Positions 1 to 64,000 of a DNA stretch of 64,000 nt are shown piece after piece. Where the stretch lies: NCBI GenBank assembly GCA_043810165.1, contig JBDROJ010000023.1, positions 4,675 through 68,674 on the forward strand. Direction: 5' to 3'. How positions within the stretch are numbered: the stretch's first letter is position 1; each line of letters starts with the position of its first letter. Source of the DNA: a bacterium (lineage in GTDB: Bacteria; Patescibacteriota; Patescibacteriia; Magasanikbacterales; GWA2-37-8). The notes below the pieces were generated by a model. It did not search any database and was not told the origin of the DNA. It saw nothing but the letters and a program-made list of their open reading frames with translations. The translations under genes and the position numbers were made by a program.

Positions 1-322
1 TTTTTAAATGCACGATTGAGTTGAAGCTTAAGAAAAATAATATCGAGCCGAGCCAGTGTGTTGGTTGATAATCATAATCCAGGTCTTTAATAATTAGTAC
101 GGCCACTAATAATAAAATTATAGGAAATATGTATCGTACTTGTCCAAAACTGATGGCTAATAGGGCATCAATAAAATGTCCAAGCACGCCAGCCATTTCA
201 AAGAAGCTTAAGGCTGATAAGCCTCCGGCGATAAATAATAATATAGCCAAAATTCCCCGATTAATGTCGGGGTTTAGATTGAGGCGTCCTATCCAATTTG
301 ATTTGCGTCGTCTTTTACCCAT
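1..322 (-). CDS. FtsK/SpoIIIE-family DNA translocase, N-terminal membrane segment (partial, continues past window start)
   Basis: Minus-strand ATG at 322-320 translates to MGKRRRKSNWIGRLNLNPDINRGILAILLFIAGGLSALSFF...: a basic N-terminus followed by several hydrophobic helices, as in FtsK/SpoIIIE. It runs off the edge, so it is absent from the ORF track. Confidence 0.45.
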   Translation of the reverse strand, partial: MGKRRRKSNWIGRLNLNPDINRGILAILLFIAGGLSALSFFEMAGVLGHFIDALLAISFGQVRYIFPIILLLVAVLIIKDLDYDYQPTHWLGSILFFLSFNSIVHLK

Positions 323-396
323 ATTGGGGATATTATATCAAATACAGAACAAATTAACAAATATTTCAGAGTAAAATATTTCAGAGTAAAAAGTAT

Positions 397-433
397 TAAA
401 AAAACCTCCTGATTAAATCCGGAGGTTTTTTCG
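397..433. terminator. bidirectional intrinsic terminator hairpin (aacctcc...ggaggtt flanked by A-run and T-run)
   Basis: Perfect 7-bp stem with A6 on the left and T6 on the right. Sits between convergent minus-strand genes. Confidence 0.6.
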
Positions 434-442
434 AAGTATTTG

Positions 443-538
443 TTAAGCTTCTGGTGTAGCTTCTACTGCCGGTGTTTCTTCTACCGGAGTTTCTGGTGTA
501 GCTTCTACTACTGGCTTATCGCAGTCACAATCACACAT
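443..538 (-). CDS. tiny Cys-Asp / Thr-Pro-Glu repeat peptide MCDCDCDKPVVEATPETPVEETPAVEATPEA (31 aa), hypothetical
   Basis: Hand-translated minus-strand ORF, ATG at 538 and TAA at 445-443. It contains a 19-bp direct nucleotide repeat (451-469 and 491-509). No SD; too short for the ORF track. Confidence 0.2.
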   Translation of the reverse strand: MCDCDCDKPVVEATPETPVEETPAVEATPEA

Positions 539-742
539 AGGTTTGTGTTTAGAAATAAAATGTCAGCCAAGTGTAGCTAACAGTATATATTATAGCATAT
601 TTTGGCAATTTTGTCAAGATTTTGAGGTTTTTAGCCTTACTATTACCAACCATAGGTTGATTGGCAATAGTATGGCCAGGCACGCGTGGTTGCGTGCCTG
701 GCGGATGTGGTTGGATAGTCGGGCTGTTTTGCCCTATATCCA

Positions 743-905
743 GGTACTGCGGTCCTCGGTCGGGTGGCCGTTGAATGGCCACTCTTCCTGGATCTCCAGC
801 CGGGGAGGGGCCTCGTTTGACCGCACCGCCCTGTCGAGAATTTCTCGCAGAGTCAGTGCTTTTTTCTCTTCCCGCGGTGTTGGATTTTCCGTTTTGTCCT
901 GCATC
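743..905 (-). CDS. hypothetical small protein (54 aa) in GC-rich island A
   Basis: Hand-translated MQDKTENPTPREEKKALTLREILDRAVRSNEAPPRLEIQEEWPFNGHPTEDRSTWI, preceded by an aggaaaggaaaaaag purine tract. Same strand as the neighbouring small ORFs. Confidence 0.25.
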
Positions 906-943
906 TTTTTTCCTTTCCGTAGGTGGATTGATAATCGGTTATA

Positions 944-1111
944 TCACACGCGGTTTGCCATGAGCATGTCACGGGACAGGATGTCCTCGTGGGGCGGGCC
1001 CGGGTTGATCGGGGTCATGCCCGGCACCCAGTCACGCTTGTTGCACTGGCAGTTCTGGCTGTTTGTGGCCTTGGTGTTCTGGTTGCGAGCGATTTCTCCG
1101 AACGAGTTCAT
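944..1111 (-). CDS. hypothetical small protein (55 aa, MNSFGEIARNQNTKATNSQNCQCNKRDWVPGMTPINPGPPHEDILSRDMLMANRV)
   Basis: Internal Met of track ORF 944..1207. It has a canonical SD (AAGGAG, 7 nt before the ATG at 1111). The region is GC-rich. Confidence 0.35.
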   Translation of the reverse strand: MNSFGEIARNQNTKATNSQNCQCNKRDWVPGMTPINPGPPHEDILSRDMLMANRV

Positions 1112-1384
1112 AGCACTTCTCCTTTTTAGGGAAATTGGTTGATTCGGCGGATATTGGTGAACGAGAAGATATATTTGATTATATACTCTCTCGTTCACCA
1201 ATATCACGATTTTAAAGAACTAAAAAACCACCTGCGCGGTGGTTAATGATCTATGTAATACGCAAAATCACTAACTCACCGCTGAGTGGTTAATAACAAT
1301 GTTAATAATAACATTATATTGCGATTTTATATATTCCATAGTATTAATATATTAACACAGTGATGGTTTTCGTCAAATGTTAAT

Positions 1385-1393
1385 TGTGGATAA
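1385..1393 (-). other. perfect DnaA box TTATCCACA (reverse complement of tgtggataa)
   Basis: Exact 9-mer. One of five perfect copies in the window. Confidence 0.5.
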
Positions 1394-1403
1394 GTTGAAG
1401 TAT

Positions 1404-1440
1404 TGTTCGGGCCCCCGGCGTCTATCCGGGGGCCCGAACA
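1404..1440. promoter_or_regulatory. 15-bp perfect GC-rich hairpin (tgttcgggcccccgg / ccgggggcccgaaca, 7-nt loop)
   Basis: Read directly from the sequence. Lies between the minus-strand ORFs 1469..1654 and 944..1111. No U-run follows, so it is more likely a processing or stability element than a simple terminator. Confidence 0.5.
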
Positions 1441-1468
1441 GAACCGCGAACATCCCCCTTGCTTGCCT

Positions 1469-1654
1469 CTAGTCTCTCCAGTGATCTGCCCATTTCAGCA
1501 TCTCGCTGGAGAATCTTTCCAATGCCATGGCCTGCGTTTCGATCATCTTGATGATGCTCACCAGGGCAAGCCCGCGTACGGCGTCGCGATCGTCCCTAGC
1601 TCGTGCCAGTTTGGATTGCAGACGCACCATATTGCCGTAGTATAGTTCGGTCAT
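1469..1654 (-). CDS. hypothetical small helical protein (61 aa), first gene of the island A mini-operon
   Basis: Track ORF. SD aggagag 6 nt before the ATG. A consensus sigma70 promoter lies upstream on the minus strand. GC-rich. Confidence 0.45.
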   Translation of the reverse strand: MTELYYGNMVRLQSKLARARDDRDAVRGLALVSIIKMIETQAMALERFSSEMLKWADHWRD

Positions 1655-1681
1655 TCTGTTCTCTCCTAAATATTTTGCTTA

Positions 1682-1709
1682 ATTATATGATTTTTTACAA
1701 AAAAGTCAA
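1682..1709 (-). promoter_or_regulatory. sigma70-type promoter (TTGACT - 16 nt - TATAAT) driving the island A minus-strand ORFs
   Basis: Minus strand reads ttgactttttttgtaaaaaatcatataat. The -35 is the reverse complement of 1704-1709 and the -10 of 1682-1687. Gene start is at 1654. Confidence 0.5.
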
Positions 1710-1728
1710 CTGTTAGATTGTATAATAA

Positions 1729-1737
1729 TTATCCACA
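1729..1737 (+). other. perfect DnaA box TTATCCACA, about 25 bp upstream of the -35 of the island A promoter
   Basis: Exact 9-mer. With the 1385-1393 box it forms an inverted pair flanking gene 1469..1654. Confidence 0.5.
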
Positions 1738-1884
1738 ATCTGATTTGACAGTGATTTTAGCTTGTGTTAATGTATTAATACTATGAATTACAAGATAAAT
1801 AACAGCTACTCCTTTTTCTTTTTTTGGAACCTCTGCTCCGAGGCGTCTTGTTAATGCATAAATAAATTCTTATCAACAAGCAAC

Positions 1885-1908
1885 CTCGGAAAGCGAGGTT
1901 TTTTTAAT
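1885..1908 (+). terminator. intrinsic terminator-like hairpin (aacctcg gaaag cgaggtt + T7)
   Basis: 7-bp stem followed by a T-run. Confidence 0.45.
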
Positions 1909-2031
1909 TTAGCTCTTTGAAACAGTATAAATAGGCGAAAGAAAGCGCGTGATTAAATCCAGTGTTTTCTTTCGCCTATTTACCGAATGTCAGAAAAACC
2001 AGAACAAGGTCGGAAGACCAGGAGGATGATC

Positions 2032-2199
2032 ATGTCACATCTGTATGGTATCACGGCAGATGACGTCTTGGCCGGGCTCAAAAACCTGACCAAACAGTCC
2101 CATGACGACAACCAGGAAAGGAAGGATGATGAGGAGGTAAGTCCTAAGCCCAAGCTGGCCGTCGTGGTTGGCGACTTCTGGTGGCCCCCCGGCTGTTAG
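2032..2199 (+). CDS. hypothetical small protein (55 aa, MSHLYGITADDVLAGLKNL...VVVGDFWWPPGC)
   Basis: Track ORF 1987..2199. Start chosen at the ATG at 2032 because AGGAGG at 2019-2024 sits 7 nt upstream. GC-rich. A hairpin at 2218-2250 follows. Confidence 0.3.
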   Translation: MSHLYGITADDVLAGLKNLTKQSHDDNQERKDDEEVSPKPKLAVVVGDFWWPPGC

Positions 2200-2363
2200 T
2201 CTGGGGTTTCCGTATCTCAGGCCTGTTCCGATGTATTTCGAAGCAGGCCTTCCTTTCAAGTATTTTTGCTAAAGAATATTTAAAAGGGAGAGAGTCAAAA
2301 AACCAAGCTACTTGGTTTTTTTATTGACTAAATTAAAAAAACCAATTATAATTTGGTAATAAT

Positions 2364-2435
2364 GCGGGCGTGGTATAATGGCTATTACTCCACCCTTCCA
2401 AGGTGGTTACGCCGGTTCGATTCCGGTCGCCCGCT
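2364..2435 (+). tRNA. tRNA-Gly (anticodon UCC)
   Basis: Hand-folded cloverleaf: acceptor GCGGGCG/CGCCCGC, anticodon stem CCACC/GGTGG with loop CUUCCAA, T-loop TTCGATT. CCA is not encoded. Confidence 0.85.
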
Positions 2436-2623
2436 CAGGACCGAAAAAGCAGTCTGAAATGAGGCTGTTTTTTGCTTGACTAAGCTTAGAATTCCTAGTT
2501 CGCACAAGGCTTTTTTGACCTCTTCTTTTTCTAGGCTATTTTTAAGAACCAAATATGGTTTTTCCAATTGAATAAAGAGTTTTTTGTCCCTGTAAGTAAA
2601 GTTCTTACCAACCAGTTTTTACG

Positions 2624-2941
2624 GTGCAGTATCCAGTTGCTAAAAGTCTGTATGAAACACAGCTATATTGTGATTTCATTATATATCATCCAGAAAAGCA
2701 CGAGAAGTGTTTAATTATTGAATCTAAGTGGCAACAGTCTGCAGGTTCTGTTGATGAAAAATTTCCTTATCTTGTACTTAATATCAGAGAAAGATATCCG
2801 TGTTCAACTATAGTTGTGTTAGATGGAGGTGGTTACAAAAAAGGGGCGGAGAAGTGGTTAAGGGATCAAATTGATGATAAATTAATCCACATATTTAGTA
2901 TGATGGAATTTCAAAAGTGGAGTAATAGTGAGGAGCTGTAA
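2624..2941 (+). CDS. PD-(D/E)xK-like nuclease-fold small protein (105 aa), possibly a truncated remnant
   Basis: D...ESK motif region (CDFIIYHPEKHEKCLIIESKWQQ) fits the PD-(D/E)xK catalytic pattern. Starts with GTG right after an in-frame TAA. Terminator-like hairpin at 2977-3003. Confidence 0.35.
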   Translation: MQYPVAKSLYETQLYCDFIIYHPEKHEKCLIIESKWQQSAGSVDEKFPYLVLNIRERYPCSTIVVLDGGGYKKGAEKWLRDQIDDKLIHIFSMMEFQKWSNSEEL

Positions 2942-2976
2942 TATATAGTGTGACGAGGGTGGGGGCATATTACGAT

Positions 2977-3005
2977 CAGCGTAAAATATCGCTATACTAA
3001 GCGGT
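2977..3005 (+). terminator. terminator hairpin atatcgct-atacta-agcggtat + T-run
   Basis: 8-bp stem with one G-U pair, followed by ttttatttttc. Same hairpin family as 7650-7672. Confidence 0.45.
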
Positions 3006-3055
3006 ATTTTATTTTTCCCGCAAAAGATGATAGAATTGAGATAATAACTATAATT

Positions 3056-3925
3056 ATGTCTAAAGGTATTTTCTATCTAATAATAGCCTTGTTCACTTAC
3101 GGTTTTACTCACATTACCGATAAGCTTGGTATTGAAGCTGGGGTTGATCCAGCTGTTTTTACTTTTTTTAGAATATCATTTGCCATGGTATTTGTGGGTA
3201 TTCTCTGGTTCTCGTTAAGAAAGAAGAAGAAATTGCAATTTAAAAAAGCCGACATTAAACAAGTAGCTATTATTGGTATGTTGGCTTCAGGTTTAATGGC
3301 TCTTCTAAGTATACAAGCGCTAGAATATACTACGGCTACCAATAAAGGGATAATGCAAGGGTTGTATACTTCAGCCACTTTAGTAATTGCTTTTCTGTGG
3401 ATCAAAGAAAGATTTTCCAAGTTATTCTACCCAACATTTGCAGTAATGATTTTTGGCTTGATTTTACTTACCAGTAATGGTTTTATGCAATTGCCCAACA
3501 AAGGAGATTGGTTGTTGTTTTTAACTATACCTATGGTTGGTTTCTGCAATGTCTACGCTAAGAAGATAATGTCTGGCTTGCATTCCTTAACTGTTAGTTT
3601 TGGTAGGTTTATCTTTGGCTCACTGTTTTTATTGTTAGCTTTGCCCTTTATTGGTTTAGATAGCATACACACTGTTCAATATGGTATATTATGGGTGATT
3701 TGTTCTGGCGTATTAACTTCGATAAGAGTTGTAAGTTTCTATAAAGGAATTCAAGAAGTAGGACCAGGTTTGGCCGCAACTATTTTGGCTGTTTCACCAG
3801 CTATAACAGCTATTTCAGATCATCTTATTATCGGGACTTCTTTTAGTAGTTTACAGGTAGTTGGTTTAGTTTTAGTGCTGGGTTCTGCTTTTATTGTGGC
3901 GAGATTAAAAGCAAGTTATAAATAG
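3056..3925 (+). CDS. EamA/DMT-family transporter (10-TM drug/metabolite exporter type)
   Basis: 289 aa, about ten hydrophobic helices with duplicated halves, as in the EamA family. Confidence 0.75.
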   Translation: MSKGIFYLIIALFTYGFTHITDKLGIEAGVDPAVFTFFRISFAMVFVGILWFSLRKKKKLQFKKADIKQVAIIGMLASGLMALLSIQALEYTTATNKGIMQGLYTSATLVIAFLWIKERFSKLFYPTFAVMIFGLILLTSNGFMQLPNKGDWLLFLTIPMVGFCNVYAKKIMSGLHSLTVSFGRFIFGSLFLLLALPFIGLDSIHTVQYGILWVICSGVLTSIRVVSFYKGIQEVGPGLAATILAVSPAITAISDHLIIGTSFSSLQVVGLVLVLGSAFIVARLKASYK

Positions 3926-3938
3926 TTATATTTAATAA

Positions 3939-4364
3939 ATGATTCATATGCTAAACCACATAACATTAAGAGTAAGCGACTTTGAAAAAAGTCAGGATTT
4001 TTTTTCAAAAGCACTTGAACCACTTGGTTATAAAATACTCAAAAAAGACAAGGATGAAAATATAGATTATACATCTGTCGGATATGCGGTAATAGACAAA
4101 GAAGGTCATAGAGATTTTTGGGTTAAAAAGGTTAAGGATTACAAAGTTACAACACCTTCATTTTCGTGTTTAGCTTTTACTGCTACCAGCAAAGAAATGG
4201 TTAATGAATTCCATAAAGCGGCTATTGAAGCTGGTGGCAAAGATAACGGCAAACCTGGTTACCGTGTTAAATATCATCCAGGTTATTATGCAGCCTATGT
4301 ATTAGATCCAGATGGATATAATATTGAAGCTGTTTTTGATGATATGAGTATGTTAGATAAATAA
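3939..4364 (+). CDS. VOC-family (glyoxalase/bleomycin-resistance fold) protein
   Basis: Starts with an HITLRVSD-type motif and ends with YYAAYVLDPDGYNIEAV, as in glyoxalase I-like VOC proteins. Confidence 0.7.
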   Translation: MIHMLNHITLRVSDFEKSQDFFSKALEPLGYKILKKDKDENIDYTSVGYAVIDKEGHRDFWVKKVKDYKVTTPSFSCLAFTATSKEMVNEFHKAAIEAGGKDNGKPGYRVKYHPGYYAAYVLDPDGYNIEAVFDDMSMLDK

Positions 4365-4374
4365 TATTTACACC

Positions 4375-5235
4375 ATGTTAGATACTATAAAAGGAATAAT
4401 CTTAGACATAGACGGTGTTATCGTGGGTAGTAAAAAAGGAGTTAACTCCCCCGACCCACATCCTGATGTAATCAAAAGATTAAAACAAATAAAAGAAGGT
4501 GGTATTCCGATAAGTCTTTGTACAGCTAAGCCGTATTTTGCTATTGAAAAAATAGTTAGAGAAGCTAATTTGGATAATGTTCATATTGTTAATGGTGGTG
4601 GAGCAATAATGAATCCAATTACTGGCAAGATAGTCAAAACTCACAGTATCGATCAAACTATTTTAAGAAGTATTTTAGAAATGCTTTTAAAAGAAGATGT
4701 TTATACTGAGTTATATACAGTTGAGGATTATTATATCCAGAAAAGCCAGTATCGACATATTACTGATAAACATACTCATGTTTTACAAAGAGAACCAAAA
4801 GTAGTTGAATCTTTACTAGATGAGATTTCTTCTTTAAAAGTAGTTAGGATATTGGCTGTTACTGAAGACAGAGAAGATAGATATATCTTTGAAGATAAAT
4901 TCAAGCCTTTTACCGACAGTCTAAATCTTGGTTGGGGAGTCCACCCAGTAATCCTTCCTTTACAGTTTGGCGGTATTACTCCTAAAGGTATATCTAAAAG
5001 CCATGGAGCGGTTGAGATTGCGGAGAATTTTGGTGTGTCTCTTAACGATATGCTTGGCGTAGGTGATAGCAAACGTGATTGGGAGTTTATAGGGCAATGC
5101 GGATATGGGGCAGCTATGGGAAACGCCAGTCAAGCTTTAAAGGATTTAGTTTTGACCAAAGAGAAGAGTCGTTCATATATCGGCGGTGACGTTGATGAAA
5201 ATGGTATTTTGGAGATATTGGATTATTTTATTTAA
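4375..5235 (+). CDS. HAD-superfamily hydrolase, Cof-type (HAD-IIB) phosphatase
   Basis: N-terminal ILDIDGV (DxD) motif and C-terminal GVGDSKRD...GYGAAMGNA motif, as in Cof/YbiV phosphatases. Confidence 0.75.
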   Translation: MLDTIKGIILDIDGVIVGSKKGVNSPDPHPDVIKRLKQIKEGGIPISLCTAKPYFAIEKIVREANLDNVHIVNGGGAIMNPITGKIVKTHSIDQTILRSILEMLLKEDVYTELYTVEDYYIQKSQYRHITDKHTHVLQREPKVVESLLDEISSLKVVRILAVTEDREDRYIFEDKFKPFTDSLNLGWGVHPVILPLQFGGITPKGISKSHGAVEIAENFGVSLNDMLGVGDSKRDWEFIGQCGYGAAMGNASQALKDLVLTKEKSRSYIGGDVDENGILEILDYFI

Positions 5236-5245
5236 ACTGACGGGC

Positions 5246-5722
5246 ATGGGAGAAATCACCATAAGACAATACAAGGATTCTGACAAGGATAAGATATGGG
5301 ATTTACATATTAAAGTTCTGGAAGACGCTGGTGCGTTGGCTGATAGTGGGCCATGGGATGATGATTTGAAAAATATACAACATGAGTATATTAGTGGTGG
5401 CGGTACTTTTTTAGTAGGTTTATCAGGTGACGAAATAGTGGTGATGGGAGCCTTAAAGGTTGTAGATAATAATAATGTTGAAATAAAAAGGATGAGAGTG
5501 TTACCAAAATATCAGAGAAAAGGTTTGGGTCAGTTAATGTTGGATAAATTAGAAGAGAAAGCCGTTGGTAGTGGTTATAATCAAATTCAGCTAGACACAA
5601 CAGATAAACAAATAGCAGCTCAAAATTTTTATGTTAAAAATGGATACAAAGAAGTGAGCCGTATTAAAGGAAAAAAGTTTGAAAGCATAATTTACAAAAA
5701 GAATTTAGTGGCTGGTATATAG
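5246..5722 (+). CDS. GNAT-family N-acetyltransferase
   Basis: Track ORF 5186..5722 trimmed to the ATG at 5246 (MGEITIRQYK...). Contains the acetyl-CoA-binding motif RVLPKYQRKGLGQLML. Confidence 0.75.
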   Translation: MGEITIRQYKDSDKDKIWDLHIKVLEDAGALADSGPWDDDLKNIQHEYISGGGTFLVGLSGDEIVVMGALKVVDNNNVEIKRMRVLPKYQRKGLGQLMLDKLEEKAVGSGYNQIQLDTTDKQIAAQNFYVKNGYKEVSRIKGKKFESIIYKKNLVAGI

Positions 5723-5810
5723 TGTGGAAGGGGTGTGTACAAAACTAGACTCACCTAACCTTGCACAAATCCCCAACAATCCCAGTTCGCACGTCCTCCA
5801 CTACCCCGCT
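5714..5810 (+). repeat. intergenic repeat family, copy A (~95 bp; contains the 28-mer cagttcgcacgtcctccactaccccgct)
   Basis: Near-identical to 7543-7634 and shares the perfect 28-mer with 6750-6777. Begins at the stop codon of the GNAT gene and is followed by T7. Confidence 0.8.
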
Positions 5811-5854
5811 TTTTTTGATGGACAAACAGGTTAAAATATGCTAAAATAACACAT

Positions 5855-6109
5855 ATGACCATACAGCAATTTATAAAAAAGAGACCATATCTGGTTTGGT
5901 ATACAAAGAATTATGATGAACTCTCTGAAGATGCGATTTTAGAAGCCACTCTTAACTACGGTGATTTTGATGATGTTAAAAAAATGGTAAAAATATTGGG
6001 CATGAGAAAGGCGGCTGATATATTTAAAAAGAAAAATAAACAGAAAAGAAATAATTTCAAACCCCAAGTGTCTCATTATTTTAAATTGTTTTTTAAGCAA
6101 CATGCATAA
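5855..6109 (+). CDS. small protein (84 aa) upstream partner of the AbiEii-like nucleotidyltransferase; putative antitoxin/partner
   Basis: Overlaps the downstream gene by 8 nt (ATGCATAA). No recognisable domain by eye. Confidence 0.45.
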   Translation: MTIQQFIKKRPYLVWYTKNYDELSEDAILEATLNYGDFDDVKKMVKILGMRKAADIFKKKNKQKRNNFKPQVSHYFKLFFKQHA

Positions 6110-6716
6110 AGAAGTATTGAACCAAAAACAAACAGAACTACTACCTTTATTAAAGAAGTTTAATAAAGATTTTGGTTTAGTTGGTGGTACAGCTATCGCC
6201 TTACAACTTGGTCATCGTCAATCAATAGATTTTGATCTGTTTTCTAATAAGCCAATTAAGCCGAGTGATATTCGACGTAAGATAAAAGGAGTTGCTAATA
6301 TAGATAAGGTATTAATTAATGAGAAAGATGAGTATACGGTTATTGTCAATGGGGTAAAAATTACTTTTCTTTTTTATCCATTTAAAATAAAATTTTCTAA
6401 ATCGTTGTCAAATATTATAAAATTACCTGATCTAAAAACATTGGCAGCAATGAAGGCATATGCCCTAGGTAGGCGAGCTAAATGGAAAGATTATGTTGAC
6501 CTATATTTTATTATGAAAGATAAGTATGGTATAAAATCGGTGACGAAAAAGGCCAAACAGATTTTTGAAGAAGAATTTAATGAGAAGATATTTAGAATAC
6601 AATTAAGTTATTTTAAAGATATTGATTATACTGAAAAAGTAGAATATACCAACGATCAGAAAACACCAGATTCAGTTATCAAAAAAGAATTAAAAGATAT
6701 CAGTTTAAAAATTTAA
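6102..6716 (+). CDS. nucleotidyltransferase, AbiEii/AbiGii-toxin-like family (DUF1814-type)
   Basis: GGTAIALQLGHRQSIDFDLF matches the GS...D.D nucleotidyltransferase signature of the AbiEii family. 204 aa. Confidence 0.6.
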   Translation: MHKEVLNQKQTELLPLLKKFNKDFGLVGGTAIALQLGHRQSIDFDLFSNKPIKPSDIRRKIKGVANIDKVLINEKDEYTVIVNGVKITFLFYPFKIKFSKSLSNIIKLPDLKTLAAMKAYALGRRAKWKDYVDLYFIMKDKYGIKSVTKKAKQIFEEEFNEKIFRIQLSYFKDIDYTEKVEYTNDQKTPDSVIKKELKDISLKI

Positions 6717-6729
6717 AGTTCCTAGTACT

Positions 6730-6813
6730 ACACCTATTAGGAACTATTTCAGTTCGCACGTCCTCCACTACCCCGCTCATACGAAAATATAGCTAAAACA
6801 AGCGGTATTTTTT
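6730..6813 (+). repeat. intergenic repeat family, copy B (perfect 28-mer plus terminator-like tail)
   Basis: cagttcgcacgtcctccactaccccgct at 6750-6777, then catacgaaaata...aagcggtattttttt as in copy C. Confidence 0.8.
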
Positions 6814-6900
6814 TAATACCCAGGATCTAGGTATTAGCGTTTTTTGACAAAAGATGGTAATCTATTTTTAGACAATCATTTTGCCTAATGGAGGTGTCAG

Positions 6901-7419
6901 GTGAATAGAAATATTTTGGTGCAGGATGAGAGAAAGGTAAGACGCCTACTTCATCTTTGTAGACTAATGCAGGCGGTGTCTTTTTCAACCAAAGACATAA
7001 ATCATGAATTAGCTCGTAGAGTTGGGTATAAAAATAAGCATACGCTTGTAAATGCTATACGTCTATCTGCTTCATGGCGAAGTGTTGAGGAATTGGATAA
7101 ATATCCTTTCACCAAACCGAGCGATAGATTTATACTCAATACAGATCCCAAGAAAGATCCTGAGAGTGGGGATTATGTCACCGTACATAACTTTGTATGG
7201 AGAGACGAAGCACTTAGAAAAAGTGGTTTCATAAATGAGGAAGGCCAGCCTCTCATAGAACTACCTATTCCGAGCGAGATTGTTACTCACGCAGAAAGAG
7301 TAGCTGGGTGGTTGTACAAAAAAAGTCCTACTTACGTTTTGAATGCATTAATTGGTAATCCAGCAGAAACATTGAGTTTATTGCATGAAATGCGGAAGAG
7401 AGGTAAAAATGAAAGTTGA
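6901..7419 (+). CDS. hypothetical protein (172 aa), GTG start with GGAGG SD
   Basis: Track ORF. ggaggtgtcagGTG. No recognisable domain. Flanked by repeat copies B and C. Confidence 0.5.
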   Translation: MNRNILVQDERKVRRLLHLCRLMQAVSFSTKDINHELARRVGYKNKHTLVNAIRLSASWRSVEELDKYPFTKPSDRFILNTDPKKDPESGDYVTVHNFVWRDEALRKSGFINEEGQPLIELPIPSEIVTHAERVAGWLYKKSPTYVLNALIGNPAETLSLLHEMRKRGKNES

Positions 7420-7420
7420 G

Positions 7421-7530
7421 GAGGTGTCTGAATGTAAAAAATGGGAGGGCAACAAAGACCCGCCCCATGTCTGGTATCGCCAGCACGGGCGGGCAGACAC
7501 ATTTCCACCTAATCAAGGTGTTTTTTTTTA
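7421..7530 (+). ncRNA. GC-rich nested-stem element plus intrinsic terminator (candidate structured RNA or 3' UTR element)
   Basis: Outer stem gtgtctg(7424-7430)/cagacac(7494-7500). Inner stem cccgccc(7459-7465)/gggcggg(7487-7493) enclosing the hairpin ctgg-tatcg-ccag. Then cacct-aatca-aggtg + T9. GC-rich, unlike its surroundings. Confidence 0.4.
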
Positions 7531-7542
7531 ATCTAAAAATAT

Positions 7543-7672
7543 ATAGTGTGGAAGGGGTGTATGTAAAACCAAATTCACCTAACCTTACACAAATTATCCA
7601 TCACCCCAGTTCGCACGTCCTCCACTACCCCGCTCATACGAAAATACCGCTATAATAAGCGGTATTTTTGGT
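7543..7672 (+). repeat. intergenic repeat family, copy C (full length, with terminator hairpin ataccgct-ataataa-gcggtat + T-run)
   Basis: Aligns by eye with copy A over ~95 bp and with copy B over the 28-mer and tail. Confidence 0.8.
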
Positions 7673-7680
7673 TATTGTAG

Positions 7681-8322
7681 CTATAGTTGGTTTATTAGGT
7701 CGTAATTAATTTCTTTAATACTGCTTAACACTCGTGTAGCCAGACTAAAATCATTGTTTTTAGTATGCTTATTGGGGATGGCTATACTTTTCATACCAGC
7801 ACGATGAGCTGCCACTATACCTTTTTGAGCATCTTCTAAAACCAGGCAATTTTTTGGATCTATGTTCAGATCGTTGCTGGCCGTTAAGAATATCTCGGGA
7901 TCAGGTTTGTCTTTAGAAATTTGTTCGGCAGTTACTATAGTTGAAAAGTATTTTTTTAAGTTATTTGAACCTAATACTATATTTACAGCCATTTTTGATG
8001 AGCTGGTAGCTAAACCTAATTCAAATTTTTGCTTCAGCAGTCTAATTGTTTGGCTAACACCTGGAAACAGTCGAGCTTTTTCTTTGAGTATTTTTTTATA
8101 TAATTTCTTTTTTTCTTGGTAAACCATATTTGTATCTAAGTCTATTTTTTCTTGTTTTACGTATTTGTGTACATCTAATCCCTGGGTCGTAAAGTATTTG
8201 TAGAAATTTTTATCGCTTAGTTCAACTCCAAATTTTTTGAGAGTGGTTGTGTAGCAATAACACTGCAAAGGTTCGCTGTCAACGATTAGACCGTCCATGT
8301 CGAATATAATAGCTTTTATCAT
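7681..8322 (-). CDS. HAD-IA family hydrolase (beta-phosphoglucomutase/phosphatase-like)
   Basis: N-terminal IIFDMDGLIVDSE (DxDG) motif and C-terminal LVLEDAQKGIVAAHRAGM, typical of HAD-IA enzymes. Confidence 0.75.
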   Translation of the reverse strand: MIKAIIFDMDGLIVDSEPLQCYCYTTTLKKFGVELSDKNFYKYFTTQGLDVHKYVKQEKIDLDTNMVYQEKKKLYKKILKEKARLFPGVSQTIRLLKQKFELGLATSSSKMAVNIVLGSNNLKKYFSTIVTAEQISKDKPDPEIFLTASNDLNIDPKNCLVLEDAQKGIVAAHRAGMKSIAIPNKHTKNNDFSLATRVLSSIKEINYDLINQL

Positions 8323-8352
8323 ATTTTTTATTAATTAAAATTTATAGAGTAA

Positions 8353-8616
8353 TTGTATACTATTTTTAAATTACACACAAAATTGACTGCTAATTTTGTT
8401 TGTTTAAAAAGAATTAAGGTTGACGGGATCTCAGTCAGCCAGGTAGCTGATGAGCACGGTATTAGACCAAACACAATTTACACCTGGTTGGCTAAAGGCG
8501 TTAACAACGCACCAACCTGGAGTGAGGTATCTAAATTAAAAAAAGAAAACAAGATGTTATTAGAGCTTGTCGGAGAAATTACTGTTAAACTTAGTCAGTC
8601 CCAAAAAAAGAATTAG
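8353..8616 (+). pseudogene. IS3-family transposase OrfA remnant (HTH domain, N-terminus not conserved)
   Basis: See the mobile element entry. Confidence 0.5.
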
Positions 8617-8618
8617 TT

Positions 8619-9170
8619 ATGAATGGTCCTAACAAGACCAAGCTGGCTGAGATGATGGGAGTTTCAAGACGATTATTGTATTATGACCACAAACAACCAA
8701 ATAAAGATTGGGAGTTAAAGACCAGGATAGAACTAGCCTTGCAAAACCATCCTAGCTATGGACACAAAAGACTAGCCACCTATTTAGGCAGAAACAAAAA
8801 AGCAGTACTAAGAGTGATGAATATGTTTGGCATTAAGCCATACCGACGAAAAGGCAAAAAATACAAGTATATTAAGCTAAAAAAGGATAAGATATTTACC
8901 AACCTGCTTTTTGAAGACAAACCACAGTGTCCCAATCACATCTGGGCTTCTGACTTTACCCACATAGCTAAGTTTAACAATAAGTGGGTTTATCTGGCCA
9001 CTATACTAGATTTATTCACTAGAAAGATTGTAGGTTTTAGTATTCTAATGAATCACAGTAACCAACTGGTTATAGAAGCTTTGCTAATGGCCATATTTAC
9101 AAATAATCTAGCAAGAGTTAATTCAAAGACAGCCCAAATAGGTTGTCTTTTTAGTAACTCCAGCACATGA
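8619..9170 (+). pseudogene. IS3-family transposase OrfB, 3'-truncated (integrase core incomplete)
   Basis: HTH_21-like N-terminus and the first DDE motif region are present; the rest of the catalytic core is missing. Confidence 0.55.
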
Positions 9171-9259
9171 TAACTCCTTACAATTATTACAAAGAATTAG
9201 ACGGGCTGGAGTGCGCCCGTACATGAAACAGGAACAGATGGAAGAGAAAGGATATATGA

Positions 9260-9412
9260 CTATTTTTTTTCATCCGGTATTTTTGACGAATCGTCTTGAG
9301 ATTCGTCGTCAACTATTTTTTCTCCATCTACTTTGAACTGATACATCGTTTCTTCAATCCACTCTCTGGTTGAAGGAACTTCAGTTTTTTTGTCCTGCTT
9401 GAGTTTGGGCAT
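9260..9412 (-). CDS. hypothetical small acidic protein (50 aa, MPKLKQDKKTEVPSTREWIEETMYQFKVDGEKIVDDESQDDSSKIPDEKK)
   Basis: Hand-translated. A strong SD (GGGAGGGG) lies immediately upstream of the ATG at 9412, but the spacing is short (~4 nt). Confidence 0.3.
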   Translation of the reverse strand: MPKLKQDKKTEVPSTREWIEETMYQFKVDGEKIVDDESQDDSSKIPDEKK

Positions 9413-9523
9413 TGCCCCTCCCTTGATTTGGTTGTGTCATTAATTATTACTTAAAAATAGTTTTTTGGCAAATTCTATCTTGACAAGAGTTTGAATTTGT
9501 TTTAATATATCAACCAATGTATC

Positions 9524-9597
9524 GCGGTAGTAGCTCAGTTGGCTAGAGTGTTTCCTTGCCAAGGAAAAGGTCGCCGGTTCGAATCCGGTCTACCGCT
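9524..9597 (+). tRNA. tRNA-Gly (anticodon GCC)
   Basis: Acceptor GCGGTAG/CTACCGC, D-arm TAGCTCAGTTGGCTAGAG, anticodon stem TTTCC/GGAAA with loop TTGCCAA, T-loop GTTCGAATC. Confidence 0.85.
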
Positions 9598-9649
9598 CTT
9601 GTTCTAAATAGGATCTACAAAGCAATTTCTAGTTTAAGATCACAAATAT

Positions 9650-9721
9650 CGCGGGGTAGAGCAATGGCAGCTCGGCGGGCCCATAACCCGCAGGTTCCCG
9701 GTTCGAGTCCGGGCCCCGCAA
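9650..9721 (+). tRNA. initiator tRNA-fMet (anticodon CAU) with the C1:A72 mismatch and three G-C pairs at the base of the anticodon stem
   Basis: CGCGGGG...GGGCCCATAACCCGC...GTTCGAGTCCGGGCCCCGCA+A closely parallels bacterial initiator tRNA. Unpaired C1/A72 and the GGG/CCC anticodon-stem end are the initiator hallmarks. Confidence 0.85.
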
Positions 9722-9722
9722 C

Positions 9723-9760
9723 TAAAAAACAGATCGATAGCCGACCTGTTTTTTTATTTG
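9723..9760 (+). terminator. terminator after the tRNA pair (aacag...ctgtt + T7)
   Basis: Short stem followed by tttttttatttgttt. Confidence 0.4.
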
Positions 9761-9769
9761 TTTAATTTT

Positions 9770-10822
9770 TTAGTTGTTAGACAATTCCTTCCTATAGTGA
9801 TGGGCGTACATCTCCCACATGGATAATAACAGCGCAGCTACAATCGGACCGATTATGAATCCGGAGATGCCAAACATCACGATTCCTCCCAGAGTAGAGA
9901 ATAGGATTAGTAGAGGATGCATATTGGTATCTTTGCCAATCAATAATGGTCGTAATAAATTATCAATTGTGCCGATTACAGTGGCACCAAAGATTATTAT
10001 TACCATGCCTTGCCAGACATTTCCGGCAATCAACATTATTATTCCGGCCGGCAACCAAACAATTGATGAACCAACGCCTGGAACAGCGGCCGCCACTATC
10101 ATTATGATGCCCCATACCAAAGCGCCTTCAACTCCGGCGATTATAAAAATAATAGAGCCTAGAAAACCTTGCACAACTCCAATAATCAGAGTTCCTTTAA
10201 TGGCGGCTCGAGCCGTTGAGGTAAATTTGTTATAGAGCATTCTTTCGTTTTTATCGCCCAGGGGAGATAAATACATTAATTTTTTAAGCATATCCTGTCC
10301 ATCGCGTAGGAAATAGAATAGTGTGTAAAACATAATAATGAACATTGCCACAAACAGGAGCGAATTTTGAGTTAGATTTTTTAAGCGTATGAAAATAAAG
10401 GACGTAATTGTTTTGGTAACATCGGAAAATTTTGATACTAGCATTTCTTCATCTATATTTAGATTTTTAGTCAGGGTATTGTTTTTAACCCAATTGACAG
10501 TTTCTTGTACATTTCCAATTATTTGTCCTTTGTTGTTATCAATAGCTGCATAAAGATCCAACGATTCTTTTATAAGCAGACTGCTTAATAAGGTTAAGGG
10601 GATCACGATGATTATAAAAACAAATAACAAGGTTATCATGGCGCTAAGATTTTTCATCTTAAGGTGCCTGGCTAGTTTCAAGTGGATTGGGTAGAAAATA
10701 CTGGCAATTACTGCCGCCCAAAATACCGGCAGGAGAAATGGCTTTATCACATAAAAAAATGCTATTGTGATAAAGGCTAGCAAGCCAAAGAATAAAATGG
10801 TGCGTAGTTTGGCAAAGTCCAT
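9770..10822 (-). CDS. AI-2E family transporter (PerM/UPF0118)
   Basis: 350 aa, 8 TM helices, conserved C-terminal GISGFIIGPIVAALLLSMW-type segment typical of the AI-2E family. Confidence 0.75.
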   Translation of the reverse strand: MDFAKLRTILFFGLLAFITIAFFYVIKPFLLPVFWAAVIASIFYPIHLKLARHLKMKNLSAMITLLFVFIIIVIPLTLLSSLLIKESLDLYAAIDNNKGQIIGNVQETVNWVKNNTLTKNLNIDEEMLVSKFSDVTKTITSFIFIRLKNLTQNSLLFVAMFIIMFYTLFYFLRDGQDMLKKLMYLSPLGDKNERMLYNKFTSTARAAIKGTLIIGVVQGFLGSIIFIIAGVEGALVWGIIMIVAAAVPGVGSSIVWLPAGIIMLIAGNVWQGMVIIIFGATVIGTIDNLLRPLLIGKDTNMHPLLILFSTLGGIVMFGISGFIIGPIVAALLLSMWEMYAHHYRKELSNN

Positions 10823-10870
10823 ATGATTTGTTTTTATATTATATATATAATTTTAACACAAATATCTGAT

Positions 10871-12289
10871 TTAAGACAGGGTCTTTTTGGATAGTATCTC
10901 TTTGATTGTCTGCTTAGAAATTATTTTTAGAGCCAAGCCCAGTGTTCCATATATTATCATCCCATAAACAATAGAGACTAATACATGAGGCGATGGAAGG
11001 ATGTAAACCAGATAACCCATGACTGCACTGGAAAAAATTATTTTTAGAAATACTTTGCCAGAAGGCCAGAGTTTGGCGTAATAACAAGCCAGCATCATTA
11101 AGCCCAAGCCCGCATAAACTTGAGAGAAAACTGCTACAATAACCGCTCCCCAAACTCCGTACAAAGGTATTAGAATTATATATGCTGTTAACGATATAAT
11201 TGCATCAGTTACATAAATCCACATGCTTTGGCGTTGTTTTCCAATTGCCAAAGCAATATGGCCGAAGATCATGCCAAAGACAATTCCAAGCATGGCCAAG
11301 GTGAATACGCGCAAGATAATTCCTGAAGAAATAAATTCATGGCCACCAACTAATTTCATAATTGGAGTGGATAAAACCAGTATGCCGACAATCATTGGTA
11401 AGACCATTAAATTTACCAGATCAAAACTCATTTGAAAATATTTTTTAAATTCTTCGGATTTTTTGCTTGCCCAAGCGTGAGTAAGCAATGGCAACATAAT
11501 GCCCATTATCATGGCGATTACTTGTGCAACTATTTCCACTACCCGAAAAGCTGCGCCATACAGGCCCACATCAACCTGGCTGGCATATAGCGGTAAAATT
11601 ACTTTGTCGCTTTGTAAGTAAACCGCATTGAAAACCACTGCAATGGCCACGGGCCACATTTTTTTAAAAATATCTTTGGATATTTTTTTATCTAGACAAA
11701 GTTTAATCCTATCACTGCGCAACCACATATAGCCGGTGTAAATACTGGCAGCCACTGTGATCACAAACATCATGGGCAAGAAGCCGTAACTGCCAATCAT
11801 CATTAATGATAACCCTGCTACAAGTACAAGACGGCTAAGCACTTCAGCAGTAACTTGAATTATCATTTTTAATTTATGCTGATAATAACCTATGAAGACG
11901 TGGTTTAGGGATATAAAAAAGAAGGAGAGGGACAAAACCAATACGCCCATTTTTATGGTGTGAGGATATGGCAAAAATAAGAATATAACCGGTGCTGAAC
12001 CATTAAATATCAAGGCTGTGATCAAGCGCCAAGTAAATAAATTATTAAAAAGTTTTTTCTGGTCATGTTTAGATTCAGACAGCATGCTGGCTGTGACAAC
12101 GGAAAAACCGAAATCACAGAGAATTCCAATGAATAGCAAAAAGCCGGTGGTAGTTACATACCAGCCAAATTGTTCCACGCCTAGATGGCGGGTCATGATG
12201 GCAACAGCCAAAAGACCTAAAAAAGTACTTATGGCTTTGCCGATCAACTGGATCATTGTATTGTGTGCGATTTTTTTGGTGGTGGACAT
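10871..12289 (-). CDS. polysaccharide biosynthesis protein / oligosaccharide flippase (Wzx-like, MOP superfamily)
   Basis: 472 aa, ~12-14 TM helices. The N-terminus (TMIQLIGKAISTFLGLLAVAIMTRHLG) resembles Wzx/PST-family exporters. Confidence 0.7.
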   Translation of the reverse strand: MSTTKKIAHNTMIQLIGKAISTFLGLLAVAIMTRHLGVEQFGWYVTTTGFLLFIGILCDFGFSVVTASMLSESKHDQKKLFNNLFTWRLITALIFNGSAPVIFLFLPYPHTIKMGVLVLSLSFFFISLNHVFIGYYQHKLKMIIQVTAEVLSRLVLVAGLSLMMIGSYGFLPMMFVITVAASIYTGYMWLRSDRIKLCLDKKISKDIFKKMWPVAIAVVFNAVYLQSDKVILPLYASQVDVGLYGAAFRVVEIVAQVIAMIMGIMLPLLTHAWASKKSEEFKKYFQMSFDLVNLMVLPMIVGILVLSTPIMKLVGGHEFISSGIILRVFTLAMLGIVFGMIFGHIALAIGKQRQSMWIYVTDAIISLTAYIILIPLYGVWGAVIVAVFSQVYAGLGLMMLACYYAKLWPSGKVFLKIIFSSAVMGYLVYILPSPHVLVSIVYGMIIYGTLGLALKIISKQTIKEILSKKTLS

Positions 12290-12416
12290 ATTGGTTTCAT
12301 TATAACATCTTTTAGCAGAAAAGTAGAGATTGGTCGTTGACCAAATGTAATTATTATGGTATTAATTTGATTAGATTCCTAGATAACACAACCAATGGTT
12401 TGATAAGGATATAAAG

Positions 12417-12953
12417 ATGACAAGACCTGATGATCTGATTGTTAATACTTGGCCTACAGATACTAGGGTTTGTGTTGATGCAAATGGCGTGGTGCGCGCC
12501 ATCACCCTTAGTCTTATGCCCGGTTTGAGGGACAGAGTTGGCATGGATGCGGATTACGATACCTATCGGCGATTGGGCAAAGATGGGAGGTATCGTAGAG
12601 TGCACAATCTGTACGGGGCCTGCCGTGCTCATCGTTATGCATCTGAATTTGAGTTGAATGATGAACGTCTGTCAGTCCGTGGTATTGAGATATGCAATGA
12701 TTTGGGGGTAAGATTGGTCGGGATTGGCAGTCACACGACAGATGAACGGCTGATCACCGAGATTCTGTACCCAGTTCAACGACAATTGTTGATTCTCAAG
12801 CGCGTCTATGACGATCAAAAAGTCAAAGCGCGTTGTCACTTTGAACGCATGGCCGATCTTAAGGATAGCCGTGGGCGGGATAACCCCGGTGCCAAACGGG
12901 TCAGTGGTGTGGTCGCGCGTGTTGCATGGGATAGAAGGTCGGCAAATATTTGA
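12417..12953 (+). CDS. hypothetical protein (178 aa) in GC-rich island B
   Basis: SD (aagga, 7 nt) before the ATG. Protein-like composition. Overlapping alternative-frame ORFs on both strands make the call uncertain. Confidence 0.35.
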   Translation: MTRPDDLIVNTWPTDTRVCVDANGVVRAITLSLMPGLRDRVGMDADYDTYRRLGKDGRYRRVHNLYGACRAHRYASEFELNDERLSVRGIEICNDLGVRLVGIGSHTTDERLITEILYPVQRQLLILKRVYDDQKVKARCHFERMADLKDSRGRDNPGAKRVSGVVARVAWDRRSANI

Positions 12954-12989
12954 CGCATCCAACCATGGCTTAAGTTCTATGACGAGGCC

Positions 12990-13412
12990 ATGCGTGCCAG
13001 GATCATGCAAATTCAATGGCACTTGGAGCAGGCTCGTGGTGTGTATTCTCAAATCAAGAGTTGGTATTGGCAACGTGGGTATGATAATCGCCTTCAGTTC
13101 AAAGATCGAGACGCCATGCTGGTCAAGCTTCGCTACCACATTAGCCGGCTTAACATCAAGCCATACAGGCGGCATTACTTGCATCTATGGAAAGAAGCTG
13201 AAATCATGCAAAATTGTTCTGGGCATGATTGGTATGATCTTTGGGATATGGCTGACCGCGGTTTTCAATCTGCAGGGTTGATGCTGGCGCGTAAGCGGTT
13301 AGAGTTGGCCAAGATGCATCTGCGACTGGCTGGATTAGGCTCTGCAGTGTATGTAGCCTTGTTACCCACCTGTTTTTTTCTAAGCCTAGTACATATGTAC
13401 GGTACCGGGTAA
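12990..13412 (+). CDS. hypothetical protein (140 aa) with a C-terminal hydrophobic segment, island B
   Basis: gaggcc-ATG SD-like context. GC-rich. Follows the previous ORF after a 36-nt gap. Confidence 0.3.
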   Translation: MRARIMQIQWHLEQARGVYSQIKSWYWQRGYDNRLQFKDRDAMLVKLRYHISRLNIKPYRRHYLHLWKEAEIMQNCSGHDWYDLWDMADRGFQSAGLMLARKRLELAKMHLRLAGLGSAVYVALLPTCFFLSLVHMYGTG

Positions 13413-13523
13413 GCCAGTCCGGGCAACCAAAATTCCAAGGAGGTTGTCACCAGCCTCCGCCATTTGTCATAAATTTTTATGACAAGCGGTTGATGCTGGT
13501 GGCAAAATTTTTTTAGATATCAA

Positions 13524-13556
13524 AAAACACTCGGAGATATTCTTGAGTGTTTTTTA
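13524..13556 (+). terminator. intrinsic terminator (aacactc-ggagatattctt-gagtgtt + T-run)
   Basis: 7-bp stem followed by ttttttattt. Confidence 0.5.
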
Positions 13557-13708
13557 TTTATACGGATTTTGTTTTCTCGGTCTAATACTCCTTATTACAA
13601 AGTACCAAAGAATATTAGCGGACCGAGATAAAGCAAAAACCTTACACCCAATCCGCCTCAACCCTATGTTTTTGTTGAAGTTTTTTGGGCGTGATCCGAG
13701 GGAGTGTT

Positions 13709-14047
13709 TTATTTTTCTACCTCCTCGGACTTGGCCAGCTCGGCGTTGATTTTGGCGGACAGCCATGGAGCCAGCTGATCCACCACGATGTCCTTGGCCA
13801 CTCCGATGACCTCCGGGTAGTGTTGGCTCAGGAATTCCTTGATTTTCTTTCTCACTGTCTCGTACTGGGCTTCACCGCCGGCGTTGCCGTTGTCGGTCAG
13901 GTCCATATCAAATTGCTTTTCAGGCCAGTCAGACTCAGGCTTGTTGTCCACCTGCGCCCAGAAGGTTACTCTGGCCTGTTCTTTTTTTTCTCCGAACTTT
14001 TTGAGCTCAATTTTTTGACTAATTAGAGCTGAAAGTATTGGAATCAT
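13709..14047 (-). CDS. hypothetical acidic protein (112 aa), GC-rich, canonical SD
   Basis: AAGGAG 7 nt before the ATG at 14047. Protein-like sequence. The opposite-strand ORF 13685..14026 is rejected. Confidence 0.5.
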   Translation of the reverse strand: MIPILSALISQKIELKKFGEKKEQARVTFWAQVDNKPESDWPEKQFDMDLTDNGNAGGEAQYETVRKKIKEFLSQHYPEVIGVAKDIVVDQLAPWLSAKINAELAKSEEVEK

Positions 14048-14169
14048 GTTGAATGCTCCTTCACATAGGGTAATTATAGGCTAGCAGAAAAAACAGGTCA
14101 TGTAAAGCCCTGAACTCGGGATCCTGTGGATTAAATAAAATCGTTTTTTGTGTTATACTATTACTTGTT

Positions 14170-16296
14170 ATGAAATTGAATTTTAAATTAAAATTATCAA
14201 TTTGGCTTCTGCCTTTACTGGCTGGTTTTGTGTTGTTAAATTCGGCTAAAGCTAGCGAGTTTACCCCGCCAGAGGCCAAATATTTCAGTTATCAAGCTCG
14301 ATATTATAGCCAATCAATTGAGGATCCTATTACCATGGAAGCCGGCAGTACAAAAGAAGTGGTAGTTAAATTCAAAAATTCCGGGCAAAAGATATGGCCG
14401 ACTGATGGATGGAATTATGTTTCAGTTTATACGGTTAATCCTAATTATGGAGCCAGTGATTTGGCAGATCCAAGCTGGCTAAGCGATTATCATCCCATAT
14501 TGATTAGTAAACAAACTGCGCCCGGAGAAATCGGGGAATTTAAAATTAAATTAAAAGCACCGGACAAAATTGGAGAGTATAAACAAGATTTTAATTTAGC
14601 GGTTGAAGACTCCACTTGGATTAAGGGTGGTTATTTTTTTCTTAAAGTCAAAGTAATTCCGGCCAAGCCAAAATATAATTTTACCAAAGAATTGAATGTG
14701 GGCGATGACGGAGAAGAAGTAAAACAATTACAGTTAAAATTAAAAGAATTGGGTTATTATACTCATTCAGAAATAACCGGATATTATGGTGATTTGACGA
14801 AGCAGGCTGTGGTTGAATTCCAAAAAGCAAATAAATTAGAACCTTATCCAGGGTTTGTAGGTCCTGGCACAAGGGCAATTTTGAATAATATGTCTGACGT
14901 CGGTAAGGTTGAGAAGAAAGAAGCTCAATCGGCTGTTGTCCCCATTTCAACAAGTCAAAAAGACAAAGAGGTTGTGCAATTAAATAATGATTATCAAGCC
15001 GACATTATTGGGATTACAAGCAATCGTATTGAAGTCAAAGGAGGTCAACGAGTCAATTTTAAAGTGATATATAATAATTCCGGTGAAAAAACTTGGAATC
15101 AGTATGTTTTGCGCGAAGCCGGCAGTCAGGCCAGCACCAGTATATCCATAGCCAGCGTAAAAGAAATTAGTTTGGCTGATGAAACTTGGCTGACCGATAA
15201 AAAGGTAGTGAGTGGCAGTGGTGTTATAGCTCCGGAAGATGTTTTACGAGTAGCTTTTAATTTTCGCGCGCCAGCTAAAAAAGGAGTATATATAGCTAGG
15301 TTTGATTTAAATATTGATGGGCATATTTTAAATGGAGGCAGTCTGGAAATTCCTGTGATTGTGACAGAAGATGCGCCAACTAATTATCAAGCTCCGGTTT
15401 TATCCGCTGACCTTAGCAATCGAGATTTAATTAAGGAGCCTGATATTAAAGTAGGATTGTATAGCAGTGAAGATCCGGTCAAAGTAAAATCGCCTGTTAC
15501 TTATTTAATATATTCAGGAGATGAATACCGCGGTTTGTTGGTTCCTAACACCGAAGCGATTTTAAGTTATAGTAACGGGATTTATAAATACAAAAGCGTA
15601 GGCCTTGAATTCACCAGTAATAAGCATTTACGTTTGATGCCCGGGACAGCGGACGGGTATTTTATTCTGCCCGAATATGTGCGCACAGTTTCATGGCGAG
15701 GCGACAAAAGCTTCAATGCTTATCGCGGTATTTTGGAATATATTTACTCTCCGCGTAAAAATATACCATATATTGTAAATGAATTGCCATTGGACGCATA
15801 TGTTGCAGGAATAGCTGAAACTTCAAATGAAGCACATGCTGAATATGCCAAAGCTATTTTGGTGGCGGCTCGTAGTTATGCTTATTACAGTATTAATAAT
15901 GGTACGCCAAAAGACCAGCGTACCTTTGATGTTTATGGTAGCACAGTAGATCAATTATATTTGGGGTATATTTCTGAAACATTGATGCCACGCATAGTGC
16001 GGTCGGCCAAAGATACTTACGGAGAAATGGTAACATATAATCGTGAACCTGTTATTACTCCATATTTTGGCCATTCTGACGGAATTACGCGTACCTGGAA
16101 GCAGGTCTGGGGCGGTAGTGATAAACTTTGGATAAAACAAGTTAATTGCGAATATGACCAAGGACTGAGCATGTATGGCCATGGTGTGGGAATGAGCGCA
16201 CGCGATGCATCTTATCGCGCCGGTAAAGATGGTTGGGATTACAAGAAAATATTAAAATATTATTATTCAGGAGTAGAAGTGGAGAAAATTTATTAG
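14170..16296 (+). CDS. secreted SpoIID/LytB-domain protein with a peptidoglycan-binding (PG_binding_1-like) domain
   Basis: Signal peptide (MKLNFKLKLSIWLLPLLAGFVLLNSAKA). LKLKELGYYTHSEITGYYGDLTKQAVVEFQ is a PG-binding repeat. The C-terminal ~300 aa has SpoIID/LytB motifs (LDAYVAGIAETSNEAHAEYAKAILVAARSYAYY, YGEMVTYNREP). Confidence 0.75.
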   Translation: MKLNFKLKLSIWLLPLLAGFVLLNSAKASEFTPPEAKYFSYQARYYSQSIEDPITMEAGSTKEVVVKFKNSGQKIWPTDGWNYVSVYTVNPNYGASDLADPSWLSDYHPILISKQTAPGEIGEFKIKLKAPDKIGEYKQDFNLAVEDSTWIKGGYFFLKVKVIPAKPKYNFTKELNVGDDGEEVKQLQLKLKELGYYTHSEITGYYGDLTKQAVVEFQKANKLEPYPGFVGPGTRAILNNMSDVGKVEKKEAQSAVVPISTSQKDKEVVQLNNDYQADIIGITSNRIEVKGGQRVNFKVIYNNSGEKTWNQYVLREAGSQASTSISIASVKEISLADETWLTDKKVVSGSGVIAPEDVLRVAFNFRAPAKKGVYIARFDLNIDGHILNGGSLEIPVIVTEDAPTNYQAPVLSADLSNRDLIKEPDIKVGLYSSEDPVKVKSPVTYLIYSGDEYRGLLVPNTEAILSYSNGIYKYKSVGLEFTSNKHLRLMPGTADGYFILPEYVRTVSWRGDKSFNAYRGILEYIYSPRKNIPYIVNELPLDAYVAGIAETSNEAHAEYAKAILVAARSYAYYSINNGTPKDQRTFDVYGSTVDQLYLGYISETLMPRIVRSAKDTYGEMVTYNREPVITPYFGHSDGITRTWKQVWGGSDKLWIKQVNCEYDQGLSMYGHGVGMSARDASYRAGKDGWDYKKILKYYYSGVEVEKIY

Positions 16297-16313
16297 AAGT
16301 AACGTGGACAAGT

Positions 16314-16322
16314 TGTGGATAA
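16314..16322 (-). other. perfect DnaA box (tgtggataa), with an adjacent near-box tgtggacaa
   Basis: Exact 9-mer in the SpoIID-rpoB intergenic region. Confidence 0.5.
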
Positions 16323-16411
16323 ATATTTGGTTTTTTATAACCGAATATTTTTTTGGCTAAGTTAAGCTCAGAAATTGTTTACTTGACAAAAATAATTTTT
16401 TCCACATTTAT

Positions 16412-16440
16412 TTGACAAAATCGATAAAAACTGTTAAAAT
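16412..16440 (+). promoter_or_regulatory. candidate rpoBC promoter (TTGACA - 17 nt - TAAAAT), implying a ~310-nt 5' leader
   Basis: Second of two TTGACA hexamers; the first at 16383 has a weaker -10. Confidence 0.4.
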
Positions 16441-16759
16441 TGACCTGTTTTCCAAGCTAGTATTACAAAGAAGCCAGAAATCTTGGAGAATTTCGCTTAA
16501 ATTAGCCTTGCCTGGCAGACAGGCGGGTCAAATCACGGCAAATTTACCACATTAATTTGCTGTGTGCAAGGAACATAAACATGCTAACCTTGCCATTTTT
16601 TTATAAAATTTAGTATTTTAACAAAAAACGCCACTTTATGGTGGAGTTTTTTATTATCAAAAGCGATAAACAGTAGTAAATAGCGAATTGTTGTTATTAT
16701 CTATTTACTATTGTCTATCGTCTATTAATTATTTACTATTTTACTAATCAAATATTACT

Positions 16760-19700
16760 ATGCCTTCAGTTTTTAAGCGCCAACCTCTTAAGACAAAAGA
16801 GAGAAAATATTTTGCTGATACTCGATCAACCGTGCCCATGCCAGATTTAATTGAAGTGCAGAAAAGTTCTTATGATTGGTTTTTGAAAAATGGTATTAAA
16901 GAATTGTTTGAAGAGACTTCCCCGATTACCGATTTTAGCGGTCGTGACCTAGAAGTCTATTTGGAAGATTATTATCTGGATGACTCAAAATTTGATGAAG
17001 TTACTTGTCGAGAGCGCAATATTACCTACGATGCTCCTTTACGCGTAACCGCCAGATTAGTCAGTAAAAAGACAAACGAGGTAAAATCGCAAGAAATTTA
17101 TTTGGGAGATATCCCTTTAATGACACAACGTGGTACCTTTATAGTCAATGGCATTGAAAGAGTAGTTGTTTCCCAATTAATTAGAAGCGCTGGAGCATTT
17201 TTTACGGCCGAGACAGTGCGTGGAAGACGTTATTATGGTGCCAAAATTATTCCTAACCGCGGTGCTTGGATTGAAATTGAAACCGATTCTAATAATGTGA
17301 TTTGGGTTAAAGTAGATAGAAAGCGCAAAGTAGCTATTACTTCTCTTTTGCGTGCTTTTGGTTATGAGTCAGATGAAAAATTAATGGATTTATTTAAAGA
17401 TATTAACACTCATCCGAATATTGATTATATTGAATCAACTTTGCAGAAGGATGTTGCTAAAAATGAAGATGATGGCTTGATTGAAGTTTATAAAAGAATA
17501 AGACCGGGCGATTTGGCGACTTCTGACAACGCCAAAGGTTTGATACACGCCATGTTTTTCAATTTTGATCGTTATGATTTGGGTAAGGTTGGTTTGTATA
17601 AATTTAATACGAAATTTGATTTGGGCTATGACACCAAAGATTTTGATGACAAAGAAAAACGCGTGTTGTCCCCTGAAAAATTATTAGCAGTTGTAAAAGA
17701 GGTAATAAGATTAAACGTTACCCAAGAAGAACCGGACGATATTGATCATTTGGGCAATCGTCGCATTCGAGCTGTTGGTGAATTGGTGCAAAATCGTTTT
17801 CGTGTAGGTTTGGCACGAATGGAGCGCATCATCAAAGACAGGATGAGCACGCAAGAAATTGAAAATCTGAATCCAAATAAATTAATTAATGCCCGTCCAG
17901 TAATTAGCGCTATCCGTGAGTTTTTTATGAGCTCGCAGTTGTCTCAATTTATGGATCAAACCAATCCCTTGTCCGAATTGGAGCATAAAAGGCGTGTAAG
18001 TGCTTTGGGCCCTGGTGGTTTATCTCGCGATCGAGCAGGTTTTGAAGTAAGAGATGTTCATACCACACATTACGGGCGTATTTGTCCGATTGCCACACCA
18101 GAAGGACCCAATATCGGCTTGGTAAATCATTTGGCTAGCTATGCTAAGGTAAATGAATATGGTTTTATTGAGACGCCTTATCGCAAAGTTTTAAAAGAAG
18201 TTGATAATAAAGCCGAATTAACTGAAGGTGAGATTTTATTTGAAGATGTAGAAAAAATTGAAGCCGGTACTAAAATTACTTCGGATATAGCTAAAAAATT
18301 GGCCAATGTTAAGTTGGAAAAAATTAAGATAAAGCCCAGAGCCACAAATGAGATTGTTTATCTCAATGCTTTTAAAGAAGAAAAATCCATAACTGCTTCG
18401 GCCACGATTGATCTTGATGAATCTGGATATTTCATGGGAGAAAATGTACCTGCTCGCATCTATGGACAGCCAGGCACGGTGAAAACCGATCAAATTGATT
18501 ATCTTGACGTATCATCTAACCAAATTGTTAGTGTGGCTACTTCCTGTGTTCCATTCTTAGAGCATGATGATGCTACTCGCGCTCTTATGGGTTCAAATAT
18601 GCAACGCCAGGCCGTACCTTGCATAAAGGCTGAAGAGCCGATTGTGGGCACAGGCATAGAAGCCAAAGCCGCTGTTGATTGCGGTCATATTATATTGGCC
18701 GAGTGTGACGGCGAAGTTGTTGAGTTGGATGGTGCTCATATGGTGATCAAAGATCAAAAAGGTGAAAAATATACTTATAATTTAAATAAATTTATTCGTT
18801 CAAATGCTTCTACATGCGTGAATCAAACTCCAGTAGTGAATTTGGGAGAAAAAGTTAAGAGAGGACAAGCATTAACTGATGGACCAAGCGTGAGCAATGG
18901 CGAATTAGCCCTGGGTCAAAATGTATTGGTTGCCTACATGATTTGGGACGGCTATAATTATGAGGATGCCATAATTGTTTCAGAATGTTTGGTGCAAGCT
19001 GATCGATACACTTCTATTCATATTGAAGATTATACCATTGATGTACGTGAGACCAAATTAGGTTCAGAAGTTGTTACATCTGATATACCAAATGTCAGTG
19101 AAGAAAAATTAAAAAATTTGGATAGTGAAGGCATAGTTCGCATAGGTGCTGAAGTAAAATCAGGAGATATTTTAGTGGGTAAAATTACCCCTAAGGGTGA
19201 AACTGAATTAAGCGCTGAAGAAAGATTGTTAAGAGCGATTTTTGGAGAAAAAGCTCGAGATGTGCGTGACTCTTCTTTGTATTTAGAGCACGGCGAACAT
19301 GGCCGTGTGATTGGCATTAAGATTTTTTCAGCCGAGCAGGGCGATAAATTACAGCCAGGAGTTGTTAAACAAGTACAAGTTAGGGTGGCTGATATGCGCA
19401 AGGTGCAAGTAGGCGATAAAATGGCTGGCCGACACGGCAACAAAGGTGTAATTTCCAGAGTGGTACCCCGTGAAGATATGCCATTCCTGGCTGATGGCAC
19501 GCCTGTTGATATTATCTTATCTCCTTTGGGAGTTGTTTCCCGCATGAACTTAGGACAGTTGCTAGAAACTCATATCGGTTTAGCAGCTAATGCTTTGGGC
19601 TATAAGATGGCCACTCCTGTTTTAAATGGTCTGACAGAAGAACAAATTAAACAAGAATTAATCAAAGCAGGCTTTCCGGAAAATGGCCAAGTAACTTTGT

Positions 19701-20191
19701 ACAATGGCCGTACCGGCGAAGCTTTTGATCATCAGGTGACGGTCGGCTACAGCTATATGTTAAAATTGAACCATATGGTTGAAGATAAAATTCACCAGAG
19801 ATCTATTGGTCCGTATAGCTTGATCACTCAACAGCCATTGGGAGGCAAGGCTCAATTTGGCGGACAGCGTTTTGGTGAAATGGAAGTTTGGGCTTTGGAA
19901 GCTTATGGGGCCGCTCATATTTTGCAGGAAATGCTGACTATTAAGTCAGATGATGTGCCAGGGCGATCTAAAGCTTATGAGTCCATCATTAAAGGTGAAG
20001 AAATCAGCAAAATTAATTTGCCAGAATCATTTAATGTTTTAGTGCGTGAATTAAAAGGATTATGTTTGGACGTTGAATTGTTGAAGAGATCTGAATCAGG
20101 CGCGTATATTACCAGCGATGAATATAAAAAAGAAAGAGCGGATGTTGAACGTTCAATTGACGAAGAGGATAAAATAGTAGAGCAAGAGTAG
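16760..20191 (+). CDS. rpoB: DNA-directed RNA polymerase subunit beta
   Basis: 1143 aa. Conserved RpoB motifs throughout (e.g. GEMEVWALEAYGAAHILQEMLTIKSDDV). Confidence 0.97.
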   Translation: MPSVFKRQPLKTKERKYFADTRSTVPMPDLIEVQKSSYDWFLKNGIKELFEETSPITDFSGRDLEVYLEDYYLDDSKFDEVTCRERNITYDAPLRVTARLVSKKTNEVKSQEIYLGDIPLMTQRGTFIVNGIERVVVSQLIRSAGAFFTAETVRGRRYYGAKIIPNRGAWIEIETDSNNVIWVKVDRKRKVAITSLLRAFGYESDEKLMDLFKDINTHPNIDYIESTLQKDVAKNEDDGLIEVYKRIRPGDLATSDNAKGLIHAMFFNFDRYDLGKVGLYKFNTKFDLGYDTKDFDDKEKRVLSPEKLLAVVKEVIRLNVTQEEPDDIDHLGNRRIRAVGELVQNRFRVGLARMERIIKDRMSTQEIENLNPNKLINARPVISAIREFFMSSQLSQFMDQTNPLSELEHKRRVSALGPGGLSRDRAGFEVRDVHTTHYGRICPIATPEGPNIGLVNHLASYAKVNEYGFIETPYRKVLKEVDNKAELTEGEILFEDVEKIEAGTKITSDIAKKLANVKLEKIKIKPRATNEIVYLNAFKEEKSITASATIDLDESGYFMGENVPARIYGQPGTVKTDQIDYLDVSSNQIVSVATSCVPFLEHDDATRALMGSNMQRQAVPCIKAEEPIVGTGIEAKAAVDCGHIILAECDGEVVELDGAHMVIKDQKGEKYTYNLNKFIRSNASTCVNQTPVVNLGEKVKRGQALTDGPSVSNGELALGQNVLVAYMIWDGYNYEDAIIVSECLVQADRYTSIHIEDYTIDVRETKLGSEVVTSDIPNVSEEKLKNLDSEGIVRIGAEVKSGDILVGKITPKGETELSAEERLLRAIFGEKARDVRDSSLYLEHGEHGRVIGIKIFSAEQGDKLQPGVVKQVQVRVADMRKVQVGDKMAGRHGNKGVISRVVPREDMPFLADGTPVDIILSPLGVVSRMNLGQLLETHIGLAANALGYKMATPVLNGLTEEQIKQELIKAGFPENGQVTLYNGRTGEAFDHQVTVGYSYMLKLNHMVEDKIHQRSIGPYSLITQQPLGGKAQFGGQRFGEMEVWALEAYGAAHILQEMLTIKSDDVPGRSKAYESIIKGEEISKINLPESFNVLVRELKGLCLDVELLKRSESGAYITSDEYKKERADVERSIDEEDKIVEQE

Positions 20192-20232
20192 AAAATCATT
20201 TTTTAATTATTTTTTAATTATTTTTCTATATT

Positions 20233-23200
20233 ATGTCTGATTATAAATTAAATCCAAATGATTTTGACGCCATCCGTTTGCGCTTGGCCTCACCAGAAGT
20301 GATTAAAAGATGGTCTCAGGGCGAAGTTCATAAGCCGGAAACTATTAATTATCGCACGCAGAAACCAGAAAGGGGCGGGCTATTTGCCGAGGAAATTTTT
20401 GGGCCTACAAAAGATTGGGAATGTTATTGCGGTAAATATAAGAAGATTCGCTATAAAGGAATTGTTTGTGATAAATGCGGAGTGGAAGTAACTCGTTCTT
20501 CAGTACGTCGTGAGCGCATGGGTCATATTGAATTATCTGCACCAGTCTCTCATATTTGGTTTTTACGCTCCGTGCCTTCTAAAATTGGTTTAATTTTAGA
20601 TCTATCTGCTCAAGCTTTGGAAAAAGTAGTATATTTTGCTTCTTTTATTATATCTGATGTTAACGAAGAAGAGAAAAAAAATACCTCCGATTTATTGCGC
20701 CAAGAATATAAGAGCAAGCGCAGGCAAATTCAAAAGGAAGCTGAAAAGAAAATGCAGGAGGCTAATGACAAGAAAGCAGATAAGAAAGTTCTAGAAGACA
20801 TCCAAGTTCAGGCCGAAAGAAAATCAAAAGCTTTGGAAGAGGATTTTCAAAAAGCAGACAAGGAATTAAAAGAAATACAGGTACTAAAGATTATTTCTGA
20901 AAACAAGTATCAAGAATTATCTTTGCGATATGGCCATTTGTTTGAAGCGGCCATAGGCGCTGAAGGCGTGCGTGGTTTGCTGGAAAGGATTAATGTAGAT
21001 GAAACCATTAAAAAATTGGAAGATGAGCAAGAAAAAGCCAAGGGCGCTAAACTGGAAAGAATTATCCGTCGTAAAAAAGTTTTAAAAAGTTTTAGTTTAA
21101 ATAATATTAAGCCAGAGTGGATGGTTTTGAAATCAATCCCGGTAATTCCTCCGGATCTTCGACCAATGGTGGCTTTGGACGGTGGCCGTTTTGCCACTTC
21201 TGATTTAAATGATTTGTATCGCCGTGTGATTAATCGCAACAACCGCTTGCGCCGTTTGATTGATTTGGATGCCCCTGAAGTTATTTGTCGCAATGAAAAA
21301 CGCATGATGCAGGAAGCGGTAGATGCTTTAATTGACAATAATGCCCGTCATTCCAAAACCGTGACTGCTTCTACTGGTCAGAAAAGACAACTGCGTTCTT
21401 TGGCTGACATCCTGAAAGGCAAACAAGGCCGATTCCGCCAGAACCTATTGGGAAAGCGCGTGGATTATTCAGGTCGCTCTGTAATTGTGGTAGGTCCTAA
21501 TTTGGATATTGATGAGTGCGGTCTGCCAAAGCGCATGGCTTTAGAATTATTCAAACCTTTTATCATGAGCGAAATTATTAAGCAGGAATTAGCTCACAAC
21601 GTACGCAGTGCTTCTCGTTTCGTTGAATCTGAACGCGATGAAGTTTGGGATATTTTGGAAGATCTTACCAAGACTACGCGCGTATTGTTAAATCGTGCTC
21701 CTACTTTACATAGATTGGGAATTCAGGCTTTTCATCCAAGATTGATTGAAGGCAAGGCTATTCAATTGCATCCTTTGGTGTGTACAGCTTTTAACGCTGA
21801 CTTTGATGGAGATCAAATGGCTGTTCATTTGCCGTTGACAGTGGAGTCCCGCTGGGAGGCTGATAATTTGATGGCTGCTGAAAAGAATATGCTTAAGCCG
21901 GCTACTGGTAGCCCAGTAATTACTCCTAAACAAGATATTGCCTTGGGTTGCTATTACCTAACTCAATTTAAAAAGGATGATAAGGCTGATGTAAAAAAAT
22001 ACTTTGGCTCTGAAAAGGAGGCCATCTTTGCTTATAAAACACGTCATATTAATTTACAAGAAAGAATCAAGGTTCGTTTCAGCGACTTAAGCAAGTTTCC
22101 CAAAGATACTGATTCGCTTGTTGAGACATCGGTTGGTCGTATTCTATTTAATGAAGTATTACCCAACAAGCTTCCATATTTGAATGAAGTTGTTGATGTT
22201 AAAAAATTGGCCATGATTATTCGTCTAGCTTTGGAATTGTGTAATAAAGAAGACGTGGCTCCGTTTGTAGACAGATTGAAGAATATGGGATATCGCTATG
22301 CCACCAAGTCGGGTTATTCTCTTGGAATGGAAGATTTTCCTACTATTCCGGAAAAACCAGGATTGTTAGAAGAAGCAGAAGCTTTGGTTTGTCAAGTAGA
22401 AGATCAATATCAGGAAGGATTGTTAACAAAGTCAGAAAGATTGACCAAAGTATTAAATATTTGGGCTGAAACCAAAGATCGAGTAGTTGCTAAAAATCAG
22501 CAGGCCTTGGATAAAGATGGCCCCGTATTTGCCATGATTGATTCTGGAGCGCGCGGTAGCTGGGGGCAATTAGGCCAGGTTATTGGTATGAAAGGCTTGG
22601 TAGCTTCTCCTTCAGGAGAAACCATAGAACTGCCGGTACGTGGCAACTTTAAAGAAGGTTTTAGCGTGTTGGAATTTTTTATATCATCACATGGTACTAG
22701 AAAGGGTCTATCTGATACGGCTTTGCGTACAGCCAATGCAGGCTATCTTACCAGACGCTTGGTTGATGTCTCACAAGACGTAATAGTAGTTGAGGATGAT
22801 TGCGGAACCGAAGGAGGCGAGTTATTTACAATTGAGCAATCAAAAGAAATGGGACAAAAATTATCCGAACGCGTTTGGGGCAGGTATGTGATGGAAGATG
22901 TAAAGGCCGGCAATAAGAAGATAATAAAAGCCGGAGAGTTGGTTGATGACAAAGCTGTTCGGTTGATAGATGAACATGAAATTAAGGAAATTAGAGTGAG
23001 AAGTATTTTACAATGCAAATTAAATAAAGGTATTTGTCGCAAGTGTTATGGATATGACCTTGCATATAACAAGCCAGCTGAAAACGGCGCGGCTGTTGGC
23101 ATTATCGCGGCTCAATCAATTGGTGAGCCAGGAACACAGCTGACCATGAGAACTTTTCATACTGGTGGTGTGGCAGGAGGCGGTGATATTACACAAGGTC

Positions 23201-24108
23201 TGCCACGAGTTGATGAGTTGTTTGAAGCGCGTAAACCAAAGAAACAGGCTGTATTGGCAGAAGTGGCTGGTGAGATTGAAATAGAAGAAGCTGACGGCAA
23301 AATCATTACCTCTCCTACCGGCAGAAAAATATTTGAGGGACGCCGTGGCCAGAAAATTGTTCATATTCATTTTTCAGGAATGGATGAAATGAAGATTAAA
23401 GTTAAAAAGAGTGATGAAGTTTTGGTCAAAGATGGTGATGTGGTTAAGAAAGGTCAAGTTTTGGTGGTAGTAGGCAGTTCCGGCGAAGAAATAAAGTCAA
23501 AATATACTGGTTCCGTTAAGATTGAAAAGAATACCATTATTTTGACTTACGAAGGTCCGCATGTAAGAGACTATATTGTCCCACTTGGCTACAAAATTCA
23601 TGTGAAGACCGGAGACCAGGTAGAAAAAGGTCAAAGATTGACTGATGGCAGTATTAATCTTCATCAGTTGTTTGAGCTTAAAGGCAGAGGATCTGTACAA
23701 AGATATATATTAGAAGAAGTACAAAATATTTATTCTTCTCAAGGACAGAAAGTTAATGATAAGCATGTTGAATTGATTATTAAGCAGATGTTTAGCCGTG
23801 TATATATAGAAGACGCTGGTGAGACCGATTTATTGCCAGGCGAGGTGGTGGAAAAGGCACAGTTGGATACATCTAATTTGCAGGCCAAAAAGAATAAGCA
23901 GAAATTAGCTGTTGGCAGAGAGGTGTTTATGGGCATTAGCAGAGTTGCCTTGTCAACTCAAAGTTTCTTGTCAGCCGCTTCTTTCCAAGAAACAGCTCGC
24001 GTGTTGATTAACACAGCAATTACCGGGAAAATTGATTATTTGGAAGGACTGAAAGAAAATGTAATTATAGGTAGTTTGATACCGGCCGGTACTGGTTACA
24101 GAGATTAA
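20233..24108 (+). CDS. rpoC: DNA-directed RNA polymerase subunit beta'
   Basis: 1291 aa. Zn-finger CYCGKYKKIRYKGIVCDKCGVEV and catalytic NADFDGDQM. Confidence 0.97.
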   Translation: MSDYKLNPNDFDAIRLRLASPEVIKRWSQGEVHKPETINYRTQKPERGGLFAEEIFGPTKDWECYCGKYKKIRYKGIVCDKCGVEVTRSSVRRERMGHIELSAPVSHIWFLRSVPSKIGLILDLSAQALEKVVYFASFIISDVNEEEKKNTSDLLRQEYKSKRRQIQKEAEKKMQEANDKKADKKVLEDIQVQAERKSKALEEDFQKADKELKEIQVLKIISENKYQELSLRYGHLFEAAIGAEGVRGLLERINVDETIKKLEDEQEKAKGAKLERIIRRKKVLKSFSLNNIKPEWMVLKSIPVIPPDLRPMVALDGGRFATSDLNDLYRRVINRNNRLRRLIDLDAPEVICRNEKRMMQEAVDALIDNNARHSKTVTASTGQKRQLRSLADILKGKQGRFRQNLLGKRVDYSGRSVIVVGPNLDIDECGLPKRMALELFKPFIMSEIIKQELAHNVRSASRFVESERDEVWDILEDLTKTTRVLLNRAPTLHRLGIQAFHPRLIEGKAIQLHPLVCTAFNADFDGDQMAVHLPLTVESRWEADNLMAAEKNMLKPATGSPVITPKQDIALGCYYLTQFKKDDKADVKKYFGSEKEAIFAYKTRHINLQERIKVRFSDLSKFPKDTDSLVETSVGRILFNEVLPNKLPYLNEVVDVKKLAMIIRLALELCNKEDVAPFVDRLKNMGYRYATKSGYSLGMEDFPTIPEKPGLLEEAEALVCQVEDQYQEGLLTKSERLTKVLNIWAETKDRVVAKNQQALDKDGPVFAMIDSGARGSWGQLGQVIGMKGLVASPSGETIELPVRGNFKEGFSVLEFFISSHGTRKGLSDTALRTANAGYLTRRLVDVSQDVIVVEDDCGTEGGELFTIEQSKEMGQKLSERVWGRYVMEDVKAGNKKIIKAGELVDDKAVRLIDEHEIKEIRVRSILQCKLNKGICRKCYGYDLAYNKPAENGAAVGIIAAQSIGEPGTQLTMRTFHTGGVAGGGDITQGLPRVDELFEARKPKKQAVLAEVAGEIEIEEADGKIITSPTGRKIFEGRRGQKIVHIHFSGMDEMKIKVKKSDEVLVKDGDVVKKGQVLVVVGSSGEEIKSKYTGSVKIEKNTIILTYEGPHVRDYIVPLGYKIHVKTGDQVEKGQRLTDGSINLHQLFELKGRGSVQRYILEEVQNIYSSQGQKVNDKHVELIIKQMFSRVYIEDAGETDLLPGEVVEKAQLDTSNLQAKKNKQKLAVGREVFMGISRVALSTQSFLSAASFQETARVLINTAITGKIDYLEGLKENVIIGSLIPAGTGYRD

Positions 24109-24127
24109 TTTTAAATTTTGATATTAT

Positions 24128-24165
24128 ATGGAGAACGTTTAATCAACGTTCTCCATTTGTATTAA
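24128..24165 (+). terminator. rpoC terminator, 12-bp perfect hairpin atggagaacgtt-taatca-aacgttctccat followed by a T-rich tract
   Basis: Read directly from the sequence. Confidence 0.6.
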
Positions 24166-24217
24166 TTTAGATTTTACATTAGAATACCATATATTGAACT
24201 CATATTAAGTTTTAATT

Positions 24218-24940
24218 ATGTCAGGACATTCTAAATGGCACAATATTCAAGCCCGCAAGGGCAAGCAAGATGCTAAACGAAGCGGTATGTTTAGTAAAAT
24301 TAGTAAAATGATTACAGTGGCTGTTCGCTCTGGCGGTGGAGATATGGATACTAATTTTTCTTTGCGTTTGGCAATTGATAGAGCTAAAGCCGGGGGTTTT
24401 CCCAAAGATAATATAGACCGTGCCATTAAAAGCGGTACAGGCGAATTAAAAGGCAACCAAATTGAAGAAGTAAGTTATGAGTGTTATGGACCGGGCGGAG
24501 TAGCCATATTAGTTAAAGGTTTTACTGACAATAAGAATAGAACAGTTTCTGATATCAAACATATTTTATCTAAAAACGGTGGGTCAATGGGCGGATCTGG
24601 CAGTGTAATTTGGATGTTTGACCAAAGAGGTGTTGTGGTAGTTGACAAAGGCAAAATATCAGATAGAGAAGAGTTTGAATTAGAAATGATGGATGCTGGA
24701 GCCGAAGAAATTCAAGATATTGAAGATAATAAAATTAAGATTGATACTAAAATTGAAAATTTAAAAATGGCTTTGGATAAATTAAAGAATTTGGTAATTG
24801 AATCGGAAGAATCTGGCATGGAATGGGTGGCTAAGGATAAAGTAAAAGTTGGATCTGATGTGGAATCTAAATTAAATAATCTATTTGAACACTTAACTGA
24901 CCATGATGACGTTGAAGATTTTTATACTAATGCTGAATAG
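24218..24940 (+). CDS. yebC: YebC/PmpR-family DNA-binding transcriptional regulator
   Basis: MSGHSKWHNIQ...RKG start and overall length are typical of YebC. Confidence 0.9.
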   Translation: MSGHSKWHNIQARKGKQDAKRSGMFSKISKMITVAVRSGGGDMDTNFSLRLAIDRAKAGGFPKDNIDRAIKSGTGELKGNQIEEVSYECYGPGGVAILVKGFTDNKNRTVSDIKHILSKNGGSMGGSGSVIWMFDQRGVVVVDKGKISDREEFELEMMDAGAEEIQDIEDNKIKIDTKIENLKMALDKLKNLVIESEESGMEWVAKDKVKVGSDVESKLNNLFEHLTDHDDVEDFYTNAE

Positions 24941-24945
24941 TAGTT

Positions 24946-25443
24946 ATGAATAAATCCGAGATAATTTTAGGTATTGATCCAGGTTTTGGCAGAATAGGCT
25001 GGGGCGTGATAATTCAAGAAGGCAAAGATTGGTTGCCCGTAAATTACGGCTGTATTGAAACTGACATGAAAGAAAGGTTTGTCGATCGGCTTGCTGAATT
25101 ACATAAGGAGGTTAAAAAAATCATCAAAAAATACAAGCCAACGCGCATGGCCGTAGAAGACCTATTTTTTTTCAAGAATTTGAAAACTGCTATAAAAGTT
25201 GGACAAGCGCGCGGAGTGATTTTGTTGACTGGCGTGGAAAATGGCCTAGCCATTGATGAGTTTACTCCTTTGCAAGTCAAACAAGCCATTACTGGTTATG
25301 GCCGAGCCGAAAAAAAACAGATGCAGAAAATGGTGCAAGCCATTTTGAGTTTAAAACAGCCCATTGAATCTGATGATGCGGCTGACGCTCTGGCTGTTGC
25401 TTTATGTGCCGGACAGAGTTTATGGGTAAAGAAATATGATTAA
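24946..25443 (+). CDS. ruvC: crossover junction endodeoxyribonuclease RuvC
   Basis: ILGIDPGFGRIGWGVI N-terminus and the MAVEDLFF acidic catalytic motif. Confidence 0.9.
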   Translation: MNKSEIILGIDPGFGRIGWGVIIQEGKDWLPVNYGCIETDMKERFVDRLAELHKEVKKIIKKYKPTRMAVEDLFFFKNLKTAIKVGQARGVILLTGVENGLAIDEFTPLQVKQAITGYGRAEKKQMQKMVQAILSLKQPIESDDAADALAVALCAGQSLWVKKYD

Positions 25444-25894
25444 AGAAAAATTTGTTTTAGTATTGCCGAGCATACGCAGTGGCCATAATGTTGGCGCGAT
25501 GTTTAGGACTGGCGACGCGGTTGGCGTGGATAAAATATATCTGACCGGATATACTGCATGTCCGCCACATACACAAATAGACAAAGTTTCTCTTGGCGCT
25601 GAAAAATGGATTCCATGGCAGTATTACAAAAGCACTGGTTGTTGTTTGAATAAACTAGAGAAAATGGGGTATAATATAGTAGCACTTGAACAGACAGATA
25701 AAAGCAAAAATATATTTGATTGGAAGCCCAATTTTCCTCTAGCTCTGGTGGTTGGAAATGAAGTAAGAGGGGTTGATAAAAAGTATCTAGATAGATGCAG
25801 TGAACATGTGGAGATCCCCATGAGAGGACGAAAGGAGAGCTTGAATGTAAGCATAGCAGTCGGGGTGGCCTTGTATTATATAAAAAATCTTTGA
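25436..25894 (+). CDS. SpoU/TrmH-family RNA 2'-O-methyltransferase (TrmL-like)
   Basis: LALVVGNEVRGVD...ESLNVSIAVGVALY SPOUT knot motifs. Confidence 0.8.
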   Translation: MIKEKFVLVLPSIRSGHNVGAMFRTGDAVGVDKIYLTGYTACPPHTQIDKVSLGAEKWIPWQYYKSTGCCLNKLEKMGYNIVALEQTDKSKNIFDWKPNFPLALVVGNEVRGVDKKYLDRCSEHVEIPMRGRKESLNVSIAVGVALYYIKNL

Positions 25895-26664
25895 TTTGGA
25901 CAAAGCAAATGTGCTCGGTCTGGGGTAGTAGTAATTATTTTTTAATTATTTTTATGTCTGTATACACTTTACAATTGTTTCGTCATCTTTTTGAAAATTT
26001 ACCGCCTTTATTTCCAGACGATCTTGTAAAAGAGATTGAACAGCGCCTGCAAGAATTTGAACAATCCGGAGAGGTGCTTATTGATGAATTGGAAAAAGAA
26101 ATGGTTAAATATGGATACCATGTTTGGCCTTATGCACAGGCACATAAAGAATTTTTGTATAAGGCCCAAGATAAGTTGGCTGATCATTTTTTATTGCCAT
26201 ATCTTAGCGATGGATTGCAAAAGAAATATTTAGAGTTGAGAGATTATGGAGAGAGCTGGGATCGCGTTTATAATGGGCAGACAATCCATCATTTTGATAG
26301 TGGAGAAAGAGTTTTACTGGCCAGAGCTTTTATCCAGGCGCGCAACAAATTAAAACAGTATGTTGAACAGGAAATAAAAGGAACCGGGAGAGATAAATAT
26401 CTGCAAAGAGTGGGTAAGTATAATCAAATTTTGGGAGAAATGAAAAATGAATTAGATAATTTAAAAGAATTAGCTGAACAAGAAAAAGATCATCCGGTTT
26501 TAGCCAGAGAGCTCGGAGCCAAAATACAAGACATTGAGCACAGTCTGTGCCTATTGGGTAGAGAACTGCAACATCATGAATTATTTAATGCAAGAGAGCA
26601 CTTTATAGGCCGTAAAGAAGAATTGAGCCGTTTGCGAGGTATTCATGAGCCATTGATTTTATGA
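25891..26664 (+). CDS. hypothetical alpha-helical/coiled-coil protein (start ambiguous: TTG 25891 or ATG 25909/25954)
   Basis: Track ORF. Charged, helical sequence with no recognised domain. Confidence 0.45.
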   Translation: MIWTKQMCSVWGSSNYFLIIFMSVYTLQLFRHLFENLPPLFPDDLVKEIEQRLQEFEQSGEVLIDELEKEMVKYGYHVWPYAQAHKEFLYKAQDKLADHFLLPYLSDGLQKKYLELRDYGESWDRVYNGQTIHHFDSGERVLLARAFIQARNKLKQYVEQEIKGTGRDKYLQRVGKYNQILGEMKNELDNLKELAEQEKDHPVLARELGAKIQDIEHSLCLLGRELQHHELFNAREHFIGRKEELSRLRGIHEPLIL

Positions 26665-26671
26665 TTTGGTC

Positions 26672-26712
26672 AAAAAAATATCCCCGGATGTGTATTCGGG
26701 GATATTTTTTAA
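26672..26712. terminator. bidirectional terminator (atatccccgga-tgtgtat-tcggggatat flanked by A7/T6)
   Basis: Between convergent genes 25891..26664(+) and 26721..27743(-). Confidence 0.6.
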
Positions 26713-26720
26713 TAATTTTT

Positions 26721-27707
26721 TTAAAAGATTGGCTTTGGTTTAATATCCGAATACCGTTCTATCGTTTTGATAATAGTCTTTTTATTCAACAGGCCATTTT
26801 GCGCTCCTACTTGAGTAATTACCCCGCAACTATTAGCTATGCCCCAACGCAAAGCCTGCGGGCGGTTATATCCATAACAGCGAGCTGAAACATATCCGGA
26901 TGAAAAAGCATCGCCAGCACCTGTTTTGGCTACGACTTTCGCCGGGTAACTAGGCATATACCAAACTTCGTCCAAACTGCCCACATATGCTCCTTTGGCC
27001 GAATCAGTGATTACGACTTCTTTAGCTCCCAAGCCAACCAATTGGCGAAGCAGGGCTGTCATGTTTTTAACTTCTTTAAGGCTGGTTTGTAAAATATGCT
27101 CGGCTTCCTGTGTATTCACTATTAAAATTTCTGATATGGCAATGGTTTCTTTTACCTCATCCAAATGATTTTTTAATTGATAAGATCCTGGATTAAAAGC
27201 TAGACGGACAGTTGGGTGTTTTTTTAACCAAACCAGCATGTTTTTCTTGATTTTTTTAAAACCCATGCTCAATCCGGTATAATAAAGCCAATCTGTGGCA
27301 GGCATCTTGCTGGGCCAGATATAGTTTCTTTTTCCATGATAAGCCAATATAGTTCTTTCTCCTTTGAAGTTTAACACAACTGAATAACGGGTCTGTTTTT
27401 TATCTTTCACTATTACATGTTCGATGTCAACATTGAATTTTATTAATTCGTCAAGAGCCAGACGGCCATTAGGGTCATTGCCGATGGAGCTTATTATGGC
27501 TGATTTTAATCCCAATTTTACTGCTCCGACCGCCACATTAGATGCATTTCCGCCCAAAGATTGAAAACTATCGCGAATAGGAATTTTAGTAGCAAAATCT
27601 AGGCATAATTGGCAAGGTTTATTTTTTATTTTACATTGCAAGTTGGCATCGTCAATTTGGACATGCGTGTCAATCACTATATCTCCAACTGTAATTAAAT
27701 TGAACAT
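26721..27707 (-). CDS. PfkB-family carbohydrate kinase (ribokinase-like)
   Basis: GG motif (LGGNASNVAVG) and C-terminal TGAGDAFSSGYV anion-hole motif. Start is uncertain: ATG at 27707, or TTG at 27743 as in the track. Confidence 0.7.
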   Translation of the reverse strand: MFNLITVGDIVIDTHVQIDDANLQCKIKNKPCQLCLDFATKIPIRDSFQSLGGNASNVAVGAVKLGLKSAIISSIGNDPNGRLALDELIKFNVDIEHVIVKDKKQTRYSVVLNFKGERTILAYHGKRNYIWPSKMPATDWLYYTGLSMGFKKIKKNMLVWLKKHPTVRLAFNPGSYQLKNHLDEVKETIAISEILIVNTQEAEHILQTSLKEVKNMTALLRQLVGLGAKEVVITDSAKGAYVGSLDEVWYMPSYPAKVVAKTGAGDAFSSGYVSARCYGYNRPQALRWGIANSCGVITQVGAQNGLLNKKTIIKTIERYSDIKPKPIF

Positions 27708-27753
27708 ATTATTTAATATGTCATTGCGAGCGTAGCGAAGCAATGACAGTTGA

Positions 27754-28041
27754 TTATTTCCCTCCTAGGTCTTTGTGTAGGCCTATTAGAATTTCAATAA
27801 ATTCAATAAAACTCGCAAGCATTAGACCTGTCATGGCCACGGCGAACAAGACGTTGCCAATATACAAAGCGTAGATTAACAATCCGAAAGCGCCCATAAA
27901 TAAAATTATATCTTGCCTTTTTTCGGTTTTTAAAAATATTCCGTAAGTAATTAAAATTGCGCCTAGTCCGGCAACTACGCTTATAATGATTTCCAAGGTT
28001 TCCCAAGGCAAAGATGGCAATAAAATTTCTAATGGTGGCAT
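27754..28041 (-). CDS. small membrane protein (3 TM, 95 aa), hypothetical
   Basis: Track ORF immediately downstream of the trxB-like gene; hydrophobic helices. Confidence 0.45.
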   Translation of the reverse strand: MPPLEILLPSLPWETLEIIISVVAGLGAILITYGIFLKTEKRQDIILFMGAFGLLIYALYIGNVLFAVAMTGLMLASFIEFIEILIGLHKDLGGK

Positions 28042-28042
28042 A

Positions 28043-29002
28043 TTATTTTTCCTCCCACTTATTAATATACTCTATTGAGGCCAATCCGGCAATGATGCCT
28101 TGGCCTGTGGCGATTCCGATTTGATTATATGGCACGTCAGTTACATCGCCTGCCGCAAAAATCCCCGGACAGCTTGTACTGCATTTTTTATCTACAATTA
28201 TTTGTCCGCCACTATCAAGTTCAACACAAGTGGTAAAATGGGAATTAGGAATTTGCCCGATATGTACCATTACGCCTTTGACATCCAGAGTTTTTTCTTG
28301 TTCATTGGTTAGATCTTTGTACTTTAATCCTGTAACAAATGTATCCCCTATAATTTCAGTGGTTATGGCATTGTAAATCACTTCAATTTTTTCGCGTGCT
28401 TTAACTTTATCTATTAATATATTTTCTCCTGGTGGAAAACCTCCATTATTTTCTTCAGTATTGGAATATTTACTAAGCAAGTAAACCTTATCAGATATTT
28501 CGGCCATCATCAGGGCTGATTCCAGGGCGCTATTACCTGATCCGACCGTGGCAGTGGTTTTGTTTTTGTATAAGGGGCCATCACAGACAGTACAGTATGT
28601 TACACCCTTGCCTCGGTATTCTTCTTCGCCAGGTATTTTTAAATATCTTGGCCTGATGCCACTAGCGATAACAACGGCTTTGGCTTGATATTCTTTTTTT
28701 TCTTGTTCACTGCCAATTTTTTCAGCTGTGATTATATGGTAATTTTTAGTTGGCTGTATATCAGTTACGCGCCAGCCCTGATCTATCTTTGGGTTGTAGC
28801 TTTTAATGTGTTCGGAAAATTTTTGAGCTAATTCATATCCTTGGATGCTTATAATTCCTGGCCAATTGCCAACTTCGCCCGATAAAGCCACCTCACCGCC
28901 CATATCTTTGGTGACAATTTGAAAATTCAAATTTCGGCGAGCCGCATAAATGGCTGAGCTGATTCCAGCTGCTGATCCCCCGATGATTAATAGGTCAAGC
29001 AT
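28043..29002 (-). CDS. trxB: thioredoxin-disulfide reductase-like FAD/NAD(P) oxidoreductase
   Basis: LLIIGGSAAG FAD motif, redox-active CTVCDG (CxxC), second GSGNSALESA NAD(P) motif. Confidence 0.75.
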   Translation of the reverse strand: MLDLLIIGGSAAGISSAIYAARRNLNFQIVTKDMGGEVALSGEVGNWPGIISIQGYELAQKFSEHIKSYNPKIDQGWRVTDIQPTKNYHIITAEKIGSEQEKKEYQAKAVVIASGIRPRYLKIPGEEEYRGKGVTYCTVCDGPLYKNKTTATVGSGNSALESALMMAEISDKVYLLSKYSNTEENNGGFPPGENILIDKVKAREKIEVIYNAITTEIIGDTFVTGLKYKDLTNEQEKTLDVKGVMVHIGQIPNSHFTTCVELDSGGQIIVDKKCSTSCPGIFAAGDVTDVPYNQIGIATGQGIIAGLASIEYINKWEEK

Positions 29003-29009
29003 ATTTGAT

Positions 29010-29651
29010 TTAACTAGATATTAATTTTTTAACCGCTTCTTTTATATTATCAGCGCCCATTAAAGCACTGCCCACATTGAATATTTCCACTCCCCAGGAT
29101 TTTACTTCAGCAATAGTGTTTTGATTAATTCCGCCATCCACGGCTATTACTGGGTGGTTTGGTATTTTTGCAAATTCAATTATTTTGCTTTTCATTTCAG
29201 GCAGGAAAGGTGATCCTTGCCGGCCTGGATAAACAGTCATGAATAGAACTTGATCAATTTGACCTAGGTAAGGTTCTAATATCGCAATAGGTGTATCAGG
29301 ATTAAGAGCGATTCCTGCTTGCCAGTTGTTTTGTTTTATCTGTTTAATTACTTGGATTGGATCATCTTGGGATTCAATATGAAATACTACTCGAAAGACG
29401 TTTTTTATTGATTTCCATTGCTTTAATTCATTGAGAGGGTGATTGACCATCAAATGTAATTCATAATTTAAATACTGATTTAAATACTGATTTAAATCAG
29501 TATTTTCTTCCGCATGATTAAATGATTTATTGGGAACAAAATCACCATCCATTATATCCAATTGTATGTAATCAAAGAGCCGTTCCACTTGTTTAAGTTG
29601 TTTTTCTAGTTGATCGTAGTTGTCTACTAATATTGTCGGAACTATTTTCAT
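29010..29651 (-). CDS. rpe: ribulose-phosphate 3-epimerase
   Basis: IQLDIMDG and VDGGIN motifs. Contains an in-frame tandem LNQYLNQYLN repeat. Confidence 0.85.
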   Translation of the reverse strand: MKIVPTILVDNYDQLEKQLKQVERLFDYIQLDIMDGDFVPNKSFNHAEENTDLNQYLNQYLNYELHLMVNHPLNELKQWKSIKNVFRVVFHIESQDDPIQVIKQIKQNNWQAGIALNPDTPIAILEPYLGQIDQVLFMTVYPGRQGSPFLPEMKSKIIEFAKIPNHPVIAVDGGINQNTIAEVKSWGVEIFNVGSALMGADNIKEAVKKLISS

Positions 29652-29653
29652 AG

Positions 29654-30097
29654 CTAGTTTTCCAATTCTTCTATTTTCTTATTTCTCCTTATTAATCTTG
29701 GATCAGCTTCAAATGCGGTTGTTAAGAATTTTTTGATAATTGCACCCGCGTGATCTTCGGTTAATACTCTGCCGGCTAGGCAAAGTACATTTGCATTATT
29801 ATGCTGGCGCGCCAGTTGCGCTCCTTCAATACTATAACCAATAACCGCGCGTACGCCTTTGATTTTATTGGCTGTAATGCACATGCCGTGGCCACTACCG
29901 CAAATTAATATACCGCGGTTGGTTTTGTCTTCGGATACTTTTTTTGACAAAGGAATGGCAAAATCGGGGAAGTCGTCTGTTTGGTTGAATTCAGCCGGAC
30001 CCATGTCTTGAAAATCAATCTTCATCTGATTTTCTAAATATTTCACCAGGTATTTTTTTAGTTTAAAACCAGCATGGTCAGAGGCAATATATATCAT
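29654..30097 (-). CDS. rpiB: ribose-5-phosphate isomerase B
   Basis: MIYIASDHAGF...ILICGSGHGM RpiB/LacAB motifs. The track N-terminal extension is rejected. Confidence 0.85.
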   Translation of the reverse strand: MIYIASDHAGFKLKKYLVKYLENQMKIDFQDMGPAEFNQTDDFPDFAIPLSKKVSEDKTNRGILICGSGHGMCITANKIKGVRAVIGYSIEGAQLARQHNNANVLCLAGRVLTEDHAGAIIKKFLTTAFEADPRLIRRNKKIEELEN

Positions 30098-30249
30098 AGG
30101 TTTAAAATTAGATGTATGGATATTATAACTGTTTTGGCAATTGTTGGCAAATGGCATAAGATTGTTTATATTTAGCAAATAATTTAGCAAATAATTGACT
30201 TTTTTGCTTAGATTAGGTATTATTTAAGTTATAAATTAATAAATTATTT

Positions 30250-33228
30250 ATGCCATATAATGCTAATGAAAACGAAAATAAAATACTAAAATACTGGGAA
30301 AATCATGATTGTTTTGCCAAATCTGTGGATCAGCGTCCGGCTGACAAGCCTTATGTTTTTTATGACGGCCCTCCTTTTGCCACCGGTTTGCCCCATTACG
30401 GGCATATTTTAAGTTCGGTTGTTAAAGATGTAGTGCCTCGTTATTGGACAATGAAAGGCTATAAAGTAAGGCGTAGATGGGGTTGGGACTGCCATGGCAT
30501 GCCAATTGAAAATATCATTGAAAAAGAACTGGGCATTTCCGGTAAAAAAGATATTGAAGATAAAATTGGAGTGGAAAAATTCAACCAGGCCTGCGGTTCA
30601 AAAGTGCTGTTGTATACTCAAGAATGGAAAAAAATGATAGACCGCATCGGCCGTTGGATTGAATTTGATAATTCATACAAGACCATGGATTCCACCTATA
30701 TGGAATCTGTATGGTGGGCTGTGAAAAATATTTGGGATAAGGGTTTGATTTATGAAGGCAGAAAAGTCTTGATGTATTGTCCGCGTTGCGAAACCCCGGT
30801 TTCAAAAGCCGAAGTGGCCATGGATAATAGTTATAAAGATATTACAGAAGAGTCAGTTATTGTAAAATTTGAGGTTAAGAATGACCAGAAGAGCAGGATT
30901 TTAGATAAATCACTTATAAATAATAATTTATATATCTTAGCTTGGACAACTACCCCCTGGACTTTGCCGGGTAATGTGGCTTTGGCAGTGGGTGAAGATA
31001 TTGATTATGTGGTTTGTCAGGCCGAAGCGCTTGGTACTCTATATATATTGGCCAAAGATAGAGTTGAGGAAATAATGAAAGACAAAAAATATAAAATAAT
31101 TAAACAGATAAAAGGCAAAGACCTGGCAGAAATTGAATATGAGCCATTATATGAAATTGAAAGTGTAAAAGATTCTGCACAAAAAGCATGGTATGTGGCC
31201 ATAGCCGATTTTGTCACCACCGAAGACGGCACAGGCGTAGTGCATACGGCTGCAATTTATGGTGAAGACGACTATGGATTAAGCCAGGAGATTGGATTGC
31301 CAACGGTTCCTACTTTGGATGAACGAGGCCATTTTAATGATCAAGCTCCGGAATTTATTAAAGGCAGGTATTTTAAACTGGCGGAAAAAGATATTAAAAA
31401 AGACCTGGAAGATAGAGGATTATTATTTGAAAAAAAGAATTACACTCATTCGTATCCGCATTGTTGGCGTTGTGAAACTCAATTATTTTACAATGCTATT
31501 TCAGCATGGTTTATCAATGTGCAAAAGGTGAAAAAGCGTTTGATTAAATTGAATGAAAAGATTAATTGGTATCCAGAACATTTGAAGCACGGCCGTTTTT
31601 TGAATATTTTGGAAACTGCTCCGGATTGGAATATATCCCGCAATCGTTATTGGGCCACGCCTCTGCCATTTTGGAAATGTGATGACCAAGATTGCAATCA
31701 AGTTGAATGTATCGGCAGTGTAGAAGATTTAAAGAATAAAGCGGTTAATTTTTTTGAGGTTTATGATAACGACGAAGTGGAAAAAATGGACTTGCACAAG
31801 CATGAAATGGATAGGATCAAATTAAAATGTTCCAAATGCAATGGACAAATGACAAGAATACCAGAAGTAATTGACTGCTGGGTTGAATCTAGTTCAATGC
31901 CTTTTGCAGAGTTTCATTATCCTTTTGAAAATAAAGAGGTATTTGAACAAAGATTTCCGGGTCAGTATATTGGCGAATATATTGGCCAAGTCCGCGCATG
32001 GTTTTATTATATGCATGTGATGTCAGTGTTGTTATTTGATAATGCCAGTTTTGAAAATTGTGTGGTTACAGGAAATATATTAAATGAAAAGGGAGAAAAA
32101 TTATCCAAATCAAAGCAGAATTATACTGATCCGTGGGAGATCATTAAAGAGTATGGAGTGGATGCTCTGCGTTATTATTTAATGACCAATGTGGTGATGA
32201 ACGCTGAAGACCTATTTTTCAACGACCATGAGTTGCGCGATGTTTACAACAAAGTCATTAATATGACTTCAAATGTGCTTTTATTTTACAAGATGTATGA
32301 AGATGATACTTTCATTTCAAGCGAGCCCGTTCGGCAGGCTCAGGGCAGGCTCCGCGAGTTGAGAGATCCCGCGAATATATTAGATAAATGGATATTGGCC
32401 AAGTTGCAAGAGCTGGTTAGAGATGTTACTGAGAATATGGATAATTACAATACTGTAAAAGCAGGCCGGCCAATCAAAGAATTTATCACCGAATTATCCC
32501 AATGGTATGTGCGTCGTTCCCGCAATCGTTTTAAAATTGGCGACGAGCAAGATAAACAAATGGCCATTGCCACATTAAAGGAAGTGTTGTTGACGTTGGC
32601 AAAGGTTATGGCACCATTTACTCCGTTTATTGCTGAAAAAATATATTTAGAAATTGGCGGAGACTTGGAAAGCGTACACTTGGAGGATTGGCCAAAAGTT
32701 AATGGCCGGTTAGCATATGAAGAGGTTGTAAAAAATATGGATTTGGTTCGTAAAATTGTGGAAATGAGCCTGTCTTTACGCGCTGAAGTTGGAATTAAAG
32801 TCAGACAACCATTAAATAGACTATCTGTCATATCCAAATTACCAGAGGAATTATTAGATGTTATTGCTGAAGAGATAAATGTTAAAGAAGTTGTAGTTGT
32901 TCAAGATATTAAAGAAGACCTGGTTAAAGAAGATGGAGAATTAAAAGTGGGATTGGATACTGAAATCACCGAAGAATTGAAAAAAGATGGATTGGCGCGC
33001 GAAATTATTCGGGCTGTTAATCAAATTCGCAAAGAAAATAAGTTAAGTATTGATAAAAAAGTGATAGTTGAATACGCTACGGATGATGAACTACTAAAAA
33101 CAGTGTTTACCGGATATGCTGAAGAATTAAAAAAGAATACAGCTACCAGTGAATTTAAAACAGGCCAAGATGGAGTGGAAAAAGATATTAATGGAAATAA
33201 AATTAAATTAAAGGTGATTGAAGTTTAA
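30250..33228 (+). CDS. ileS: isoleucine--tRNA ligase
   Basis: HIGH motif (PHYGHIL), KMSKS motif (KLSKSK), editing domain, C-terminal Zn-binding cysteines. Confidence 0.95.
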   Translation: MPYNANENENKILKYWENHDCFAKSVDQRPADKPYVFYDGPPFATGLPHYGHILSSVVKDVVPRYWTMKGYKVRRRWGWDCHGMPIENIIEKELGISGKKDIEDKIGVEKFNQACGSKVLLYTQEWKKMIDRIGRWIEFDNSYKTMDSTYMESVWWAVKNIWDKGLIYEGRKVLMYCPRCETPVSKAEVAMDNSYKDITEESVIVKFEVKNDQKSRILDKSLINNNLYILAWTTTPWTLPGNVALAVGEDIDYVVCQAEALGTLYILAKDRVEEIMKDKKYKIIKQIKGKDLAEIEYEPLYEIESVKDSAQKAWYVAIADFVTTEDGTGVVHTAAIYGEDDYGLSQEIGLPTVPTLDERGHFNDQAPEFIKGRYFKLAEKDIKKDLEDRGLLFEKKNYTHSYPHCWRCETQLFYNAISAWFINVQKVKKRLIKLNEKINWYPEHLKHGRFLNILETAPDWNISRNRYWATPLPFWKCDDQDCNQVECIGSVEDLKNKAVNFFEVYDNDEVEKMDLHKHEMDRIKLKCSKCNGQMTRIPEVIDCWVESSSMPFAEFHYPFENKEVFEQRFPGQYIGEYIGQVRAWFYYMHVMSVLLFDNASFENCVVTGNILNEKGEKLSKSKQNYTDPWEIIKEYGVDALRYYLMTNVVMNAEDLFFNDHELRDVYNKVINMTSNVLLFYKMYEDDTFISSEPVRQAQGRLRELRDPANILDKWILAKLQELVRDVTENMDNYNTVKAGRPIKEFITELSQWYVRRSRNRFKIGDEQDKQMAIATLKEVLLTLAKVMAPFTPFIAEKIYLEIGGDLESVHLEDWPKVNGRLAYEEVVKNMDLVRKIVEMSLSLRAEVGIKVRQPLNRLSVISKLPEELLDVIAEEINVKEVVVVQDIKEDLVKEDGELKVGLDTEITEELKKDGLAREIIRAVNQIRKENKLSIDKKVIVEYATDDELLKTVFTGYAEELKKNTATSEFKTGQDGVEKDINGNKIKLKVIEV

Positions 33229-33590
33229 AAGAATATAAAATAAGGAGAGGGTATAAAATTTGAAGTTGATCAGTCTATTAGGATTGAACAATCAAAGAAA
33301 GATAGTTATCTTGCCTTGGCAAATAGAAACATTTCTATTGCCATATGTATAACATCTTTGTTTATTGGTTTTGGGCAGATATGTAAGAAATCCCCGGCAC
33401 ATTTAGTAGCTTATGATTCGTTTAAAAAGAATAGAAGAGTAGAAAGAATTGTCAGTTTTTTAGAAATGAAAAAATATATAATAAAAAAATGACCCAGAAC
33501 TGTTACACCCTTGCACTTATGTCAAGCGATTCACAGCCCTACAGGGTCACTTCTTATTAAGATAATAACATTTAATTAATTGTCAAACAT

Positions 33591-34556
33591 ATGTTAACAG
33601 TAAAACAAATTTTTGAGTTGGGAATACAAATGGGAATTAAAGCCGATCCAAGGGGTATGAACGGAGTTAAGGAATACTTGGAACGGATAAAAAAGGGATA
33701 TGGTGATTTAAAGCCCAAAGACAAGAAATATTTTGACAAGGAGAGATTGGTTAATCCTTATTCAGATAGTCAAATTCATTTAAGCGATGGGAAAACCACA
33801 GTCAAACGAGTGATGGCCGGTATAGATATTGATGAAGGAGAAATTTTGTTAGCCAGTCAATTGAATGAAAGAGATAAAAAAATAGATCTGGTAATTTCTC
33901 ACCATCCCATTGGAAAAGGTTTGGCTGACCTGCATGCAGTTATGGATTTGGTGGTTGAAATTTATGAGCAGAATGGCGTGCCCGTGCATGTGGCTGAGAA
34001 ATTGATGGAAGAGAGGATTAAAGAGGTTGGCAGAGGCGTGCATCCGGTTAATCATTATCAAGTTATTGATATTGCGCGTTTATTGAAGTTAAATTTAATT
34101 AATACTCATACTATTACTGATAATCTGGTCAATGATTACCTGGTTAAGTATTTAGCTAAGAAAAAACCGCGTACAATCGGAGATTTGGTCGATGCTTTAT
34201 TGGAAATTCCAGAATATGATGAAGCTAAAAAGCGAGGAGCCGGGCCAAGTATTTTCGCTGGTGACCCAAGACATCGCGTGGGTAAATATTTAATGGAGAT
34301 GACCGGTGGTACTAGCCCGTCTGATAAAGTTTATAAAGAGTTGTCGCGATATGGTATCAGCACTGTGGTGGGCATGCATATGAGGGATGCGGCCAGAGAA
34401 AATGCCAGTGAACATCATATGAATGTTGTGATTGCAGGTCATATTGCTTCTGATTCTTTGGGCATGAATTTATTTTTGGATGAATTGGAAAAAAATGGAA
34501 TTGATGTTGTGCCAGTGGGAGGGTTGATCCGTATCAGTAGAGTGAAGAAGAAATAG
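33591..34556 (+). CDS. Nif3-like dinuclear metal center protein (GTP cyclohydrolase 1 type 2 / YqfO family)
   Basis: Two signature metal-binding motifs: VISHHP and IAGHIASDSLG. Confidence 0.8.
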   Translation: MLTVKQIFELGIQMGIKADPRGMNGVKEYLERIKKGYGDLKPKDKKYFDKERLVNPYSDSQIHLSDGKTTVKRVMAGIDIDEGEILLASQLNERDKKIDLVISHHPIGKGLADLHAVMDLVVEIYEQNGVPVHVAEKLMEERIKEVGRGVHPVNHYQVIDIARLLKLNLINTHTITDNLVNDYLVKYLAKKKPRTIGDLVDALLEIPEYDEAKKRGAGPSIFAGDPRHRVGKYLMEMTGGTSPSDKVYKELSRYGISTVVGMHMRDAARENASEHHMNVVIAGHIASDSLGMNLFLDELEKNGIDVVPVGGLIRISRVKKK

Positions 34557-34574
34557 AATATAATTTTTTTATTA

Positions 34575-34760
34575 TCTCAGATAAATACCAAGTTTTTATT
34601 GATATGTATCTTAAATTAGTCGAGATAGATATTGATTTATAAAGCGCCAACCGCATCCCGACTGGGTCGGGATGATGTCCGACCAAATGTAGGGCTAAAT
34701 CTTGGCGCAAGTAAATCAATATCTATGAGAATAATTTGAAAACTTGGTATTTATCCGAGA
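34575..34760 (+). ncRNA. 186-bp triply nested inverted-repeat element with a GC-rich apical core (candidate rod-like structured RNA or miniature mobile element)
   Basis: Outer 22-bp inverted repeat (34575-34596 / 34739-34760, 21/22 match). Inner 14-bp inverted repeat (34625-34638 / 34713-34726). Core 7-bp stem gcgccaa/ttggcgc (34644-34650 / 34702-34708) enclosing the hairpin cccgac-tgg-gtcggg. Confidence 0.45.
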
Positions 34761-34771
34761 TATATCCACTT

Positions 34772-35344
34772 ATGATTTCATATATTCAGGGAAAAATAAT
34801 TGAAAAAAGTTTATCTGCTCTAACGGTTTTAACTTCTGGTGGGGTAGGTTATGATGTAAGCATAAAGCCGACTGCTTTGGACAAATATAAGATAGGTGAT
34901 GAAGTGCAGATGCCGACTTTTTTGGCAGTGGGCGAAAGCATGCTTGATTTATATGGTTTTGAAAATTCAGCAGAACGAGAGTTGTTTATTCACTTTAAAA
35001 GCGTGTCTGGAATTGGACCTAAATCAGCTTTGCATTTATTGTCTTTGGGCACGGTTGAAGAGATAACAGGCGCCATCAGTGCCGGAGATGTTGAATATTT
35101 GACCAAAGTCAGCGGAGTGGGGAGGAAAACCGCTGAACGCGTGGTAGTGGAATTAAAATCAAAGATGGGAGATATGACCTTGGGCAGTTTAAGCCCGCAG
35201 AATGAGAGTCTTGGAGACGTTGTTGATGGTTTGGTGGCCATGGGATATTCTATGTTGCAAGCCAGAGAATCTGTAAGATCTTTGCAAGCAGACGGAAAGA
35301 GTACAGAACAGATCATGAGGGAGGCTCTGCAGAAAATGAAGTAG
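34772..35344 (+). CDS. ruvA: Holliday junction branch migration protein RuvA
   Basis: MISYIQGKII start; HhH motifs (IGPKSALHLLS, VSGVGRKTAERVV). The track N-terminal extension overlaps the inverted-repeat arm and is rejected. Confidence 0.85.
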   Translation: MISYIQGKIIEKSLSALTVLTSGGVGYDVSIKPTALDKYKIGDEVQMPTFLAVGESMLDLYGFENSAERELFIHFKSVSGIGPKSALHLLSLGTVEEITGAISAGDVEYLTKVSGVGRKTAERVVVELKSKMGDMTLGSLSPQNESLGDVVDGLVAMGYSMLQARESVRSLQADGKSTEQIMREALQKMK

Positions 35345-35360
35345 AATTGTAAGATATATA

Positions 35361-35394
35361 AAAAATCGCCCGAATTCAATCCGGGCGATTTTAA
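35361..35394. terminator. bidirectional terminator aaatcgcccg-aattcaat-cgggcgattt
   Basis: 10-bp stem between convergent ruvA and pyrF. Confidence 0.6.
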
Positions 35395-35406
35395 ATTGCC
35401 GTGTTT

Positions 35407-36177
35407 TTATTGTGATGATCGTTGTTGGTATGCTTTCCAGCCAGCCTCACGATATTTTTTTGCTTCGGCTAGTGGGTCGTCAGCTTGATAGATTCCGCGA
35501 CCCACAATGATAATATCACTTCCTTGATTTGTAATGACTTTTTCCGGCGTATTGTATTGTTGACCTAGATCATCTTCTCCGACAGCCATTTTAACTCCGG
35601 GTGTAAAGTTGATAAAACTAGGATCATCAATCAATTTACGCATGGTAATAAAGCCAATCACGAAATCTTTATTGTCCCGGGCCATTTTTAAAGTTTCTTC
35701 AGTATAACTTCCTTTGGCTAGATTGCCTTGAGAACTCATCTCGGCCAAGAGTAATAGTGCTCGTCCTTTGTGCATGCCGACTTCTTTGAGGCCTTCAATA
35801 ATTCCAGGTCCTGGTACTGTATGAGTATTAATGATATGCGACCAATCAGCAATATGATAAATGCCGTCTTGATATTGATGTTTGACTGTATTACCAATAT
35901 CGGCGAATTTACGATCTTCAAATAATAAAAATTCATGTTCTTCAGCCAATCGTTGAAGTTCAATGACCAGATCCATATCAAAGTCTTCAATAATATCAAT
36001 ATGGGTTTTTAGCACGCAAATTTCCGGACCCAAGTCTTGAGCAATTTTAATTAATTCGGATTTGGTTGTAACGTCGGCGGCAATACATAGATTGGTTTGT
36101 TTTTTTTCCATTAAATTAAGAAGAATTTTGGCAGTTTGATTTATGCACTGTTGGGCACGTTCAGCATAAGTGGCCAT
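35407..36177 (-). CDS. pyrF: orotidine 5'-phosphate decarboxylase (long, URA3-like type)
   Basis: [13 protein letters not shown] active-site motif. Confidence 0.9.
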
Positions 36178-36181
36178 AATG

Positions 36182-36787
36182 TTATTTTTTAACTTGATTT
36201 TCTTGAATAAATTTTATGGTGTTGTCATAAGCGATCTGATCAATTTTTTGATTTTCTAATAAAGTGTTTAACAGTTCGGTCATAGTGAATACCGTATGTA
36301 GATAATAGCCCTTATTGGCCAGGTTTTCTTTTCCTCCTTGTTCACGATCCAATAGCACTACGACATCAGTGACTTTTAAGCCCTCATGTTCGGTTGGTTC
36401 TATGGTTTCAATTACACTAGAGCCACTGGTAACCAGATCTTCTATAATTAAACAATTTTGTCCAGGTTCAAATACTCCTTCAATGGCTTTTTTAGTGCCA
36501 TAGTCTTTAACTTCTTTACGGCGCATTACCATTGGCTTGTTATGTTCTAAAGATATGGCTGTGGCAATCGGCAAGGCAGTATATGGCACACCCGAGATTA
36601 GATCAAAATTTAGATTTTTTACTTTTCCCCACATGATTTCTCCTATTGCTTTTAGAATTTCCGGATAAGAAATGGTTACGCGCAGATCAATATATATAGG
36701 CGACATGATTCCGCTCTTGAGTTTGAATTCGCCGAATTTTAAGGCGTTAATTTCATGGAGCTTAAGAATTAGTTCTTTTGTATCCAT
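36182..36787 (-). CDS. pyrE: orotate phosphoribosyltransferase
   Basis: PRPP-binding motif [12 protein letters not shown]. Confidence 0.9.
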
Positions 36788-36798
36788 ATATTTTTTTG

Positions 36799-37614
36799 TT
36801 AGAAGTTAATAATTTTTCCGCTTTTATCACGGTGGTATTTTCCAAATTCAGTTATTTGATTAGCCAGTTCACGTTTAACCACTGGTCCATGTGTACACAT
36901 GCAAATACCCAGAGGATCAACCGCACATTGGCCACAGATGCCGTATCCGCATTTCATATAGCGTTCAATACTAACCTCACAATCCACATCATATTGATTG
37001 CATAAGTCAAGCACTTTTTTTTCCATTAGTTCAGGGCCACAGGTGCAAACCAGAGTTTTTTGATCATTGTTTTCGCATAGTAGAGAATTTAAGATGTCTG
37101 TAACATAACCGTGGTGGCCTTGGCTTCCGTCGTCAGTAGAAATGTGTAGCTTGGTGTTTGGTGTTTTATTAATTTTGTCTTCAAATAATAGCAAGTTTTT
37201 GCTTCGAGCGCCAATTAAAAAATCTATATTAGATCCTTGCTGGGCTACTTGTTCAGATAAATTATTTAGTGGAGCGGCGCCATATCCGCCAGCTACCATA
37301 ATATAGTGTGTGTTAGGTTTGATTGAGAAGTTGGTTCCGTATGGTCCTGTAATACCAGCTCGGTCGCCAACATTCATGTCAAATAGTTTTTCAGTTAAAG
37401 GTCCTCGTTTAAAAATAGTCAAACCAAATTTTTCGCCGTCATCGTGAGCGATAGAAAAAGGTTTTTGGTCTATTCCAGGTATCCAGAGCATTACAAATTG
37501 GCCAGGCTGGCTTTTTAATTGGTAATCAAAATAAAAAGTTTTGACTTGGGGATTTTCGTCAACTATCTCAGTAATTTTTATGTGTTTTGGTTGGTCCATA
37601 TCACTTGTGTGCAC
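36799..37614 (-). CDS. pyrK: dihydroorotate dehydrogenase electron-transfer subunit
   Basis: FAD/NAD-binding fold plus a C-terminal 2Fe-2S cysteine cluster (CGYGICGQC). Confidence 0.85.
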   Translation of the reverse strand: MHTSDMDQPKHIKITEIVDENPQVKTFYFDYQLKSQPGQFVMLWIPGIDQKPFSIAHDDGEKFGLTIFKRGPLTEKLFDMNVGDRAGITGPYGTNFSIKPNTHYIMVAGGYGAAPLNNLSEQVAQQGSNIDFLIGARSKNLLLFEDKINKTPNTKLHISTDDGSQGHHGYVTDILNSLLCENNDQKTLVCTCGPELMEKKVLDLCNQYDVDCEVSIERYMKCGYGICGQCAVDPLGICMCTHGPVVKRELANQITEFGKYHRDKSGKIINF

Positions 37615-38515
37615 AGCCTCTTATTTCATCTAAATTACCTATTCCTTCTTTTTTCATGATTTCTTGCATCTCATTGGTTATTTTTTTAAACACATCTTCG
37701 CCACGGAAATACACAGCTGAACCAACGCCTAATAGAGTTGCGCCAGCCATGATCATGGCTAGAGCATCTTCGCCGGTGGTGATACCCCCGGTGCCGATGA
37801 TAGGGATTTTGACAGATTGATAAATACTATAGACACAGTTCAAAGCGATTGGGAATAAGGCTGGTCCAGAAACACCGCCTTGTTTGTTGTGTAGTACGGG
37901 TCGTCGGCTATGGATATCAATACTTATGCCACTGATTGTGTTAACGGCCACAATTCCATCGGCTCCAGCAGATTCAGCGGCCTTAGCGATTTCAGTTATA
38001 TTCCAGGCATTGGGTGAAAGTTTAGTTAATACTGGTACAGTGGATTTTTCTTTGACTTTTTTTGTAATTGTTTCAACCGCTTCAACCGAATAGGCAAATG
38101 GTTTGCCAAATTCTTTCATTACATTGGGGCAGGAAATATTCACTTCCAAAAAATCAATCGGTGCCTGACAAATTTTTTCTGCTGTCTCGCCAAATTCGTC
38201 AAAACTACCAGCAAAAATACTGCCGATCAATGGTGCGTTGCAAACCTGTTTGAATTTTTCCAATTCAGGCAAAACATTATCAACTCCTGGGTTGGATAGG
38301 CCAACTGCATTAATAAAATAATGTTCAGTTCCCATCATGGTGGGGTTGGGGTGGCCGGGGCGCGTATCTTTGGAAACTGATTTGATGGTAATACCGCCAC
38401 AACCGTTTTTAACTGCGTTTTTCATGCAAGCAGAAGTCACACCAAGAATTCCCGAAGCTAAAACAACGGGATTATCAAATTTTTTGCCTAGAAATGTTGT
38501 TTGTAGCATAGACAC
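37601..38515 (-). CDS. pyrD: dihydroorotate dehydrogenase catalytic subunit (class 1B)
   Basis: TIM-barrel DHODH motifs (GLSNPG, active-site Cys in NISCPN). Confidence 0.9.
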   Translation of the reverse strand: MSMLQTTFLGKKFDNPVVLASGILGVTSACMKNAVKNGCGGITIKSVSKDTRPGHPNPTMMGTEHYFINAVGLSNPGVDNVLPELEKFKQVCNAPLIGSIFAGSFDEFGETAEKICQAPIDFLEVNISCPNVMKEFGKPFAYSVEAVETITKKVKEKSTVPVLTKLSPNAWNITEIAKAAESAGADGIVAVNTISGISIDIHSRRPVLHNKQGGVSGPALFPIALNCVYSIYQSVKIPIIGTGGITTGEDALAMIMAGATLLGVGSAVYFRGEDVFKKITNEMQEIMKKEGIGNLDEIRGCAHK

Positions 38516-39472
38516 CTATTGTACCATATTTTCTTTTCCTAGCAACCACATTATTATGCCTTTTTGCGCGTGCATGCGATTTTCAGCTTGGTCAAAGATT
38601 ACTGAATTGGGATGATGAACAGCACTTTTGGTAATTTCATAACCAATATGACAAGGCATGCAGTGCATTATTTTAGCCTGCGGGGCATATTTTTCAATCA
38701 GTTCAGTGTTCAATTGGTAAGGCATAAATTTTGCTTTTCTTTGTGCAAATTCCGTTTGTTTTTCCGGTCTTACCTGCCCGTCAGCAAAAAATTCCATGTC
38801 CATCCAAGTATCAGTATGTATGTAATCAGCTCCGGTTAGAGCTTCTTCTAGGTCTAAATTTTTAGTGACGAGTCCTGTACTTTCTGCCTGTTGATCTAAT
38901 TCAACATCAATACTTGGTTGATTAATTTCCGGCGCTACTATATGAATTTTGATGCCTAGTTTAGTGCACATTAGTTTTAATGTATTGGATACATTATTTT
39001 CAATACCTAACCAAACAACCTTTTTGATGTTCTCTACGCCATTAGAATTTTCAATCATGGTTAGAAGATCGCTTAAAGCTTGAGCCGGATGATATTTTTC
39101 ACTGCAAGCATCAATTACAGGTATTTGATTTTGCGAAGCCGCTAATTCAACGTCATCTGCCTTCATGGCTCTAAACATTAGTATATGTCCGAAACGCATA
39201 ACCGCTTTGATCTCATCGTCAAAGTCAGTTAGAGAAAACTGCGTAGTTTTTGAATCCACAAAAATGGCGTGTCCTCCCAGCTCGGTCATGCCAGTTTCAA
39301 AAGATAATCTAGTTCTTGTAGAACTTTTTTGGAATAACATTACCATTGTTTGGTTGGGTAGATAATTTGTTAGTTCGCCGGCTGTCCGTTTAGCCTTAAT
39401 CTTTTGGGCTACATCCAAAATTTTCAAGATTTCCTCTTTGCTTTGCTCCTTGAGCGAAATGAGATGTCTCAT
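38516..39472 (-). CDS. argF: ornithine carbamoyltransferase-like transcarbamylase, embedded in the pyr cluster
   Basis: STRTR carbamoyl-phosphate motif and an HCMPCH motif resembling the OTCase HCLP (versus HPLP in ATCase). A separate bona fide pyrB is at 41208..42131. Confidence 0.55.
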   Translation of the reverse strand: MRHLISLKEQSKEEILKILDVAQKIKAKRTAGELTNYLPNQTMVMLFQKSSTRTRLSFETGMTELGGHAIFVDSKTTQFSLTDFDDEIKAVMRFGHILMFRAMKADDVELAASQNQIPVIDACSEKYHPAQALSDLLTMIENSNGVENIKKVVWLGIENNVSNTLKLMCTKLGIKIHIVAPEINQPSIDVELDQQAESTGLVTKNLDLEEALTGADYIHTDTWMDMEFFADGQVRPEKQTEFAQRKAKFMPYQLNTELIEKYAPQAKIMHCMPCHIGYEITKSAVHHPNSVIFDQAENRMHAQKGIIMWLLGKENMVQ

Positions 39473-39488
39473 ATGATATATTTAATTA

Positions 39489-40694
39489 TTAACATTTATA
39501 TAATTTATTATTTAAAACAGTGTAAACTGGCCAACCAGTTAATTCCCATCCATGGAATGGAGACCAACCACATTTGGTTTTTAAATTTTTGTTTTCTACT
39601 TTTTTAACTAGATTTAAGTCCACGATTACCTTGTCGTTATTATTAGGTAGATTGAATATCTTTTGTATATTCGTTCTAGTTAATTTTATTATTTTTTCTA
39701 AACTGATCTTATTCTGGCTATGGGCATTTAATAATAATGGTAACAGTGTTTCTATTCCTGGCACTCCAGACGGGGATTGTGGATATGGTTTGGCTTTTTC
39801 TTTTAAACTATGAGGCGCATGATCAGTGCCAATTGTATCAATTACACCATCACCAATGGCCTGCCACAAGGCCCGTTGGTCTTCTAATGTACGTACAGGC
39901 GGGTTCATTTGTGCTTTGGTGCCCAACTGATCATAATCATCCTCTGTTAAAAATAAGTGATGCGGAGTAACCTCGGCGTATACTTCAATGCCACGATTTT
40001 TAGCTTGTTTAATAATTTCAATTTCTTCTTTTGTGTTTATATGACAAATATACAATTTAGTTCCATATTTTTCAGCCAGTTCAACGGCTTGTTTAACTGC
40101 TTTAGTAGCTGCTTGGCGGTCACGAATTTTCGAATGCATTTTTACGTTATTAGAATCAGTATAATTCTCTTGAATAATAGATTCGTCCTCAGCGTGTACA
40201 GCCACAACCAGATCTGACGCAGTCGCAGCTTTAAACACTTTAGCTTGGTCCTCTTTTTTATTTACTAATAGGTTGCCAGTGCTAGATCCCATAAATAATT
40301 TTATACCAATGATTTCATTTTTTAACAAGCTATATGTATCGTGGTTGTTTGGGGTTGCGCCAAAGTATAAATAAAAATTTAGAGGCATGTTTACCTCCTT
40401 CAATTGTTTGTTGATGATTACTTGTTTACTTTTAAGGCTATCCGAATCAATCGTGTCTGGAGAGTTGTTTGGCATGTCAAAAACAGTAGTAATACCACCA
40501 GCAATTGCTGTTCGAGCTCCGGTTTGCCAATCTTCTTTGTATTCTTGTCCGGGTGTGCGAAAATGAACATGTGGATCAATTAAAGCTGGTAAGATTGTTA
40601 AGGCCGAGCCGTTTATTGTTTGGTGTTTATCATCGTCGATAGTGTAATCGAGCTTTCCTCCAGTAGCGGTATTTAGTTTCTCAATACGAGTCAT
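39489..40694 (-). CDS. pyrC: dihydroorotase (amidohydrolase family)
   Basis: DPHVHFR and DHAPH metal-binding motifs. Confidence 0.85.
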   Translation of the reverse strand: MTRIEKLNTATGGKLDYTIDDDKHQTINGSALTILPALIDPHVHFRTPGQEYKEDWQTGARTAIAGGITTVFDMPNNSPDTIDSDSLKSKQVIINKQLKEVNMPLNFYLYFGATPNNHDTYSLLKNEIIGIKLFMGSSTGNLLVNKKEDQAKVFKAATASDLVVAVHAEDESIIQENYTDSNNVKMHSKIRDRQAATKAVKQAVELAEKYGTKLYICHINTKEEIEIIKQAKNRGIEVYAEVTPHHLFLTEDDYDQLGTKAQMNPPVRTLEDQRALWQAIGDGVIDTIGTDHAPHSLKEKAKPYPQSPSGVPGIETLLPLLLNAHSQNKISLEKIIKLTRTNIQKIFNLPNNNDKVIVDLNLVKKVENKNLKTKCGWSPFHGWELTGWPVYTVLNNKLYKC

Positions 40695-40695
40695 A

Positions 40696-41160
40696 TTAAT
40701 TATTTTTGTACTCCCTGATTTCTTTCTGCATGAATATTTTTTCGCAATAATGACACTGTAATTTCATATGATCACCATTAGCGATAACTTTAAAGACTGT
40801 CTCAGTATCATCATTGTTTGTAATACATTTAGGGTTGGGGCAAACAACTACATGCTTAATTTTTTTTGGGATTTTTACTTGACTTTTTTTAATTACTTCG
40901 TAATTTCTAATAATATTAATAGTGGCATTAGGTGCCAAAATAGCTACTCGATCAACTTCTTCATCAGTCAATTCACGTTCTTCTACCTTGATTATATCTT
41001 TGACTTTATCACTTTTTTGGCTGTGTAAATTTAATCCAACCGTGACTGTCTTGCTAAGCATTGGCAGATTTAAAATACGAATTATTTTTAAAGCGTTCTC
41101 AGTATAAATATGATCAATGACCGTACCATCTTTGATGGCTGAAACTAATAGAGTTTTCAT
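40696..41160 (-). CDS. pyrI: aspartate carbamoyltransferase regulatory subunit
   Basis: C-terminal Zn-binding Cys cluster (CPNPKC...CHYC). Confidence 0.85.
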   Translation of the reverse strand: MKTLLVSAIKDGTVIDHIYTENALKIIRILNLPMLSKTVTVGLNLHSQKSDKVKDIIKVEERELTDEEVDRVAILAPNATINIIRNYEVIKKSQVKIPKKIKHVVVCPNPKCITNNDDTETVFKVIANGDHMKLQCHYCEKIFMQKEIREYKNN

Positions 41161-41207
41161 AAGCGAATGGAATGAATAAGATTATACCTTGGCATAATCT
41201 TAATTAA

Positions 41208-42131
41208 TTATTGTAATTTACCTAATACCAAACCCAGCAAGGCTTGTCTGACATATAAACCATTTTCAGCTTGTTCAAAGTAGTAAGCGTGACTTGTTGT
41301 ATCCACATCAGTAGAAATTTCATTAACTCGAGGTAGGGGGTGCATGATTTTTAAATTAGATTTAGCATTTTTAAGCATATCAGCTTCAAGTATAAACACA
41401 TTTTTGATGCGTTCGTATTCCATGGGGTCAGCAAAACGCTCTTTTTGTATACGGGTCATATAGATAATGTCAGTTTTATCAGTAATGTCCTCTATTTTTT
41501 CATGTAGGGTAAAATTGATCCCTTTTTCTTTTAGTTCGTTGCAGATATATTCTGGCATTTGTAGTTCTTTAGGAGCAACAAAGTATAATTGACAATTAAA
41601 ATGTGTTAGAGCTTGGGCCAAAGAGTGGACGGTACGGCCATATTTTAAATCACCTACCAAGGCAATGTGTAATCCATCAATTTTTTGTTGGCATTCTTGG
41701 ATAGTGAACAGATCAAGTAAAGTTTGGGTGGGGTGCTGGTTGGCTCCGTCTCCGCCGTTAATGATTGGTTTATCTGTGGATTCAGTTGCGCGTCTGGCCG
41801 AACCCTCGATTGGATGGCGCATGGCGATCACGTCCACATATTGACCAATGATTCTCATAGAATCATAAATAGATTCTCCTTTTTTAGCTGAAGTAACTCC
41901 GGCTTGAGCAAAACCCACTACACTTCCACCCAATCTCTCCATAGCAGTTTCAAATGATAGACGCGTGCGCGTGGATGGTTCAAAAAAACAACTGCCCATT
42001 ACCTTGTTTTGTAGCAATTGCGGTTGTGGGGTCTGTTTAAGTATTTTAGCCTGCCCCAATATGTGTAGGATCTCATTTTTATTTAGATCCTTGATGGAAA
42101 CGATATCTTTGTTGGTAAAATCCATATGCAA
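41208..42131 (-). CDS. pyrB: aspartate carbamoyltransferase catalytic subunit
   Basis: STRTR, HPTQ and HPLP motifs. Confidence 0.9.
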
Positions 42132-42149
42132 GATAGATGAATTAATAAA

Positions 42150-42186
42150 TTTTTTTTAAAAAAATAGCCACTCCTCACGGAGTGGC
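42150..42186 (-). terminator. intrinsic terminator gccactcc-gtga-ggagtggc + U-run, 25 nt upstream of the pyrB start and downstream of argH
   Basis: 8-bp GC-rich stem followed on the minus strand by tatttttttaaaaaaaa. Confidence 0.65.
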
Positions 42187-42192
42187 CGATTG

Positions 42193-42234
42193 CTAATTAA
42201 GATTTTCAATTGTGTATAGGTAGGTATATTTCAT
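42193..42234 (-). CDS. candidate pyr leader mini-ORF MKYTYLYTIENLN (13 aa), essentially leaderless
   Basis: Hand-translated. ATG is ~14 nt downstream of a TATACT -10. Stop codon is 6 nt before the terminator stem. Confidence 0.25.
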   Translation of the reverse strand: MKYTYLYTIENLN

Positions 42235-42248
42235 AGGCTCTGTTACAG

Positions 42249-42277
42249 AGTATAGCAGAGTACCTGGCAGTGGTCAA
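42249..42277 (-). promoter_or_regulatory. sigma70-type promoter TTGACC - 17 nt - TATACT upstream of the pyr leader/pyrB, with a DnaA box at 42287-42295 just upstream
   Basis: -35 is the reverse complement of 42272-42277; -10 of 42249-42254. Confidence 0.5.
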
Positions 42278-42286
42278 ATGTCGACT

Positions 42287-42295
42287 TATCCACAT
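42287..42295 (+). other. perfect DnaA box TTATCCACA
   Basis: Exact 9-mer. Confidence 0.5.
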
Positions 42296-42312
42296 ATTTT
42301 GGTCACTCTTTG

Positions 42313-43611
42313 TTATTTTAATTTTTGTATTTGATGCTCATAGTGTTCAAGATTTAAATTCCCAGGTGCCCCTAGGCTGATTTTTGTTTTAATATTTTGT
42401 TCCATATTAATATTTGTACTATCTAATTGGTCCATGGCTTGGCAGTAAGCATCTCGAAAAGATAGTTTTTTTTGTATCACCATATCATTGGCAATATCAG
42501 CAGTAAAGATCTCTTTGCTGATAGTTTTTTTGATTTTTTCTTGATTGGGTTTAGTGCCTTGTATAAATAACTGAACTATGAGCAGGCTTTTTTTAATTAT
42601 ATCCACACTTTCTATTAGTGGTTTTTTAATTAATTGCAAATCTCGATGATAGCCCGAGGTGGTATGGGTAACTAGATGTTTAATAGTATTCTGGTGTGAA
42701 ATCATCACACTGATATTGGCTCGCAGTATCTCCATGGCGTCAAGATTTTTCTTTTGTGGCATAATACTAGAACCAGTAGTGAACTGTTCTTCTATAGTAA
42801 AGAAACCAAATTCTTGGCTGGTGAATAAAATCAAATCATTGGCGAATTTACTCAGAGTCATCATAACTTGTAAGAGACCTTCTAAAAATAGGCTTTCAAA
42901 TTTACCTCGACTGTTCTGGCAATACAAGCTATTGATTTGAATATTTTTGAATCCTAATTCAGCTGTGGTCAAATGTCTGTCTATGGGTATGGATGTACCA
43001 AAGCCGGCTGCGCTACCCAAGGGATTTTTATCGATGGCATCAAAAATATCTGTCAGGGTTTTGTGGTCGTCTAATAGGCTTTCTACAAAACTGGCATAGT
43101 AATGTCCCAGACTGCTTAACATGGCCTGTTGGGTATGAGAATAGCCGGGCAGAGGAATATTTTTGTATAGTTTAGCTTTCTTTAGAAACATTTCAGCAGT
43201 TTTTAATACTTCAGCATTGGTATTTTTTATCATGTCTTTCATATATAATCTTAAGGCAACTAATACCTGATCATTTCTACTTCGGCCAGTGTGGATTTTT
43301 TTGCCAACCACTCCTAGTTTGTCAGTTAGGTATTTTTCAATAACCGTATGACAATCTTCGTCAGCCAGAGCAATTACTATCTCATCATTTTTGAATTTTT
43401 GTTCAAGTTCAGTTAAACCAGAACACAACTGTTCCAATTCATTTTTATCTAATATTCCGGCCTGTTCCAGTGCTTTGGCATGAGCTTGGCTAGCTTGAAT
43501 ATCATAGGTCATTAATTCTTTGTCCAATATATGGTCTTGGCCAACCGTGTATTGTTCAACCAATGGGTGAAGTTTGGTTTGGTTTTTTTGCCACAGTTTT
43601 TGTTTGTTCAT
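42313..43611 (-). CDS. argH: argininosuccinate lyase
   Basis: Fumarase/aspartase-family signature GRSRNDQV. Confidence 0.9.
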   Translation of the reverse strand: MNKQKLWQKNQTKLHPLVEQYTVGQDHILDKELMTYDIQASQAHAKALEQAGILDKNELEQLCSGLTELEQKFKNDEIVIALADEDCHTVIEKYLTDKLGVVGKKIHTGRSRNDQVLVALRLYMKDMIKNTNAEVLKTAEMFLKKAKLYKNIPLPGYSHTQQAMLSSLGHYYASFVESLLDDHKTLTDIFDAIDKNPLGSAAGFGTSIPIDRHLTTAELGFKNIQINSLYCQNSRGKFESLFLEGLLQVMMTLSKFANDLILFTSQEFGFFTIEEQFTTGSSIMPQKKNLDAMEILRANISVMISHQNTIKHLVTHTTSGYHRDLQLIKKPLIESVDIIKKSLLIVQLFIQGTKPNQEKIKKTISKEIFTADIANDMVIQKKLSFRDAYCQAMDQLDSTNINMEQNIKTKISLGAPGNLNLEHYEHQIQKLK

Positions 43612-43615
43612 ATAA

Positions 43616-44890
43616 TTAATTTTTTAGTAATTCATTTTCGTAATTATATACATTGTAAGCTGTTTTTTGTGGCAAGTTCCAGATCTCAATGAATCCAGGA
43701 GAAGCATTTTGATTGAATTTAGGATTTTTGTCAAAAGTAGCTAGATCTTTGTCAAACAAAGAGTATGGGGATTCCAGAGCAACCACATCGATATTTCCTT
43801 TATATAATTTTACCTTGACTTTGCCAGTCACTTTTTTGTTATGACTGTTTGAAAAGGCATGTATATGATACATGACTGGGTCATACCATTTGGCACCATA
43901 GGTTAGGTATGCCCATTTGTTATCCAGAAATTCTTTTAATTCGTTTTCTTCTCTAGTAGAAACAATCTGTTCCAATTTTTTATGAGCTGAAATTAAGATA
44001 TTAGCGCCCGGGTTTTCATATACACCCCTGACTTTCAAACCAACTACCCTATCTTCAATTAAGTGTACACAACCAACACCGTGTTGCGCGCCAATATGAT
44101 TGCATTCCAAAATAATTCGACTTAATTTTTTAGCTTGGCCATTAACGGCGATTGGCTTGCCTTGTTCAAATTCAATTTCCACTATTTCTGGTTTATCCGG
44201 AGCATTTTCTGGTGTGTTACACCATTGCAATATATTTTCAACAGGTGGAATTAATTTTGGATCTTCGATTTCTCCGCCTTCGGCTGTATTGCTCCACATG
44301 TTTTCATCATAAGAATATGGAGTCTGCTTTTTTTGTTTTATTTCTATCCCATGTTTTTCTGCGTAAGCAATTTCTTCTTCTCTGCCCATGCCCCATTCCC
44401 TTACCGGTGCAATAATTTTTAAATTTGGGTCCAGAGTAGTCATATATCCTTCAAACCTAACTTGGTCATTGCCTTTGCCAGTACAACCATGAGCGATTAC
44501 TTTAATGCCGTGCTGTTGGGCAATTTTAACAGCGGTTTTTGAAATTATCACCCTCCCCAGAGGACAACCCAAAGCATAACCTCCTTGGTAATCAGCATTG
44601 GCCTTGATGGCTTCTGACAATATTATATCGGCAAATTCATCTTTAGCATCATAAACGATTGCGTCGCTAGCACCTAAATCCAGGGCTTTTTGCTTAATTT
44701 CTTCTAAATTATCTGCAGTTTGCCCGATATCTATAGTCAAAGTAACTACTTTGCTGTTGTATTCTTCTTGTATCCATTTAAGCATGACCGAAGTGTCTAA
44801 TCCTCCGGAATAGAGTAATAGGCATTGATCAAAATCTCCTTTTTCAGCTTCATACGAAGCTACTTTTTTGTATTTTGTTTGATTGTCCAT
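43616..44890 (-). CDS. argG: argininosuccinate synthase
   Basis: PP-loop ATP-binding motif YSGGLDTS. Confidence 0.9.
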   Translation of the reverse strand: MDNQTKYKKVASYEAEKGDFDQCLLLYSGGLDTSVMLKWIQEEYNSKVVTLTIDIGQTADNLEEIKQKALDLGASDAIVYDAKDEFADIILSEAIKANADYQGGYALGCPLGRVIISKTAVKIAQQHGIKVIAHGCTGKGNDQVRFEGYMTTLDPNLKIIAPVREWGMGREEEIAYAEKHGIEIKQKKQTPYSYDENMWSNTAEGGEIEDPKLIPPVENILQWCNTPENAPDKPEIVEIEFEQGKPIAVNGQAKKLSRIILECNHIGAQHGVGCVHLIEDRVVGLKVRGVYENPGANILISAHKKLEQIVSTREENELKEFLDNKWAYLTYGAKWYDPVMYHIHAFSNSHNKKVTGKVKVKLYKGNIDVVALESPYSLFDKDLATFDKNPKFNQNASPGFIEIWNLPQKTAYNVYNYENELLKN

Positions 44891-44913
44891 ACATTTGTTG
44901 CTTGTGTTAATTA

Positions 44914-44947
44914 AATAATTAAAAAACTTCTGGGAGCTCCAGAAGTA
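44914..44947 (-). terminator. intrinsic terminator cttctgg-agctc-ccagaag + U-run, ~25 nt upstream of the argG start codon
   Basis: Minus strand reads acttctggagctcccagaagttttttaatt. Confidence 0.6.
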
Positions 44948-44974
44948 AATGTGGTAGTATTGACTAGTTAAAGG

Positions 44975-45043
44975 TCAACGCAAACAACCACGCTTCCGAA
45001 GCGCGTGTTTACGACGACGATTTTGTTTAGTCTTGATAATCAT
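44975..45043 (-). CDS. candidate Arg-rich leader peptide MIIKTKQNRRRKHALRKRGCLR (22 aa), nearly leaderless
   Basis: Hand-translated. Five Arg codons (CGT x4, CGG). A hairpin gcgcttc-g-gaagcgt overlaps the Arg codons. A putative TTGACA - 18 nt - TATGGT promoter lies at 45053-45082. Confidence 0.3.
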   Translation of the reverse strand: MIIKTKQNRRRKHALRKRGCLR

Positions 45044-45087
45044 ACTAGGTCTACCATATCTCATTTCTTAAGAACTTGTCAAATAGG

Positions 45088-45096
45088 TTATCCACA
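45088..45096 (+). other. perfect DnaA box TTATCCACA abutting the gatB stop codon, just upstream of the -35 of the putative arg promoter
   Basis: Exact 9-mer. Confidence 0.5.
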
Positions 45097-46653
45097 CTAG
45101 TTTAATTTTTCTTTTAATAATTTTTCTACTACTTTGGGATCAGCACTGCCTTCAGTGGCTTTCATGGCCATGCCAATTAAGAATTTAATGACCGGTTCTT
45201 TGCCTGATCGGTATTCTTTTACTTGTTTGGGGTAGTTTTTAATAACATCATCAATTATATATCCAATTTTACCCTCGTCACTAACTTGTCCATAGCCTTT
45301 TTCTTCCATAATATGAGTTGGATCTTTATCAGTTTTAGCTTCTATCATTTCATTTAATATTTTTAAAGCATTAGTGGAATTTACTCGCTTTGCATAGACC
45401 AAGGCTATGAGCTCCGCAAAATTTTCCGGCTTGGTTTTTAAATCAGTTATATTAATTTTTTTATCACTCATAGTGCCCATGAGTTTGCTAGTAAGCCAAC
45501 CGCCGGCCAAGCGCGCTAATTCAGTATGTATATTTAATTGATCAATAACACCCTGACCGCCTGTTTTTGTTTCAGGCAAATTTTCTATCCAGTCTGCTAA
45601 TTCGCTCATTACATTTTCAGTATAGCTAGCCCAATGCTTGTCAGCTGCAAGAAGTTCGGCGTCAGAAGGCTTGAGGCCGAATTCTTCACAAAAACGGCCT
45701 CGTTTTTGATGGGGGAGTTCGGGAATGGAAATTTTTCCGGCAATTTTTTTCGGTTCAAAAGGAGGAATATCAGGTTCTGGAAAATATCGATAGTCAGCCG
45801 ATGTCTCTTTACTGCGTTGCCAGTATGTTTGTTGTTTGCCATCATCCCAGCCTCGGGTTTGTTGTTCCCATTTTTCTCCGTTGGCTATCAATTTGGTTTG
45901 CCTATCAATTTCATGGTCTATTGCCTTGGAGATGAAGCGGAAAGAATTGATGTTTTTTAATTCTACCTTAGAATTGAGTTCGTATCCTTTTTTCCCAATA
46001 ATGGCCCCATCCTTTTTTTCTGTTTTTCCGGCTTCTTGCACCGATATATTGGCTTCACAGCGCATGTGGCCTTTTTCCATATCAGCATCGCTTATGCCCA
46101 GGTGGCGGAAAATTAATTGTAATTCTTGACAGTATTTTTTGGCTTCAGTTGCATTTTGAATGTCTGGCTCGGAGACAATTTCTACCAAAGGTATTCCAGA
46201 ACGATTGAAGTCAACAAGAGAATCAGTTTTACTGCCATGTGTAAGTTTGGCTGTGTCTTCTTCTAGGTGTACCCTGGTGATGCCGATTTTAGCTGTGTCA
46301 CGGCTATTTTCACCAGTAGGAAAGGCTAGTTCAATAAAGCCATGTTTGCCTATTGGCTGGTCGTATTGAGAAATTTGGTATCCTTTGGGCAAATCAGGAT
46401 AAAAATAATTTTTGCGGTCAAATTTGCTTTGATCAGCTATATTACAGTTAAGGGCCTTGGCAATTTTTACGGCCCATTCAATTGCTTTTTTGTTAGGTAC
46501 AGGCAAAGTGCCTGGATGTCCCAGGCATATTTCGCAAATATTAGTGTTTGGCTTTTGTTCATCAGGATGGTTTTTGCAACTACAAAACATTTTACTGTTT
46601 GTCTTCAATTCAACGTGAATTTCCATGCCGATTATTGGAACGTATTTTGGCAT
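45097..46653 (-). CDS. gatB: Asp-tRNA(Asn)/Glu-tRNA(Gln) amidotransferase subunit B
   Basis: MPKYVPIIGMEIHVELKT... N-terminus and the GatB/YqeY C-terminal domain. Confidence 0.92.
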   Translation of the reverse strand: MPKYVPIIGMEIHVELKTNSKMFCSCKNHPDEQKPNTNICEICLGHPGTLPVPNKKAIEWAVKIAKALNCNIADQSKFDRKNYFYPDLPKGYQISQYDQPIGKHGFIELAFPTGENSRDTAKIGITRVHLEEDTAKLTHGSKTDSLVDFNRSGIPLVEIVSEPDIQNATEAKKYCQELQLIFRHLGISDADMEKGHMRCEANISVQEAGKTEKKDGAIIGKKGYELNSKVELKNINSFRFISKAIDHEIDRQTKLIANGEKWEQQTRGWDDGKQQTYWQRSKETSADYRYFPEPDIPPFEPKKIAGKISIPELPHQKRGRFCEEFGLKPSDAELLAADKHWASYTENVMSELADWIENLPETKTGGQGVIDQLNIHTELARLAGGWLTSKLMGTMSDKKINITDLKTKPENFAELIALVYAKRVNSTNALKILNEMIEAKTDKDPTHIMEEKGYGQVSDEGKIGYIIDDVIKNYPKQVKEYRSGKEPVIKFLIGMAMKATEGSADPKVVEKLLKEKLN

Positions 46654-46656
46654 AAA

Positions 46657-47406
46657 CTATTTTTTAATTGGCGTGGTACTTATAGGATTATTTTTTGCCT
46701 GGACATATAAGATAACCAGAGAAATCATGATTAAAGGCGCGGCAAATGTATTAACAATTGAATTAATGATTATGCTGGCAATTAATTGCCAAGTCTGACT
46801 GCTTATTAGCGCCGATACAATAGTATTGAATATACTATCAGATATAATGATTATCAATCCAAACAGGATCAAAGGCAATATTAATCTTAATACTATTGGC
46901 CACCATCTACCCACAACTAGGTTCTTGCTGAAAGACAGCGATTCTATGACTTTTTTTTCATCAAGTACCACAGCATAAAATACAAATATAAACCAGATCA
47001 TGAATATTACGCCCGGAATTATGAAAAGAATATATCCCCCTATCATAATTAGGATCACTAGTATGGTAATCAAGATGGCCGGCCAAATTAGATGCCAAGA
47101 TGAGGTAAACATCTGTTTGCAGTCGCCTGGATTTTGATTCTCATAACAAGCTTTAATGGTCTTGGCCAAAGCTATCTTAACCCAGATACTATATATGGAA
47201 CTGGCCAAAAATACTATAAAAATAACAATGCTGATAAAAGGCAGGTATGCTTCAGCGTAAGCATATATGAATAAAAGCCCCACAGCCAGCGCGATTAAGA
47301 CAAAAGCTGGGATTAGAAGGAAAAGAATATAAGGCAGTATTTTCTTGAAATTTTTTTGATACAACTCTAAACTTTGCTTAATAAGCTCTATTGGTCCAAT
47401 TAGCAT
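46657..47406 (-). CDS. integral membrane protein (about 6 TM), hypothetical
   Basis: Hydrophobic helices throughout; no catalytic motif seen. Confidence 0.5.
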   Translation of the reverse strand: MLIGPIELIKQSLELYQKNFKKILPYILFLLIPAFVLIALAVGLLFIYAYAEAYLPFISIVIFIVFLASSIYSIWVKIALAKTIKACYENQNPGDCKQMFTSSWHLIWPAILITILVILIMIGGYILFIIPGVIFMIWFIFVFYAVVLDEKKVIESLSFSKNLVVGRWWPIVLRLILPLILFGLIIIISDSIFNTIVSALISSQTWQLIASIIINSIVNTFAAPLIMISLVILYVQAKNNPISTTPIKK

Positions 47407-47410
47407 ATGA

Positions 47411-48118
47411 TTATAGGTTAGTTATTGTTTTTAAAAGTTGAATAGCCTGCATTTTCATTATATCAATTTTACAATCTACCAGCAAATAATGAATGACCGT
47501 GCTTCTGTCTGAAAATATTTTTCTGTAAGTCTCGGAACGATATTCATCAACCAATTTTTTTTGAAATTCCAAGTTTTCAAATATGGCATCATCTTGTTTG
47601 TTATTCCTTTGTCGCAAACGTTCAAAGGCTTGTTCAGCTTGAAGATCTAATAATACTAGATGGTCAGGCGCGTATTTTAAAGCTATTTCATTGCCAGATA
47701 ATTTTTTTAATTCTTCAATTGTCAGACCGTTGTCTTGGGTAGTTTGATAGGCAAAAGTGGTGCTTACTCCTCGGTCTTGGATGATAGTTTTACCTTGCGC
47801 GTGCAAGGGGATTATAAGTTTTTTATATAATTCAAGACGATCAAGCGAATAGGCCATGGCAATTGATTGGGCAGAAAAACTTTTTTTATTATTTATTTTT
47901 TTATCTCTGATATCCAAGCCAGCATGCGTATATGTTGGTTCGCAACTAAAGATCACATCAAATGGCTCTAGTTTTTTGAGTTCAGGATGAGCGTGGTGCT
48001 CAATCCAATATTCTTTTAAATCAAAGATCTTTTTGCCTTGTTCTGTCAGGTATTCTTTCCAAGTATTTAGAATAGTGCTTTTGCCACTGCCGTCAATTCC
48101 ATCTATCATTATGAACAT
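47411..48118 (-). CDS. thymidylate kinase-like P-loop nucleotide kinase
   Basis: P-loop IDGIDGSGKST and a DRGVSTTFAYQ segment resembling the dTMP-kinase DRY region. Placed next to folA and thyA. Confidence 0.55.
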   Translation of the reverse strand: MFIMIDGIDGSGKSTILNTWKEYLTEQGKKIFDLKEYWIEHHAHPELKKLEPFDVIFSCEPTYTHAGLDIRDKKINNKKSFSAQSIAMAYSLDRLELYKKLIIPLHAQGKTIIQDRGVSTTFAYQTTQDNGLTIEELKKLSGNEIALKYAPDHLVLLDLQAEQAFERLRQRNNKQDDAIFENLEFQKKLVDEYRSETYRKIFSDRSTVIHYLLVDCKIDIMKMQAIQLLKTITNL

Positions 48119-48121
48119 AGG

Positions 48122-48592
48122 TTATTTTTTATAGGTTACAAAAGAATATCCGTTATGGTCTTCTCGTTCTACCTCTTTCCAGATGGTCGTGTCAATTTTT
48201 GGAAAAAAGGCATCGCCCTCAACCAGCCCGCGTACATGAGTTATATATAAGGTATCAGCCAGATCAATGGTCTGGGCATAAATTCCAGCGCCACCAATTA
48301 CAAAAATATCTTCGTTTTCATGATCTGCAAATGCTTGTTGGATGTTGTTATACACTTCGGCTCCGTTCGGCACTTGATAGTCGGTACTGCGAGTTATAAC
48401 AATATTTTTTCGTTTTGGAAGAGGCTTGCCCAAATAGCCTAAAATTGATTCAAAAGTTTTGCGTCCCATTAATACGGTTTTTTTGGAAGTTAATTCTTTA
48501 AAATGTTTCAGATCTTCAGGTATATGCCAAGGAAGCTGATTGTTTTTGCCGATGCAATTATTGTCTGCCACGGCCGAAATTAATGCGATCAT
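48122..48592 (-). CDS. folA: dihydrofolate reductase
   Basis: MIALISAVADNNCIGKNNQLPW...GRKTFES DHFR motifs. Confidence 0.88.
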   Translation of the reverse strand: MIALISAVADNNCIGKNNQLPWHIPEDLKHFKELTSKKTVLMGRKTFESILGYLGKPLPKRKNIVITRSTDYQVPNGAEVYNNIQQAFADHENEDIFVIGGAGIYAQTIDLADTLYITHVRGLVEGDAFFPKIDTTIWKEVEREDHNGYSFVTYKK

Positions 48593-48615
48593 AATTATTA
48601 TTTTTTTATCCCAAT

Positions 48616-48713
48616 TTAGTCAGAGAGATACAATACTTCTACGAAACATTCCGCAGATCCGACCGGAGCATGGGCGGGGACGTTGAGGAGAGGTATTGTA
48701 TCTCTCTGACAGG
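48616..48713. repeat. 18-bp perfect inverted repeat (gtcagagagatacaatac / gtattgtatctctctgac; extendable to ~22 bp with wobble pairs) enclosing a GC-rich 48-56 nt core, between thyA and folA
   Basis: Read directly from the sequence. The core ccgcagatccgaccggagcatgggcgggga resembles the cores at 34651-34675 and 7457-7494 by eye. Confidence 0.6.
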
Positions 48714-48717
48714 ATGA

Positions 48718-49590
48718 TTATACAGCAATATCAAATTTAATTCTAGGATAACTTTCATATCCAATTATTTTTGTATCCTGGGCAGTCCAATCAAAAATTG
48801 AAGTAAAGTTTTCTGTGATGATTTGGGGTAGGGGATATTTGTTTGGATCACGGCTTAGTTGTTCTTTTGCGCCGTCTATGTGATTAGAATAGATATGAGT
48901 GTCACCCAAGAATCCGACTAGACGACCTTCTTTAAAACCGGTTTCTTTGGCTAATAAATGTAAGAGAGTGGCGTAGCTGGCAATATTAAAAGGTAAACCT
49001 AGCATGACATCAACCGAACGCTGGTTCCAGAGCAAGTTTAGTTTTTCATTGCTAACAACTACTTGGAATTGAAAATGGCAAGGCGGAAGAGCCATGTCTT
49101 GTAATTGGCAGGGATTCCAAGCTGATACAATCATACGGCGGTCAAATGGATCGGTTTTTAGATTGTGAATTAGTTTTTTTAATTGATCCACGCCTTGGCT
49201 AGTATAATCTGTATCGTAATTTTTGTAATCAGCATTAAAATGCCGCCATTGAAATCCATAAATCGGGCCTAGGTCTCTTTCTTCAGACATTTTCTTTTTA
49301 GTTTCTTGGTCATGACCATAAGGGACTTTTTTGGGACTGCACCATTCATCCCAAATGTGATTTTTATGATCTTTTAACCATTGTTTGTCGGTTATGCCTT
49401 GAATAAAAAATTCTAATTCTGTAGTTATTAAACGAAAAGGCATTTTTTTGGTAGTGAGCAAGGGGAATCCATCAGACATTTCGTGTTCAAATATAACACC
49501 GGCAATGGATTGAGTGCCAGTGCCGGTACGGTCTTGTTTTTTTATTCCCTTATCCAGGATTTTTTCTACTATTTTTAAGTAGTTCAGCAT
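48718..49590 (-). CDS. thyA: thymidylate synthase (ThyA type)
   Basis: Active-site LPPCH motif and GxPFNIASY motif. Confidence 0.92.
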   Translation of the reverse strand: MLNYLKIVEKILDKGIKKQDRTGTGTQSIAGVIFEHEMSDGFPLLTTKKMPFRLITTELEFFIQGITDKQWLKDHKNHIWDEWCSPKKVPYGHDQETKKKMSEERDLGPIYGFQWRHFNADYKNYDTDYTSQGVDQLKKLIHNLKTDPFDRRMIVSAWNPCQLQDMALPPCHFQFQVVVSNEKLNLLWNQRSVDVMLGLPFNIASYATLLHLLAKETGFKEGRLVGFLGDTHIYSNHIDGAKEQLSRDPNKYPLPQIITENFTSIFDWTAQDTKIIGYESYPRIKFDIAV

Positions 49591-49596
49591 ATTTTG

Positions 49597-52464
49597 TTAG
49601 GCGGCTTTTTCTTGTCTCATATCAGCAATTAATTTATCTATATGTTTTTGTGTTTTTGTCAGTTTGGCTATTTCAAGGGAAATTTGGATTTTTTTATCTC
49701 TGAATGTTGGAGATTCCAGACTCCCTTTACGGACTTTAATTCCAAATTCAATCTCTTTTTTGATTGACTGCAAATCTTCTAAATTACTATCTTCGGTAAA
49801 GCCGAGTTTGCTTAAAGTAGATTTTATTTCGGTTTCATCAATATCAGTATCATAATCATATTCATCTCGATCGGCTGTAGCTAGAGATTCTTTGTCAAGA
49901 TCTCGAACAAAAATTGAATCACTGTCTTGTTTTTGTAGTTTTTCTGTTAAGAATTTTATTGCTTCTTTAATAAAGTTTCTGTCATATTTTTTAAATAAAA
50001 GTTCATTGGATTCATCTAGATCTTTTGGTTTTTTAGTATTTGATAATTCATTTTCTGTTTTTAATAATTTTTGTTCAGCTAATTGGATGAGATTGTGTAT
50101 TTCTTTGTTATCAGTATTGCCTTGGTAACCAATTTCAGAAAGAATCATTTTGGTCCCTGTCTGTAATGATACCATTGTGTCTAATCCCAATTCTTTTTCG
50201 GCGTGTTTTGTGTGTTCCGCATCAATTTGTCTAATTTCTTCAGCTAAATCAGCCTCGTTTTCACCAGGTCCTTCTTCGTCTACATCGGCATAAATTTCTT
50301 CATCCATATTCACGTTTGTTGGAGGGATGTTTAATTCATCTGTATCAATATCCTCTAATTCGGTTTGTTTATTTTCCTTAACAATTTTAATCCGAGCAGT
50401 TGTTTTATCTCCAGGTCTTAATTTTCTGGCATGGTCAACCACAGTATCATCTTCCTCGGCCTCTTGATCTGGTGTGGCATATTCTTTGGTTTTAATATCT
50501 TTTTGGATGTCCACCACAGTGTCAGAATCTTCCACATCTATATCTATTGATGTATTCTTTTCAGCCCTTTTCTCATCTACTCGTTTTAAATTTTTGATTC
50601 TTCTCTTCAAACTTTCTGTTTTTCGTTTAAACTTGTCAATTAGTATGTCAGATGCCCCACCTGGCTGGCTTGATATTATAACATTTTCCTCATTGTAGAA
50701 GTCGTGGTGTAATTTTTCTATTCCATTATAAATGGCCGTGCCTTTAAAATCCTCTGCTTGTGAAATTAATTTAACTATATCCACATCAATTTTATAGACT
50801 TCAACTGCTTTCTTAAAGTTTTCCATTTTTAATTTTAGCGCTTCCATGGATTCGGCCGGATCACTTGGATCAAAACTATTTATTTCTTTTACAAAGTTCT
50901 CCGAAGCTTTGACTGTATTTTCCACTCTTTTTTTTGTAGCTTTTGCTTCAGGGCCTAGTTTTTTGGCTTCGTTCAGTAGTTTGTTAGCTGATTTGTCAAT
51001 TTTTTGATAGTCTGAAATTAAATTAAATTTTTCAACAGTTTTATTGGCTAGCTCGTTTTTGTTCTTTTGTTCGTCTGTTTTAACTTCTGGTCTTGGCCTG
51101 CCTAGCTTGCTTTCGGTTTGCTTGCCATAGAAAGTTTTAGCTTGGTCTGTTTTAGTTTCTTCAACCACCAGGTCTGTTTTAACTTCTGGTCTTGGCCTGC
51201 CTAGCTTGCTTTCGGTTTGCTTGCCATAGAAAGTTTTAGTGTCATCTGTTTGTTGATTATCGCTATCATCCATAATTTGATAAGCCTCTTCTTCATCTTT
51301 CACATCTGCAATTTTCACGGGCTTGCTTTCAGCTCTGGTGGCAGTGGCGGTTTTTTCTTTGGCAACACCTGACGGGAGATTAACTCCAGCTTCGGACATT
51401 GCATGGAGAATATTCGTCTCTTTGCCCGTTGGCCTTTCCATGCCTTTTGGAGAGCCCGGAGGCCTTATTCCGGCTTGGGCCATTGCGTGGAAAATATTAT
51501 CTATGTCATCATTTCCGCCAAATTGAGCTTCGGCCATGATTTTAAGTGTTTCGTCCATGTTTTCGCCACCTTGTTTACTAACGACTTTGTCAACTTTTTT
51601 TTCAACTTTGGCCACAGGAGCAGATTTTTTTTCAACAACAACAGGCGGAAGTTTTATTTCATCTTCCTCTATAATTGGTTCTGGCTCTGCCTGTGCTTTT
51701 TCTTCCCTCACTTTGGCGAATGGCTGTATGTCAGGATTTGGTGTTTTTATTTCAGGTAGTTTTTTTGCCTGTGTCTTTTCTTTTGTTATAATTACATTTT
51801 CAGATTGTTTTGGCTCAACCGTAGCGTTGTGAGTGTTTTCTGCTTTAGAACGGACAGCTGTTGGCTGATATTCAGCCGTGGCTTTGTTTTTTGATTCAAT
51901 GTGGAACATCTCTGGCCTGATTGCTGTTTTTGGCGCCATCTCCGGTTCCTCCACAGTAATTTTTAGATCGTCCAATTCTTCTTCAATTTGACCTAATTTT
52001 TGTTTAGTATCTAAACCGGCTTGGTTAGCTAAGTCTTCCAACTCTTTAAAAGTTTGACCATCATCTACGCCCGCTTTTTCAGCTGATTGTTTAAGACGGT
52101 CAAATTCAGCCTGCAATTCTTGATTTATATAATCAACCCCTTCCTGCATTTCTTTGATTTGTTCTTTCACTTTTTCGGTTACTTCCTTTACCCTATAAGA
52201 TACCTCTTCTTTGGTTTCTGCTAAGCCTTCTGGGTCTTCCGGACTGCCCATAAGTTCATTGGCCCTTTTAATGCCCCAAGCCGGGTCAACCCATCTTCTT
52301 ATTTTGTCCAAAACACTTAATTTGGGCTGGCCAGTGGCTTCAACTTGTTGTTTAATCTGCTCTTTTTTAATCTGTTCTTTTTTCAATGAAGCATTGGTCT
52401 TACCTTGTTCTTGTCTTTGCCGGTCGGCTTCTAAATGTTTTTGTTTAATTGGCATGTCTACCAT
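49597..52464 (-). CDS. large acidic coiled-coil repeat protein (955 aa), hypothetical
   Basis: Low-complexity K/E-rich sequence. Internal 98-bp-period duplication (68 identical bp at 51073-51140 and 51171-51238) encoding KTFYGKQTESKLGRPRPEVKTD. Repeated FHAMAQAG / LHAMSEAG motifs. No TM helix or signal peptide seen. Confidence 0.65.
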   Translation of the reverse strand: MVDMPIKQKHLEADRQRQEQGKTNASLKKEQIKKEQIKQQVEATGQPKLSVLDKIRRWVDPAWGIKRANELMGSPEDPEGLAETKEEVSYRVKEVTEKVKEQIKEMQEGVDYINQELQAEFDRLKQSAEKAGVDDGQTFKELEDLANQAGLDTKQKLGQIEEELDDLKITVEEPEMAPKTAIRPEMFHIESKNKATAEYQPTAVRSKAENTHNATVEPKQSENVIITKEKTQAKKLPEIKTPNPDIQPFAKVREEKAQAEPEPIIEEDEIKLPPVVVEKKSAPVAKVEKKVDKVVSKQGGENMDETLKIMAEAQFGGNDDIDNIFHAMAQAGIRPPGSPKGMERPTGKETNILHAMSEAGVNLPSGVAKEKTATATRAESKPVKIADVKDEEEAYQIMDDSDNQQTDDTKTFYGKQTESKLGRPRPEVKTDLVVEETKTDQAKTFYGKQTESKLGRPRPEVKTDEQKNKNELANKTVEKFNLISDYQKIDKSANKLLNEAKKLGPEAKATKKRVENTVKASENFVKEINSFDPSDPAESMEALKLKMENFKKAVEVYKIDVDIVKLISQAEDFKGTAIYNGIEKLHHDFYNEENVIISSQPGGASDILIDKFKRKTESLKRRIKNLKRVDEKRAEKNTSIDIDVEDSDTVVDIQKDIKTKEYATPDQEAEEDDTVVDHARKLRPGDKTTARIKIVKENKQTELEDIDTDELNIPPTNVNMDEEIYADVDEEGPGENEADLAEEIRQIDAEHTKHAEKELGLDTMVSLQTGTKMILSEIGYQGNTDNKEIHNLIQLAEQKLLKTENELSNTKKPKDLDESNELLFKKYDRNFIKEAIKFLTEKLQKQDSDSIFVRDLDKESLATADRDEYDYDTDIDETEIKSTLSKLGFTEDSNLEDLQSIKKEIEFGIKVRKGSLESPTFRDKKIQISLEIAKLTKTQKHIDKLIADMRQEKAA

Positions 52465-52761
52465 ATGTTTTTTATTATTTTGAAATTAAAAAAATTAAAG
52501 CTCGTTTATTTTATGCTTAATCTGATCAATTTTTTGTTGATCCTTTTCTTTCATTTTTTCTTCCAAAATTTGTCCGGCCTGATGCTTTATATCCTCCTCT
52601 TTTTTTAGGAAATTTGTAAAAATTTGGCTTGCGCGCGCCATCAAAACTCTTATTTTTTGTGTGTTTAGCATAATTGTAACAGTAATTTCCCAATAGCCAT
52701 TGAGTGTATGGCAGAGGAAGAATAATTAAATTCAGAATTGGTTATATTATAGTCTAAATTC

Positions 52762-53190
52762 TTAATATTTTCCAGTACTTCCCCATCTGCCTTGACCGCG
52801 TTCGCTGTCAGAGAGTTCATCCACCTCTGTTAATTTTCCAAAAGCCACTGGATAAAGTATTAATTGAGCAATTTTATGTCCTTTTTCGATTTTGTATGGT
52901 CCTTTTCCCAAGTTGATTAATTGTATTAAGTATTCACCCCTATAACCGGCATCAAATACACCGCCTAAAGCATGTATGGTCCTAAAAGCCATTCCTCCTT
53001 TGTCTTTTACGATGGCAGCATAGCCGTTGGGAAATTCCAAAGCAAAACCCAATTTAAAAATATGTTTTTCACCAGGTTGTAATTCATGGTCTTCCAAAGA
53101 ATAAAGATCTAAACCAACATCTCCGGGTAGGGCGTAATTAGGAATTATGGCTTCGGGGTTTAATTTTTTAATTTTAACGTCAATTTGCAT
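52762..53190 (-). CDS. dut: dUTP diphosphatase
   Basis: Start moved to MQIDVKIKKL (ATG at 53190). Motifs GLDLYS, RSG-like FRTIHALGGVFDAGYRGE, and C-terminal RGQGRWGSTG. Confidence 0.8.
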   Translation of the reverse strand: MQIDVKIKKLNPEAIIPNYALPGDVGLDLYSLEDHELQPGEKHIFKLGFALEFPNGYAAIVKDKGGMAFRTIHALGGVFDAGYRGEYLIQLINLGKGPYKIEKGHKIAQLILYPVAFGKLTEVDELSDSERGQGRWGSTGKY

Positions 53191-53752
53191 ACTGAATTTT
53201 TTTAATGATTTCATCGGCTTGTGTAAATAGATCTTGTTGGCTGTCGTTGTTAGTAATAACATAATCAGCTTGTTTGGCGATATCCAGGATTTCATTTTCT
53301 GCCTCTCGTTGGCATTCGGCTTGAAATTGTTCCCAGGTTTTGGTCTGGTCATCTGGATTTTCTGAACGCTGGGTCAGTCGTTCGTAACGAGAACGATTGT
53401 TGGTTTTAATAAAAATAATATAGAAGTTGTCAGGGTAAGTTTTTTTGAGAAAACTGGTGTCTTTGGGGCGACGGATGCCTTCGGTGATAACCAAATTAGA
53501 TTTTTTGCCAGATATATCTTTAGTAATGATTTTAGATATTATTTCTTGACCGAATTGCTGGCGTAAAGCCTTGGAGATATCCTGCATATTTTCGCGGGTT
53601 TGAGGTAAATGCATTCTTGTCAAAATATCACGCAGGCAATCAGAAAAACGAGCTGAATCGGCTTGGTATTTGGTTTTTAAATAATTAGTCAGCGTAGTCT
53701 TGCCGGAAGATATTTCTCCGACAATTCCTATTATAATTTTTCGTTTATTCAT
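53180..53752 (-). CDS. deoxynucleoside monophosphate kinase-like P-loop kinase (phage T4 gp1-like)
   Basis: P-loop GEISSGKTT. The C-terminal ADYVITNNDSQQDLFTQADEI segment resembles the T4 dNMP kinase C-terminus (LVITNDGSLEELF). Overlaps the dut start by 11 nt. Confidence 0.55.
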   Translation of the reverse strand: MNKRKIIIGIVGEISSGKTTLTNYLKTKYQADSARFSDCLRDILTRMHLPQTRENMQDISKALRQQFGQEIISKIITKDISGKKSNLVITEGIRRPKDTSFLKKTYPDNFYIIFIKTNNRSRYERLTQRSENPDDQTKTWEQFQAECQREAENEILDIAKQADYVITNNDSQQDLFTQADEIIKKIQYAN

Positions 53753-54209
53753 GCTCACAAGCATATTGGCGGAGTTTTATGCCTGCGGATACAAACATGC
53801 GCTTAGCGGCCATGAATGCATCCACTTGGCTGTATTTATCACTGGCATACACCACTTCGGTGATTCCATTCTGGATTATGGCTTTGGCGCATTCATTGCA
53901 GGGAAATAGCGTGCAATAAATTTTGCAATCCTTGGTAGAGTTGTTAGCGTTGTAAATCGCATTTTCTTCAGCATGGCAGACATAAGCATACTTGGTATTT
54001 AAAAAATCTCCTTGTCTTTCCCAAGGAAATTCATCATTATCAATTCCTCGTGGAAAGCCATTATATCCAAGCCCTACCACCACGTTTTTTTGGTCTGCAA
54101 TAAGAGCACCGGCTTGAGTAGACGGATCTTTTGATCTTTGAGCGATCAGGTGGGCCATGCGCATAAAGCATTCGTCCCAGGATATATGATTTTGACGTGG
54201 TCCTTGCAT
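53745..54209 (-). CDS. dCMP deaminase (ComEB-type cytidine/deoxycytidylate deaminase)
   Basis: Zinc-binding HAEENAI and PCNECAK motifs. Confidence 0.85.
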   Translation of the reverse strand: MQGPRQNHISWDECFMRMAHLIAQRSKDPSTQAGALIADQKNVVVGLGYNGFPRGIDNDEFPWERQGDFLNTKYAYVCHAEENAIYNANNSTKDCKIYCTLFPCNECAKAIIQNGITEVVYASDKYSQVDAFMAAKRMFVSAGIKLRQYACEHE

Positions 54210-54288
54210 AATATTTGAATTATACCAATTAGTTAGCTATTTGCCAAGTCCTGATTAATTAAAAATCAGGGCTGTTTTAGTCCTGATT

Positions 54289-55329
54289 TTATGTTTGGTT
54301 TTTTTTAATTGACTTAATTTTTTCTTTGTACTTTTGCGCTTGATCTATTATTTTTTTGGCCACGCTGATTGTATATGCCGGACGTTTGCCCACGGCCGTT
54401 TCATGGCAGAGCATAATAGCGCTAGCTCCATCTAGTACTATATTGGTAAGATCAGCTATTTCAGCCCTATAAGGAATAAGGTCATTCATTGAACTCTCCA
54501 ATATATGAGTGGATACTATTACCGGCTTGCGATATTTGAGAGCGATTCTGGTAATTTGTTTTTGCAGAATACAGTTTTTTTCAAAAGCGGTATTAACTCC
54601 CATTTCTCCTCTGTCAAGCATGATGATGTCATAAAATGGATCTTGGCATAGGTCTTTTAATTCTTCTAAACTTATCAGTCTTTCAATTTTTGCGACTATT
54701 TTTGTTTTTTGGTTCTTAATATATGGAATTTGCTTTATTTTTTCTTTAAAGTCAGAATCAATATATGATAAGGCTATGTAATCCGGATTGACGATCTGCG
54801 TTTTTTCTATTATTTCTCTATATCGTGTCAAAGTTTGTTCTTTACCAGGCAACCAATTCATGTTTAATGTTCTAGTATAGCGTATGTATCCGTTATTAAG
54901 CACCTTGGCTTTTATGGTTTGAGGATCAATAATTTCCTTTACTTGTGTTAATATTTCTCCATCTCCGATGGTAATAGTTTGTCCTTGTTGTACTTTATCA
55001 TCCAGGCGATCGGTGTTAACCGGTATATATTGGTTGCAGTCTGTACTAAAGCTGGCGCATTTAAAGACCACTTCCTGGCCTTCTTTTACTGGAAAGAATT
55101 TTATATCAAAATCACCCAGGCGTATTTTATTTAAAGGCATGTCAATCAATATCTTTACTGAAGAATTTAGATCTTCTATTGCTCTGCGTCCAGTTTGAAT
55201 ATGCGCAATATTTTCTTCAGTAGTACGATAAGAGAAATTATAGCGAAGAACCCTTGCTCCAGCCAGGATTATTTTTTTTATCACGCTTTTTTCAAATGAA
55301 TTTAAGCCTATGGCAGCGATTATTTCCAT
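54289..55329 (-). CDS. pyk: pyruvate kinase-like protein (barrel and lid domains; no C-terminal allosteric domain)
   Basis: IIAAIGLNS...LRYNFSYRT, MLDRGEMGV, VIVSTHILESM and DGASAIMLCHETAVGKRP parallel pyruvate kinase core motifs. Confidence 0.65.
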   Translation of the reverse strand: MEIIAAIGLNSFEKSVIKKIILAGARVLRYNFSYRTTEENIAHIQTGRRAIEDLNSSVKILIDMPLNKIRLGDFDIKFFPVKEGQEVVFKCASFSTDCNQYIPVNTDRLDDKVQQGQTITIGDGEILTQVKEIIDPQTIKAKVLNNGYIRYTRTLNMNWLPGKEQTLTRYREIIEKTQIVNPDYIALSYIDSDFKEKIKQIPYIKNQKTKIVAKIERLISLEELKDLCQDPFYDIIMLDRGEMGVNTAFEKNCILQKQITRIALKYRKPVIVSTHILESSMNDLIPYRAEIADLTNIVLDGASAIMLCHETAVGKRPAYTISVAKKIIDQAQKYKEKIKSIKKNQT

Positions 55330-55374
55330 ATTTGATTTAGGTACAAATACGCCCCGGTTCCCCAGGGCGTAAGT

Positions 55375-56052
55375 TTAGTTGGTTGTTAATTTGATGGCTG
55401 GTCCCATTGAGGAGCACATGTACATATTTTTTATGTAAGTTCCTTTGGTTCCGGACGGCTTGGCTTTTTTTAGAGCTTTGTAGAACTCTTCAAAGTTTTC
55501 CATTAGTTGTTGCTCTGTAAAACTTGCTTTGCCGATTGATTGGTGTATATTGGCCGTATCATCATTTTTAAAATTGACCTTGCCTTTTTTTAGTTCTTCT
55601 ATCATTTGTTTGACATTGGGCCCAACCGTTTCTGTTTTGGCATTAGGCATTAATCCGCGCGGTCCCAGAATTTTGGCTATTTGCGCCAGTTTTGGCATCA
55701 TATCTGGGGTAGTTACGGCGACTTCAAAATCAATTTTGCCGGTTTCTTTTATCTTTTTGATGTCTTCTTCATCATAAATAAAGTCAGCGCCAGCCTGTTT
55801 TGCTTCTTCGGCTTTGTTAGATGGCACAAAAGCGGCCACTGTTTTGGTTTTACCGGTTCCGTGTGGCAATACTACTGTACTGCGTACCAATTGGTCTGTT
55901 TTTTTAGGGTTAATTCCCAATCTAACATGTATCTCTATGCTAGCATCAAATTTGACATCAGATGTTTCTTTGGCTAATTTGACAGCTTCTTCCAGGCCAT
56001 AAGTCTGGTCTTTGTCTATTTTTGCCCTAAGGGCGTTCATTCTCTTTGACAT
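55375..56052 (-). CDS. rplA: 50S ribosomal protein L1
   Basis: Typical L1 sequence throughout. A GC hairpin terminator lies downstream at 55336-55368. Confidence 0.92.
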   Translation of the reverse strand: MSKRMNALRAKIDKDQTYGLEEAVKLAKETSDVKFDASIEIHVRLGINPKKTDQLVRSTVVLPHGTGKTKTVAAFVPSNKAEEAKQAGADFIYDEEDIKKIKETGKIDFEVAVTTPDMMPKLAQIAKILGPRGLMPNAKTETVGPNVKQMIEELKKGKVNFKNDDTANIHQSIGKASFTEQQLMENFEEFYKALKKAKPSGTKGTYIKNMYMCSSMGPAIKLTTN

Positions 56053-56125
56053 ATTAATTATAGTTAGTGGTGCAAACTCCTGAATGGATCAGGATCCCAC
56101 TTTAATGCTATTTTAGCGGATTGTT

Positions 56126-56154
56126 ATTATATGATAAATTCATTAAATTGTCAA
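56126..56154 (-). promoter_or_regulatory. consensus sigma70 promoter TTGACA - 17 nt - TATAAT for rplA
   Basis: -35 is the reverse complement of 56149-56154; -10 of 56126-56131. Confidence 0.55.
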
Positions 56155-57482
56155 TAGATTTCCAGGTATTTTTTTTTCTCCCAATCGGTTACTGCAGTAC
56201 GGAATTCATTCCATTCTTGCATTTTAATATGGTAGTATTTGGCAAAGGTTTGTTCGCCCAATACATCCCGAATAACCTGATTTTTGTATAAAGCCCGTAA
56301 AGCTCCGTATAGGTCAGGTGGGAGAGTTTGAATCTTGCGGTCTCGCATATCTGCGGAGCTCAATTCGTATACATTTTCTTCAATTGGCGTTGGAATCATG
56401 GTCTCGTGTTCAATTCCATCCAACCCAGAGGCTAGCATGACAGCAAAGGCCAAGTAAGGGTTGGCTGAAGGATCTGGACACCGCAGTTCAGCCCTGGTTG
56501 AGTTTGGCTTGTCAGTATTAATTTTTGGTATACGGATAAGAGCCGAGCGGTTGGTGGTTCCCCATGTGATGTATACTGGCGCTTCATAGCCGGCTACTAG
56601 TCTTTTGTATGAATTAATAGTTGGGTTGAGTATGGCATTCATTGCCTTAATATGTTTAAGCTGTCCGGCAATAAATTTTTTGGCAATTTTGCTTAAGCCG
56701 TATTGATCTTCAGGGTTGTGAAAGGCGTTGCCATTGTTTGTGAATAAGCTTTGGTGCACATGCATGCCAGAACCATTAATGCCAAAGAAAGGTTTGGGCA
56801 TAAAAGTTACATGCAGATCATGCTTGTCAGCGATAGTTTTTAAGACATATTTAAAACTAATGGCATTGTCTGCGGTTTTTAAAGGGTTGTCATAGCGAAA
56901 ATCAATTTCATGCTGGCTGTTGGCTACTTCATGATGCAAGGCTTCTACATCAATATCAAGAGCCTGCAAAGCCGAAGACATTTGTTTGCGCAAATCCACG
57001 GCCGATCCGTAAGTCTGATCAAAGTAGCCGGCCGAATCACCTGTAAGAGGCAGAATTTTTCCATTTTCACGTTTGAGAATAAAAAATTCTAATTCGGGTC
57101 CGACAAAATATTCATAGCCCATTTGTTTGGCTCTTTGTATTTGCTTTTTTAAAATATAGCGCGGATCACTGGCATAAGGCTGGCCGTCCGGGCAATACAC
57201 ATCACAAATAAATCTGGCAGTTAAAGACCCGTTATTTTTTGTCCAAGGCAAGACAGCAAAAGTATCCAAATCCAATTTTAAATACATATCGCTTTCTGAA
57301 ATTCTAGCAAAGCCTTCTATTGAAGAACCATCAAACCAAACATGATTTTCCATGGCCGTTTCCAATTTTGTTATGGGGATGGTTATTGCCTTTAATTGCC
57401 CCAGCAAGTCACTAAATTGCAGTTCTATGAATTTAATTTCTTGTTTTTTGCACACCTCTACTATTTTTTGCTTAGTTTGCAT
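56151..57482 (-). CDS. glnA: glutamine synthetase, type I
   Basis: 443 aa. GS beta-grasp and catalytic domain motifs (e.g. NPYLAFAVMLASGLDG). Confidence 0.92.
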   Translation of the reverse strand: MQTKQKIVEVCKKQEIKFIELQFSDLLGQLKAITIPITKLETAMENHVWFDGSSIEGFARISESDMYLKLDLDTFAVLPWTKNNGSLTARFICDVYCPDGQPYASDPRYILKKQIQRAKQMGYEYFVGPELEFFILKRENGKILPLTGDSAGYFDQTYGSAVDLRKQMSSALQALDIDVEALHHEVANSQHEIDFRYDNPLKTADNAISFKYVLKTIADKHDLHVTFMPKPFFGINGSGMHVHQSLFTNNGNAFHNPEDQYGLSKIAKKFIAGQLKHIKAMNAILNPTINSYKRLVAGYEAPVYITWGTTNRSALIRIPKINTDKPNSTRAELRCPDPSANPYLAFAVMLASGLDGIEHETMIPTPIEENVYELSSADMRDRKIQTLPPDLYGALRALYKNQVIRDVLGEQTFAKYYHIKMQEWNEFRTAVTDWEKKKYLEIY

Positions 57483-57585
57483 AGGTTTAACGGTTATTAA
57501 TAACTGGGTTATTATAGTATGTTTTTATGCTCTTGTAAAATCATTGTCAATTGAGGTATAATAACAACTAATTAATCATAATAAC

Positions 57586-58365
57586 ATGCAAGATCTTAAT
57601 CATTTTCAACCTTACACTCAAACCAGGAAAATGCCTGTGTTTCTCTATATGATATTAATAGTGGTTTTAGGTATTTTAGTGGCTGGCGGAGTAGAGTATT
57701 TTTCTCAATTAAAGAAAGTGGATAATTTGAACGCCCAAGTGGCAGAAATGGACAAAACCATTCAGAATTTGAAAAAAACCGATGTCCAAATTGTAAATCA
57801 GGTTAATCAAATTGCCAATAGTCAAGTAGAGAAAAAGCCAACTAATACTAATAAGCCCATAATAGAAGATCCATTTAAGGATTTTCCGATTGTAAAACAA
57901 GATTTTACCATGCCGTCTGCTGAAGATTTTTTTTCCAGTTATGGCACGGTTGATGTAATAGGCTATTTATTGGTGGAGAGGCGAATATGCAAGCCAGGCG
58001 ATATGTGTGGTAAAGCAATAGATCACGCTTCTTTGGTGCTTACAGAAAATCCTAGTAGTACGGATTTTATTGCTTTTATAGCCATGGATAAAAAAGACAA
58101 AACATCTGTTATAGGTGAAAAAATTGGATTGGGTTGTTATGAAAAAGATGATAATAGGATTTTTTCATATAATTTTGGGACAAGCACTGCAAGTACAAGT
58201 ACTGATGGTTCGGTAGAGAATATTATTCAAGGAGTTAGTTTTATTAAATTAATTAATAGCAGTGAGGAACAGCCAGTTAAATTAAGAATAACCAAGCCTA
58301 AGCCAGCCTTGGGCAGAGTTGCGCCTGATTGTTATTCATTTTTTAGATATTTTAAGATCTATTAG
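57586..58365 (+). CDS. membrane-anchored hypothetical protein (single N-terminal TM, coiled-coil, Cys-containing C-terminal domain)
   Basis: Track ORF. TM helix PVFLYMILIVVLGILVAGGV. A TTGTAA - 17 nt - TATAAT promoter lies upstream. Confidence 0.5.
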   Translation: MQDLNHFQPYTQTRKMPVFLYMILIVVLGILVAGGVEYFSQLKKVDNLNAQVAEMDKTIQNLKKTDVQIVNQVNQIANSQVEKKPTNTNKPIIEDPFKDFPIVKQDFTMPSAEDFFSSYGTVDVIGYLLVERRICKPGDMCGKAIDHASLVLTENPSSTDFIAFIAMDKKDKTSVIGEKIGLGCYEKDDNRIFSYNFGTSTASTSTDGSVENIIQGVSFIKLINSSEEQPVKLRITKPKPALGRVAPDCYSFFRYFKIY

Positions 58366-58507
58366 ATAGTTCAAGTAATTTAAGAATCATCTTTGTATAG
58401 AGGTGGTTTTTTAATTTTGATAAAGAGCATTGATTTATTAGTATAAGTATGCTTAAATTAATGAGGATAGTTTTCAACCACTATTGTGTATACAAGGAGG
58501 GCTGACA

Positions 58508-58975
58508 ATGTTGAGGGCAGATATTGCTGTTGGTTGGCTGTTGGAAAATTTGGGCAAGCTAAAGGACCTACCAGATCCGGTAACAGCCTATCGGCATCAA
58601 GGGAGCGTGATCTGGGTCAAGCCGGCCGAGCATGCGGCATGGGTCGTTTGTTTGGATACCAAATACAGACGATGGCAGATCAGGGGCATATCCCAAGGAA
58701 ACGGAGGATCTGTTCCGTTGGAGGTGAAAGGATTCATCAAGATTCTCTGTCGGAGGCAGGATCGTATCGCAGAGCAGATACAACTTCGGGCTGGGCAAAA
58801 AGGCAGATTGGTTTGGCAAGAGCGAGCTGAAGATGGACAGATCGTAAAAAAGTGTGGAAGTACGACTTTTGAGGTGGTGGCCACGGTCGATTCTAATCCG
58901 GACCATCCATATCAGATCTTGTTTCCGGATGGTATCAAGGCCTGGGTCAACCAGGCGCAGGTAGTGCCTGCCTGA
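58508..58975 (+). CDS. hypothetical protein (155 aa), GC-rich island C, canonical SD
   Basis: AAGGAGGG 7 nt before the ATG at 58508 (track ORF 58484 trimmed). Overlapping minus-strand ORFs rejected. Confidence 0.4.
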   Translation: MLRADIAVGWLLENLGKLKDLPDPVTAYRHQGSVIWVKPAEHAAWVVCLDTKYRRWQIRGISQGNGGSVPLEVKGFIKILCRRQDRIAEQIQLRAGQKGRLVWQERAEDGQIVKKCGSTTFEVVATVDSNPDHPYQILFPDGIKAWVNQAQVVPA

Positions 58976-59017
58976 TATCTAAAACCATAACAAGTAGAAC
59001 AAGTGGCGAGCCAGTAG

Positions 59018-59117
59018 CTTCAGCTCTCCACTTCTGATGGTTGTTAAGAATAGCAATCACCAGAAGAGAGCTGAAGTTGTAATTAAAAAATACCGATTAT
59101 GTCGGTATTTTTTTTGT
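59018..59117 (+). terminator. long interrupted hairpin (cttcagctctc...gagagctgaag, ~16 bp) followed by the intrinsic terminator aataccga-ttat-tcggtatt + T9
   Basis: Read directly from the sequence, downstream of 58508..58975. Confidence 0.55.
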
Positions 59118-59284
59118 TTATCAACTCTAATGATAGTATAGATAAAATTTTTTAACTAAGATAATCATTCTTGCTTGTAAACAGGCTAGGAATTGGATGA
59201 TCTCCAGGGGATGGACACCTACCCACTGGCAGGTGTCACAGACTTATTAATTGTACAACCTTGATTTTATTAAATATATAACGA

Positions 59285-61990
59285 CTAAAATTGTATAGTA
59301 CCTATAGTTTCTAGCATCTGTACTCCGTTTCCAGAGTTATCAAGTTCCTCAATTATTGTAGTCTCTACAGGATCTTCAAAAGTTAAAGCTTCAAAAACCC
59401 CTTTTAATATATTCATCACACCCGGGTCAGTGTCAACCCAAGATGTATTTTTAAGAGCTATATCGGCTAAATTTGTGTAATCTAATTTTTTACCATATAA
59501 ATCAGAAACCACATTGCGTGAATGACTGACATAGTTTGTTTTACCAGGATAAATACCACATAAGTGAGGAGCGCCCAATTTGATAGATAATACCTTCCCG
59601 CTATCATCTAAACTAACCATGGTGTCAAAAGTTTTGTAATATCTTAAATTTGCATATTGATTATTATCAGTTAGTACTGCTGGCAAATCACCTACACCCC
59701 AAATATTTATCCTATTCAAACTACTTGGATCACCATAATTATCACCTAACCCAAGAGTAAATAATCCATTCACGGCAGAGCCCTGCACCGTTCCTTTGAC
59801 CGGAGTACTTCCACCAGAACAGGCATTAATATTTACCGAACCTGAACCCGGAGTTAGGCTACTATGTATTGTGGCTGGATCAATCCTCTTATCAAAAGTT
59901 ATATAAATTTTTTCTTCTTGAGTTAATCTATATCGTCCAGTCAAACTGAAGCCACCTTCTTTAAAATAGACGATACTTTTAACTTTTGGTTGAACATTAT
60001 AATATGAACCCAAGCTAGTACCAGCATTGAATTTCAAAATCACACCATCTAATGGTCTGTTGTTTAATGTATCGGTAACTTCATTCTCTAACCAACTAAT
60101 ATCTATCTTTGTATCGGAATCTTGCCAAACAAATCCATTGTCACTTCCAAAACCAGCGTAATCTATGCTAGCCAACATATTACTGCTAAAATTATTAAAA
60201 CCAACATCTGCATAAACATAGAAATACGCGGTTTTTCCTTCATCAAGTAAATTTAGACCGTTCTCGGTAGTAAAATAACATCTCCACTTGTGTTGTTGAG
60301 TAGTAACATAACCTAGGCTAGAACAATCACTTGATGGAGCCGGTGTATAAGTAGTGGGAGAAACTAATTTTAAGTTGTCTATAATAGCACCACCCAGATC
60401 AAAGCTAATATCAATGTATTTTAAAGTTAGATTATTATTAGCTACATCTTCAGAATTGTTTTGCGCTTGAATTTTGAAACTAAACAATTCAATATTCTCT
60501 CCACCGTTTAGGTTTTCTGCATTTATTTTTAAATTACCACCCCAGTTACTTGAGTACCAATTTGATTTATTAACCAAACTAAGTTTGGGTTTGGTATCAA
60601 CTACCTGAATTTTTGTTTTTATGGCTAAAGTATCCACAGTTGGTTTTTTACCTGTGCTGGCTCCTTTGGCAGTTAAACTAGCTAATTTTAATTCAAGTTT
60701 ACGACCAACCGGAGAAGTAGAATGGGTAGGTAGATTTAGATCTGTACCAATTTTTGTTTTTAAAGTTATAATAACTGTTTCACCTTGCGGTATTTTAATT
60801 ATATAATTGTTATCTGACCAAGTAGCTTCAGCATACAACAACGCTTCTTTGAATGTAGATTTACCAGCTGTTTTGTTGTCACTTAAAAGTTCAACTGATT
60901 TAATTAATGAGTTTCCCACACTATAATGTATACCACCTTGCATTTCACTATCTAAATAGGTTGCTTGAAATTTGAGATCGGTAATATATATGTCTTCTCG
61001 TTCCGAAGCGGTGGCTTTGAAGACCAAGACATCTCGTTCAGAACCTGTCAAAACTTGTTTATCATATGTTTTTATATAATCTAATTTTAAGTCTAAAGTG
61101 GTAGGAATTTGTTGGGTTGTATTAGGGTCGGTAGTTGGCTCTGAATTTGTTTCGTCTAGTTCTGCTTCTTCTTCAGCAACAGATGGGATATTCGGAGCAT
61201 TATCAATCTGCTCCATTTCTACCTCTATAGATAATTGAGCGTATTCAATTAATTCTTGGGATTGCCTCTTTACTTCTTCCTCTAATATCTTCATATTTTT
61301 AATCATTTCCATTTCCATTTCATGTACATACACCTCTTTTAGTCCGTTCTCTTTAAAACCTTCTTCAGTAATTTCGCTAAGAGTTTTATCTGAATTCACT
61401 ACATACTTTTTTTCCTTTACTTCTACCACCATTCCTGGATGTGGGTCTGGATTTTTGCCTGTAATCTCCGGAGCTGTATTATAGTAATTCAACATAGATG
61501 GTAATGAAATCTCACGTAAGGGAAAATTCTTTCCATACAAATTTTCAGCTGCTTCTTTGGTGATTAGTGCTTTGGTATTGTCGGGTAAAACTGCATAAAG
61601 TTCTTCACTTCCACGTGTTTTTATTATACCAGACCCAGCGCGACGATTTATATAAACTGGAAATTTATTGGCTACTTGAAAACTAGCCAAACAATCAGCT
61701 GTAACTAACTTAAAATGATTGTCATAATCATTATCTGTATGCCATGTTTTGAAATCATCGCCGTCTAAATATGGGCGTATCTTATTATCACTACCCACGT
61801 TCCAAATAGCTCGAGAATTCCAGTTATTTGATTTAATATTATCGCCTTTATTGACCGTGCTACACTCCACTGGTTTTTTTTGCGAGTCTTCTTCGGCCGA
61901 AGCGTTTGGTATATAACCAGTAGGTGAAAAACTTAATGAGGCAACAAGCGCAAAAATTGCGCAAAATCCTAGAATTATTTTTTTCTTCAT
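59285..61990 (-). CDS. large secreted protein (901 aa) with signal peptide, hypothetical surface/cell-envelope protein
   Basis: MKKKIILGFCAIFALVASLS signal peptide. Acidic E/M-rich coiled segment, then a beta-rich region. Confidence 0.7.
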   Translation of the reverse strand: MKKKIILGFCAIFALVASLSFSPTGYIPNASAEEDSQKKPVECSTVNKGDNIKSNNWNSRAIWNVGSDNKIRPYLDGDDFKTWHTDNDYDNHFKLVTADCLASFQVANKFPVYINRRAGSGIIKTRGSEELYAVLPDNTKALITKEAAENLYGKNFPLREISLPSMLNYYNTAPEITGKNPDPHPGMVVEVKEKKYVVNSDKTLSEITEEGFKENGLKEVYVHEMEMEMIKNMKILEEEVKRQSQELIEYAQLSIEVEMEQIDNAPNIPSVAEEEAELDETNSEPTTDPNTTQQIPTTLDLKLDYIKTYDKQVLTGSERDVLVFKATASEREDIYITDLKFQATYLDSEMQGGIHYSVGNSLIKSVELLSDNKTAGKSTFKEALLYAEATWSDNNYIIKIPQGETVIITLKTKIGTDLNLPTHSTSPVGRKLELKLASLTAKGASTGKKPTVDTLAIKTKIQVVDTKPKLSLVNKSNWYSSNWGGNLKINAENLNGGENIELFSFKIQAQNNSEDVANNNLTLKYIDISFDLGGAIIDNLKLVSPTTYTPAPSSDCSSLGYVTTQQHKWRCYFTTENGLNLLDEGKTAYFYVYADVGFNNFSSNMLASIDYAGFGSDNGFVWQDSDTKIDISWLENEVTDTLNNRPLDGVILKFNAGTSLGSYYNVQPKVKSIVYFKEGGFSLTGRYRLTQEEKIYITFDKRIDPATIHSSLTPGSGSVNINACSGGSTPVKGTVQGSAVNGLFTLGLGDNYGDPSSLNRINIWGVGDLPAVLTDNNQYANLRYYKTFDTMVSLDDSGKVLSIKLGAPHLCGIYPGKTNYVSHSRNVVSDLYGKKLDYTNLADIALKNTSWVDTDPGVMNILKGVFEALTFEDPVETTIIEELDNSGNGVQMLETIGTIQF

Positions 61991-62026
61991 ATGATTGTTT
62001 TATACCCTAAAAATAGATTAGGGTGT

Positions 62027-62195
62027 TTAAGGCACTGTCGCCAAATACCATTTTGACTAAAAATTACATATTTCGGCCATAATTTCTGAAAAATTTTTTA
62101 GCTTAGCTAAGGCTAAACCGTAAAATTTGTTCAAAAATTCTGGCTCAAAATCTAAAATTTTTATTTCAAAAACGTATTTGGCGACAGTGCCTTAA
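62027..62195. repeat. 169-bp element bounded by perfect 22-bp terminal inverted repeats (ttaaggcactgtcgccaaatac / gtatttggcgacagtgccttaa) with an AT-rich interior
   Basis: Read directly from the sequence. MITE-like architecture. The interior contains a TTGACT - 18 nt - CATAAT promoter-like motif. Confidence 0.6.
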
Positions 62196-62307
62196 TTATT
62201 ATTCTATTATTGTATCACGGAACTGTACAAAGGTAAAATTACAAAACAAAGAGATTGTGGTTTATGAATGTGATTTCGGAAACAAAAATAGATTTGTTTT
62301 AATACAA

Positions 62308-62337
62308 CAAATACCAAGTTCATAAACTTGGTATTTG
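62308..62337. repeat. 13-bp perfect hairpin caaataccaagtt-cataa-aacttggtatttg sharing its 12-mer arms with the outer inverted repeat of the 34575-34760 element
   Basis: aaataccaagtt and aacttggtattt occur at both loci. Could also act as the Fic terminator. Confidence 0.55.
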
Positions 62338-62587
62338 CGTCAATTTAATATATTTATCAATTCCAATTTTTTCGATAAAGTATCTATCATGAGATACAAT
62401 TATTATGGGAATGGGCTGTGATAAAATAGACTTTTCCAATTCTTCTCGAGTACAGCCGATGTTAAATTTTATATGTTATCTTATTCTGTAATAGTTAAGT
62501 CGTTTATAGTTAATGTTGGTACTAATATATGTAGTAAATATTATATCCGATCAGTTTTCAATGGCAAGGGTAGTTTATTCACCATTG

Positions 62588-63655
62588 TTATTTAAAATAA
62601 TTCGCAACCGCAAATTCAATCTGTTCGATAAATATTTTTTTAATATAAGTAATATTATTTTGTTCATAAAATAATAACATAGCTTTCTTATATTCTATAG
62701 CATCAACATTTCTATAAGATAGCATTGGACATTGATTGGCGTGTAGAATAGCATTAGCAATTATACGAGAAGTCCTTTTATTCCCATCTTCAAAAGGTTG
62801 AATATAGGCGATCATAATTAGAAAAACAAAAGCCTTAAGAAAATGATTATTAGTTTTATCTATTTTTTCTGTCAAACAATTAATAGCCTGTTCAATTTTA
62901 TCTTTTTTTGACAATGGCCTGTAAAGAGTCCCTGTAATTCCAACTGAACGATTGCGAAAGTCAGTTTTTATTTCAATTCCTTGAACTAGCGATGAATGAA
63001 TTTCTTTTATTTTACTAATATTAATCTTCTTATTAAAATGGTTAGGTCTTAACAGAATGTAGTCCAAAACTTTTTTATGATTCAATATCATTTGAGCTTC
63101 GGTCTTATTTTTACCTTTGGCAAAAGACATATCTTTAATAAGAAATTCTGTTTCCAATAAAGTATATGTATTGCCTTCTATTTCTGAAGATTTCCATGAC
63201 AAATCAATAACAAGACGCTCCCATTCTTTCTTGAAAATAGTCGAACTTTCTTTTTTTAAAGAATTCACAGTTTTATTATATTTAACTTCAGCTTTTTTGA
63301 GTCTCTCATATTCTTCTTTTGAAAAAACATCCTCTGACAATTGGTTAATTATATCCCTGTCAAAAAAAGGTTTTGCATTTCTTTCACCATGATGAATTGA
63401 AAAATATGTATTCACATCATATTCTTTAATAAGTAAATATTTTTTTGATATTTGATAAGAGACACCACGTCCTTTCCCTTCTTTAGTTAATATTAATTTT
63501 TTAGTTAATAGAGACAAATCTCGAACAATGGTCAATCTTTCAACATCAAATTTGTCTTTTAGATATGCTAAAATATCCTTGGTTTGAAAGGATTTTGTTT
63601 GTTCTGCAAATTTTATTATTTTCTTTTGCCTATTATTTAATTTATCAATATCCAT
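62588..63655 (-). CDS. Fic/DOC-family protein with an N-terminal winged-helix domain
   Basis: Fic motif HPFEDGNKRTSR (matching HPFx[D/E]GNGR). Confidence 0.85.
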   Translation of the reverse strand: MDIDKLNNRQKKIIKFAEQTKSFQTKDILAYLKDKFDVERLTIVRDLSLLTKKLILTKEGKGRGVSYQISKKYLLIKEYDVNTYFSIHHGERNAKPFFDRDIINQLSEDVFSKEEYERLKKAEVKYNKTVNSLKKESSTIFKKEWERLVIDLSWKSSEIEGNTYTLLETEFLIKDMSFAKGKNKTEAQMILNHKKVLDYILLRPNHFNKKINISKIKEIHSSLVQGIEIKTDFRNRSVGITGTLYRPLSKKDKIEQAINCLTEKIDKTNNHFLKAFVFLIMIAYIQPFEDGNKRTSRIIANAILHANQCPMLSYRNVDAIEYKKAMLLFYEQNNITYIKKIFIEQIEFAVANYFK

Positions 63656-63657
63656 AT

Positions 63658-63746
63658 AATTGTATCATATTTGTATTTAATTATGCCGTAATTGTATCAT
63701 ATTCGCAACAAAAAAGCAAGTAATTTGCAATGAAATGATACAATTA
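63658..63746. promoter_or_regulatory. three copies of aattgtatcat (two direct at 63658-63671 and 63690-63703, one inverted at 63734-63746) immediately upstream of the Fic start codon
   Basis: Read directly. The first copy begins 3 bp from the ATG. Each copy contains a -10-like hexamer (tatgat / tacaat on the coding strand). Confidence 0.45.
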
Positions 63747-63931
63747 ACCTGTTGTTTTAGAAGTTTTTAGTTAACCTTAGCCAAGTAGCTCCCCAGATGG
63801 AACGAATTTCGAGCTGTTTTGGCTAATTTTAGGCAAGAATTTTTTCAAATTCAATCCACCTAATAATTAACCCAATAACATTAGTTTTCTAAATCTTGAT
63901 AAACAAAATCTTTTATTTTTCCAGAATAAAA

Positions 63932-64000
63932 TTATTTTTTATTCTTTTTTGATGGAGTCCTTTTTGTGACTTTTTTCTCCGCTGCTTTAATTGCCTGCAA
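63932..64000 (-). CDS. C-terminal end of an unidentified gene (lysine-rich tail ...LQAIKAAEKKVTKRTPSKKNKK), partial at window end
   Basis: Minus-strand frame open from the window edge to TAA at 63934-63932. Confidence 0.2.
   Translation of the reverse strand: MQAIKAAEKKVTKRTPSKKNKK

What the first reader, a model, noticed from the sequence alone, without database searches (positions are those of the whole stretch)
397..2260. GC-rich island next to tRNA-Gly(UCC) with a promoter-to-terminator mini-operon of tiny SD-bearing ORFs
From about 440 to 2260 the sequence is visibly far more G+C-rich than the rest of the window, and it ends ~100 bp before a tRNA gene, a classic island integration context. 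On the minus strand a perfect TTGACT-16-TATAAT promoter (1682-1709) is followed by four tiny ORFs (61, 55, 54 and 31 aa; 1469..1654, 944..1111, 743..905, 443..538). Most have canonical AGGAG-type ribosome binding sites. They are punctuated by a 15-bp all-GC hairpin (1404-1440) and an 11-bp GC hairpin (672-700), and closed by a terminator (397-433). Two perfect DnaA boxes (1385-1393 and 1729-1737) bracket the first gene as an inverted pair. None of the peptides resembles a known family; they include Cys-rich and Pro/Thr-rich sequences. This looks like a horizontally acquired small-peptide module, possibly bacteriocin/RiPP-like or phage-derived, but no modification enzymes are present.
Basis: partly seen in the sequence, partly recalled or inferred. 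Interest (0 to 1): 0.65.

Follow-up and report, generated by a model that had tools for sequence, protein, structure and literature searches.

The report
Foreign micro-genes behind native attenuator leaders
The "GC-rich island" is a mosaic: three short pieces of foreign-looking DNA carrying four tiny orphan genes sit behind what look like the bacterium's own amino-acid-sensing leader switches, and nothing supports a bacteriocin cluster or a tRNA-integrated island.

Summary
The GC-rich signal is real, but it is neither one island nor one operon.

**Three foreign blocks.** They lie at 660-1115, 1400-1665 and 1991-2260, at 53-57% GC against 37% for the window. Spacers of 30-32% GC separate them. 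Each block has a canonical Shine-Dalgarno site, one or two small ORFs and a GC hairpin with no U-tract:
- P3 (55 aa) plus P2 (56 aa)
- P4 (61 aa)

**Why they look foreign.** Their GC3 is 0.67-0.86, against 0.19-0.41 for host genes. Host genes lack Shine-Dalgarno sites (1 of 39). All four are orphans in every search that worked.

**The spacers are host-style.** The two "DnaA boxes" are the inner ends of a 62-nt inverted repeat holding two outward promoters. Nine nt after each -10 comes a leaderless 22- or 23-codon ORF (NVIINIVIN; FFFFW). Then comes an intrinsic terminator with an alternative antiterminator pairing, then a paralogous 21-24 bp hairpin. The same arrangement, with an RRR run in the small ORF, precedes argG in this window.

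**Best reading (confidence about 0.5).** Two native leader-peptide attenuators drive horizontally acquired orphan micro-genes of unknown function.

**Not supported.** A RiPP or bacteriocin cluster, tRNA-site integration, or a single mini-operon.

The parts
397..433 (.). Bidirectional A-run/stem/T-run terminator that closes the P1 transcript
   Evidence: Inverted repeat I10. Its loop, TGATTAAATCC, is shared with the apex of hairpin R (repeat D2).
443..538 (-). P1, a native-style 31-aa ORF (MCDCDCDKPVVEATPE...) with an internal 27-nt repeat spaced 42 nt apart
   Evidence: GC3 is 0.19, host-like, and periodicity gives p=0.0003. It has no Shine-Dalgarno site, like host genes. The repeat is D3.
589..617 (-). 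Consensus promoter TTGACA-17-TGnTATAAT for P1
   Evidence: 12 of 12 positions match.
672..700 (-). 11-bp GC hairpin without a U-tract; 3' end of the P3-P2 cassette
   Evidence: -24.9 kcal/mol.
734..904 (-). P2, a 56-aa orphan ORF with a foreign codon signature
   Evidence: GC3 is 0.67. It has a weak SD (GGAAAGGA). It is in frame with P3, separated by one TGA and 13 codons.
944..1111 (-). P3, a 55-aa orphan ORF (NCBI hypothetical protein ABIH87_01825)
   Evidence: GC3 is 0.86 and periodicity gives p=9e-6. The SD is AAGGAG, 7 nt before the ATG. It matched only itself among 5.8e9 proteins.
1150..1205 (-). Long hairpin L (18+6 bp), paralogue of hairpin R
   Evidence: z = -9.6. Two G.U pairs occur on the minus (sense) strand only. 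Six of the 18 basal pairs differ on both sides from hairpin R and none is broken.
1220..1244 (-). Intrinsic terminator of the left leader unit
   Evidence: Stem AACCACC/GGTGGTT followed by a U-run. An alternative B:C pairing forms in constrained folds.
1271..1339 (-). Left leader micro-ORF, 22 aa: MEYIKSQYNVIINIVINHSAVS
   Evidence: The ATG lies 9 nt after the -10 and is conserved in both arms. Its length and geometry match the arg leader.
1332..1393 (-). Left arm of the 62-nt inverted repeat: TTATCCACAAT box (1385-1393) and outward promoter TTGACG-16-TAATAT (1376..1349)
   Evidence: (I1).
1404..1440 (-). 15-bp perfect GC-rich hairpin without a U-tract; 3' end of the P4 cassette
   Evidence: -34.7 kcal/mol.
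1469..1654 (-). P4, a 61-aa orphan ORF (NCBI hypothetical protein ABIH87_01830), predicted to be one long helix
   Evidence: GC3 is 0.68 and the SD is AGGAGA. It matched only itself among 5.8e9 proteins. AlphaFold2 predicts a helix over residues 2-60 at pLDDT 92.7.
1682..1709 (-). Promoter TTGACT-16-TATAAT for P4
   Evidence: 11 of 12 positions match.
1729..1790 (+). Right arm of the inverted repeat: TTATCCACAAT box (1729-1737) and outward promoter TTGACA-17-TGTTAATGT (1745-1773)
   Evidence: The promoter hexamers were read from the sequence.
1783..1854 (+). Right leader micro-ORF, 23 aa: MNYKINNSYSFFFFWNLCSEASC
   Evidence: The ATG lies 9 nt after the -10. Four Phe codons and one Trp codon sit immediately 5' of hairpin arm A. 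The Rfam Phe_leader match is weak: 19.3 bits, E=4.7, not significant.
1882..1907 (+). Intrinsic terminator of the right leader unit
   Evidence: Stem AACCTCG/CGAGGTT followed by U7. The three-state folding logic is shown.
1928..1982 (+). Long hairpin R (21+3 bp), paralogue of hairpin L
   Evidence: z = -8.3. The sense strand folds at -30.4 kcal/mol against -22.6 for the antisense strand, and the 2 G.U pairs are sense-specific.
2032..2199 (+).
   Evidence: GC3 is 0.70 and the SD is AGGAGG. An exhaustive HMMER search returned only summed weak hits to repeat proteins. The AlphaFold2 model has pLDDT 61.
2219..2250 (+). GC-rich hairpin without a U-tract; 3' end of the P5 cassette
   Evidence: -18.9 kcal/mol.
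2297..2322 (+). Native-type A-run/T-run terminator before the tRNA promoter
   Evidence: Seen in the fold and read from the sequence.
2324..2436 (+). The tRNA's own promoter (2324-2352) and tRNA-Gly(UCC) (2364-2436); a neighbour, not part of the cassettes

Best explanation
The locus is a mosaic of native regulatory DNA and foreign coding cassettes.

**Native part (inferred from sequence and folding).** Two paralogous units point outward in inverted orientation. Each has these elements in order:
- a TTATCCACA box
- a sigma-70-type promoter
- a leaderless 22- or 23-codon leader ORF with a run of regulatory codons (Ile/Val/Asn on the left, Phe4-Trp on the right)
- an intrinsic terminator whose 5' arm can instead pair with the end of the leader ORF
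- a paralogous 21-24 bp RNA hairpin

This is the logic of ribosome-mediated transcription attenuation. A ribosome that stalls on the codon run frees the antiterminator pairing, and transcription reads through. A ribosome that reaches the stop codon, or no ribosome at all, lets the terminator form.

**Foreign part (shown by composition and signals).** Behind each attenuator, and between the two, sit short cassettes. Each is a canonical Shine-Dalgarno site, a GC3-rich orphan ORF or two, and a GC hairpin without a U-tract: P3-P2, P5 and P4. They were acquired horizontally from one or more unknown donors that use Shine-Dalgarno sites and have GC-richer DNA.

**Inferred consequence.** P3-P2 and P5 would be made mainly when translation of the leader stalls, as under Ile/Val or Phe shortage. 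What the four micro-proteins do is unknown. P4 is predicted to be a single long helix, possibly a coiled coil. P5 appears mostly disordered.
For: **Foreign cassettes**
- GC3 is 0.67-0.86 for P2-P5, against 0.19-0.41 in about 45 host ORFs.
- The named frames show the coding pattern GC3 > GC1 > GC2, with chi-square p from 0.036 down to 9e-6.
- 7 of 8 GC3-outlier ORFs in the window have a Shine-Dalgarno core, against 1 of 39 host starts (p=1e-6). Ten of those host starts are identical to the NCBI protein annotation.
- Their 3' hairpins are GC stems without U-tracts. Native terminators here are A-run/T-run hairpins.

**Attenuators**
- The left and right units are colinear over about 300 nt.
- In both, the ATG lies 9 nt after the -10.
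- Constrained folding gives the three expected states in both units, although their sequences differ.
- The long hairpins differ at 6 of 18 basal pairs, always on both sides, and none is broken. Their G.U pairs occur only on the sense strand.

**Internal positive control**
- Upstream of argG the same window has box, TTGACA-18-TATGGT, 9 nt, a 22-codon ORF MIIKTKQNRRRKHALRKRGCLR, a terminator, then an SD-less argG.
- Upstream of pyrB it has box, promoter, a 13-codon ORF and a terminator.
- Leaderless short ORFs acting as amino-acid-responsive attenuators are documented in mycobacteria (bioRxiv 10.1101/834739, found).
Against: - No relative of this locus could be found, so nothing here rests on conservation.
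- The genes downstream are not Phe or Ile/Val biosynthesis genes.
- Phe, Ile and Asn are the residues an AT-rich sequence encodes by default, so the codon runs could be compositional. The Ile/Val/Asn run is itself a 7-bp hairpin.
- An ATG-started frame stays open for 22 codons by chance with probability of about 0.2 per unit.
- In the arg control, the simple constrained fold did not show an obvious antiterminator.
- A promoter-like site, GTGATA-18-TATAAT, lies inside hairpin L, so P3-P2 might be transcribed independently.
- The role of the long hairpins and of P4 is unexplained.
- The micro-ORFs have no homologues, so they could be recently arrived passengers with no function.
Confidence: 0.5

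Rival explanations
1. The GC-rich ORFs are non-functional debris. Under this reading, recently inserted fragments of foreign DNA keep open frames only because GC-rich DNA has few stop codons, and the flanking units regulate nothing of consequence.
For: - All are orphans.
- Long antisense ORFs also occur in the blocks.
- P3 and P2 are in one frame, split by a single TGA.
- The second island shows the same pattern: 178 aa, TGA, 140 aa. This could mean nonsense-disrupted genes.
- P5 is predicted to be mostly disordered.
Against: - All four ORFs have ATG starts. P3, P4 and P5 have a canonical Shine-Dalgarno site at 6-8 nt; P2 has only a weak one.
- Codon-phase GC is significant in exactly those frames.
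- Each has a 3' hairpin.
- Each sits just downstream of a native promoter or leader unit, in the right orientation.
Confidence: 0.2
2. The two outward units are trans-acting small RNAs, or small toxic peptides of type I toxin-antitoxin style, rather than attenuators. The micro-ORFs would then be separate transcription units.
For: - Each unit is a promoter-to-terminator RNA of about 120-125 nt.
- The right unit has a CU-rich, anti-SD-like 5' part (CUCCUUUUUCUUUUUUU).
- Promoter-like hexamers lie inside hairpin L.
Against: - The ATG is conserved at the same distance from the -10 as in the arg leader.
- Both stop codons fall inside the extended terminator hairpin.
- The peptides are too polar for membrane toxins.
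- Duplex energies with the ORF start regions mostly fell within the spread seen for host genes (most |z| <= 2.5; largest -3.7 for the left RNA with P5 and -4.8 with the 58.5-kb ORF) and tracked target GC content; I judged them uninformative.
Confidence: 0.15
3. The region is the remnant of a tRNA-associated integrative element or prophage regulatory region. In this reading a central small gene is flanked by divergent paralogous promoter-operators and RNA hairpins, as in the lambda or HK022 immunity regions with their nut and put sites.
For: - The layout is divergent and paralogous, with structured RNA elements that differ by compensatory changes.
- Accessory genes lie nearby: PD-(D/E)XK, AbiEii and an rve fragment.
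Against: - There is no integrase and no repeat of the tRNA 3' end.
- The blocks lie 5' of the tRNA.
- P4 is a single helix, not a helix-turn-helix repressor.
- There are no PHROG, phage, plasmid or viral-contig matches.
- The promoter arms share their box and geometry with the chromosomal arg and pyr leaders.
Confidence: 0.08
4. The region is a bacteriocin or RiPP precursor module.
For: - The ORFs encode small peptides.
- P1 is Cys-rich and Pro/Thr-rich.
- P5 ends in GDFWWPPGC.
Against: - No modifying enzyme, transporter, protease or immunity gene was found in 0-10.8 kb.
- No family matched.
- The peptides are unrelated to each other.
- No recognisable leader motif is present.
Confidence: 0.03
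5. The pattern is an assembly chimera in the metagenome-assembled contig.
For: - The source is a metagenome-assembled genome.
- Composition switches abruptly at the block borders.
Against: - Three blocks of 270-460 bp, each flanked on both sides by host-style DNA, are not what mis-joins produce.
- The block borders fall at a Shine-Dalgarno site on one side and a hairpin on the other.
- The flanks on either side of the blocks form a coherent inverted duplication.
Confidence: 0.03

Closest known systems
Leader-peptide transcription attenuators of amino-acid operons (pheL-pheA, ilvL, trpL, hisL; pyrL-pyrBI)
   Same: A short ORF lies directly after the promoter and carries a run of codons for one or two amino acids. 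That run lies immediately 5' of mutually exclusive hairpins, the last of which is an intrinsic terminator with a U-run. The same window has an Arg-run leader before argG and a leader plus terminator before pyrB.
   Different: The leader is leaderless: its ATG lies 9 nt after the -10. The downstream genes are foreign orphan micro-ORFs rather than biosynthetic genes. The two units are inverted paralogues with an extra 21-24 bp hairpin. No Rfam family reaches its threshold; Phe_leader scores 19.3 bits against a cutoff of 55.
Leaderless polycysteine short ORFs acting as Cys-responsive attenuators in mycobacteria (bioRxiv 10.1101/834739)
   Same: A leaderless short ORF with a codon run lies at the 5' end of a polycistronic transcript and controls downstream expression.
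   Different: The lineage and the amino acids differ. Here an explicit intrinsic terminator follows the ORF. Nothing has been tested experimentally.
Horizontally acquired orphan-gene islets
   Same: The ORFs have atypical composition and codon usage and no homologues.
   Different: The foreign DNA comes as ORF-sized pieces with their own ribosome-binding sites and hairpins, embedded in native regulatory DNA. It is not a contiguous block with foreign intergenic regions. It is GC-richer than the host; from my own knowledge, orphan genes are more often AT-richer than their host.
Integron gene cassettes
   Same: A promoterless unit of short 5' UTR, small ORF and 3' hairpin is expressed from an external promoter.
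   Different: No IntI-type recombinase was found among the ORFs between 2.6 and 10.8 kb. The hairpins are perfect GC stems and, on my reading of the sequence, have no attC core sites. The cassettes do not abut each other. Host promoters and terminators lie between them.
Lambda/HK022-type immunity regions (PL/PR with nutL/nutR or putL/putR)
   Same: A central small gene sits between outward-facing paralogous promoter regions, each followed by paralogous structured RNA.
   Different: There is no helix-turn-helix repressor and there are no phage genes. The hairpins lie after the terminators, not before them.

Membership tests
Leader-peptide transcription attenuator | A short ORF starts at or just after the transcription start | tested here: met
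   In both units, and in the arg leader, the ATG lies 9 nt after the predicted -10. The ORFs are 22, 23 and 22 codons long. The start sites are predicted, not measured.
Leader-peptide transcription attenuator | A run of codons for the sensed amino acid, positioned just 5' of the first hairpin arm | tested here: inconclusive
   The right unit has FFFFW immediately before arm A. The left unit has VIINIVIN immediately before arm A. These residues are also the ones AT-rich DNA encodes by default, and the left run is itself a hairpin.
Leader-peptide transcription attenuator | Mutually exclusive terminator and antiterminator pairings that depend on ribosome position | tested here: met
   In constrained minimum-free-energy folds of both units, a stalled ribosome gives B:C pairing with the 3' terminator arm free. 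A ribosome at the stop codon, or none, gives a terminator. This is in silico only.
Leader-peptide transcription attenuator | The downstream operon serves the sensed amino acid | tested here: not met
   Downstream lie the orphan micro-ORFs P3-P2 and P5, which match no family. The arg and pyr leaders in the same window do meet this feature.
Leader-peptide transcription attenuator | Conservation and covariation in related genomes | not testable with these tools
   No relatives were found. rpoB and rpoC are singletons at 90% identity. The exact tRNA 72-mer had 0 hits in metagenomes. The arm motif had 0 hits in viral contigs. Only the two in-window paralogues could be compared.
tRNA-targeted integrative island | An integrase gene next to the tRNA and a direct repeat of the tRNA 3' end at the far border, with the island on the 3' side of the tRNA | tested here: not met
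   The tRNA 3' end is not repeated; the only other match is the other tRNA-Gly. The GC-rich blocks are 5' of the tRNA. No integrase lies in 0-8.6 kb, and the nearest candidate is an rve fragment at 8619-9170.
RiPP or bacteriocin gene cluster | Precursor peptide(s) together with a modification enzyme, an export or protease component, or an immunity gene | tested here: not met
   The neighbours are an FtsK-like membrane protein, the tRNA, PD-(D/E)XK, EamA, glyoxalase, HAD, GNAT and AbiEii. No peptide family matched.
Integron cassette array | An IntI tyrosine recombinase with attI, and cassettes bounded by attC sites with GTTRRRY cores | tested here: not met
   No tyrosine recombinase was found among the ORFs at 2.6-10.8 kb. 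The hairpins are perfect GC stems with 6-7 nt loops. By direct reading of the sequence I saw no core sites at the borders. The remaining window ORFs were not all scanned.
Chromosomal or plasmid replication origin (DnaA-box cluster) | A cluster of several DnaA boxes with an AT-rich unwinding element, near a GC-skew switch | tested here: not met
   There are only two boxes here, each 7-8 nt upstream of a -35 hexamer. The same box sits 5-8 nt upstream of the arg and pyr leader promoters. GC skew does not switch at this position.

The most novel reading that the evidence does not exclude
The paralogous unit of attenuator, long hairpin and CCGAAT may be a dedicated capture-and-expression site. Homology between the two units stops immediately after CCGAAT, and unrelated foreign cassettes of Shine-Dalgarno site, ORF and GC hairpin follow. 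On this reading, a bacterium that does not itself use Shine-Dalgarno sites inserts foreign micro-genes at a hairpin-marked junction and places them under amino-acid-starvation control. That would be a gene-capture platform unrelated to integrons.
Probability: 0.07. Interest if true: 0.8.

Novelty: new variant of a known kind. Interest (0 to 1): 0.42.

Why it matters
If this reading is right, three things follow.
- Classical leader-peptide attenuation, here in a leaderless form, operates in a very sparsely sampled bacterial lineage that does not use Shine-Dalgarno sites. Arg and pyr leaders sit in the same window as built-in controls.
- Such starvation-sensing switches can end up driving horizontally acquired micro-genes that keep their foreign translation signals.
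- The clean split between native signals (AT-rich, SD-less, A-run/T-run terminators) and foreign signals (SD, GC3-rich, GC hairpins) gives a simple rule for finding recent acquisitions in this genome.

It does not reveal a new natural-product cluster, and the function of the peptides stays unknown.

Tried and rejected
- **Structured RNA instead of genes.** Rfam found only the tRNAs at gathering thresholds and nothing credible at E<=5. Strong codon-phase GC periodicity argues for coding sequence.
- **Antisense shadow of a conserved gene.** Seven alternative or antisense ORFs had no Pfam match. The 199-aa antisense ORF had no tblastn match in plasmids.
- **DNA similarity to phages or plasmids.** None was found.
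- **Peptide homologues.**
  - P4 and P3 matched only themselves among 5.8e9 proteins.
  - A concatenated P3-P2-P5 query returned nothing and did not even recover P3 itself, so I treat it as uninformative.
  - P5's hits in 1.84e9 representatives are summed weak matches of about 25 bits per repeat to a Y-x-V-T-A-A-D-V-A-A-G motif. That motif occurs in giant DUF11, DUF7507 and CARDB surface proteins. I rejected these as homology.
  - P2 had no hit in JGI metagenome contigs, and P2-P5 had none in viral contigs.
  - No peptide is a paralogue of another, or of anything else in the window.
- **Synteny with relatives.**
  - The EamA neighbour found only 30%-identical archaeal loci.
  - The exact tRNA 72-mer had 0 metagenome hits.
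  - The one JGI contig with a >90%-identical ArgG has a different gene order.
  - The exact-sequence look-ups found no encoding contig.
- **Recoding of TGA.** Host genes use TGA as a stop codon, so the in-frame TGA between P3 and P2 is left as an unexplained coincidence.
- **Small-RNA target prediction.** Duplex energies mostly tracked GC content and were uninformative.
- **Structure.** P4 is predicted as a single helix, so a fold search would be meaningless. The P5 model has low confidence. Two initial family scans failed because of a coordinate error.

Full report
**Source and context**

The window is part of a 68.8-kb contig of a metagenome-assembled genome that NCBI labels only as "bacterium" (locus tags ABIH87_...). 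It is chromosomal:
- rpoB and rpoC lie at 16.7-24.1 kb, followed by ileS.
- gatB, argG, argH, a glutamine synthetase and a pyr operon are also present.

Overall GC is 37.3%. TGA serves as a normal stop codon. The lineage is very poorly sampled:
- RpoB, RpoC and IleRS are singletons at 90% identity among about 15 billion proteins.
- The neighbouring EamA gene found no close relative in 185,579 species genomes.
- The exact tRNA-Gly sequence does not occur in the JGI metagenome contigs.

**Checking the observation**

Most listed features exist at the stated coordinates. The GC richness, however, is patchy:

| Segment | GC | Nature |
|---|---|---|
| 660-1115 | 56.6% | GC-rich block |
| 1116-1399 | 32% | spacer |
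| 1400-1665 | 56.4% | GC-rich block |
| 1666-1990 | 30.5% | spacer |
| 1991-2260 | 53.3% | GC-rich block |
| 2261-2363 | 22% | spacer |

This is also not one operon. A canonical terminator at 1244-1226 separates P4 from P3. P1 has its own 12/12 consensus promoter. The window holds other GC-rich stretches of the same kind at 12.4-14.0 kb and 58.5-59.0 kb.

**The GC-rich blocks are foreign coding cassettes**

Host ORFs have GC3 between 0.19 and 0.41. The values for the five small ORFs are:

| ORF | P1 | P2 | P3 | P4 | P5 |
|---|---|---|---|---|---|
| GC3 | 0.19 | 0.67 | 0.86 | 0.68 | 0.70 |

P1 is therefore host-like and P2-P5 are not. In P2-P5 the GC content differs by codon position in exactly the frames that start with an ATG behind a ribosome-binding site (p from 0.036 to 9e-6). 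That argues for coding sequence and against structured RNA. Rfam found nothing apart from the tRNAs.

A second, independent signal is the ribosome-binding site. Host genes in this window essentially have none: 1 of 39 starts has an SD core, and that one is misplaced. Ten of those starts match the NCBI protein sequences exactly. Host upstream regions are pure A/T, often with a TATAAT only 3-20 nt before the ATG. That suggests leaderless or short-leader mRNAs.

By contrast, P3 (AAGGAG), P4 (AGGAGA) and P5 (AGGAGG) have textbook sites at 6-8 nt. So do two GC-rich ORFs elsewhere in the window, at 14047 and 58508. Counting all GC3 outliers gives 7 of 8 against 1 of 39 (p=1e-6).

Each cassette also ends in a GC-stem hairpin with no U-tract. 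Native terminators here are A-run/stem/T-run hairpins. The foreign unit is therefore "SD plus ORF(s) plus GC hairpin", and the DNA between the units is native in style.

**All four foreign ORFs are orphans**

- Pfam, PHROGs, NCBIfam, PADLOC and PDB sequences gave no match.
- P4 and P3 matched only themselves among 5.8 billion proteins.
- P2 had no match in metagenome contigs, and P2-P5 had none in viral contigs.
- There was no DNA match in phages or plasmids.
- P5's only hits in an exhaustive HMMER search were summed weak matches to a short motif. That motif is repeated many times in giant surface proteins. I do not accept these as homology.
- The peptides are unrelated to each other.
- Antisense and alternative frames hit nothing.
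- P4 is predicted as one long helix (pLDDT 92.7). The P5 model is low-confidence, with one short helix.

**The AT-rich spacers form an inverted duplication of a regulatory unit**

The two "DnaA boxes" are the inner ends of a 62-nt imperfect inverted repeat, 1332-1393 and 1729-1790. Each arm holds an outward-facing promoter with an extended -10. Read outward, the left unit (minus strand) and the right unit (plus strand) are colinear for about 300 nt. The shared order is:
1. box
2. -35 and -10
3. 9 nt, then an ATG
4. a 22- or 23-codon ORF
5. an extended hairpin ending in an intrinsic terminator and U-run
6. the motif TTTAGYTCTTTRAAA
7. a 21-24 bp hairpin
8. CCGAAT

Homology stops there and the different foreign cassettes begin.

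The two long hairpins differ at 6 of their 18 basal pairs, always on both sides, and no pair is broken. Their G.U pairs exist only on the strand that is sense for the downstream ORFs. So the pairing has been maintained, most likely at the RNA level.

**Mechanism proposed for the units**

The two small ORFs encode MEYIKSQYNVIINIVINHSAVS on the left and MNYKINNSYSFFFFWNLCSEASC on the right. In both, the codon run sits immediately 5' of the first hairpin arm. In both, the stop codon falls inside the extended hairpin.

I folded each unit with the ribosome-covered part held single-stranded. Both gave the same three states, despite different sequences:

| State | Result |
|---|---|
| Free RNA | long hairpin ending at the U-run, so transcription terminates |
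| Ribosome stalled on the codon run | middle segments pair, the 3' terminator arm is left unpaired, so transcription reads through |
| Ribosome at the stop codon | the simple terminator forms |

This is the logic of leader-peptide attenuation.

**An internal control in the same window**

The strongest support comes from elsewhere in the window. Upstream of argG lies the same box (in the opposite orientation) and a TTGACA-18-TATGGT promoter. Nine nt later comes an ATG and a 22-codon ORF, MIIKTKQNRRRKHALRKRGCLR. Then come a terminator with a U-run and the SD-less argG start. Upstream of pyrB there is a box, a promoter, a 13-codon ORF and a terminator.

Four of the five perfect TTATCCACA boxes in the window therefore sit 5-8 nt upstream of the -35 of a promoter that is followed by a micro-ORF and a terminator. 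Leaderless short ORFs acting as amino-acid-responsive attenuators have been described in mycobacteria (bioRxiv 10.1101/834739).

**What remains inferred or unexplained**

- No relative is available, so the attenuator reading rests on in-window paralogues and folding.
- The downstream genes are not Phe or Ile/Val genes.
- The codon runs use the residues AT-rich DNA favours anyway.
- A chance open frame of this length has a probability of about 0.2 per unit.
- The simple fold of the arg control did not show an obvious antiterminator.
- A promoter-like site lies inside hairpin L.
- The long hairpins could be RNase III sites, second terminators or protein-binding sites. I could not tell which.
- P4 sits between the arms with its own promoter, and its role is unknown.
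- How ORF-sized foreign pieces came to lie precisely behind native leaders is unexplained. Integron-type capture fails its membership test, and I saw no shared junction motif beyond CCGAAT on the 5' side.

**Verdict**

The most likely description is two native leader-peptide attenuators, inverted paralogues of each other. They are followed by, and flank, foreign orphan micro-gene cassettes. This is a modest variant of known kinds, made more interesting by the sharp contrast between native and foreign expression signals.

Noticed in passing
window, all gene starts (e.g. 3056, 16760, 20233, 30250, 47406-, 54209-, 56052-): Host genes essentially lack Shine-Dalgarno sites (1 of 39). Their upstream regions are A/T-only, often with a TATAAT 3-20 nt before the ATG, which suggests leaderless or short-leader translation is the norm in this organism.
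   Followed up: partly
window 44915-45096 (minus strand), upstream of argG: A candidate arginine attenuator. It has a TGTGGATAA box, TTGACA-18-TATGGT, a leaderless 22-codon ORF MIIKTKQNRRRKHALRKRGCLR (45043..44975), a hairpin at 45005-44989 and a terminator at 44946-44926 with a U-run. The SD-less argG start follows at 44890.
   Followed up: partly
window 42150-42294 (minus strand), upstream of pyrB (41208-42131): A candidate pyr-operon attenuator. It has a TGTGGATAA box, TTGACC-17-TATACT, a 13-codon ORF MKYTYLYTIENLN (42234..42193) and a terminator at 42187-42166 with U7. The genes pyrB, pyrI, pyrC, pyrD, pyrE and pyrF follow.
   Followed up: partly
window 1385, 1729, 16314, 42286, 45088: The perfect DnaA-box 9-mer TTATCCACA occurs 5 times against 0.74 expected, always in intergenic DNA. 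Four copies lie 5-8 nt upstream of a -35 hexamer of a leader-type promoter. The fifth lies in the long region upstream of rpoB. It may be a transcription-factor site rather than an origin element.
   Followed up: partly
window 12417-14047: A second GC-rich stretch holds three SD-led ORFs that match no known family. ORFs of 178 aa (12417-12953) and 140 aa (12990-13412) are in the same frame, separated by one TGA and 12 sense codons with no drop in GC. They may be one 331-aa gene with a nonsense mutation or read-through. A 112-aa ORF lies at 13709-14047 on the minus strand. Their GC3 is 0.46-0.62.
   Followed up: partly
window 58508-59078: A third GC-rich orphan of 155 aa has GC3 0.53 and an AAGGAGG site. 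By reading the sequence, I saw a long imperfect hairpin at about 59018-59078 and a native terminator after it. No family or phage match was found.
   Followed up: partly
window 734-1111 (minus strand): P3 and P2 are in the same reading frame, separated by one TGA and 13 sense codons. Host genes use TGA as a stop, so this is probably coincidence or a split gene. It remains unexplained.
   Followed up: partly
window 2624-9722: The stretch between tRNA-Gly(UCC) and tRNA-Gly(GCC)/tRNA-Met carries accessory-type genes: a PD-(D/E)XK nuclease domain protein (2624-2941), an AbiEii toxin (6102-6716) and a truncated rve integrase-core ORF (8619-9170). It may be a variable region.
   Followed up: no
window 359-388 and 443-538: A perfect 15-nt tandem repeat, AAATATTTCAGAGTA x2, lies between the FtsK-like gene's promoter and the terminator. 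P1 contains a 27-nt repeat at 42-nt spacing that encodes VEATPE-type repeats after a CDCDCD start.
   Followed up: no
window 555-617 (minus strand): The 12/12 consensus promoter of P1 is followed at once by a 9-bp hairpin and a U-run (582-555), ahead of the SD-less ATG. This could be a 5' stabiliser, an early terminator, or the terminator of the upstream P3-P2 transcript.
   Followed up: no
window 398-431 versus 1938-1971: The terminator hairpin at 397-433 and the apex of long hairpin R share the loop TGATTAAATCC and 76% identity over 34 nt. The long hairpins may therefore derive from native terminator hairpins (repeat D2).
   Followed up: no

Follow-up and report, generated by a model that had tools for sequence, protein, structure and literature searches.

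A three-copy repeat that may mark two cassettes, one of them a predicted toxin-antitoxin pair, inserted into a single intergenic spacer

Analysis of a 64-kb window (the whole stretch of DNA under study, 64,000 nucleotides) suggests, with a probability that we put at roughly 0.58, that a three-copy repeat marks two cassettes, a toxin-antitoxin pair and an orphan gene, which were inserted into one spacer and are each bracketed by imperfect copies of it. Most likely, a mode of insertion known from restriction-modification systems here applies to a toxin-antitoxin module, twice at one site. The repeats would then be scars of insertion and not dedicated recombination sites.

The repeat consists of a left arm (X), a 28-nt core (O) and a right arm (W). 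The core, CAGTTCGCACGTCCTCCACTACCCCGCT, was found at 5783-5810, 6750-6777 and 7607-7634, all on the + strand and at the positions where a sequence-only reading of this DNA had placed a perfect 28-mer. There are exactly three copies in the 64 kb; no further match with up to 3 mismatches was found in the window, and shuffled sequences gave an expectation of 0.00. Copy A (5716-5810, +) comprises X (5716-5782) and O (5783-5810), copy B (6750-6812, +) comprises O (6750-6777) and a W in which the hairpin is degraded, and copy C (7540-7669, +) has all three parts, X, O and W, and its 13-bp terminator hairpin (7639-7670) is intact. The similarity of copies A and C over ~95 bp, also noted in that reading, proved to be an ungapped alignment of 95 nt (5716-5810 versus 7540-7634) with 85% identity. 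Copies B and C have in common O and a 35-nt tail (31/35 identical), and the longest stretch without a mismatch between them is 40 nt rather than 28. A terminator hairpin had been assigned to this shared tail; the tail is indeed common to both copies, but the hairpin (ACCGCT/AGCGGT, then a T-run) is intact in copy C only, copy B having two mismatches in the 5' arm. Identity amounts to 79% in X (A versus C), 89% in W (B versus C) and 100% in O across all three copies, and a run-length test for clustering of identity gave p=0.044 for the A-C pair and p=0.0003 for the B-C pair. Weak X-like similarity reaches back from copy B to ~6728. The repeats are unlikely to be an assembly artefact, since the arms differ between copies and the identical blocks, at 28-40 nt, fall short of the usual assembly k-mers.

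The incomplete copies are complementary halves: A is X-O, B is O-W and C is X-O-W, and when joined at O they make up one spacer between two convergent genes. On the left lies a GNAT acetyltransferase gene (5246-5722, +), and copy A had been described as starting on its stop codon. The association with the stop codon holds, but the copy starts at 5716, and the TAG (5720-5722) falls within its first 7 nt. On the right lies a HAD phosphatase gene (7681-8322, -), and 11 nt separate its stop codon from the strong hairpin formed by W of copy C. The direct repeat around unit 1 measures 36 nt (33/36 identical; 5775-5810 and 6742-6777) and that around unit 2 84-85 nt at 82-83% identity, and both are longer than the 30 bp set for long target duplication (Furuta et al. 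2010).

Element D (2942-3015, +), a short and diverged relative of the repeat, combines the 5' end of X (TATATAGTGTG...) with a W-type terminator hairpin and lacks O. It agrees with X in the first 11 nt exactly and in 16/20 of the first 20, and its hairpin agrees with that of W at 20/21 positions. Element D starts directly 3' of the stop codon of a PD-(D/E)XK ORF (2624-2941) and shows that this type of spacer is not unique in this genome region. As a target sequence the repeat may be local: there is no other O in the 64 kb, but element D lies 2.7 kb upstream of the three-copy site.

Unit 1 (5811-6749, +, 939 bp), the putative inserted toxin-antitoxin cassette, contains an 84-aa gene (5855-6109, +) and a gene for a predicted 204-aa toxin of the MenT/AbiEii nucleotidyltransferase family (6102-6716, +), followed by a hairpin (6717-6745, +). 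The description of this pair as a small partner with an AbiEii-like nucleotidyltransferase was supported by Pfam (PF08843, E=1.5e-11, 45.1 bits against a cut-off of 22.5), by PADLOC (AbiEii, 2.5e-7) and by an AF2 model (pLDDT 93.6), for which Foldseek returned JHP933, MenT3, MenT1 and MenT4 (E 1.6e-5 to 3e-4). The Pfam match and the modelled fold would thus place the toxin with those of the AbiE and MenAT1 systems, although it is short (204 aa) and its toxicity is predicted. As in MenAT1, the small gene of the partner lies upstream and runs 8 nt into the toxin gene, and we take the 84-aa partner to be comparable in size to the small MenA1 partner. The partner itself, in contrast to those of AbiE and MenAT, fits no AbiEi or other family: it had no match in Pfam, NCBIfam or the PDB and only a non-significant PADLOC match to PycC (E=0.016), and with 84 aa it is not the AbiEi-type (COG5340, winged-helix) antitoxin looked for upstream of the toxin. 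It is nevertheless kept as an ORF of 84-92 aa in homologous loci. No solved structure related by sequence was found for the toxin or the partner, and look-ups of the window proteins returned no recorded entry.

A promoter-like site, TGGACA-17-TAAAAT with an upstream TG (5819-5847, +; 10/12 match), lies in front of the pair, and the transcript of unit 1 may be leaderless, because this site ends 8 nt upstream of the ATG at 5855. The promoter region is conserved in the homologous cassettes of loci L001, L005 and L007. The GC content of unit 1 is 28.4% compared with a window mean of 37.3%, which places it in the lowest 2% of 900-bp windows. Neither of its two ORFs, for the 84-aa protein and the AbiEii-family protein, has a mobility domain, and viral contigs, examined for phage carriage, yielded no relatives of the cassette. 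Compact, self-promoted, atypical in GC and present in unrelated contexts elsewhere, unit 1 agrees well with the earlier view of cassette-like units delimited by repeats.

Unit 2 (6813-7539, +, 727 bp) consists of an orphan ORF (6901-7419, +), with a GGAGGTG ribosome-binding site upstream, and a structured, GC-rich tail (7420-7530, +), at the end of which lies a terminator (7506-7520) with T9 behind it. The orphan has neither a mobility domain nor a recognisable toxin; a structure model of the protein was set aside at a pLDDT of 49.8. The repeats delimit the genes of unit 1 (5855-6716) and the ORF and tail of unit 2, as had been proposed. Both units are shorter than 20 kb and free of transposase, integrase and phage genes, and truncated IS3 fragments (8353-9170) lie outside both.

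The same ~0.9-kb module (promoter, 84-aa gene and 204-aa nucleotidyltransferase with the MenT/AbiEii fold) was found in unrelated contexts in other uncultivated bacteria, and the homology between genomes is confined to ~880-920 nt. This was observed for window positions 5797-6716 against L001, for L028 (5726-6605) against L025, where the homology lies exactly between the repeats of L028, and for a further pair, L059 and L072. The toxin has a homologue with 75% identity, versus 51% for the nearest database homologue of the flanking HAD gene. Three ~900-bp metagenome contigs were checked for ends that coincide with those of the cassette, which would indicate strain-level presence or absence, and proved to be random fragments.

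Flanking direct repeats were present at 12/76 module loci compared with 4/801 shifted controls (p=1e-10), and a second comparison gave 11/69 loci and 11/587 controls. Repeat-bracketed cassettes thus make up ~16% of the 76 independent loci, which come mostly from candidate-phyla bacteria. As read from alignments, the repeats at homologous loci are 33-121 nt long, imperfect and ~80-93% identical. In repeat-positive loci the upstream copy ends just 5' of the cassette promoter, and the downstream copy in most lies 4-31 nt past the toxin stop codon (85-314 nt in L020, L005, L066 and L086). These repeats differ between genomes, have no common motif and are host-derived, the sources being the 5' end of rpiB (L033) and the 3' ends of FtsX/MacB (L020), KhpA-like (L029) and MazE-like (L001) genes. 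A codon-position test of whether the two repeat copies come from two functional orthologues, which is a weak test of a donor/recipient-hybrid route, placed 11/21 differences at third positions (p=0.056).

Based on these findings, the original locus probably consisted of the stop codon of the GNAT gene (+), an X-O-W spacer of ~130 nt with a bidirectional terminator, and the stop codon of the HAD gene (-), with copy A as the left half of the original spacer. Two small self-contained units would have entered this spacer: the MenT/AbiEii-type pair, which brings its own promoter, and the orphan gene together with its structured 3' tail. The stretch duplicated would be ~36-50 nt around O for unit 1 and either O-W or the whole X-O-W for unit 2. 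In the route that we favour, incoming DNA, circular or linear, with short homology to the target would be integrated by host recombination, and a crossover inside O, which is the longest block of identity (28-40 nt), would yield two hybrid copies. The toxin-antitoxin cargo could then keep the repeat-flanked state through its predicted addiction, since any cell that lost the cassette through recombination between the two repeats would be poisoned. We infer the insertion, and likewise the mechanism of duplication, from structure only, because no empty site was found for this genome, which has no close relative in the databases, or for L001, where the search gave only L001's own contig. An identical O between diverged arms is also compatible with selection on O or with a site-specific core.

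It is unlikely, although less so than for the alternative readings considered below, that X-O-W is a small family of functional elements, a small RNA gene or a terminator module, which was duplicated for its own sake and between whose pre-existing copies the cassettes merely lie. In its favour, element D has only its 5' end and terminator in common with the repeat, as would members of a paralogous family with a variable interior; the positions at which copies A and C differ are concentrated in the hairpin loop and linker, with the stems and O preserved; and the RNA fold of copy C has a z of -4.2. However, most of this fold signal comes from the terminator, copy A giving z=+0.55, and no Rfam family was found for X-O-W or the GC-rich tail, either at the gathering threshold or at E<=10. 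Furthermore, no convincing + strand promoter was seen upstream of copy C. Independent duplication also leaves unexplained why a foreign cassette should divide A and B exactly into two complementary halves, and the same split geometry is seen around the cassette in other genomes, where the repeat is ordinary coding sequence. In its small-RNA version, the element would consist of a 5' hairpin, a C-rich single-stranded O with CCUCC/CCCC motifs, and a terminator.

We consider it quite improbable that O is the core of a site-specific recombination site, with X and W as its arms and the recombinase encoded elsewhere, through which circular cassettes were captured in an integron- or IMEX-like manner. 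Several features are consistent with this: an identical 28-nt core is present at the left and right junctions, as in att sites, and in all three copies, between diverged arms; two different cassettes occupy the same place; and the cassette may have carried part of O with it, because the homology with L001 extends at its left end 14 nt into O (TCCACTACCCCGCT versus TCCACCCCCTCAC). On the other hand, none of the 29 window ORFs tested showed a tyrosine or serine recombinase domain, the truncated IS3 fragments being all that was present, and O is non-palindromic. The homologous cassettes are flanked by unrelated host coding sequence, and exact scans of genome, metagenome and viral collections with a 23-mer core gave no match. 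When 90 loci were searched with an nhmmer profile built from the three copies, nothing outside the window was matched.

The more specific comparison with integron attC sites, made in the sequence-only reading, was not sustained. The units do resemble attC cassettes in their size of ~1 kb, single orientation, repeats of ~60-130 nt and cargo of toxin-antitoxin and orphan genes. However, no IntI was found among the 29 window ORFs tested, and the repeats have no attC-type imperfect palindrome. When folded as single-stranded DNA for attC-like imperfect palindromes, copy A (z=+0.55/+0.95) and copy B (z=-1.46/-0.98) did no better than shuffles, O was unpaired in every fold, and the structured part was the terminator hairpin of copy C only. 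The junctions read ...CCCCGCT/TTTTTTG and ...ACTATTT/CAGTTCGCA (the slash marking the junction), with no GTTRRRY box; GTTCGCA does not fit. Integron cassettes are promoterless and have an integrase nearby, and the promoter of unit 1, together with the lack of a recombinase among the 29 ORFs, does not agree with this. In addition, copies A and B are half-sites, not complete sites, and at the homologous loci each genome has its own, host-derived repeat sequence. Integrative elements in tRNA or small-RNA genes likewise have an identical core, diverged arms and complementary half-sites flanking the insert, but here no integrase lies in or beside the inserts, the inserts are <1 kb, and the target is not a tRNA, tmRNA or Rfam gene, the O core being part of no tRNA or Rfam family. 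A dif/Xer site, prompted by the core length of 28 nt, was rejected on reading, the arms being non-palindromic and without an XerD-arm motif.

More doubtful again is the proposal that X-O-W is a landing pad for an integrase-independent or trans-acting capture of cassettes in uncultivated low-GC bacteria, with O as the obligatory exchange point. If this were true, self-promoted defence or addiction cassettes would be stacked serially at a terminator spacer, and each genome would make its own integron-like array from its own local repeat. The REP/BIME-like or MITE-like dispersed intergenic element, the former raised in the earlier reading, is very improbable: four related copies are found within 5 kb, intergenic, at gene ends and with GC above the surroundings, but all lie within 2.9-7.7 kb of the window with none in the remaining ~56 kb, they have no terminal inverted repeats or palindromic unit, and no ORF tested was recognised as a RAYT or IS200-type gene.

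Insertion with long target duplication, our preferred reading, has been described for restriction-modification gene complexes (Nobusato et al. 2000, Gene 259:99; Furuta, Abe & Kobayashi 2010, PMC2853133). Those inserts have long (>30 bp), variable and imperfect target duplications and no mobility genes, the duplications often overlap gene 3' ends, and the cases are mostly from naturally competent species (PMC2853133; PMC3874152). The present locus likewise shows a small unit with no mobility gene and a putative addiction-type cargo, direct repeats, perhaps of local host sequence, that are >30 bp, variable and imperfect, and an overlap with the 3' end of a neighbouring gene. Double-strand cleavage by the cargo was proposed as the common cause of long target duplication (PMC2853133). 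In contrast to the restriction-modification cases, the cargo here is a nucleotidyltransferase toxin-antitoxin pair and an orphan gene, and cargo-encoded DNA cleavage is not expected, because the cargo is not a restriction-modification system. The signature of long target duplication thus surrounds a module with a nucleotidyltransferase toxin, not a nuclease, and this, together with its recurrence in ~16% of the 76 loci, points to host recombination and retention by addiction, rather than a cargo nuclease, as a probable shared cause. Such a process would provide a simple route for toxin-antitoxin modules to move without the machinery of mobile elements. Repeated insertions at one spacer can also mimic a cassette array, which is useful to bear in mind when integron-like structures are annotated in metagenome-assembled genomes. 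Compared with the restriction-modification cases, the locus stands apart in its two insertions at one target, which give a three-copy array, and its repeats, with the exception of the identical 28-nt core, are more diverged than those of most published cases.

The 28-nt core O, CAGTTCGCACGTCCTCCACTACCCCGCT, occurs on the + strand at 5783, 6750 and 7607, and all of the coordinates in the sequence-only reading were confirmed. The repeat that it had observed is real, with three copies of O against none predicted by shuffles, and no further match to O with up to three mismatches was found within the 64 kb, where shuffles again expect none. Copy A (5716-5810, +) consists of a left arm, X, of 67 nt and then O; copy B (6750-6812, +) of O and a right arm, W, whose hairpin has two mismatches in its 5' arm; and copy C (7540-7669, +) of X, O and a 35-nt W that terminates in a hairpin of 13 bp with a T-run. 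X is identical at 53 of 67 positions between A and C and W at 31 of 35 between B and C, with longest identical runs of 30 nt (A-C, p=0.044) and 40 nt (B-C, p=0.0003). The stop codon of the GNAT gene (+), which flanks the array on the left, lies 4 nt past the start of copy A.

Unit 1 (5811-6749, +), between copies A and B, has an atypical composition, its GC content of 28.4% being among the lowest 2% of windows. A promoter-like site (TGGACA-17-TAAAAT, with TG upstream) precedes an 84-aa ORF, with 8 nt separating its end from the ATG at 5855; the ORF gave no family match. This is overlapped by a 204-aa ORF with AbiEii matches in Pfam (45 bits) and PADLOC, and a hairpin (6717-6745) forms the 3' end of the unit. 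Modelled with confidence (pLDDT 93.6), the 204-aa protein matched JHP933, MenT3, MenT1 and MenT4 and is therefore predicted to be a nucleotidyltransferase of the MenT/AbiEii type, encoded next to a small partner; in gene layout, the nearest known system is MenAT1. Unit 2 (6813-7539), between copies B and C, contains a 172-aa orphan ORF whose sole match among 5.8 billion proteins was itself and whose structure prediction was not confident enough to use, followed 3' by a GC-rich tail that closes with a terminator. On the - strand, copy C contains a promoter-like site (7567..7538, 10/12), and a terminator-like hairpin (7466-7446) lies inside the region 7437-7567; judged from these motifs, the two could produce a ~95-nt transcript antisense to the structured tail.

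The core was absent from genome, metagenome and viral collections, which held no close relative of the source genome; the best homologue of the HAD gene (-), on the right flank, was 51% identical. The toxin family is very large and mostly found in Patescibacteria (best match 75% identity), and the promoter and two-gene module were found again in unrelated neighbourhoods. Nucleotide homology between genomes with similar modules was limited to ~880-920 nt: window 5797-6716 versus locus L001; L028 5726-6605 versus L025, which falls exactly between the two repeats of L028; and L059 versus L072, with 89% identity and unrelated flanks.

We compared 200 nt upstream with 200 nt downstream of the module, scoring a locus as positive at >=16. 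Repeats were detected at 12 of 76 module loci and 4 of 801 shifted controls (p=1e-10); a wider test gave 11/69 loci and 11/587 controls, most control positives being repeats within repetitive genes. The upstream copy stops just before the module promoter, and the downstream copy begins 4-31 nt past the toxin stop in most positive loci. These repeats (33-121 nt, ~80-93% identity) are unrelated from genome to genome and are host sequence, taken from rpiB in L033 (its initial 15 codons), an FtsX/MacB permease in L020 (its final codons), a KhpA-like gene in L029, a 990-aa ORF in L028 and a MazE-like gene in L001, where a 121-nt direct repeat with 93% identity lies on both sides of the module; in each case the neighbouring gene stays intact after duplication. 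At L005 (5551-7977), three copies of GTTATCCACAAAAACTGTC... delimit an AbiEii-type pair and a ParE-type pair, a second case of a three-repeat, two-cassette array. The L005 genes at 5194-5532 and 7667-7852 share a common promoter and 5' end. A motif resembling a DnaA box, TTATCCAC or a near match (background ~0.07 per kb), was observed within or adjoining flanking repeats at several loci (L001 5685 and 6730; L005 7952; L028 6656; window 7596). Furthermore, L062 (4500-5646) carries an extra ~1.09 kb with a 363-aa gene relative to L061 (5590-5642), bracketed by a ~53-nt imperfect repeat that spans the start region together with the ribosome-binding site. L061 resembles an empty site, so that the L062 insert exemplifies this mode of insertion with cargo other than a toxin-antitoxin module.

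Previously, 'insertion with long target duplication' was described for restriction-modification systems, mostly in naturally competent species, including 46-bp repeats that overlap gene ends by 15 bp and 2 bp (PMC2853133; PMC3874152). As in those cases, a small unit that lacks mobility genes lies between direct repeats of local sequence that are long, variable and imperfect and often overlap the 3' end of a gene. No account of such a pattern around toxin-antitoxin modules turned up in the searchable literature. The structure in the window is best filed as a new instance of a known, little-noticed insertion mode, one in which the cargo is new and a single site was hit twice. The convergent GNAT and HAD genes were probably once separated by a single X-O-W spacer, with W as its bidirectional terminator, and two units would have entered it, each leaving an imperfect duplication; recombination at O between A and B and between B and C would rebuild the single spacer. 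We favour a route in which incoming DNA carries a short stretch homologous to the target and host recombination joins the two, with the longest identical block, O, as the likely crossover site. The homology with L001 extends 14 nt into O, and 11 of 21 differences between copies of coding repeats fall at third codon positions (p=0.056), both of which hint at this route. Judging from the known behaviour of addiction modules, toxin-antitoxin cargo would retain the repeat-flanked state.

The only other match to the A/B/C profile in the window is D (2942-3015), which is short and diverged, and starts immediately downstream of a PD-(D/E)XK ORF (2624-2941), just past its stop codon. Its layout is TATATAGTGTG..., a GC-rich stretch and the hairpin CGCTATACTAAGCGGTATTTT; its initial 11 nt are identical to those of X, 16 of its first 20 nt agree, and the W hairpin is kept at 20 of 21 positions, but O is lacking. 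D may represent an earlier copy of this type of spacer. The existence of D and the identity of O across three copies would also fit functional RNA or terminator elements that form a small family, which we consider unlikely, or a site-specific core for a recombinase encoded elsewhere, an explanation to which we give slightly less credence still. None of copies A, B and C matched an Rfam family, and the remaining ~56 kb contain no copy. The attC-like and REP/BIME-like readings proposed from sequence are unsupported because copies A and B folded as single-stranded DNA no better than shuffles, O was unpaired in all folds (the fold signal came only from the copy C terminator hairpin), junctions lacked a GTTRRRY box, 29 tested window ORFs included no tyrosine or serine recombinase, the window having only truncated IS3 fragments (8353-9170), unit 1, unlike integron cassettes, has its own promoter, and Rfam matches and dispersed copies were lacking. 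The cassette proposal was right in spirit as to units lying between repeats; as to recombination sites, it is unsupported.

The ORF preceding D (105 aa, in region 2364-2941) follows a tRNA-Gly(tcc) and matches PD-(D/E)XK_11 from profile position 40 to 143 of 145, so that it appears N-terminally truncated. Another tRNA gene for glycine, tRNA-Gly(gcc), is found with a tRNA-Met at 9524-9722, and the DNA that separates the two tRNA clusters resembles a variable island. Just past the HAD gene, 8353-9170 is a decayed insertion sequence, with two adjoining ORFs whose domains are HTH_Tnp_1 of the IS3 type and rve, the latter truncated (profile positions 2-61 of 102). Patches of 49-59% GC (window, 37%) at 600-1200, 1400-1600 and 2000-2200 gave no credible ORF and no Rfam match at E<=1, and could be novel structured RNA or foreign DNA. 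A tandem 99-nt repeat (51073-51251; two copies, 95% identity over 80 nt) lies within a - strand ORF (49597-52464). Pyrimidine synthesis genes and thymidylate synthase are encoded at 35407-43611 and 48718-49590, among them two OTCace-family carbamoyltransferases (aspartate/ornithine type), an amidohydrolase, OMP decarboxylase, and dihydroorotate dehydrogenase with its electron-transfer subunit; this set is unusual if the host is a typical reduced candidate-phyla bacterium.

Follow-up and report, generated by a model that had tools for sequence, protein, structure and literature searches.

An interrupted member of a rare protein family and an intact small gene in a GC-rich flippase/SpoIID spacer

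Gene content and composition of the spacer

The window analysed here, a 64-kb stretch of DNA from a streamlined, probably Patescibacteria-type genome, contains a GC-rich segment at positions 12420–14050 (44–53% GC against a background of ~37%). It occupies the divergent spacer between a flippase gene of the polysaccharide-synthesis family and a SpoIID-domain peptidoglycan-binding gene. In 300-nt windows, the GC content is 0.44–0.51 over 12350–13100 and 0.46–0.47 up to 13550, falls to 0.40 at 13400–13700, and rises to 0.53 at 13700–14000, whereas the flanking genes lie at 0.35–0.40 and the whole window at ~0.37. The deviation extends to the third codon positions, with a GC3 of 0.46–0.51 in ORF1 and ORF2 and 0.62 in ORF3, against 0.31–0.41 in the genes flanking the stretch. 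Such a departure from host composition is typical of genomic islands; the tRNA target, flanking direct repeats, and integrase of a classical island were not found. The nearest tRNAs (9524–9722) are ~2.6 kb away, past two syntenic host genes. A Pfam scan of the ORFs near the island revealed no integrase within it, and a truncated rve domain at 8619–9170 lies outside. The features of the segment are as follows.

12353–13515, plus strand: segment that L005, the closest relative found, lacks; ~1.16 kb either inserted or deleted, with approximate boundaries (pairwise DNA alignment)
12417–13412, plus strand: single 331-codon gene comprising ORF1 and ORF2, divergent within its rare ~380-aa family and probably a pseudogene
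12951–12953, plus strand: in-frame TGA, codon 179 of the fused gene (translation and alignment column)
13444–13514, plus strand: intrinsic terminator of the interrupted gene, a 30+30-nt imperfect hairpin followed by T7 at 13508–13514
13522–13555, no single strand: bidirectional intrinsic terminator (A6-stem-loop-T6), common to L005
13567–13638, minus strand: long ORF3 3'-UTR hairpin conserved in L005 (fold and counterpart there)
13709–14047, minus strand: ORF3 (MFH1291932), an intact 112-aa gene with a product of pI 5.1 (mildly acidic) and a homologue in L005
14056–14101, minus strand: putative expression signals of ORF3 (promoter scan and sequence inspection)
12672–13184, minus strand: spurious 170-aa shadow ORF on the strand opposite the real gene
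12808–13281 (plus), 12354–12632 (minus), and 13685–14026 (plus): other spurious shadow ORFs

A first-pass annotation had described this segment as a GC-rich island, away from tRNA genes, carrying three ORFans in uncertain frames. The compositional windows bear out the GC-rich stretch, and we agree with its foreign composition, its distance from tRNAs, and the strands assigned to its genes. The three ORFs are all present, namely ORF1 (178 aa, 12417–12953) and ORF2 (140 aa, 12990–13412) on the plus strand and ORF3 (112 aa) on the minus strand. Sequence inspection also confirmed an SD-like site before each: AAGGA at 12405–12409, 7 nt 5' of the ORF1 ATG; GAGG at 12983–12986, just 3 nt 5' of the ORF2 ATG; and AAGGAG (the reverse complement of 14056–14061), 8 nt 5' of the ORF3 ATG. 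As had been stated, none of the three ORFs matched an annotated family in Pfam, PHROG, PADLOC, or NCBIfam scans. The overlapping alternative-frame ORFs (12672–13184, 12808–13281, and 13685–14026) exist as well, and can be dismissed as spurious. The host-codon scores of the shadow ORFs are all negative (−0.065 to −0.18), ORF3 has the best score of the candidate ORFs (0.126), and no homologue aligned in a shadow-ORF frame by tblastn. Homology decides which frames code, and coding statistics clearly favour one frame, which removes the uncertainty. The count of three genes does not stand either: as set out below, ORF1 and ORF2 are halves of one gene, leaving two. Neither is strictly an ORFan, the fused gene belonging to a very rare family of 5–6 representatives and ORF3 having one homologue at the same locus. 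By eye, the fused product and ORF3 show no signal peptide and no recognisable enzyme motif; both proteins appear to be soluble and cytoplasmic.

The interrupted gene and its protein family

ORF1 and ORF2 lie in the same frame and are separated on translation by one TGA; NCBI lists them as two hypothetical proteins, MFH1291930 and MFH1291931. Their joint frame contains 2 stops in 332 codons, whereas 20,000 shuffles of the same composition averaged 17.6 and never had fewer than 5; the frame is therefore not open by chance but recently coding. An exhaustive HMMER search with the fused 331-residue product identified four matches of 376–381 residues, each aligned as one stretch across the TGA. These proteins (P0028–P0031) gave E values of 9.7e-11, 7.9e-10, 1.1e-8, and 3.3e-5 over query residues 29–306 (phmmer, 1.84 billion representatives). 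With tblastn, each homologue yielded one HSP (E 6e-16 to 5e-11), spanning 12501–13364 in the fused frame. A sixth relative, L019, carries an identical LKDSRGRDNPGA motif and likewise aligns across the TGA position. Every homologue is one uninterrupted protein, and the alignments identify ORF1 and ORF2 as the two halves of one gene.

The window copy shares 21–24% identity with the family proteins. The fused product and the family have in common an invariant N-terminal Trp, an LP..R.K segment, LKPY and ELAK.H motifs, and a DK..A[KR]...DS[KR]GR.N.G core. W12, P35, and the DS.GR.N.G motif are invariant in the alignment. The core loop of the window protein reads DQKVKAR...LKDSRGRDNPGA, in which D150, S151, G153, R154, N156, and G158 are invariant. 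The protein thus joins the family by significant sequence similarity and by the core loop motif D-S-[KR]-G-R-x-N-x-G following DK[VI]xA[KR]. It departs from the family in two respects. In place of an uninterrupted frame of 376–381 codons, it has 331 codons in total with the TGA at codon 179, and the C-terminal helices bearing D.GF[KR][QN][PK][VI] are absent from the fused ORF and from all six frames. Homologue residues beyond ~320 found no counterpart in any of the six frames of 12200–13800 by tblastn; the window copy lacks the C-terminal ~55–60 residues of the family, including the conserved D.GFKQPV block.

At the TGA column, the window reads ANI*RIQPW, compared with ANIGSMAPW, NRVRGMRPW, NSIRSMDAW, and GKIGRIEPR in the homologues. 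Since the homologues have Gly or Arg at this position, one base substitution in a GGA or CGA codon would suffice to create the stop. The fused gene is thus most likely a recently inactivated pseudogene, and would yield at best a 178-aa N-terminal fragment. The stop codon comes from a single metagenome-assembled contig; it may instead reflect a sequencing error or be a minority allele, and the gene would then be whole save for its short C-terminus. The short C-terminus may in turn be a subfamily trait rather than decay, because the L019 relative shows that family ends vary.

The known family members are P0028–P0031 and the L019 relative; those at NCBI are MBU0596808.1 and MBU1895619.1, each named ‘hypothetical protein [Patescibacteria group bacterium]’. 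In the predicted family structure, an N-terminal domain of five beta strands is combined with a long helical bundle, and Foldseek returned no structural neighbour of the confident AlphaFold model, solved and viral structures included. There was no usable match in Pfam, PHROG, NCBIfam, PADLOC, or the PDB, and family membership therefore tells nothing about function. One homologue of the four had a borderline ISL3 score (23.1 bits against a cut-off of 23) in a helical stretch, which we judged spurious. The family is very rare. In capped scans, the family alignment found one locus in GTDB genomes and only L019 in JGI metagenomes. An IMG/VR scan for the family gave no match, nor did phage and plasmid collections, searched with the region by blastn and with P0029 by tblastn. 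In a word-indexed protein search, ORF1 returned itself alone, whereas the exhaustive search with the fused ORF succeeded.

The fused gene occurs once in its contig, and its homologues are likewise present in one copy per contig. They often form GC3-rich islets within AT-rich, Patescibacteria-type contigs: GC3 is 0.69 in a host at 0.27–0.29 (L013) and 0.71 in a host at 0.32 (L018), while in L016 it is 0.33, equal to the host. In L013 and L018, as in the window, the GC-rich gene stands in an AT-rich genome alone or with unrelated small ORFs. Family proteins only 27% identical are found beside UvrA genes that are 80% identical. No conserved non-coding element follows the family gene, each homologue being followed by an ordinary, unrelated terminator. 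The family appears to evolve much faster than its neighbouring genes and to move between genomes. Because of this 27% against 80% for UvrA, and because GC3-rich single-gene islets recur, its behaviour would suit a conflict gene (defence, counter-defence, or selfish).

ORF3, terminators, and hairpins

ORF3 has a homologue at the same locus in L005, a 112-aa ORF at 742–1080 with 29% identity (BLASTP, E 4e-12). At 19 of the 33 identical residues the two genes differ in their synonymous codon, and differences by codon position number 55/47/78. The same length and position of the homologue, together with this synonymous-substitution pattern, argue that ORF3 is a real protein-coding gene maintained as a protein. 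A single-sequence AF2 model (pLDDT 70) shows three strands and two long helices. A promoter scan placed a promoter-like site, ATGACC-17-TATAAT, at 14101–14073 (10/12 matches), which may serve ORF3, and inspection placed the SD at 14061–14056. These signals lie back to back with the TGTTATACT extended -10 of the SpoIID gene (14143–14151), and on inspection the L005 homologue is also preceded by a comparable TTTACA-17-TAATCT and AGGAGG. ORF3 has a GC3 of ~0.62 in both genomes, which share just 57% identity in SpoIID, and this counts against a single old acquisition followed by drift to host composition. No relative of ORF3 was found in phages by tblastn, its patterns had no match in JGI metagenomes, and the word-indexed protein search returned ORF3 alone.

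Folding confirmed the terminators that had been placed between the ORFs. The palindrome gtcataaatttttatgac at 13466–13483, also noted at first pass, forms the tip of a 62-nt hairpin (13444–13505) with a dG of −36.3 kcal/mol (z −7.5; 0 of 200 shuffles as low). As this hairpin is followed by T7, we assign it as an intrinsic terminator. The adjoining bidirectional terminator has z scores of −4.4 and −5.7 on the two strands, and its L005 counterpart (575–615) one of −6.0. The third element, in the 3' untranslated region of ORF3, comprises an 8-bp basal stem, an interruption, and an upper stem of ~12 bp. It folds on the minus strand with −29.3 kcal/mol (z −5.4), and the corresponding L005 hairpin (612–682) with −29.4 kcal/mol (z −6.05). 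Its arms are conserved between the two genomes (CTCGGTC...TAGCGGACCGAG), with one compensatory change from A-T to G-C. In both genomes the interruption includes CGC on the 5' arm; it is a 3-nt bulge in the window and a small internal loop in L005. This hairpin may stabilise the RNA, terminate transcription, or serve as a recombination site. When its pattern was searched in viral contigs, three chance matches fell in coding sequence of GC-rich phages, with no hairpin.

Comparison with relatives and origin of the stretch

The AI-2E transporter, flippase, and SpoIID genes are syntenic in relatives, with other genes instead of the AI-2E transporter in L012. The flippase–SpoIID distance is 33–172 bp in L004 and L006–L012, and the spacer has no insert, with flippase directly beside SpoIID, in seven distinct contigs of more distant relatives. 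L001 and L002 carry an unrelated 1.4-kb insert, whereas the L005 spacer contains only ORF3, its hairpin, and the terminator. Homology of the left flank to L005 extends to ~12352 (AAAAGTAGAG...CCAAATGTAAT) and restarts on the right at ~13516, at the common terminator; the intervening segment carries the interrupted gene and its own terminator. The stretch is therefore not the one island of the first-pass annotation: L005 has the ORF3 part without ORF1/ORF2, so that the two parts are separable, and they were probably gained or lost independently. Neither terminal inverted repeats nor target duplications were found around the insert, and neither a donor nor a mobility gene for the stretch. A search of GTDB genomes with the SpoIID protein gave no match. 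This comparison shows the spacer as an apparently recurrent insertion site.

We consider it likely that the stretch combines two separable single-gene modules, each acquired horizontally and one of them now a likely pseudogene. Module 1 (~13516–14101, minus strand) would consist of the intact ORF3 with its own promoter-like site, SD, 3' hairpin, and bidirectional terminator. Module 2 (~12353–13515, plus strand) would have brought one gene of the ~380-aa family and a strong terminator, the gene then acquiring the TGA at codon 179 and losing its C-terminal ~55–60 residues. The high GC content, chiefly at third codon positions, would be a signature of the donor, not yet erased by drift towards host composition. 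The gene structure, homology, presence/absence pattern, and hairpins are observed here; the horizontal origin, the order of events, the loss of function, and the expression are inferred.

Several other readings were weighed against this composite. It is improbable that ORF1/ORF2 is functional, through readthrough or recoding of the TGA (including a code-25 donor with UGA as Gly) or as two separate polypeptides. The frame is otherwise intact, with one stop in 331 codons that aligns with Gly in two of the four homologues, and an AGGA lies 4 nt 5' of the PGAP start of ORF2 (P0027) at 13005, NCBI annotating two proteins. However, TGA is an ordinary stop in the host (8 of 49 long ORFs), the homologues are all single proteins, the stop falls where the family model predicts an unbroken helical region, and the conserved C-terminus is also gone. 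A code-25 donor predicts several in-frame TGAs, whereas one is present. Selenocysteine is likewise unlikely, the homologue column being Gly or Arg and not Cys; on inspection, the only structure downstream of the TGA is a 6-bp stem closing a 16-nt loop, which does not fit a selenoprotein gene. That ORF1/ORF2 and ORF3 form one coacquired two-gene module (toxin/effector with immunity/antitoxin, or a defence pair) is very improbable. The genes are adjacent, GC-rich, and fast-evolving, ORF3 is small and mildly acidic, and an orphan immunity gene next to a decayed toxin is a known pattern. Against this, the two do not co-occur, since L005 has ORF3 without the large gene and L013–L018 have the large gene without an ORF3 relative. 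They are also convergent with two terminators between them, and neither was matched in PADLOC, Pfam, or PHROG.

The hairpin beside ORF3 raises the possibility, in our view very unlikely, that the spacer captures and exchanges GC-rich single-gene cassettes by site-specific recombination at this structure (attC-like or another att). As in an integron cassette, the small promoter-proximal ORF has an imperfect ~70-nt hairpin at its 3' end, where attC would be. Unpaired bases (CGC at the stem interruption) are kept on one arm, and the cargo (29% amino acid identity) is far more variable than the hairpin arms (3' arm 12/12). Independent captures at one site would explain why ORF3 is GC3-rich in two diverged genomes, and a third relative has a different insert in the same spacer. 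However, inspection found no RYYYAAC/GTTRRRY core sites (R''/R') at the hairpin base, no tyrosine recombinase was seen adjoining the hairpin, and a promoter-like site precedes ORF3 itself. The 64-kb window contains the hairpin only once, with no array, long terminator-like hairpins are common in the host genome, and the L001 insert has MITE-like repeats without a hairpin of this type. The likeness to an integron cassette is one of geometry alone. Finally, a structured non-coding RNA with incidental ORFs, or an assembly chimera, is extremely unlikely. In AT-rich genomes, a GC-rich island is often an RNA gene, and the present island is unique to the window contig. Rfam, however, gave only three tRNAs in the whole window at gathering score and nothing credible in 12200–14200, with weak matches far below at E up to 10. 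The frame is defined by protein homologues, and the substitutions are distributed as in coding sequence. A chimera, which the first-pass annotation had considered at ~12350 and 14050, would require two joins at exactly matching positions, whereas the flanks on both sides are conserved, syntenic, and collinear with relatives, and the independent L005 assembly confirms the order flippase, terminator, hairpin, ORF3, SpoIID.

The composite of two modules resembles reported Patescibacteria islets of transferred orphan genes in its deviating GC and GC3, its hypothetical genes, its presence/absence polymorphism among relatives, and its gene decay (PMC12455944); transfers among Patescibacteria are reported there as common. 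It differs from such islets in having two separable single-gene units rather than one block, with no integrase, tRNA target, direct repeat, or further sign of mobility. An insertion sequence was also considered and rejected. Like IS200/IS605 elements, which have subterminal hairpins and a TnpB of ~400 aa, the ~1.2-kb unit has a small palindrome near its left edge (12330–12344), a large right-end hairpin, and one ORF of 330–380 aa. Unlike in them, Pfam gave no transposase match for the window protein, whether OrfB_IS605, zinc-ribbon, or Y1, the homologues are followed by ordinary, non-conserved terminators, and each contig holds a single copy.

The region is thus an ordinary small horizontal-transfer islet with unannotated genes, and nothing points to a new kind of system. 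It offers a small, well-delimited case of gene gain and decay. Of wider value than the window copy is the family itself, a very rare, unannotated group whose confidently predicted fold has no structural neighbour, which makes it a reasonable, non-urgent target for structural or functional study. We regard it as unlikely that the family, perhaps with ORF3, represents a new class of fast-evolving mobile Patescibacteria genes with a new fold, for which the ORF3 hairpin is a capture site; if so, the hairpin would mark a structured recombination site in the flippase/SpoIID spacer. For annotation, MFH1291930 and MFH1291931 should become one interrupted gene.

Gene content of the GC-rich stretch

The 68.8-kb host contig, from an NCBI metagenome-assembled genome (locus tags ABIH87_019xx), is AT-rich, with ~37% GC. 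Between its flippase and SpoIID genes, the GC content is 0.44–0.51 over 12350–13100 and 0.46–0.47 to 13550, then dips to 0.40, and peaks at 0.53 over 13700–14000. This confirms the markedly GC-rich stretch of the first-pass annotation (0.44–0.53 against the contig background), and the ORFs of 178 and 140 aa (ORF1 and ORF2, plus strand) and 112 aa (ORF3, minus strand), the SD-like sequences, the palindrome and the terminators all lie where it had placed them. At the end of the window (62001–64000) the GC content is 0.27–0.28, well under the 0.37 background.

Features of the GC-rich stretch and its neighbours
10871–12289, minus strand, flippase gene (Polysacc_synt), left neighbour
13444–13514, terminator of the interrupted gene, −36.3 kcal/mol, z −7.5, followed by T7
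13522–13555, bidirectional terminator common to the window and L005 (the closest relative found), beyond the hairpin reading from ORF3
13567–13638, minus strand (ORF3's own), 72-nt hairpin 3′ of ORF3, −29.3 kcal/mol, z −5.4
14170–16296, plus strand, SpoIID-domain peptidoglycan-binding gene, right neighbour

Judged by sequence comparison, ORF1 and ORF2 are one gene. They share one frame and are separated by a single TGA (12951–12953) and twelve sense codons. ORF1 alone returned only itself in a word-indexed protein search. The fused 331-residue query, with X at the stop, was run in an exhaustive HMMER search against 1.84 billion cluster representatives and matched four proteins of 376–381 aa (E 1e-10 to 3e-5), each aligning without a break across the stop from query residue ~29 to ~306. 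Searched back against the region with tblastn, each of the four gave one HSP in the ORF1/ORF2 frame (12501–13364, E 6e-16 to 5e-11). L019, a further relative of 377 aa from a JGI metagenome, has the motif LKDSRGRDNPGA of the window copy unchanged and can likewise be aligned through the TGA. At the position of the stop, the four homologues have Gly, Arg, Arg and Gly in the multiple alignment, so that mutating a single base of GGA or CGA would be enough to make the TGA. The frame contains 2 stops in 332 codons, whereas shuffled sequences average 17.6 and have at least 5; since it is otherwise intact, any inactivation would be recent. The window copy is also ~55–60 residues shorter at the C-terminus than its homologues, whose C-terminal helices and D.GFKQPV block are not encoded in any frame of 12200–13800.

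The coding stretch proposed earlier thus stands, with two genes in place of three. The coding frames, previously called uncertain, are fixed for ORF1/ORF2 by the homologues, and the overlapping ORFs in other frames, which score below zero on host codon usage and lack homologues, were rejected as shadow ORFs. In the NCBI annotation the two halves are separate proteins, MFH1291930 and MFH1291931, with the start of the second put at 13005. The islet should instead be annotated as an interrupted gene plus a small gene, ORF3.

A rare family of about 380 residues

In a collection of ~15 billion proteins, each of the four full-length relatives, as well as L019, is a singleton or close to one, and those members that carry a name are called only "hypothetical protein [Patescibacteria group bacterium]". 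One borderline score apart, members had no match in Pfam, NCBIfam, PHROGs, PADLOC or PDB sequences, and none were found in phage, plasmid or IMG/VR collections. An ISL3-transposase assignment was rejected, as its borderline score occurred in one member only, within a helical stretch. For one homologue, P0029, AlphaFold gave a confident model (pLDDT 87, pTM 0.77) with an input of only five sequences. It predicts a five-stranded beta domain at the N-terminus and, after it, long helices, among them one of 63 residues, and places the invariant DS.GR.N.G motif in an inter-helix loop; Foldseek against PDB and BFVD returned only helical-bundle noise. A rare, unannotated family with a confident predicted fold lacking a match is a moderately interesting by-product of this analysis.

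The surroundings of the family gene vary between contigs:
L013–L015, flanked by an aminoacyl-tRNA-synthetase-like gene and a peptidase M17 gene
L016 (2080–3210) and L017 (1298–2434), adjoining the 3′ end of uvrA
L018, adjoining a Dus gene

Every homologue is followed by an ordinary terminator, unrelated from case to case, so the family gene has no conserved non-coding partner. The GC at third codon positions (GC3) of the family gene is 0.69 in L013 (host 0.27–0.29) and 0.71 in L018 (host 0.32); in L016 it equals that of the host, 0.33. Between the related contigs L016 and L017, identity is 80% for the C-termini of the adjoining UvrA proteins and only 27% for the family proteins; the family thus either evolves very fast or is swapped for distant versions of itself. 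The GC-rich islet around the L013 gene (900–3300) holds two more orphan ORFs on the opposite strand, of 137 aa and 177 aa (the latter membrane-protein-like), with GC3 of 0.50 and 0.61.

ORF3 and the spacer in relatives

ORF3 returned only itself in the word-indexed protein search. Contig L005, from a Logan assembly, whose SpoIID protein is the closest to that of the window (57% identity), carries a minus-strand 112-aa ORF at exactly the same position, directly upstream of SpoIID and in divergent orientation to it. Identity between this protein and ORF3 is 29% (E 4e-12), and VTFWAQV, PE..WP and H[YW]PE occur in both. Synonymous codons differ at 19 of 33 identical residues, and differences by codon position number 55/47/78, a pattern that points to selection on the protein. 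Both genes have donor-like GC3 (0.62 in ORF3, 0.63 in L005), and ORF3, like the ~380-aa family, has diverged very fast relative to its gene neighbours. ORF3 has the highest host-codon score among the candidate ORFs, a promoter-like site (10/12 matches) and an AAGGAG SD. In its single-sequence model (pLDDT 70), two long helices accompany three strands, and the search for structural neighbours gave nothing significant. In the window and in L005 alike, a spacer of ~80–120 bp also holds a conserved extended −10 of the SpoIID gene, TGTTATACT (14143–14151; L005 1128–1140), set back to back with that promoter-like site.

The hairpin 3′ of ORF3, single-copy within the 64-kb window, has an L005 counterpart (−29.4 kcal/mol, z −6.05) with identical arms, CTCGGTC...TAGCGGACCGAG; a single A-T pair is replaced by G-C as a compensatory change, and CGC is kept where the stem is interrupted. 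Further near-perfect hairpins of 50–60 nt occur at 1150–1205, 1928–1982, 16664–16720 and 59018–59076; long hairpins thus seem general to the genome and not special to the islet.

The AI-2E transporter, flippase and SpoIID genes are syntenic in relatives with SpoIID proteins 39–57% identical, except in L012, where other genes occupy the transporter's place. The flippase–SpoIID distance is 33–172 bp in L004 and L006–L012. The L005 spacer holds only a terminator, the hairpin and the ORF3 homologue, and in the DNA alignment the extra DNA of the window (~12353–13515) comprises the interrupted gene and its own strong terminator. L001 and L002 carry an unrelated 1.4-kb insert (L001 8541–9958), with a 196/216-aa ORF, lacking any Pfam match, between ~80-nt inverted, MITE-like repeats (8662–8741, 9780–9860). 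Together, these comparisons indicate that the "island" consists of two separable units and that the spacer repeatedly takes foreign DNA.

Origin of the islet

The islet is genuine, but as a small product of horizontal transfer it is ordinary, and it probably represents a nested pair of acquisitions. One would have brought an intact small gene, ORF3, together with signals of its own for expression and termination; the other would have been a copy of the rare Patescibacteria family, disabled recently. We infer the horizontal origin, the sequence of events and the functional loss from base composition, from which relatives have or lack the genes, and from how the interrupted copy compares with intact homologues. 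Frequent horizontal transfer has been reported among Patescibacteria (PMC12455944).

Among the alternatives, ORF1/ORF2 acting as a functional recoded or split gene is unlikely, if the least so; TGA is a normal stop in the host (8 of 49 long ORFs). A hairpin-mediated capture site would account for ORF3 staying GC-rich in two diverged genomes, but core sites at the hairpin base, a neighbouring integrase and an array were not found, making it quite improbable. Marginally less credible still is a coupled module of ORF1/ORF2 and ORF3, which the missing co-occurrence of the two genes contradicts. That the stretch is a non-coding RNA or an assembly chimera is very improbable: against the chimerism considered in the first-pass annotation, both insert flanks are collinear with relatives, and the independent L005 assembly repeats the order flippase, terminator, hairpin, ORF3, SpoIID.

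Upstream of a tRNA-Gly/tRNA-Met pair (9524–9722), the window also carries an AbiEii-type nucleotidyltransferase toxin gene (6102–6716) and a truncated ORF of the rve type (DDE integrase core; 8619–9170), both left over from other mobile DNA; this stretch is probably the tRNA-adjacent island A of the first-pass annotation.
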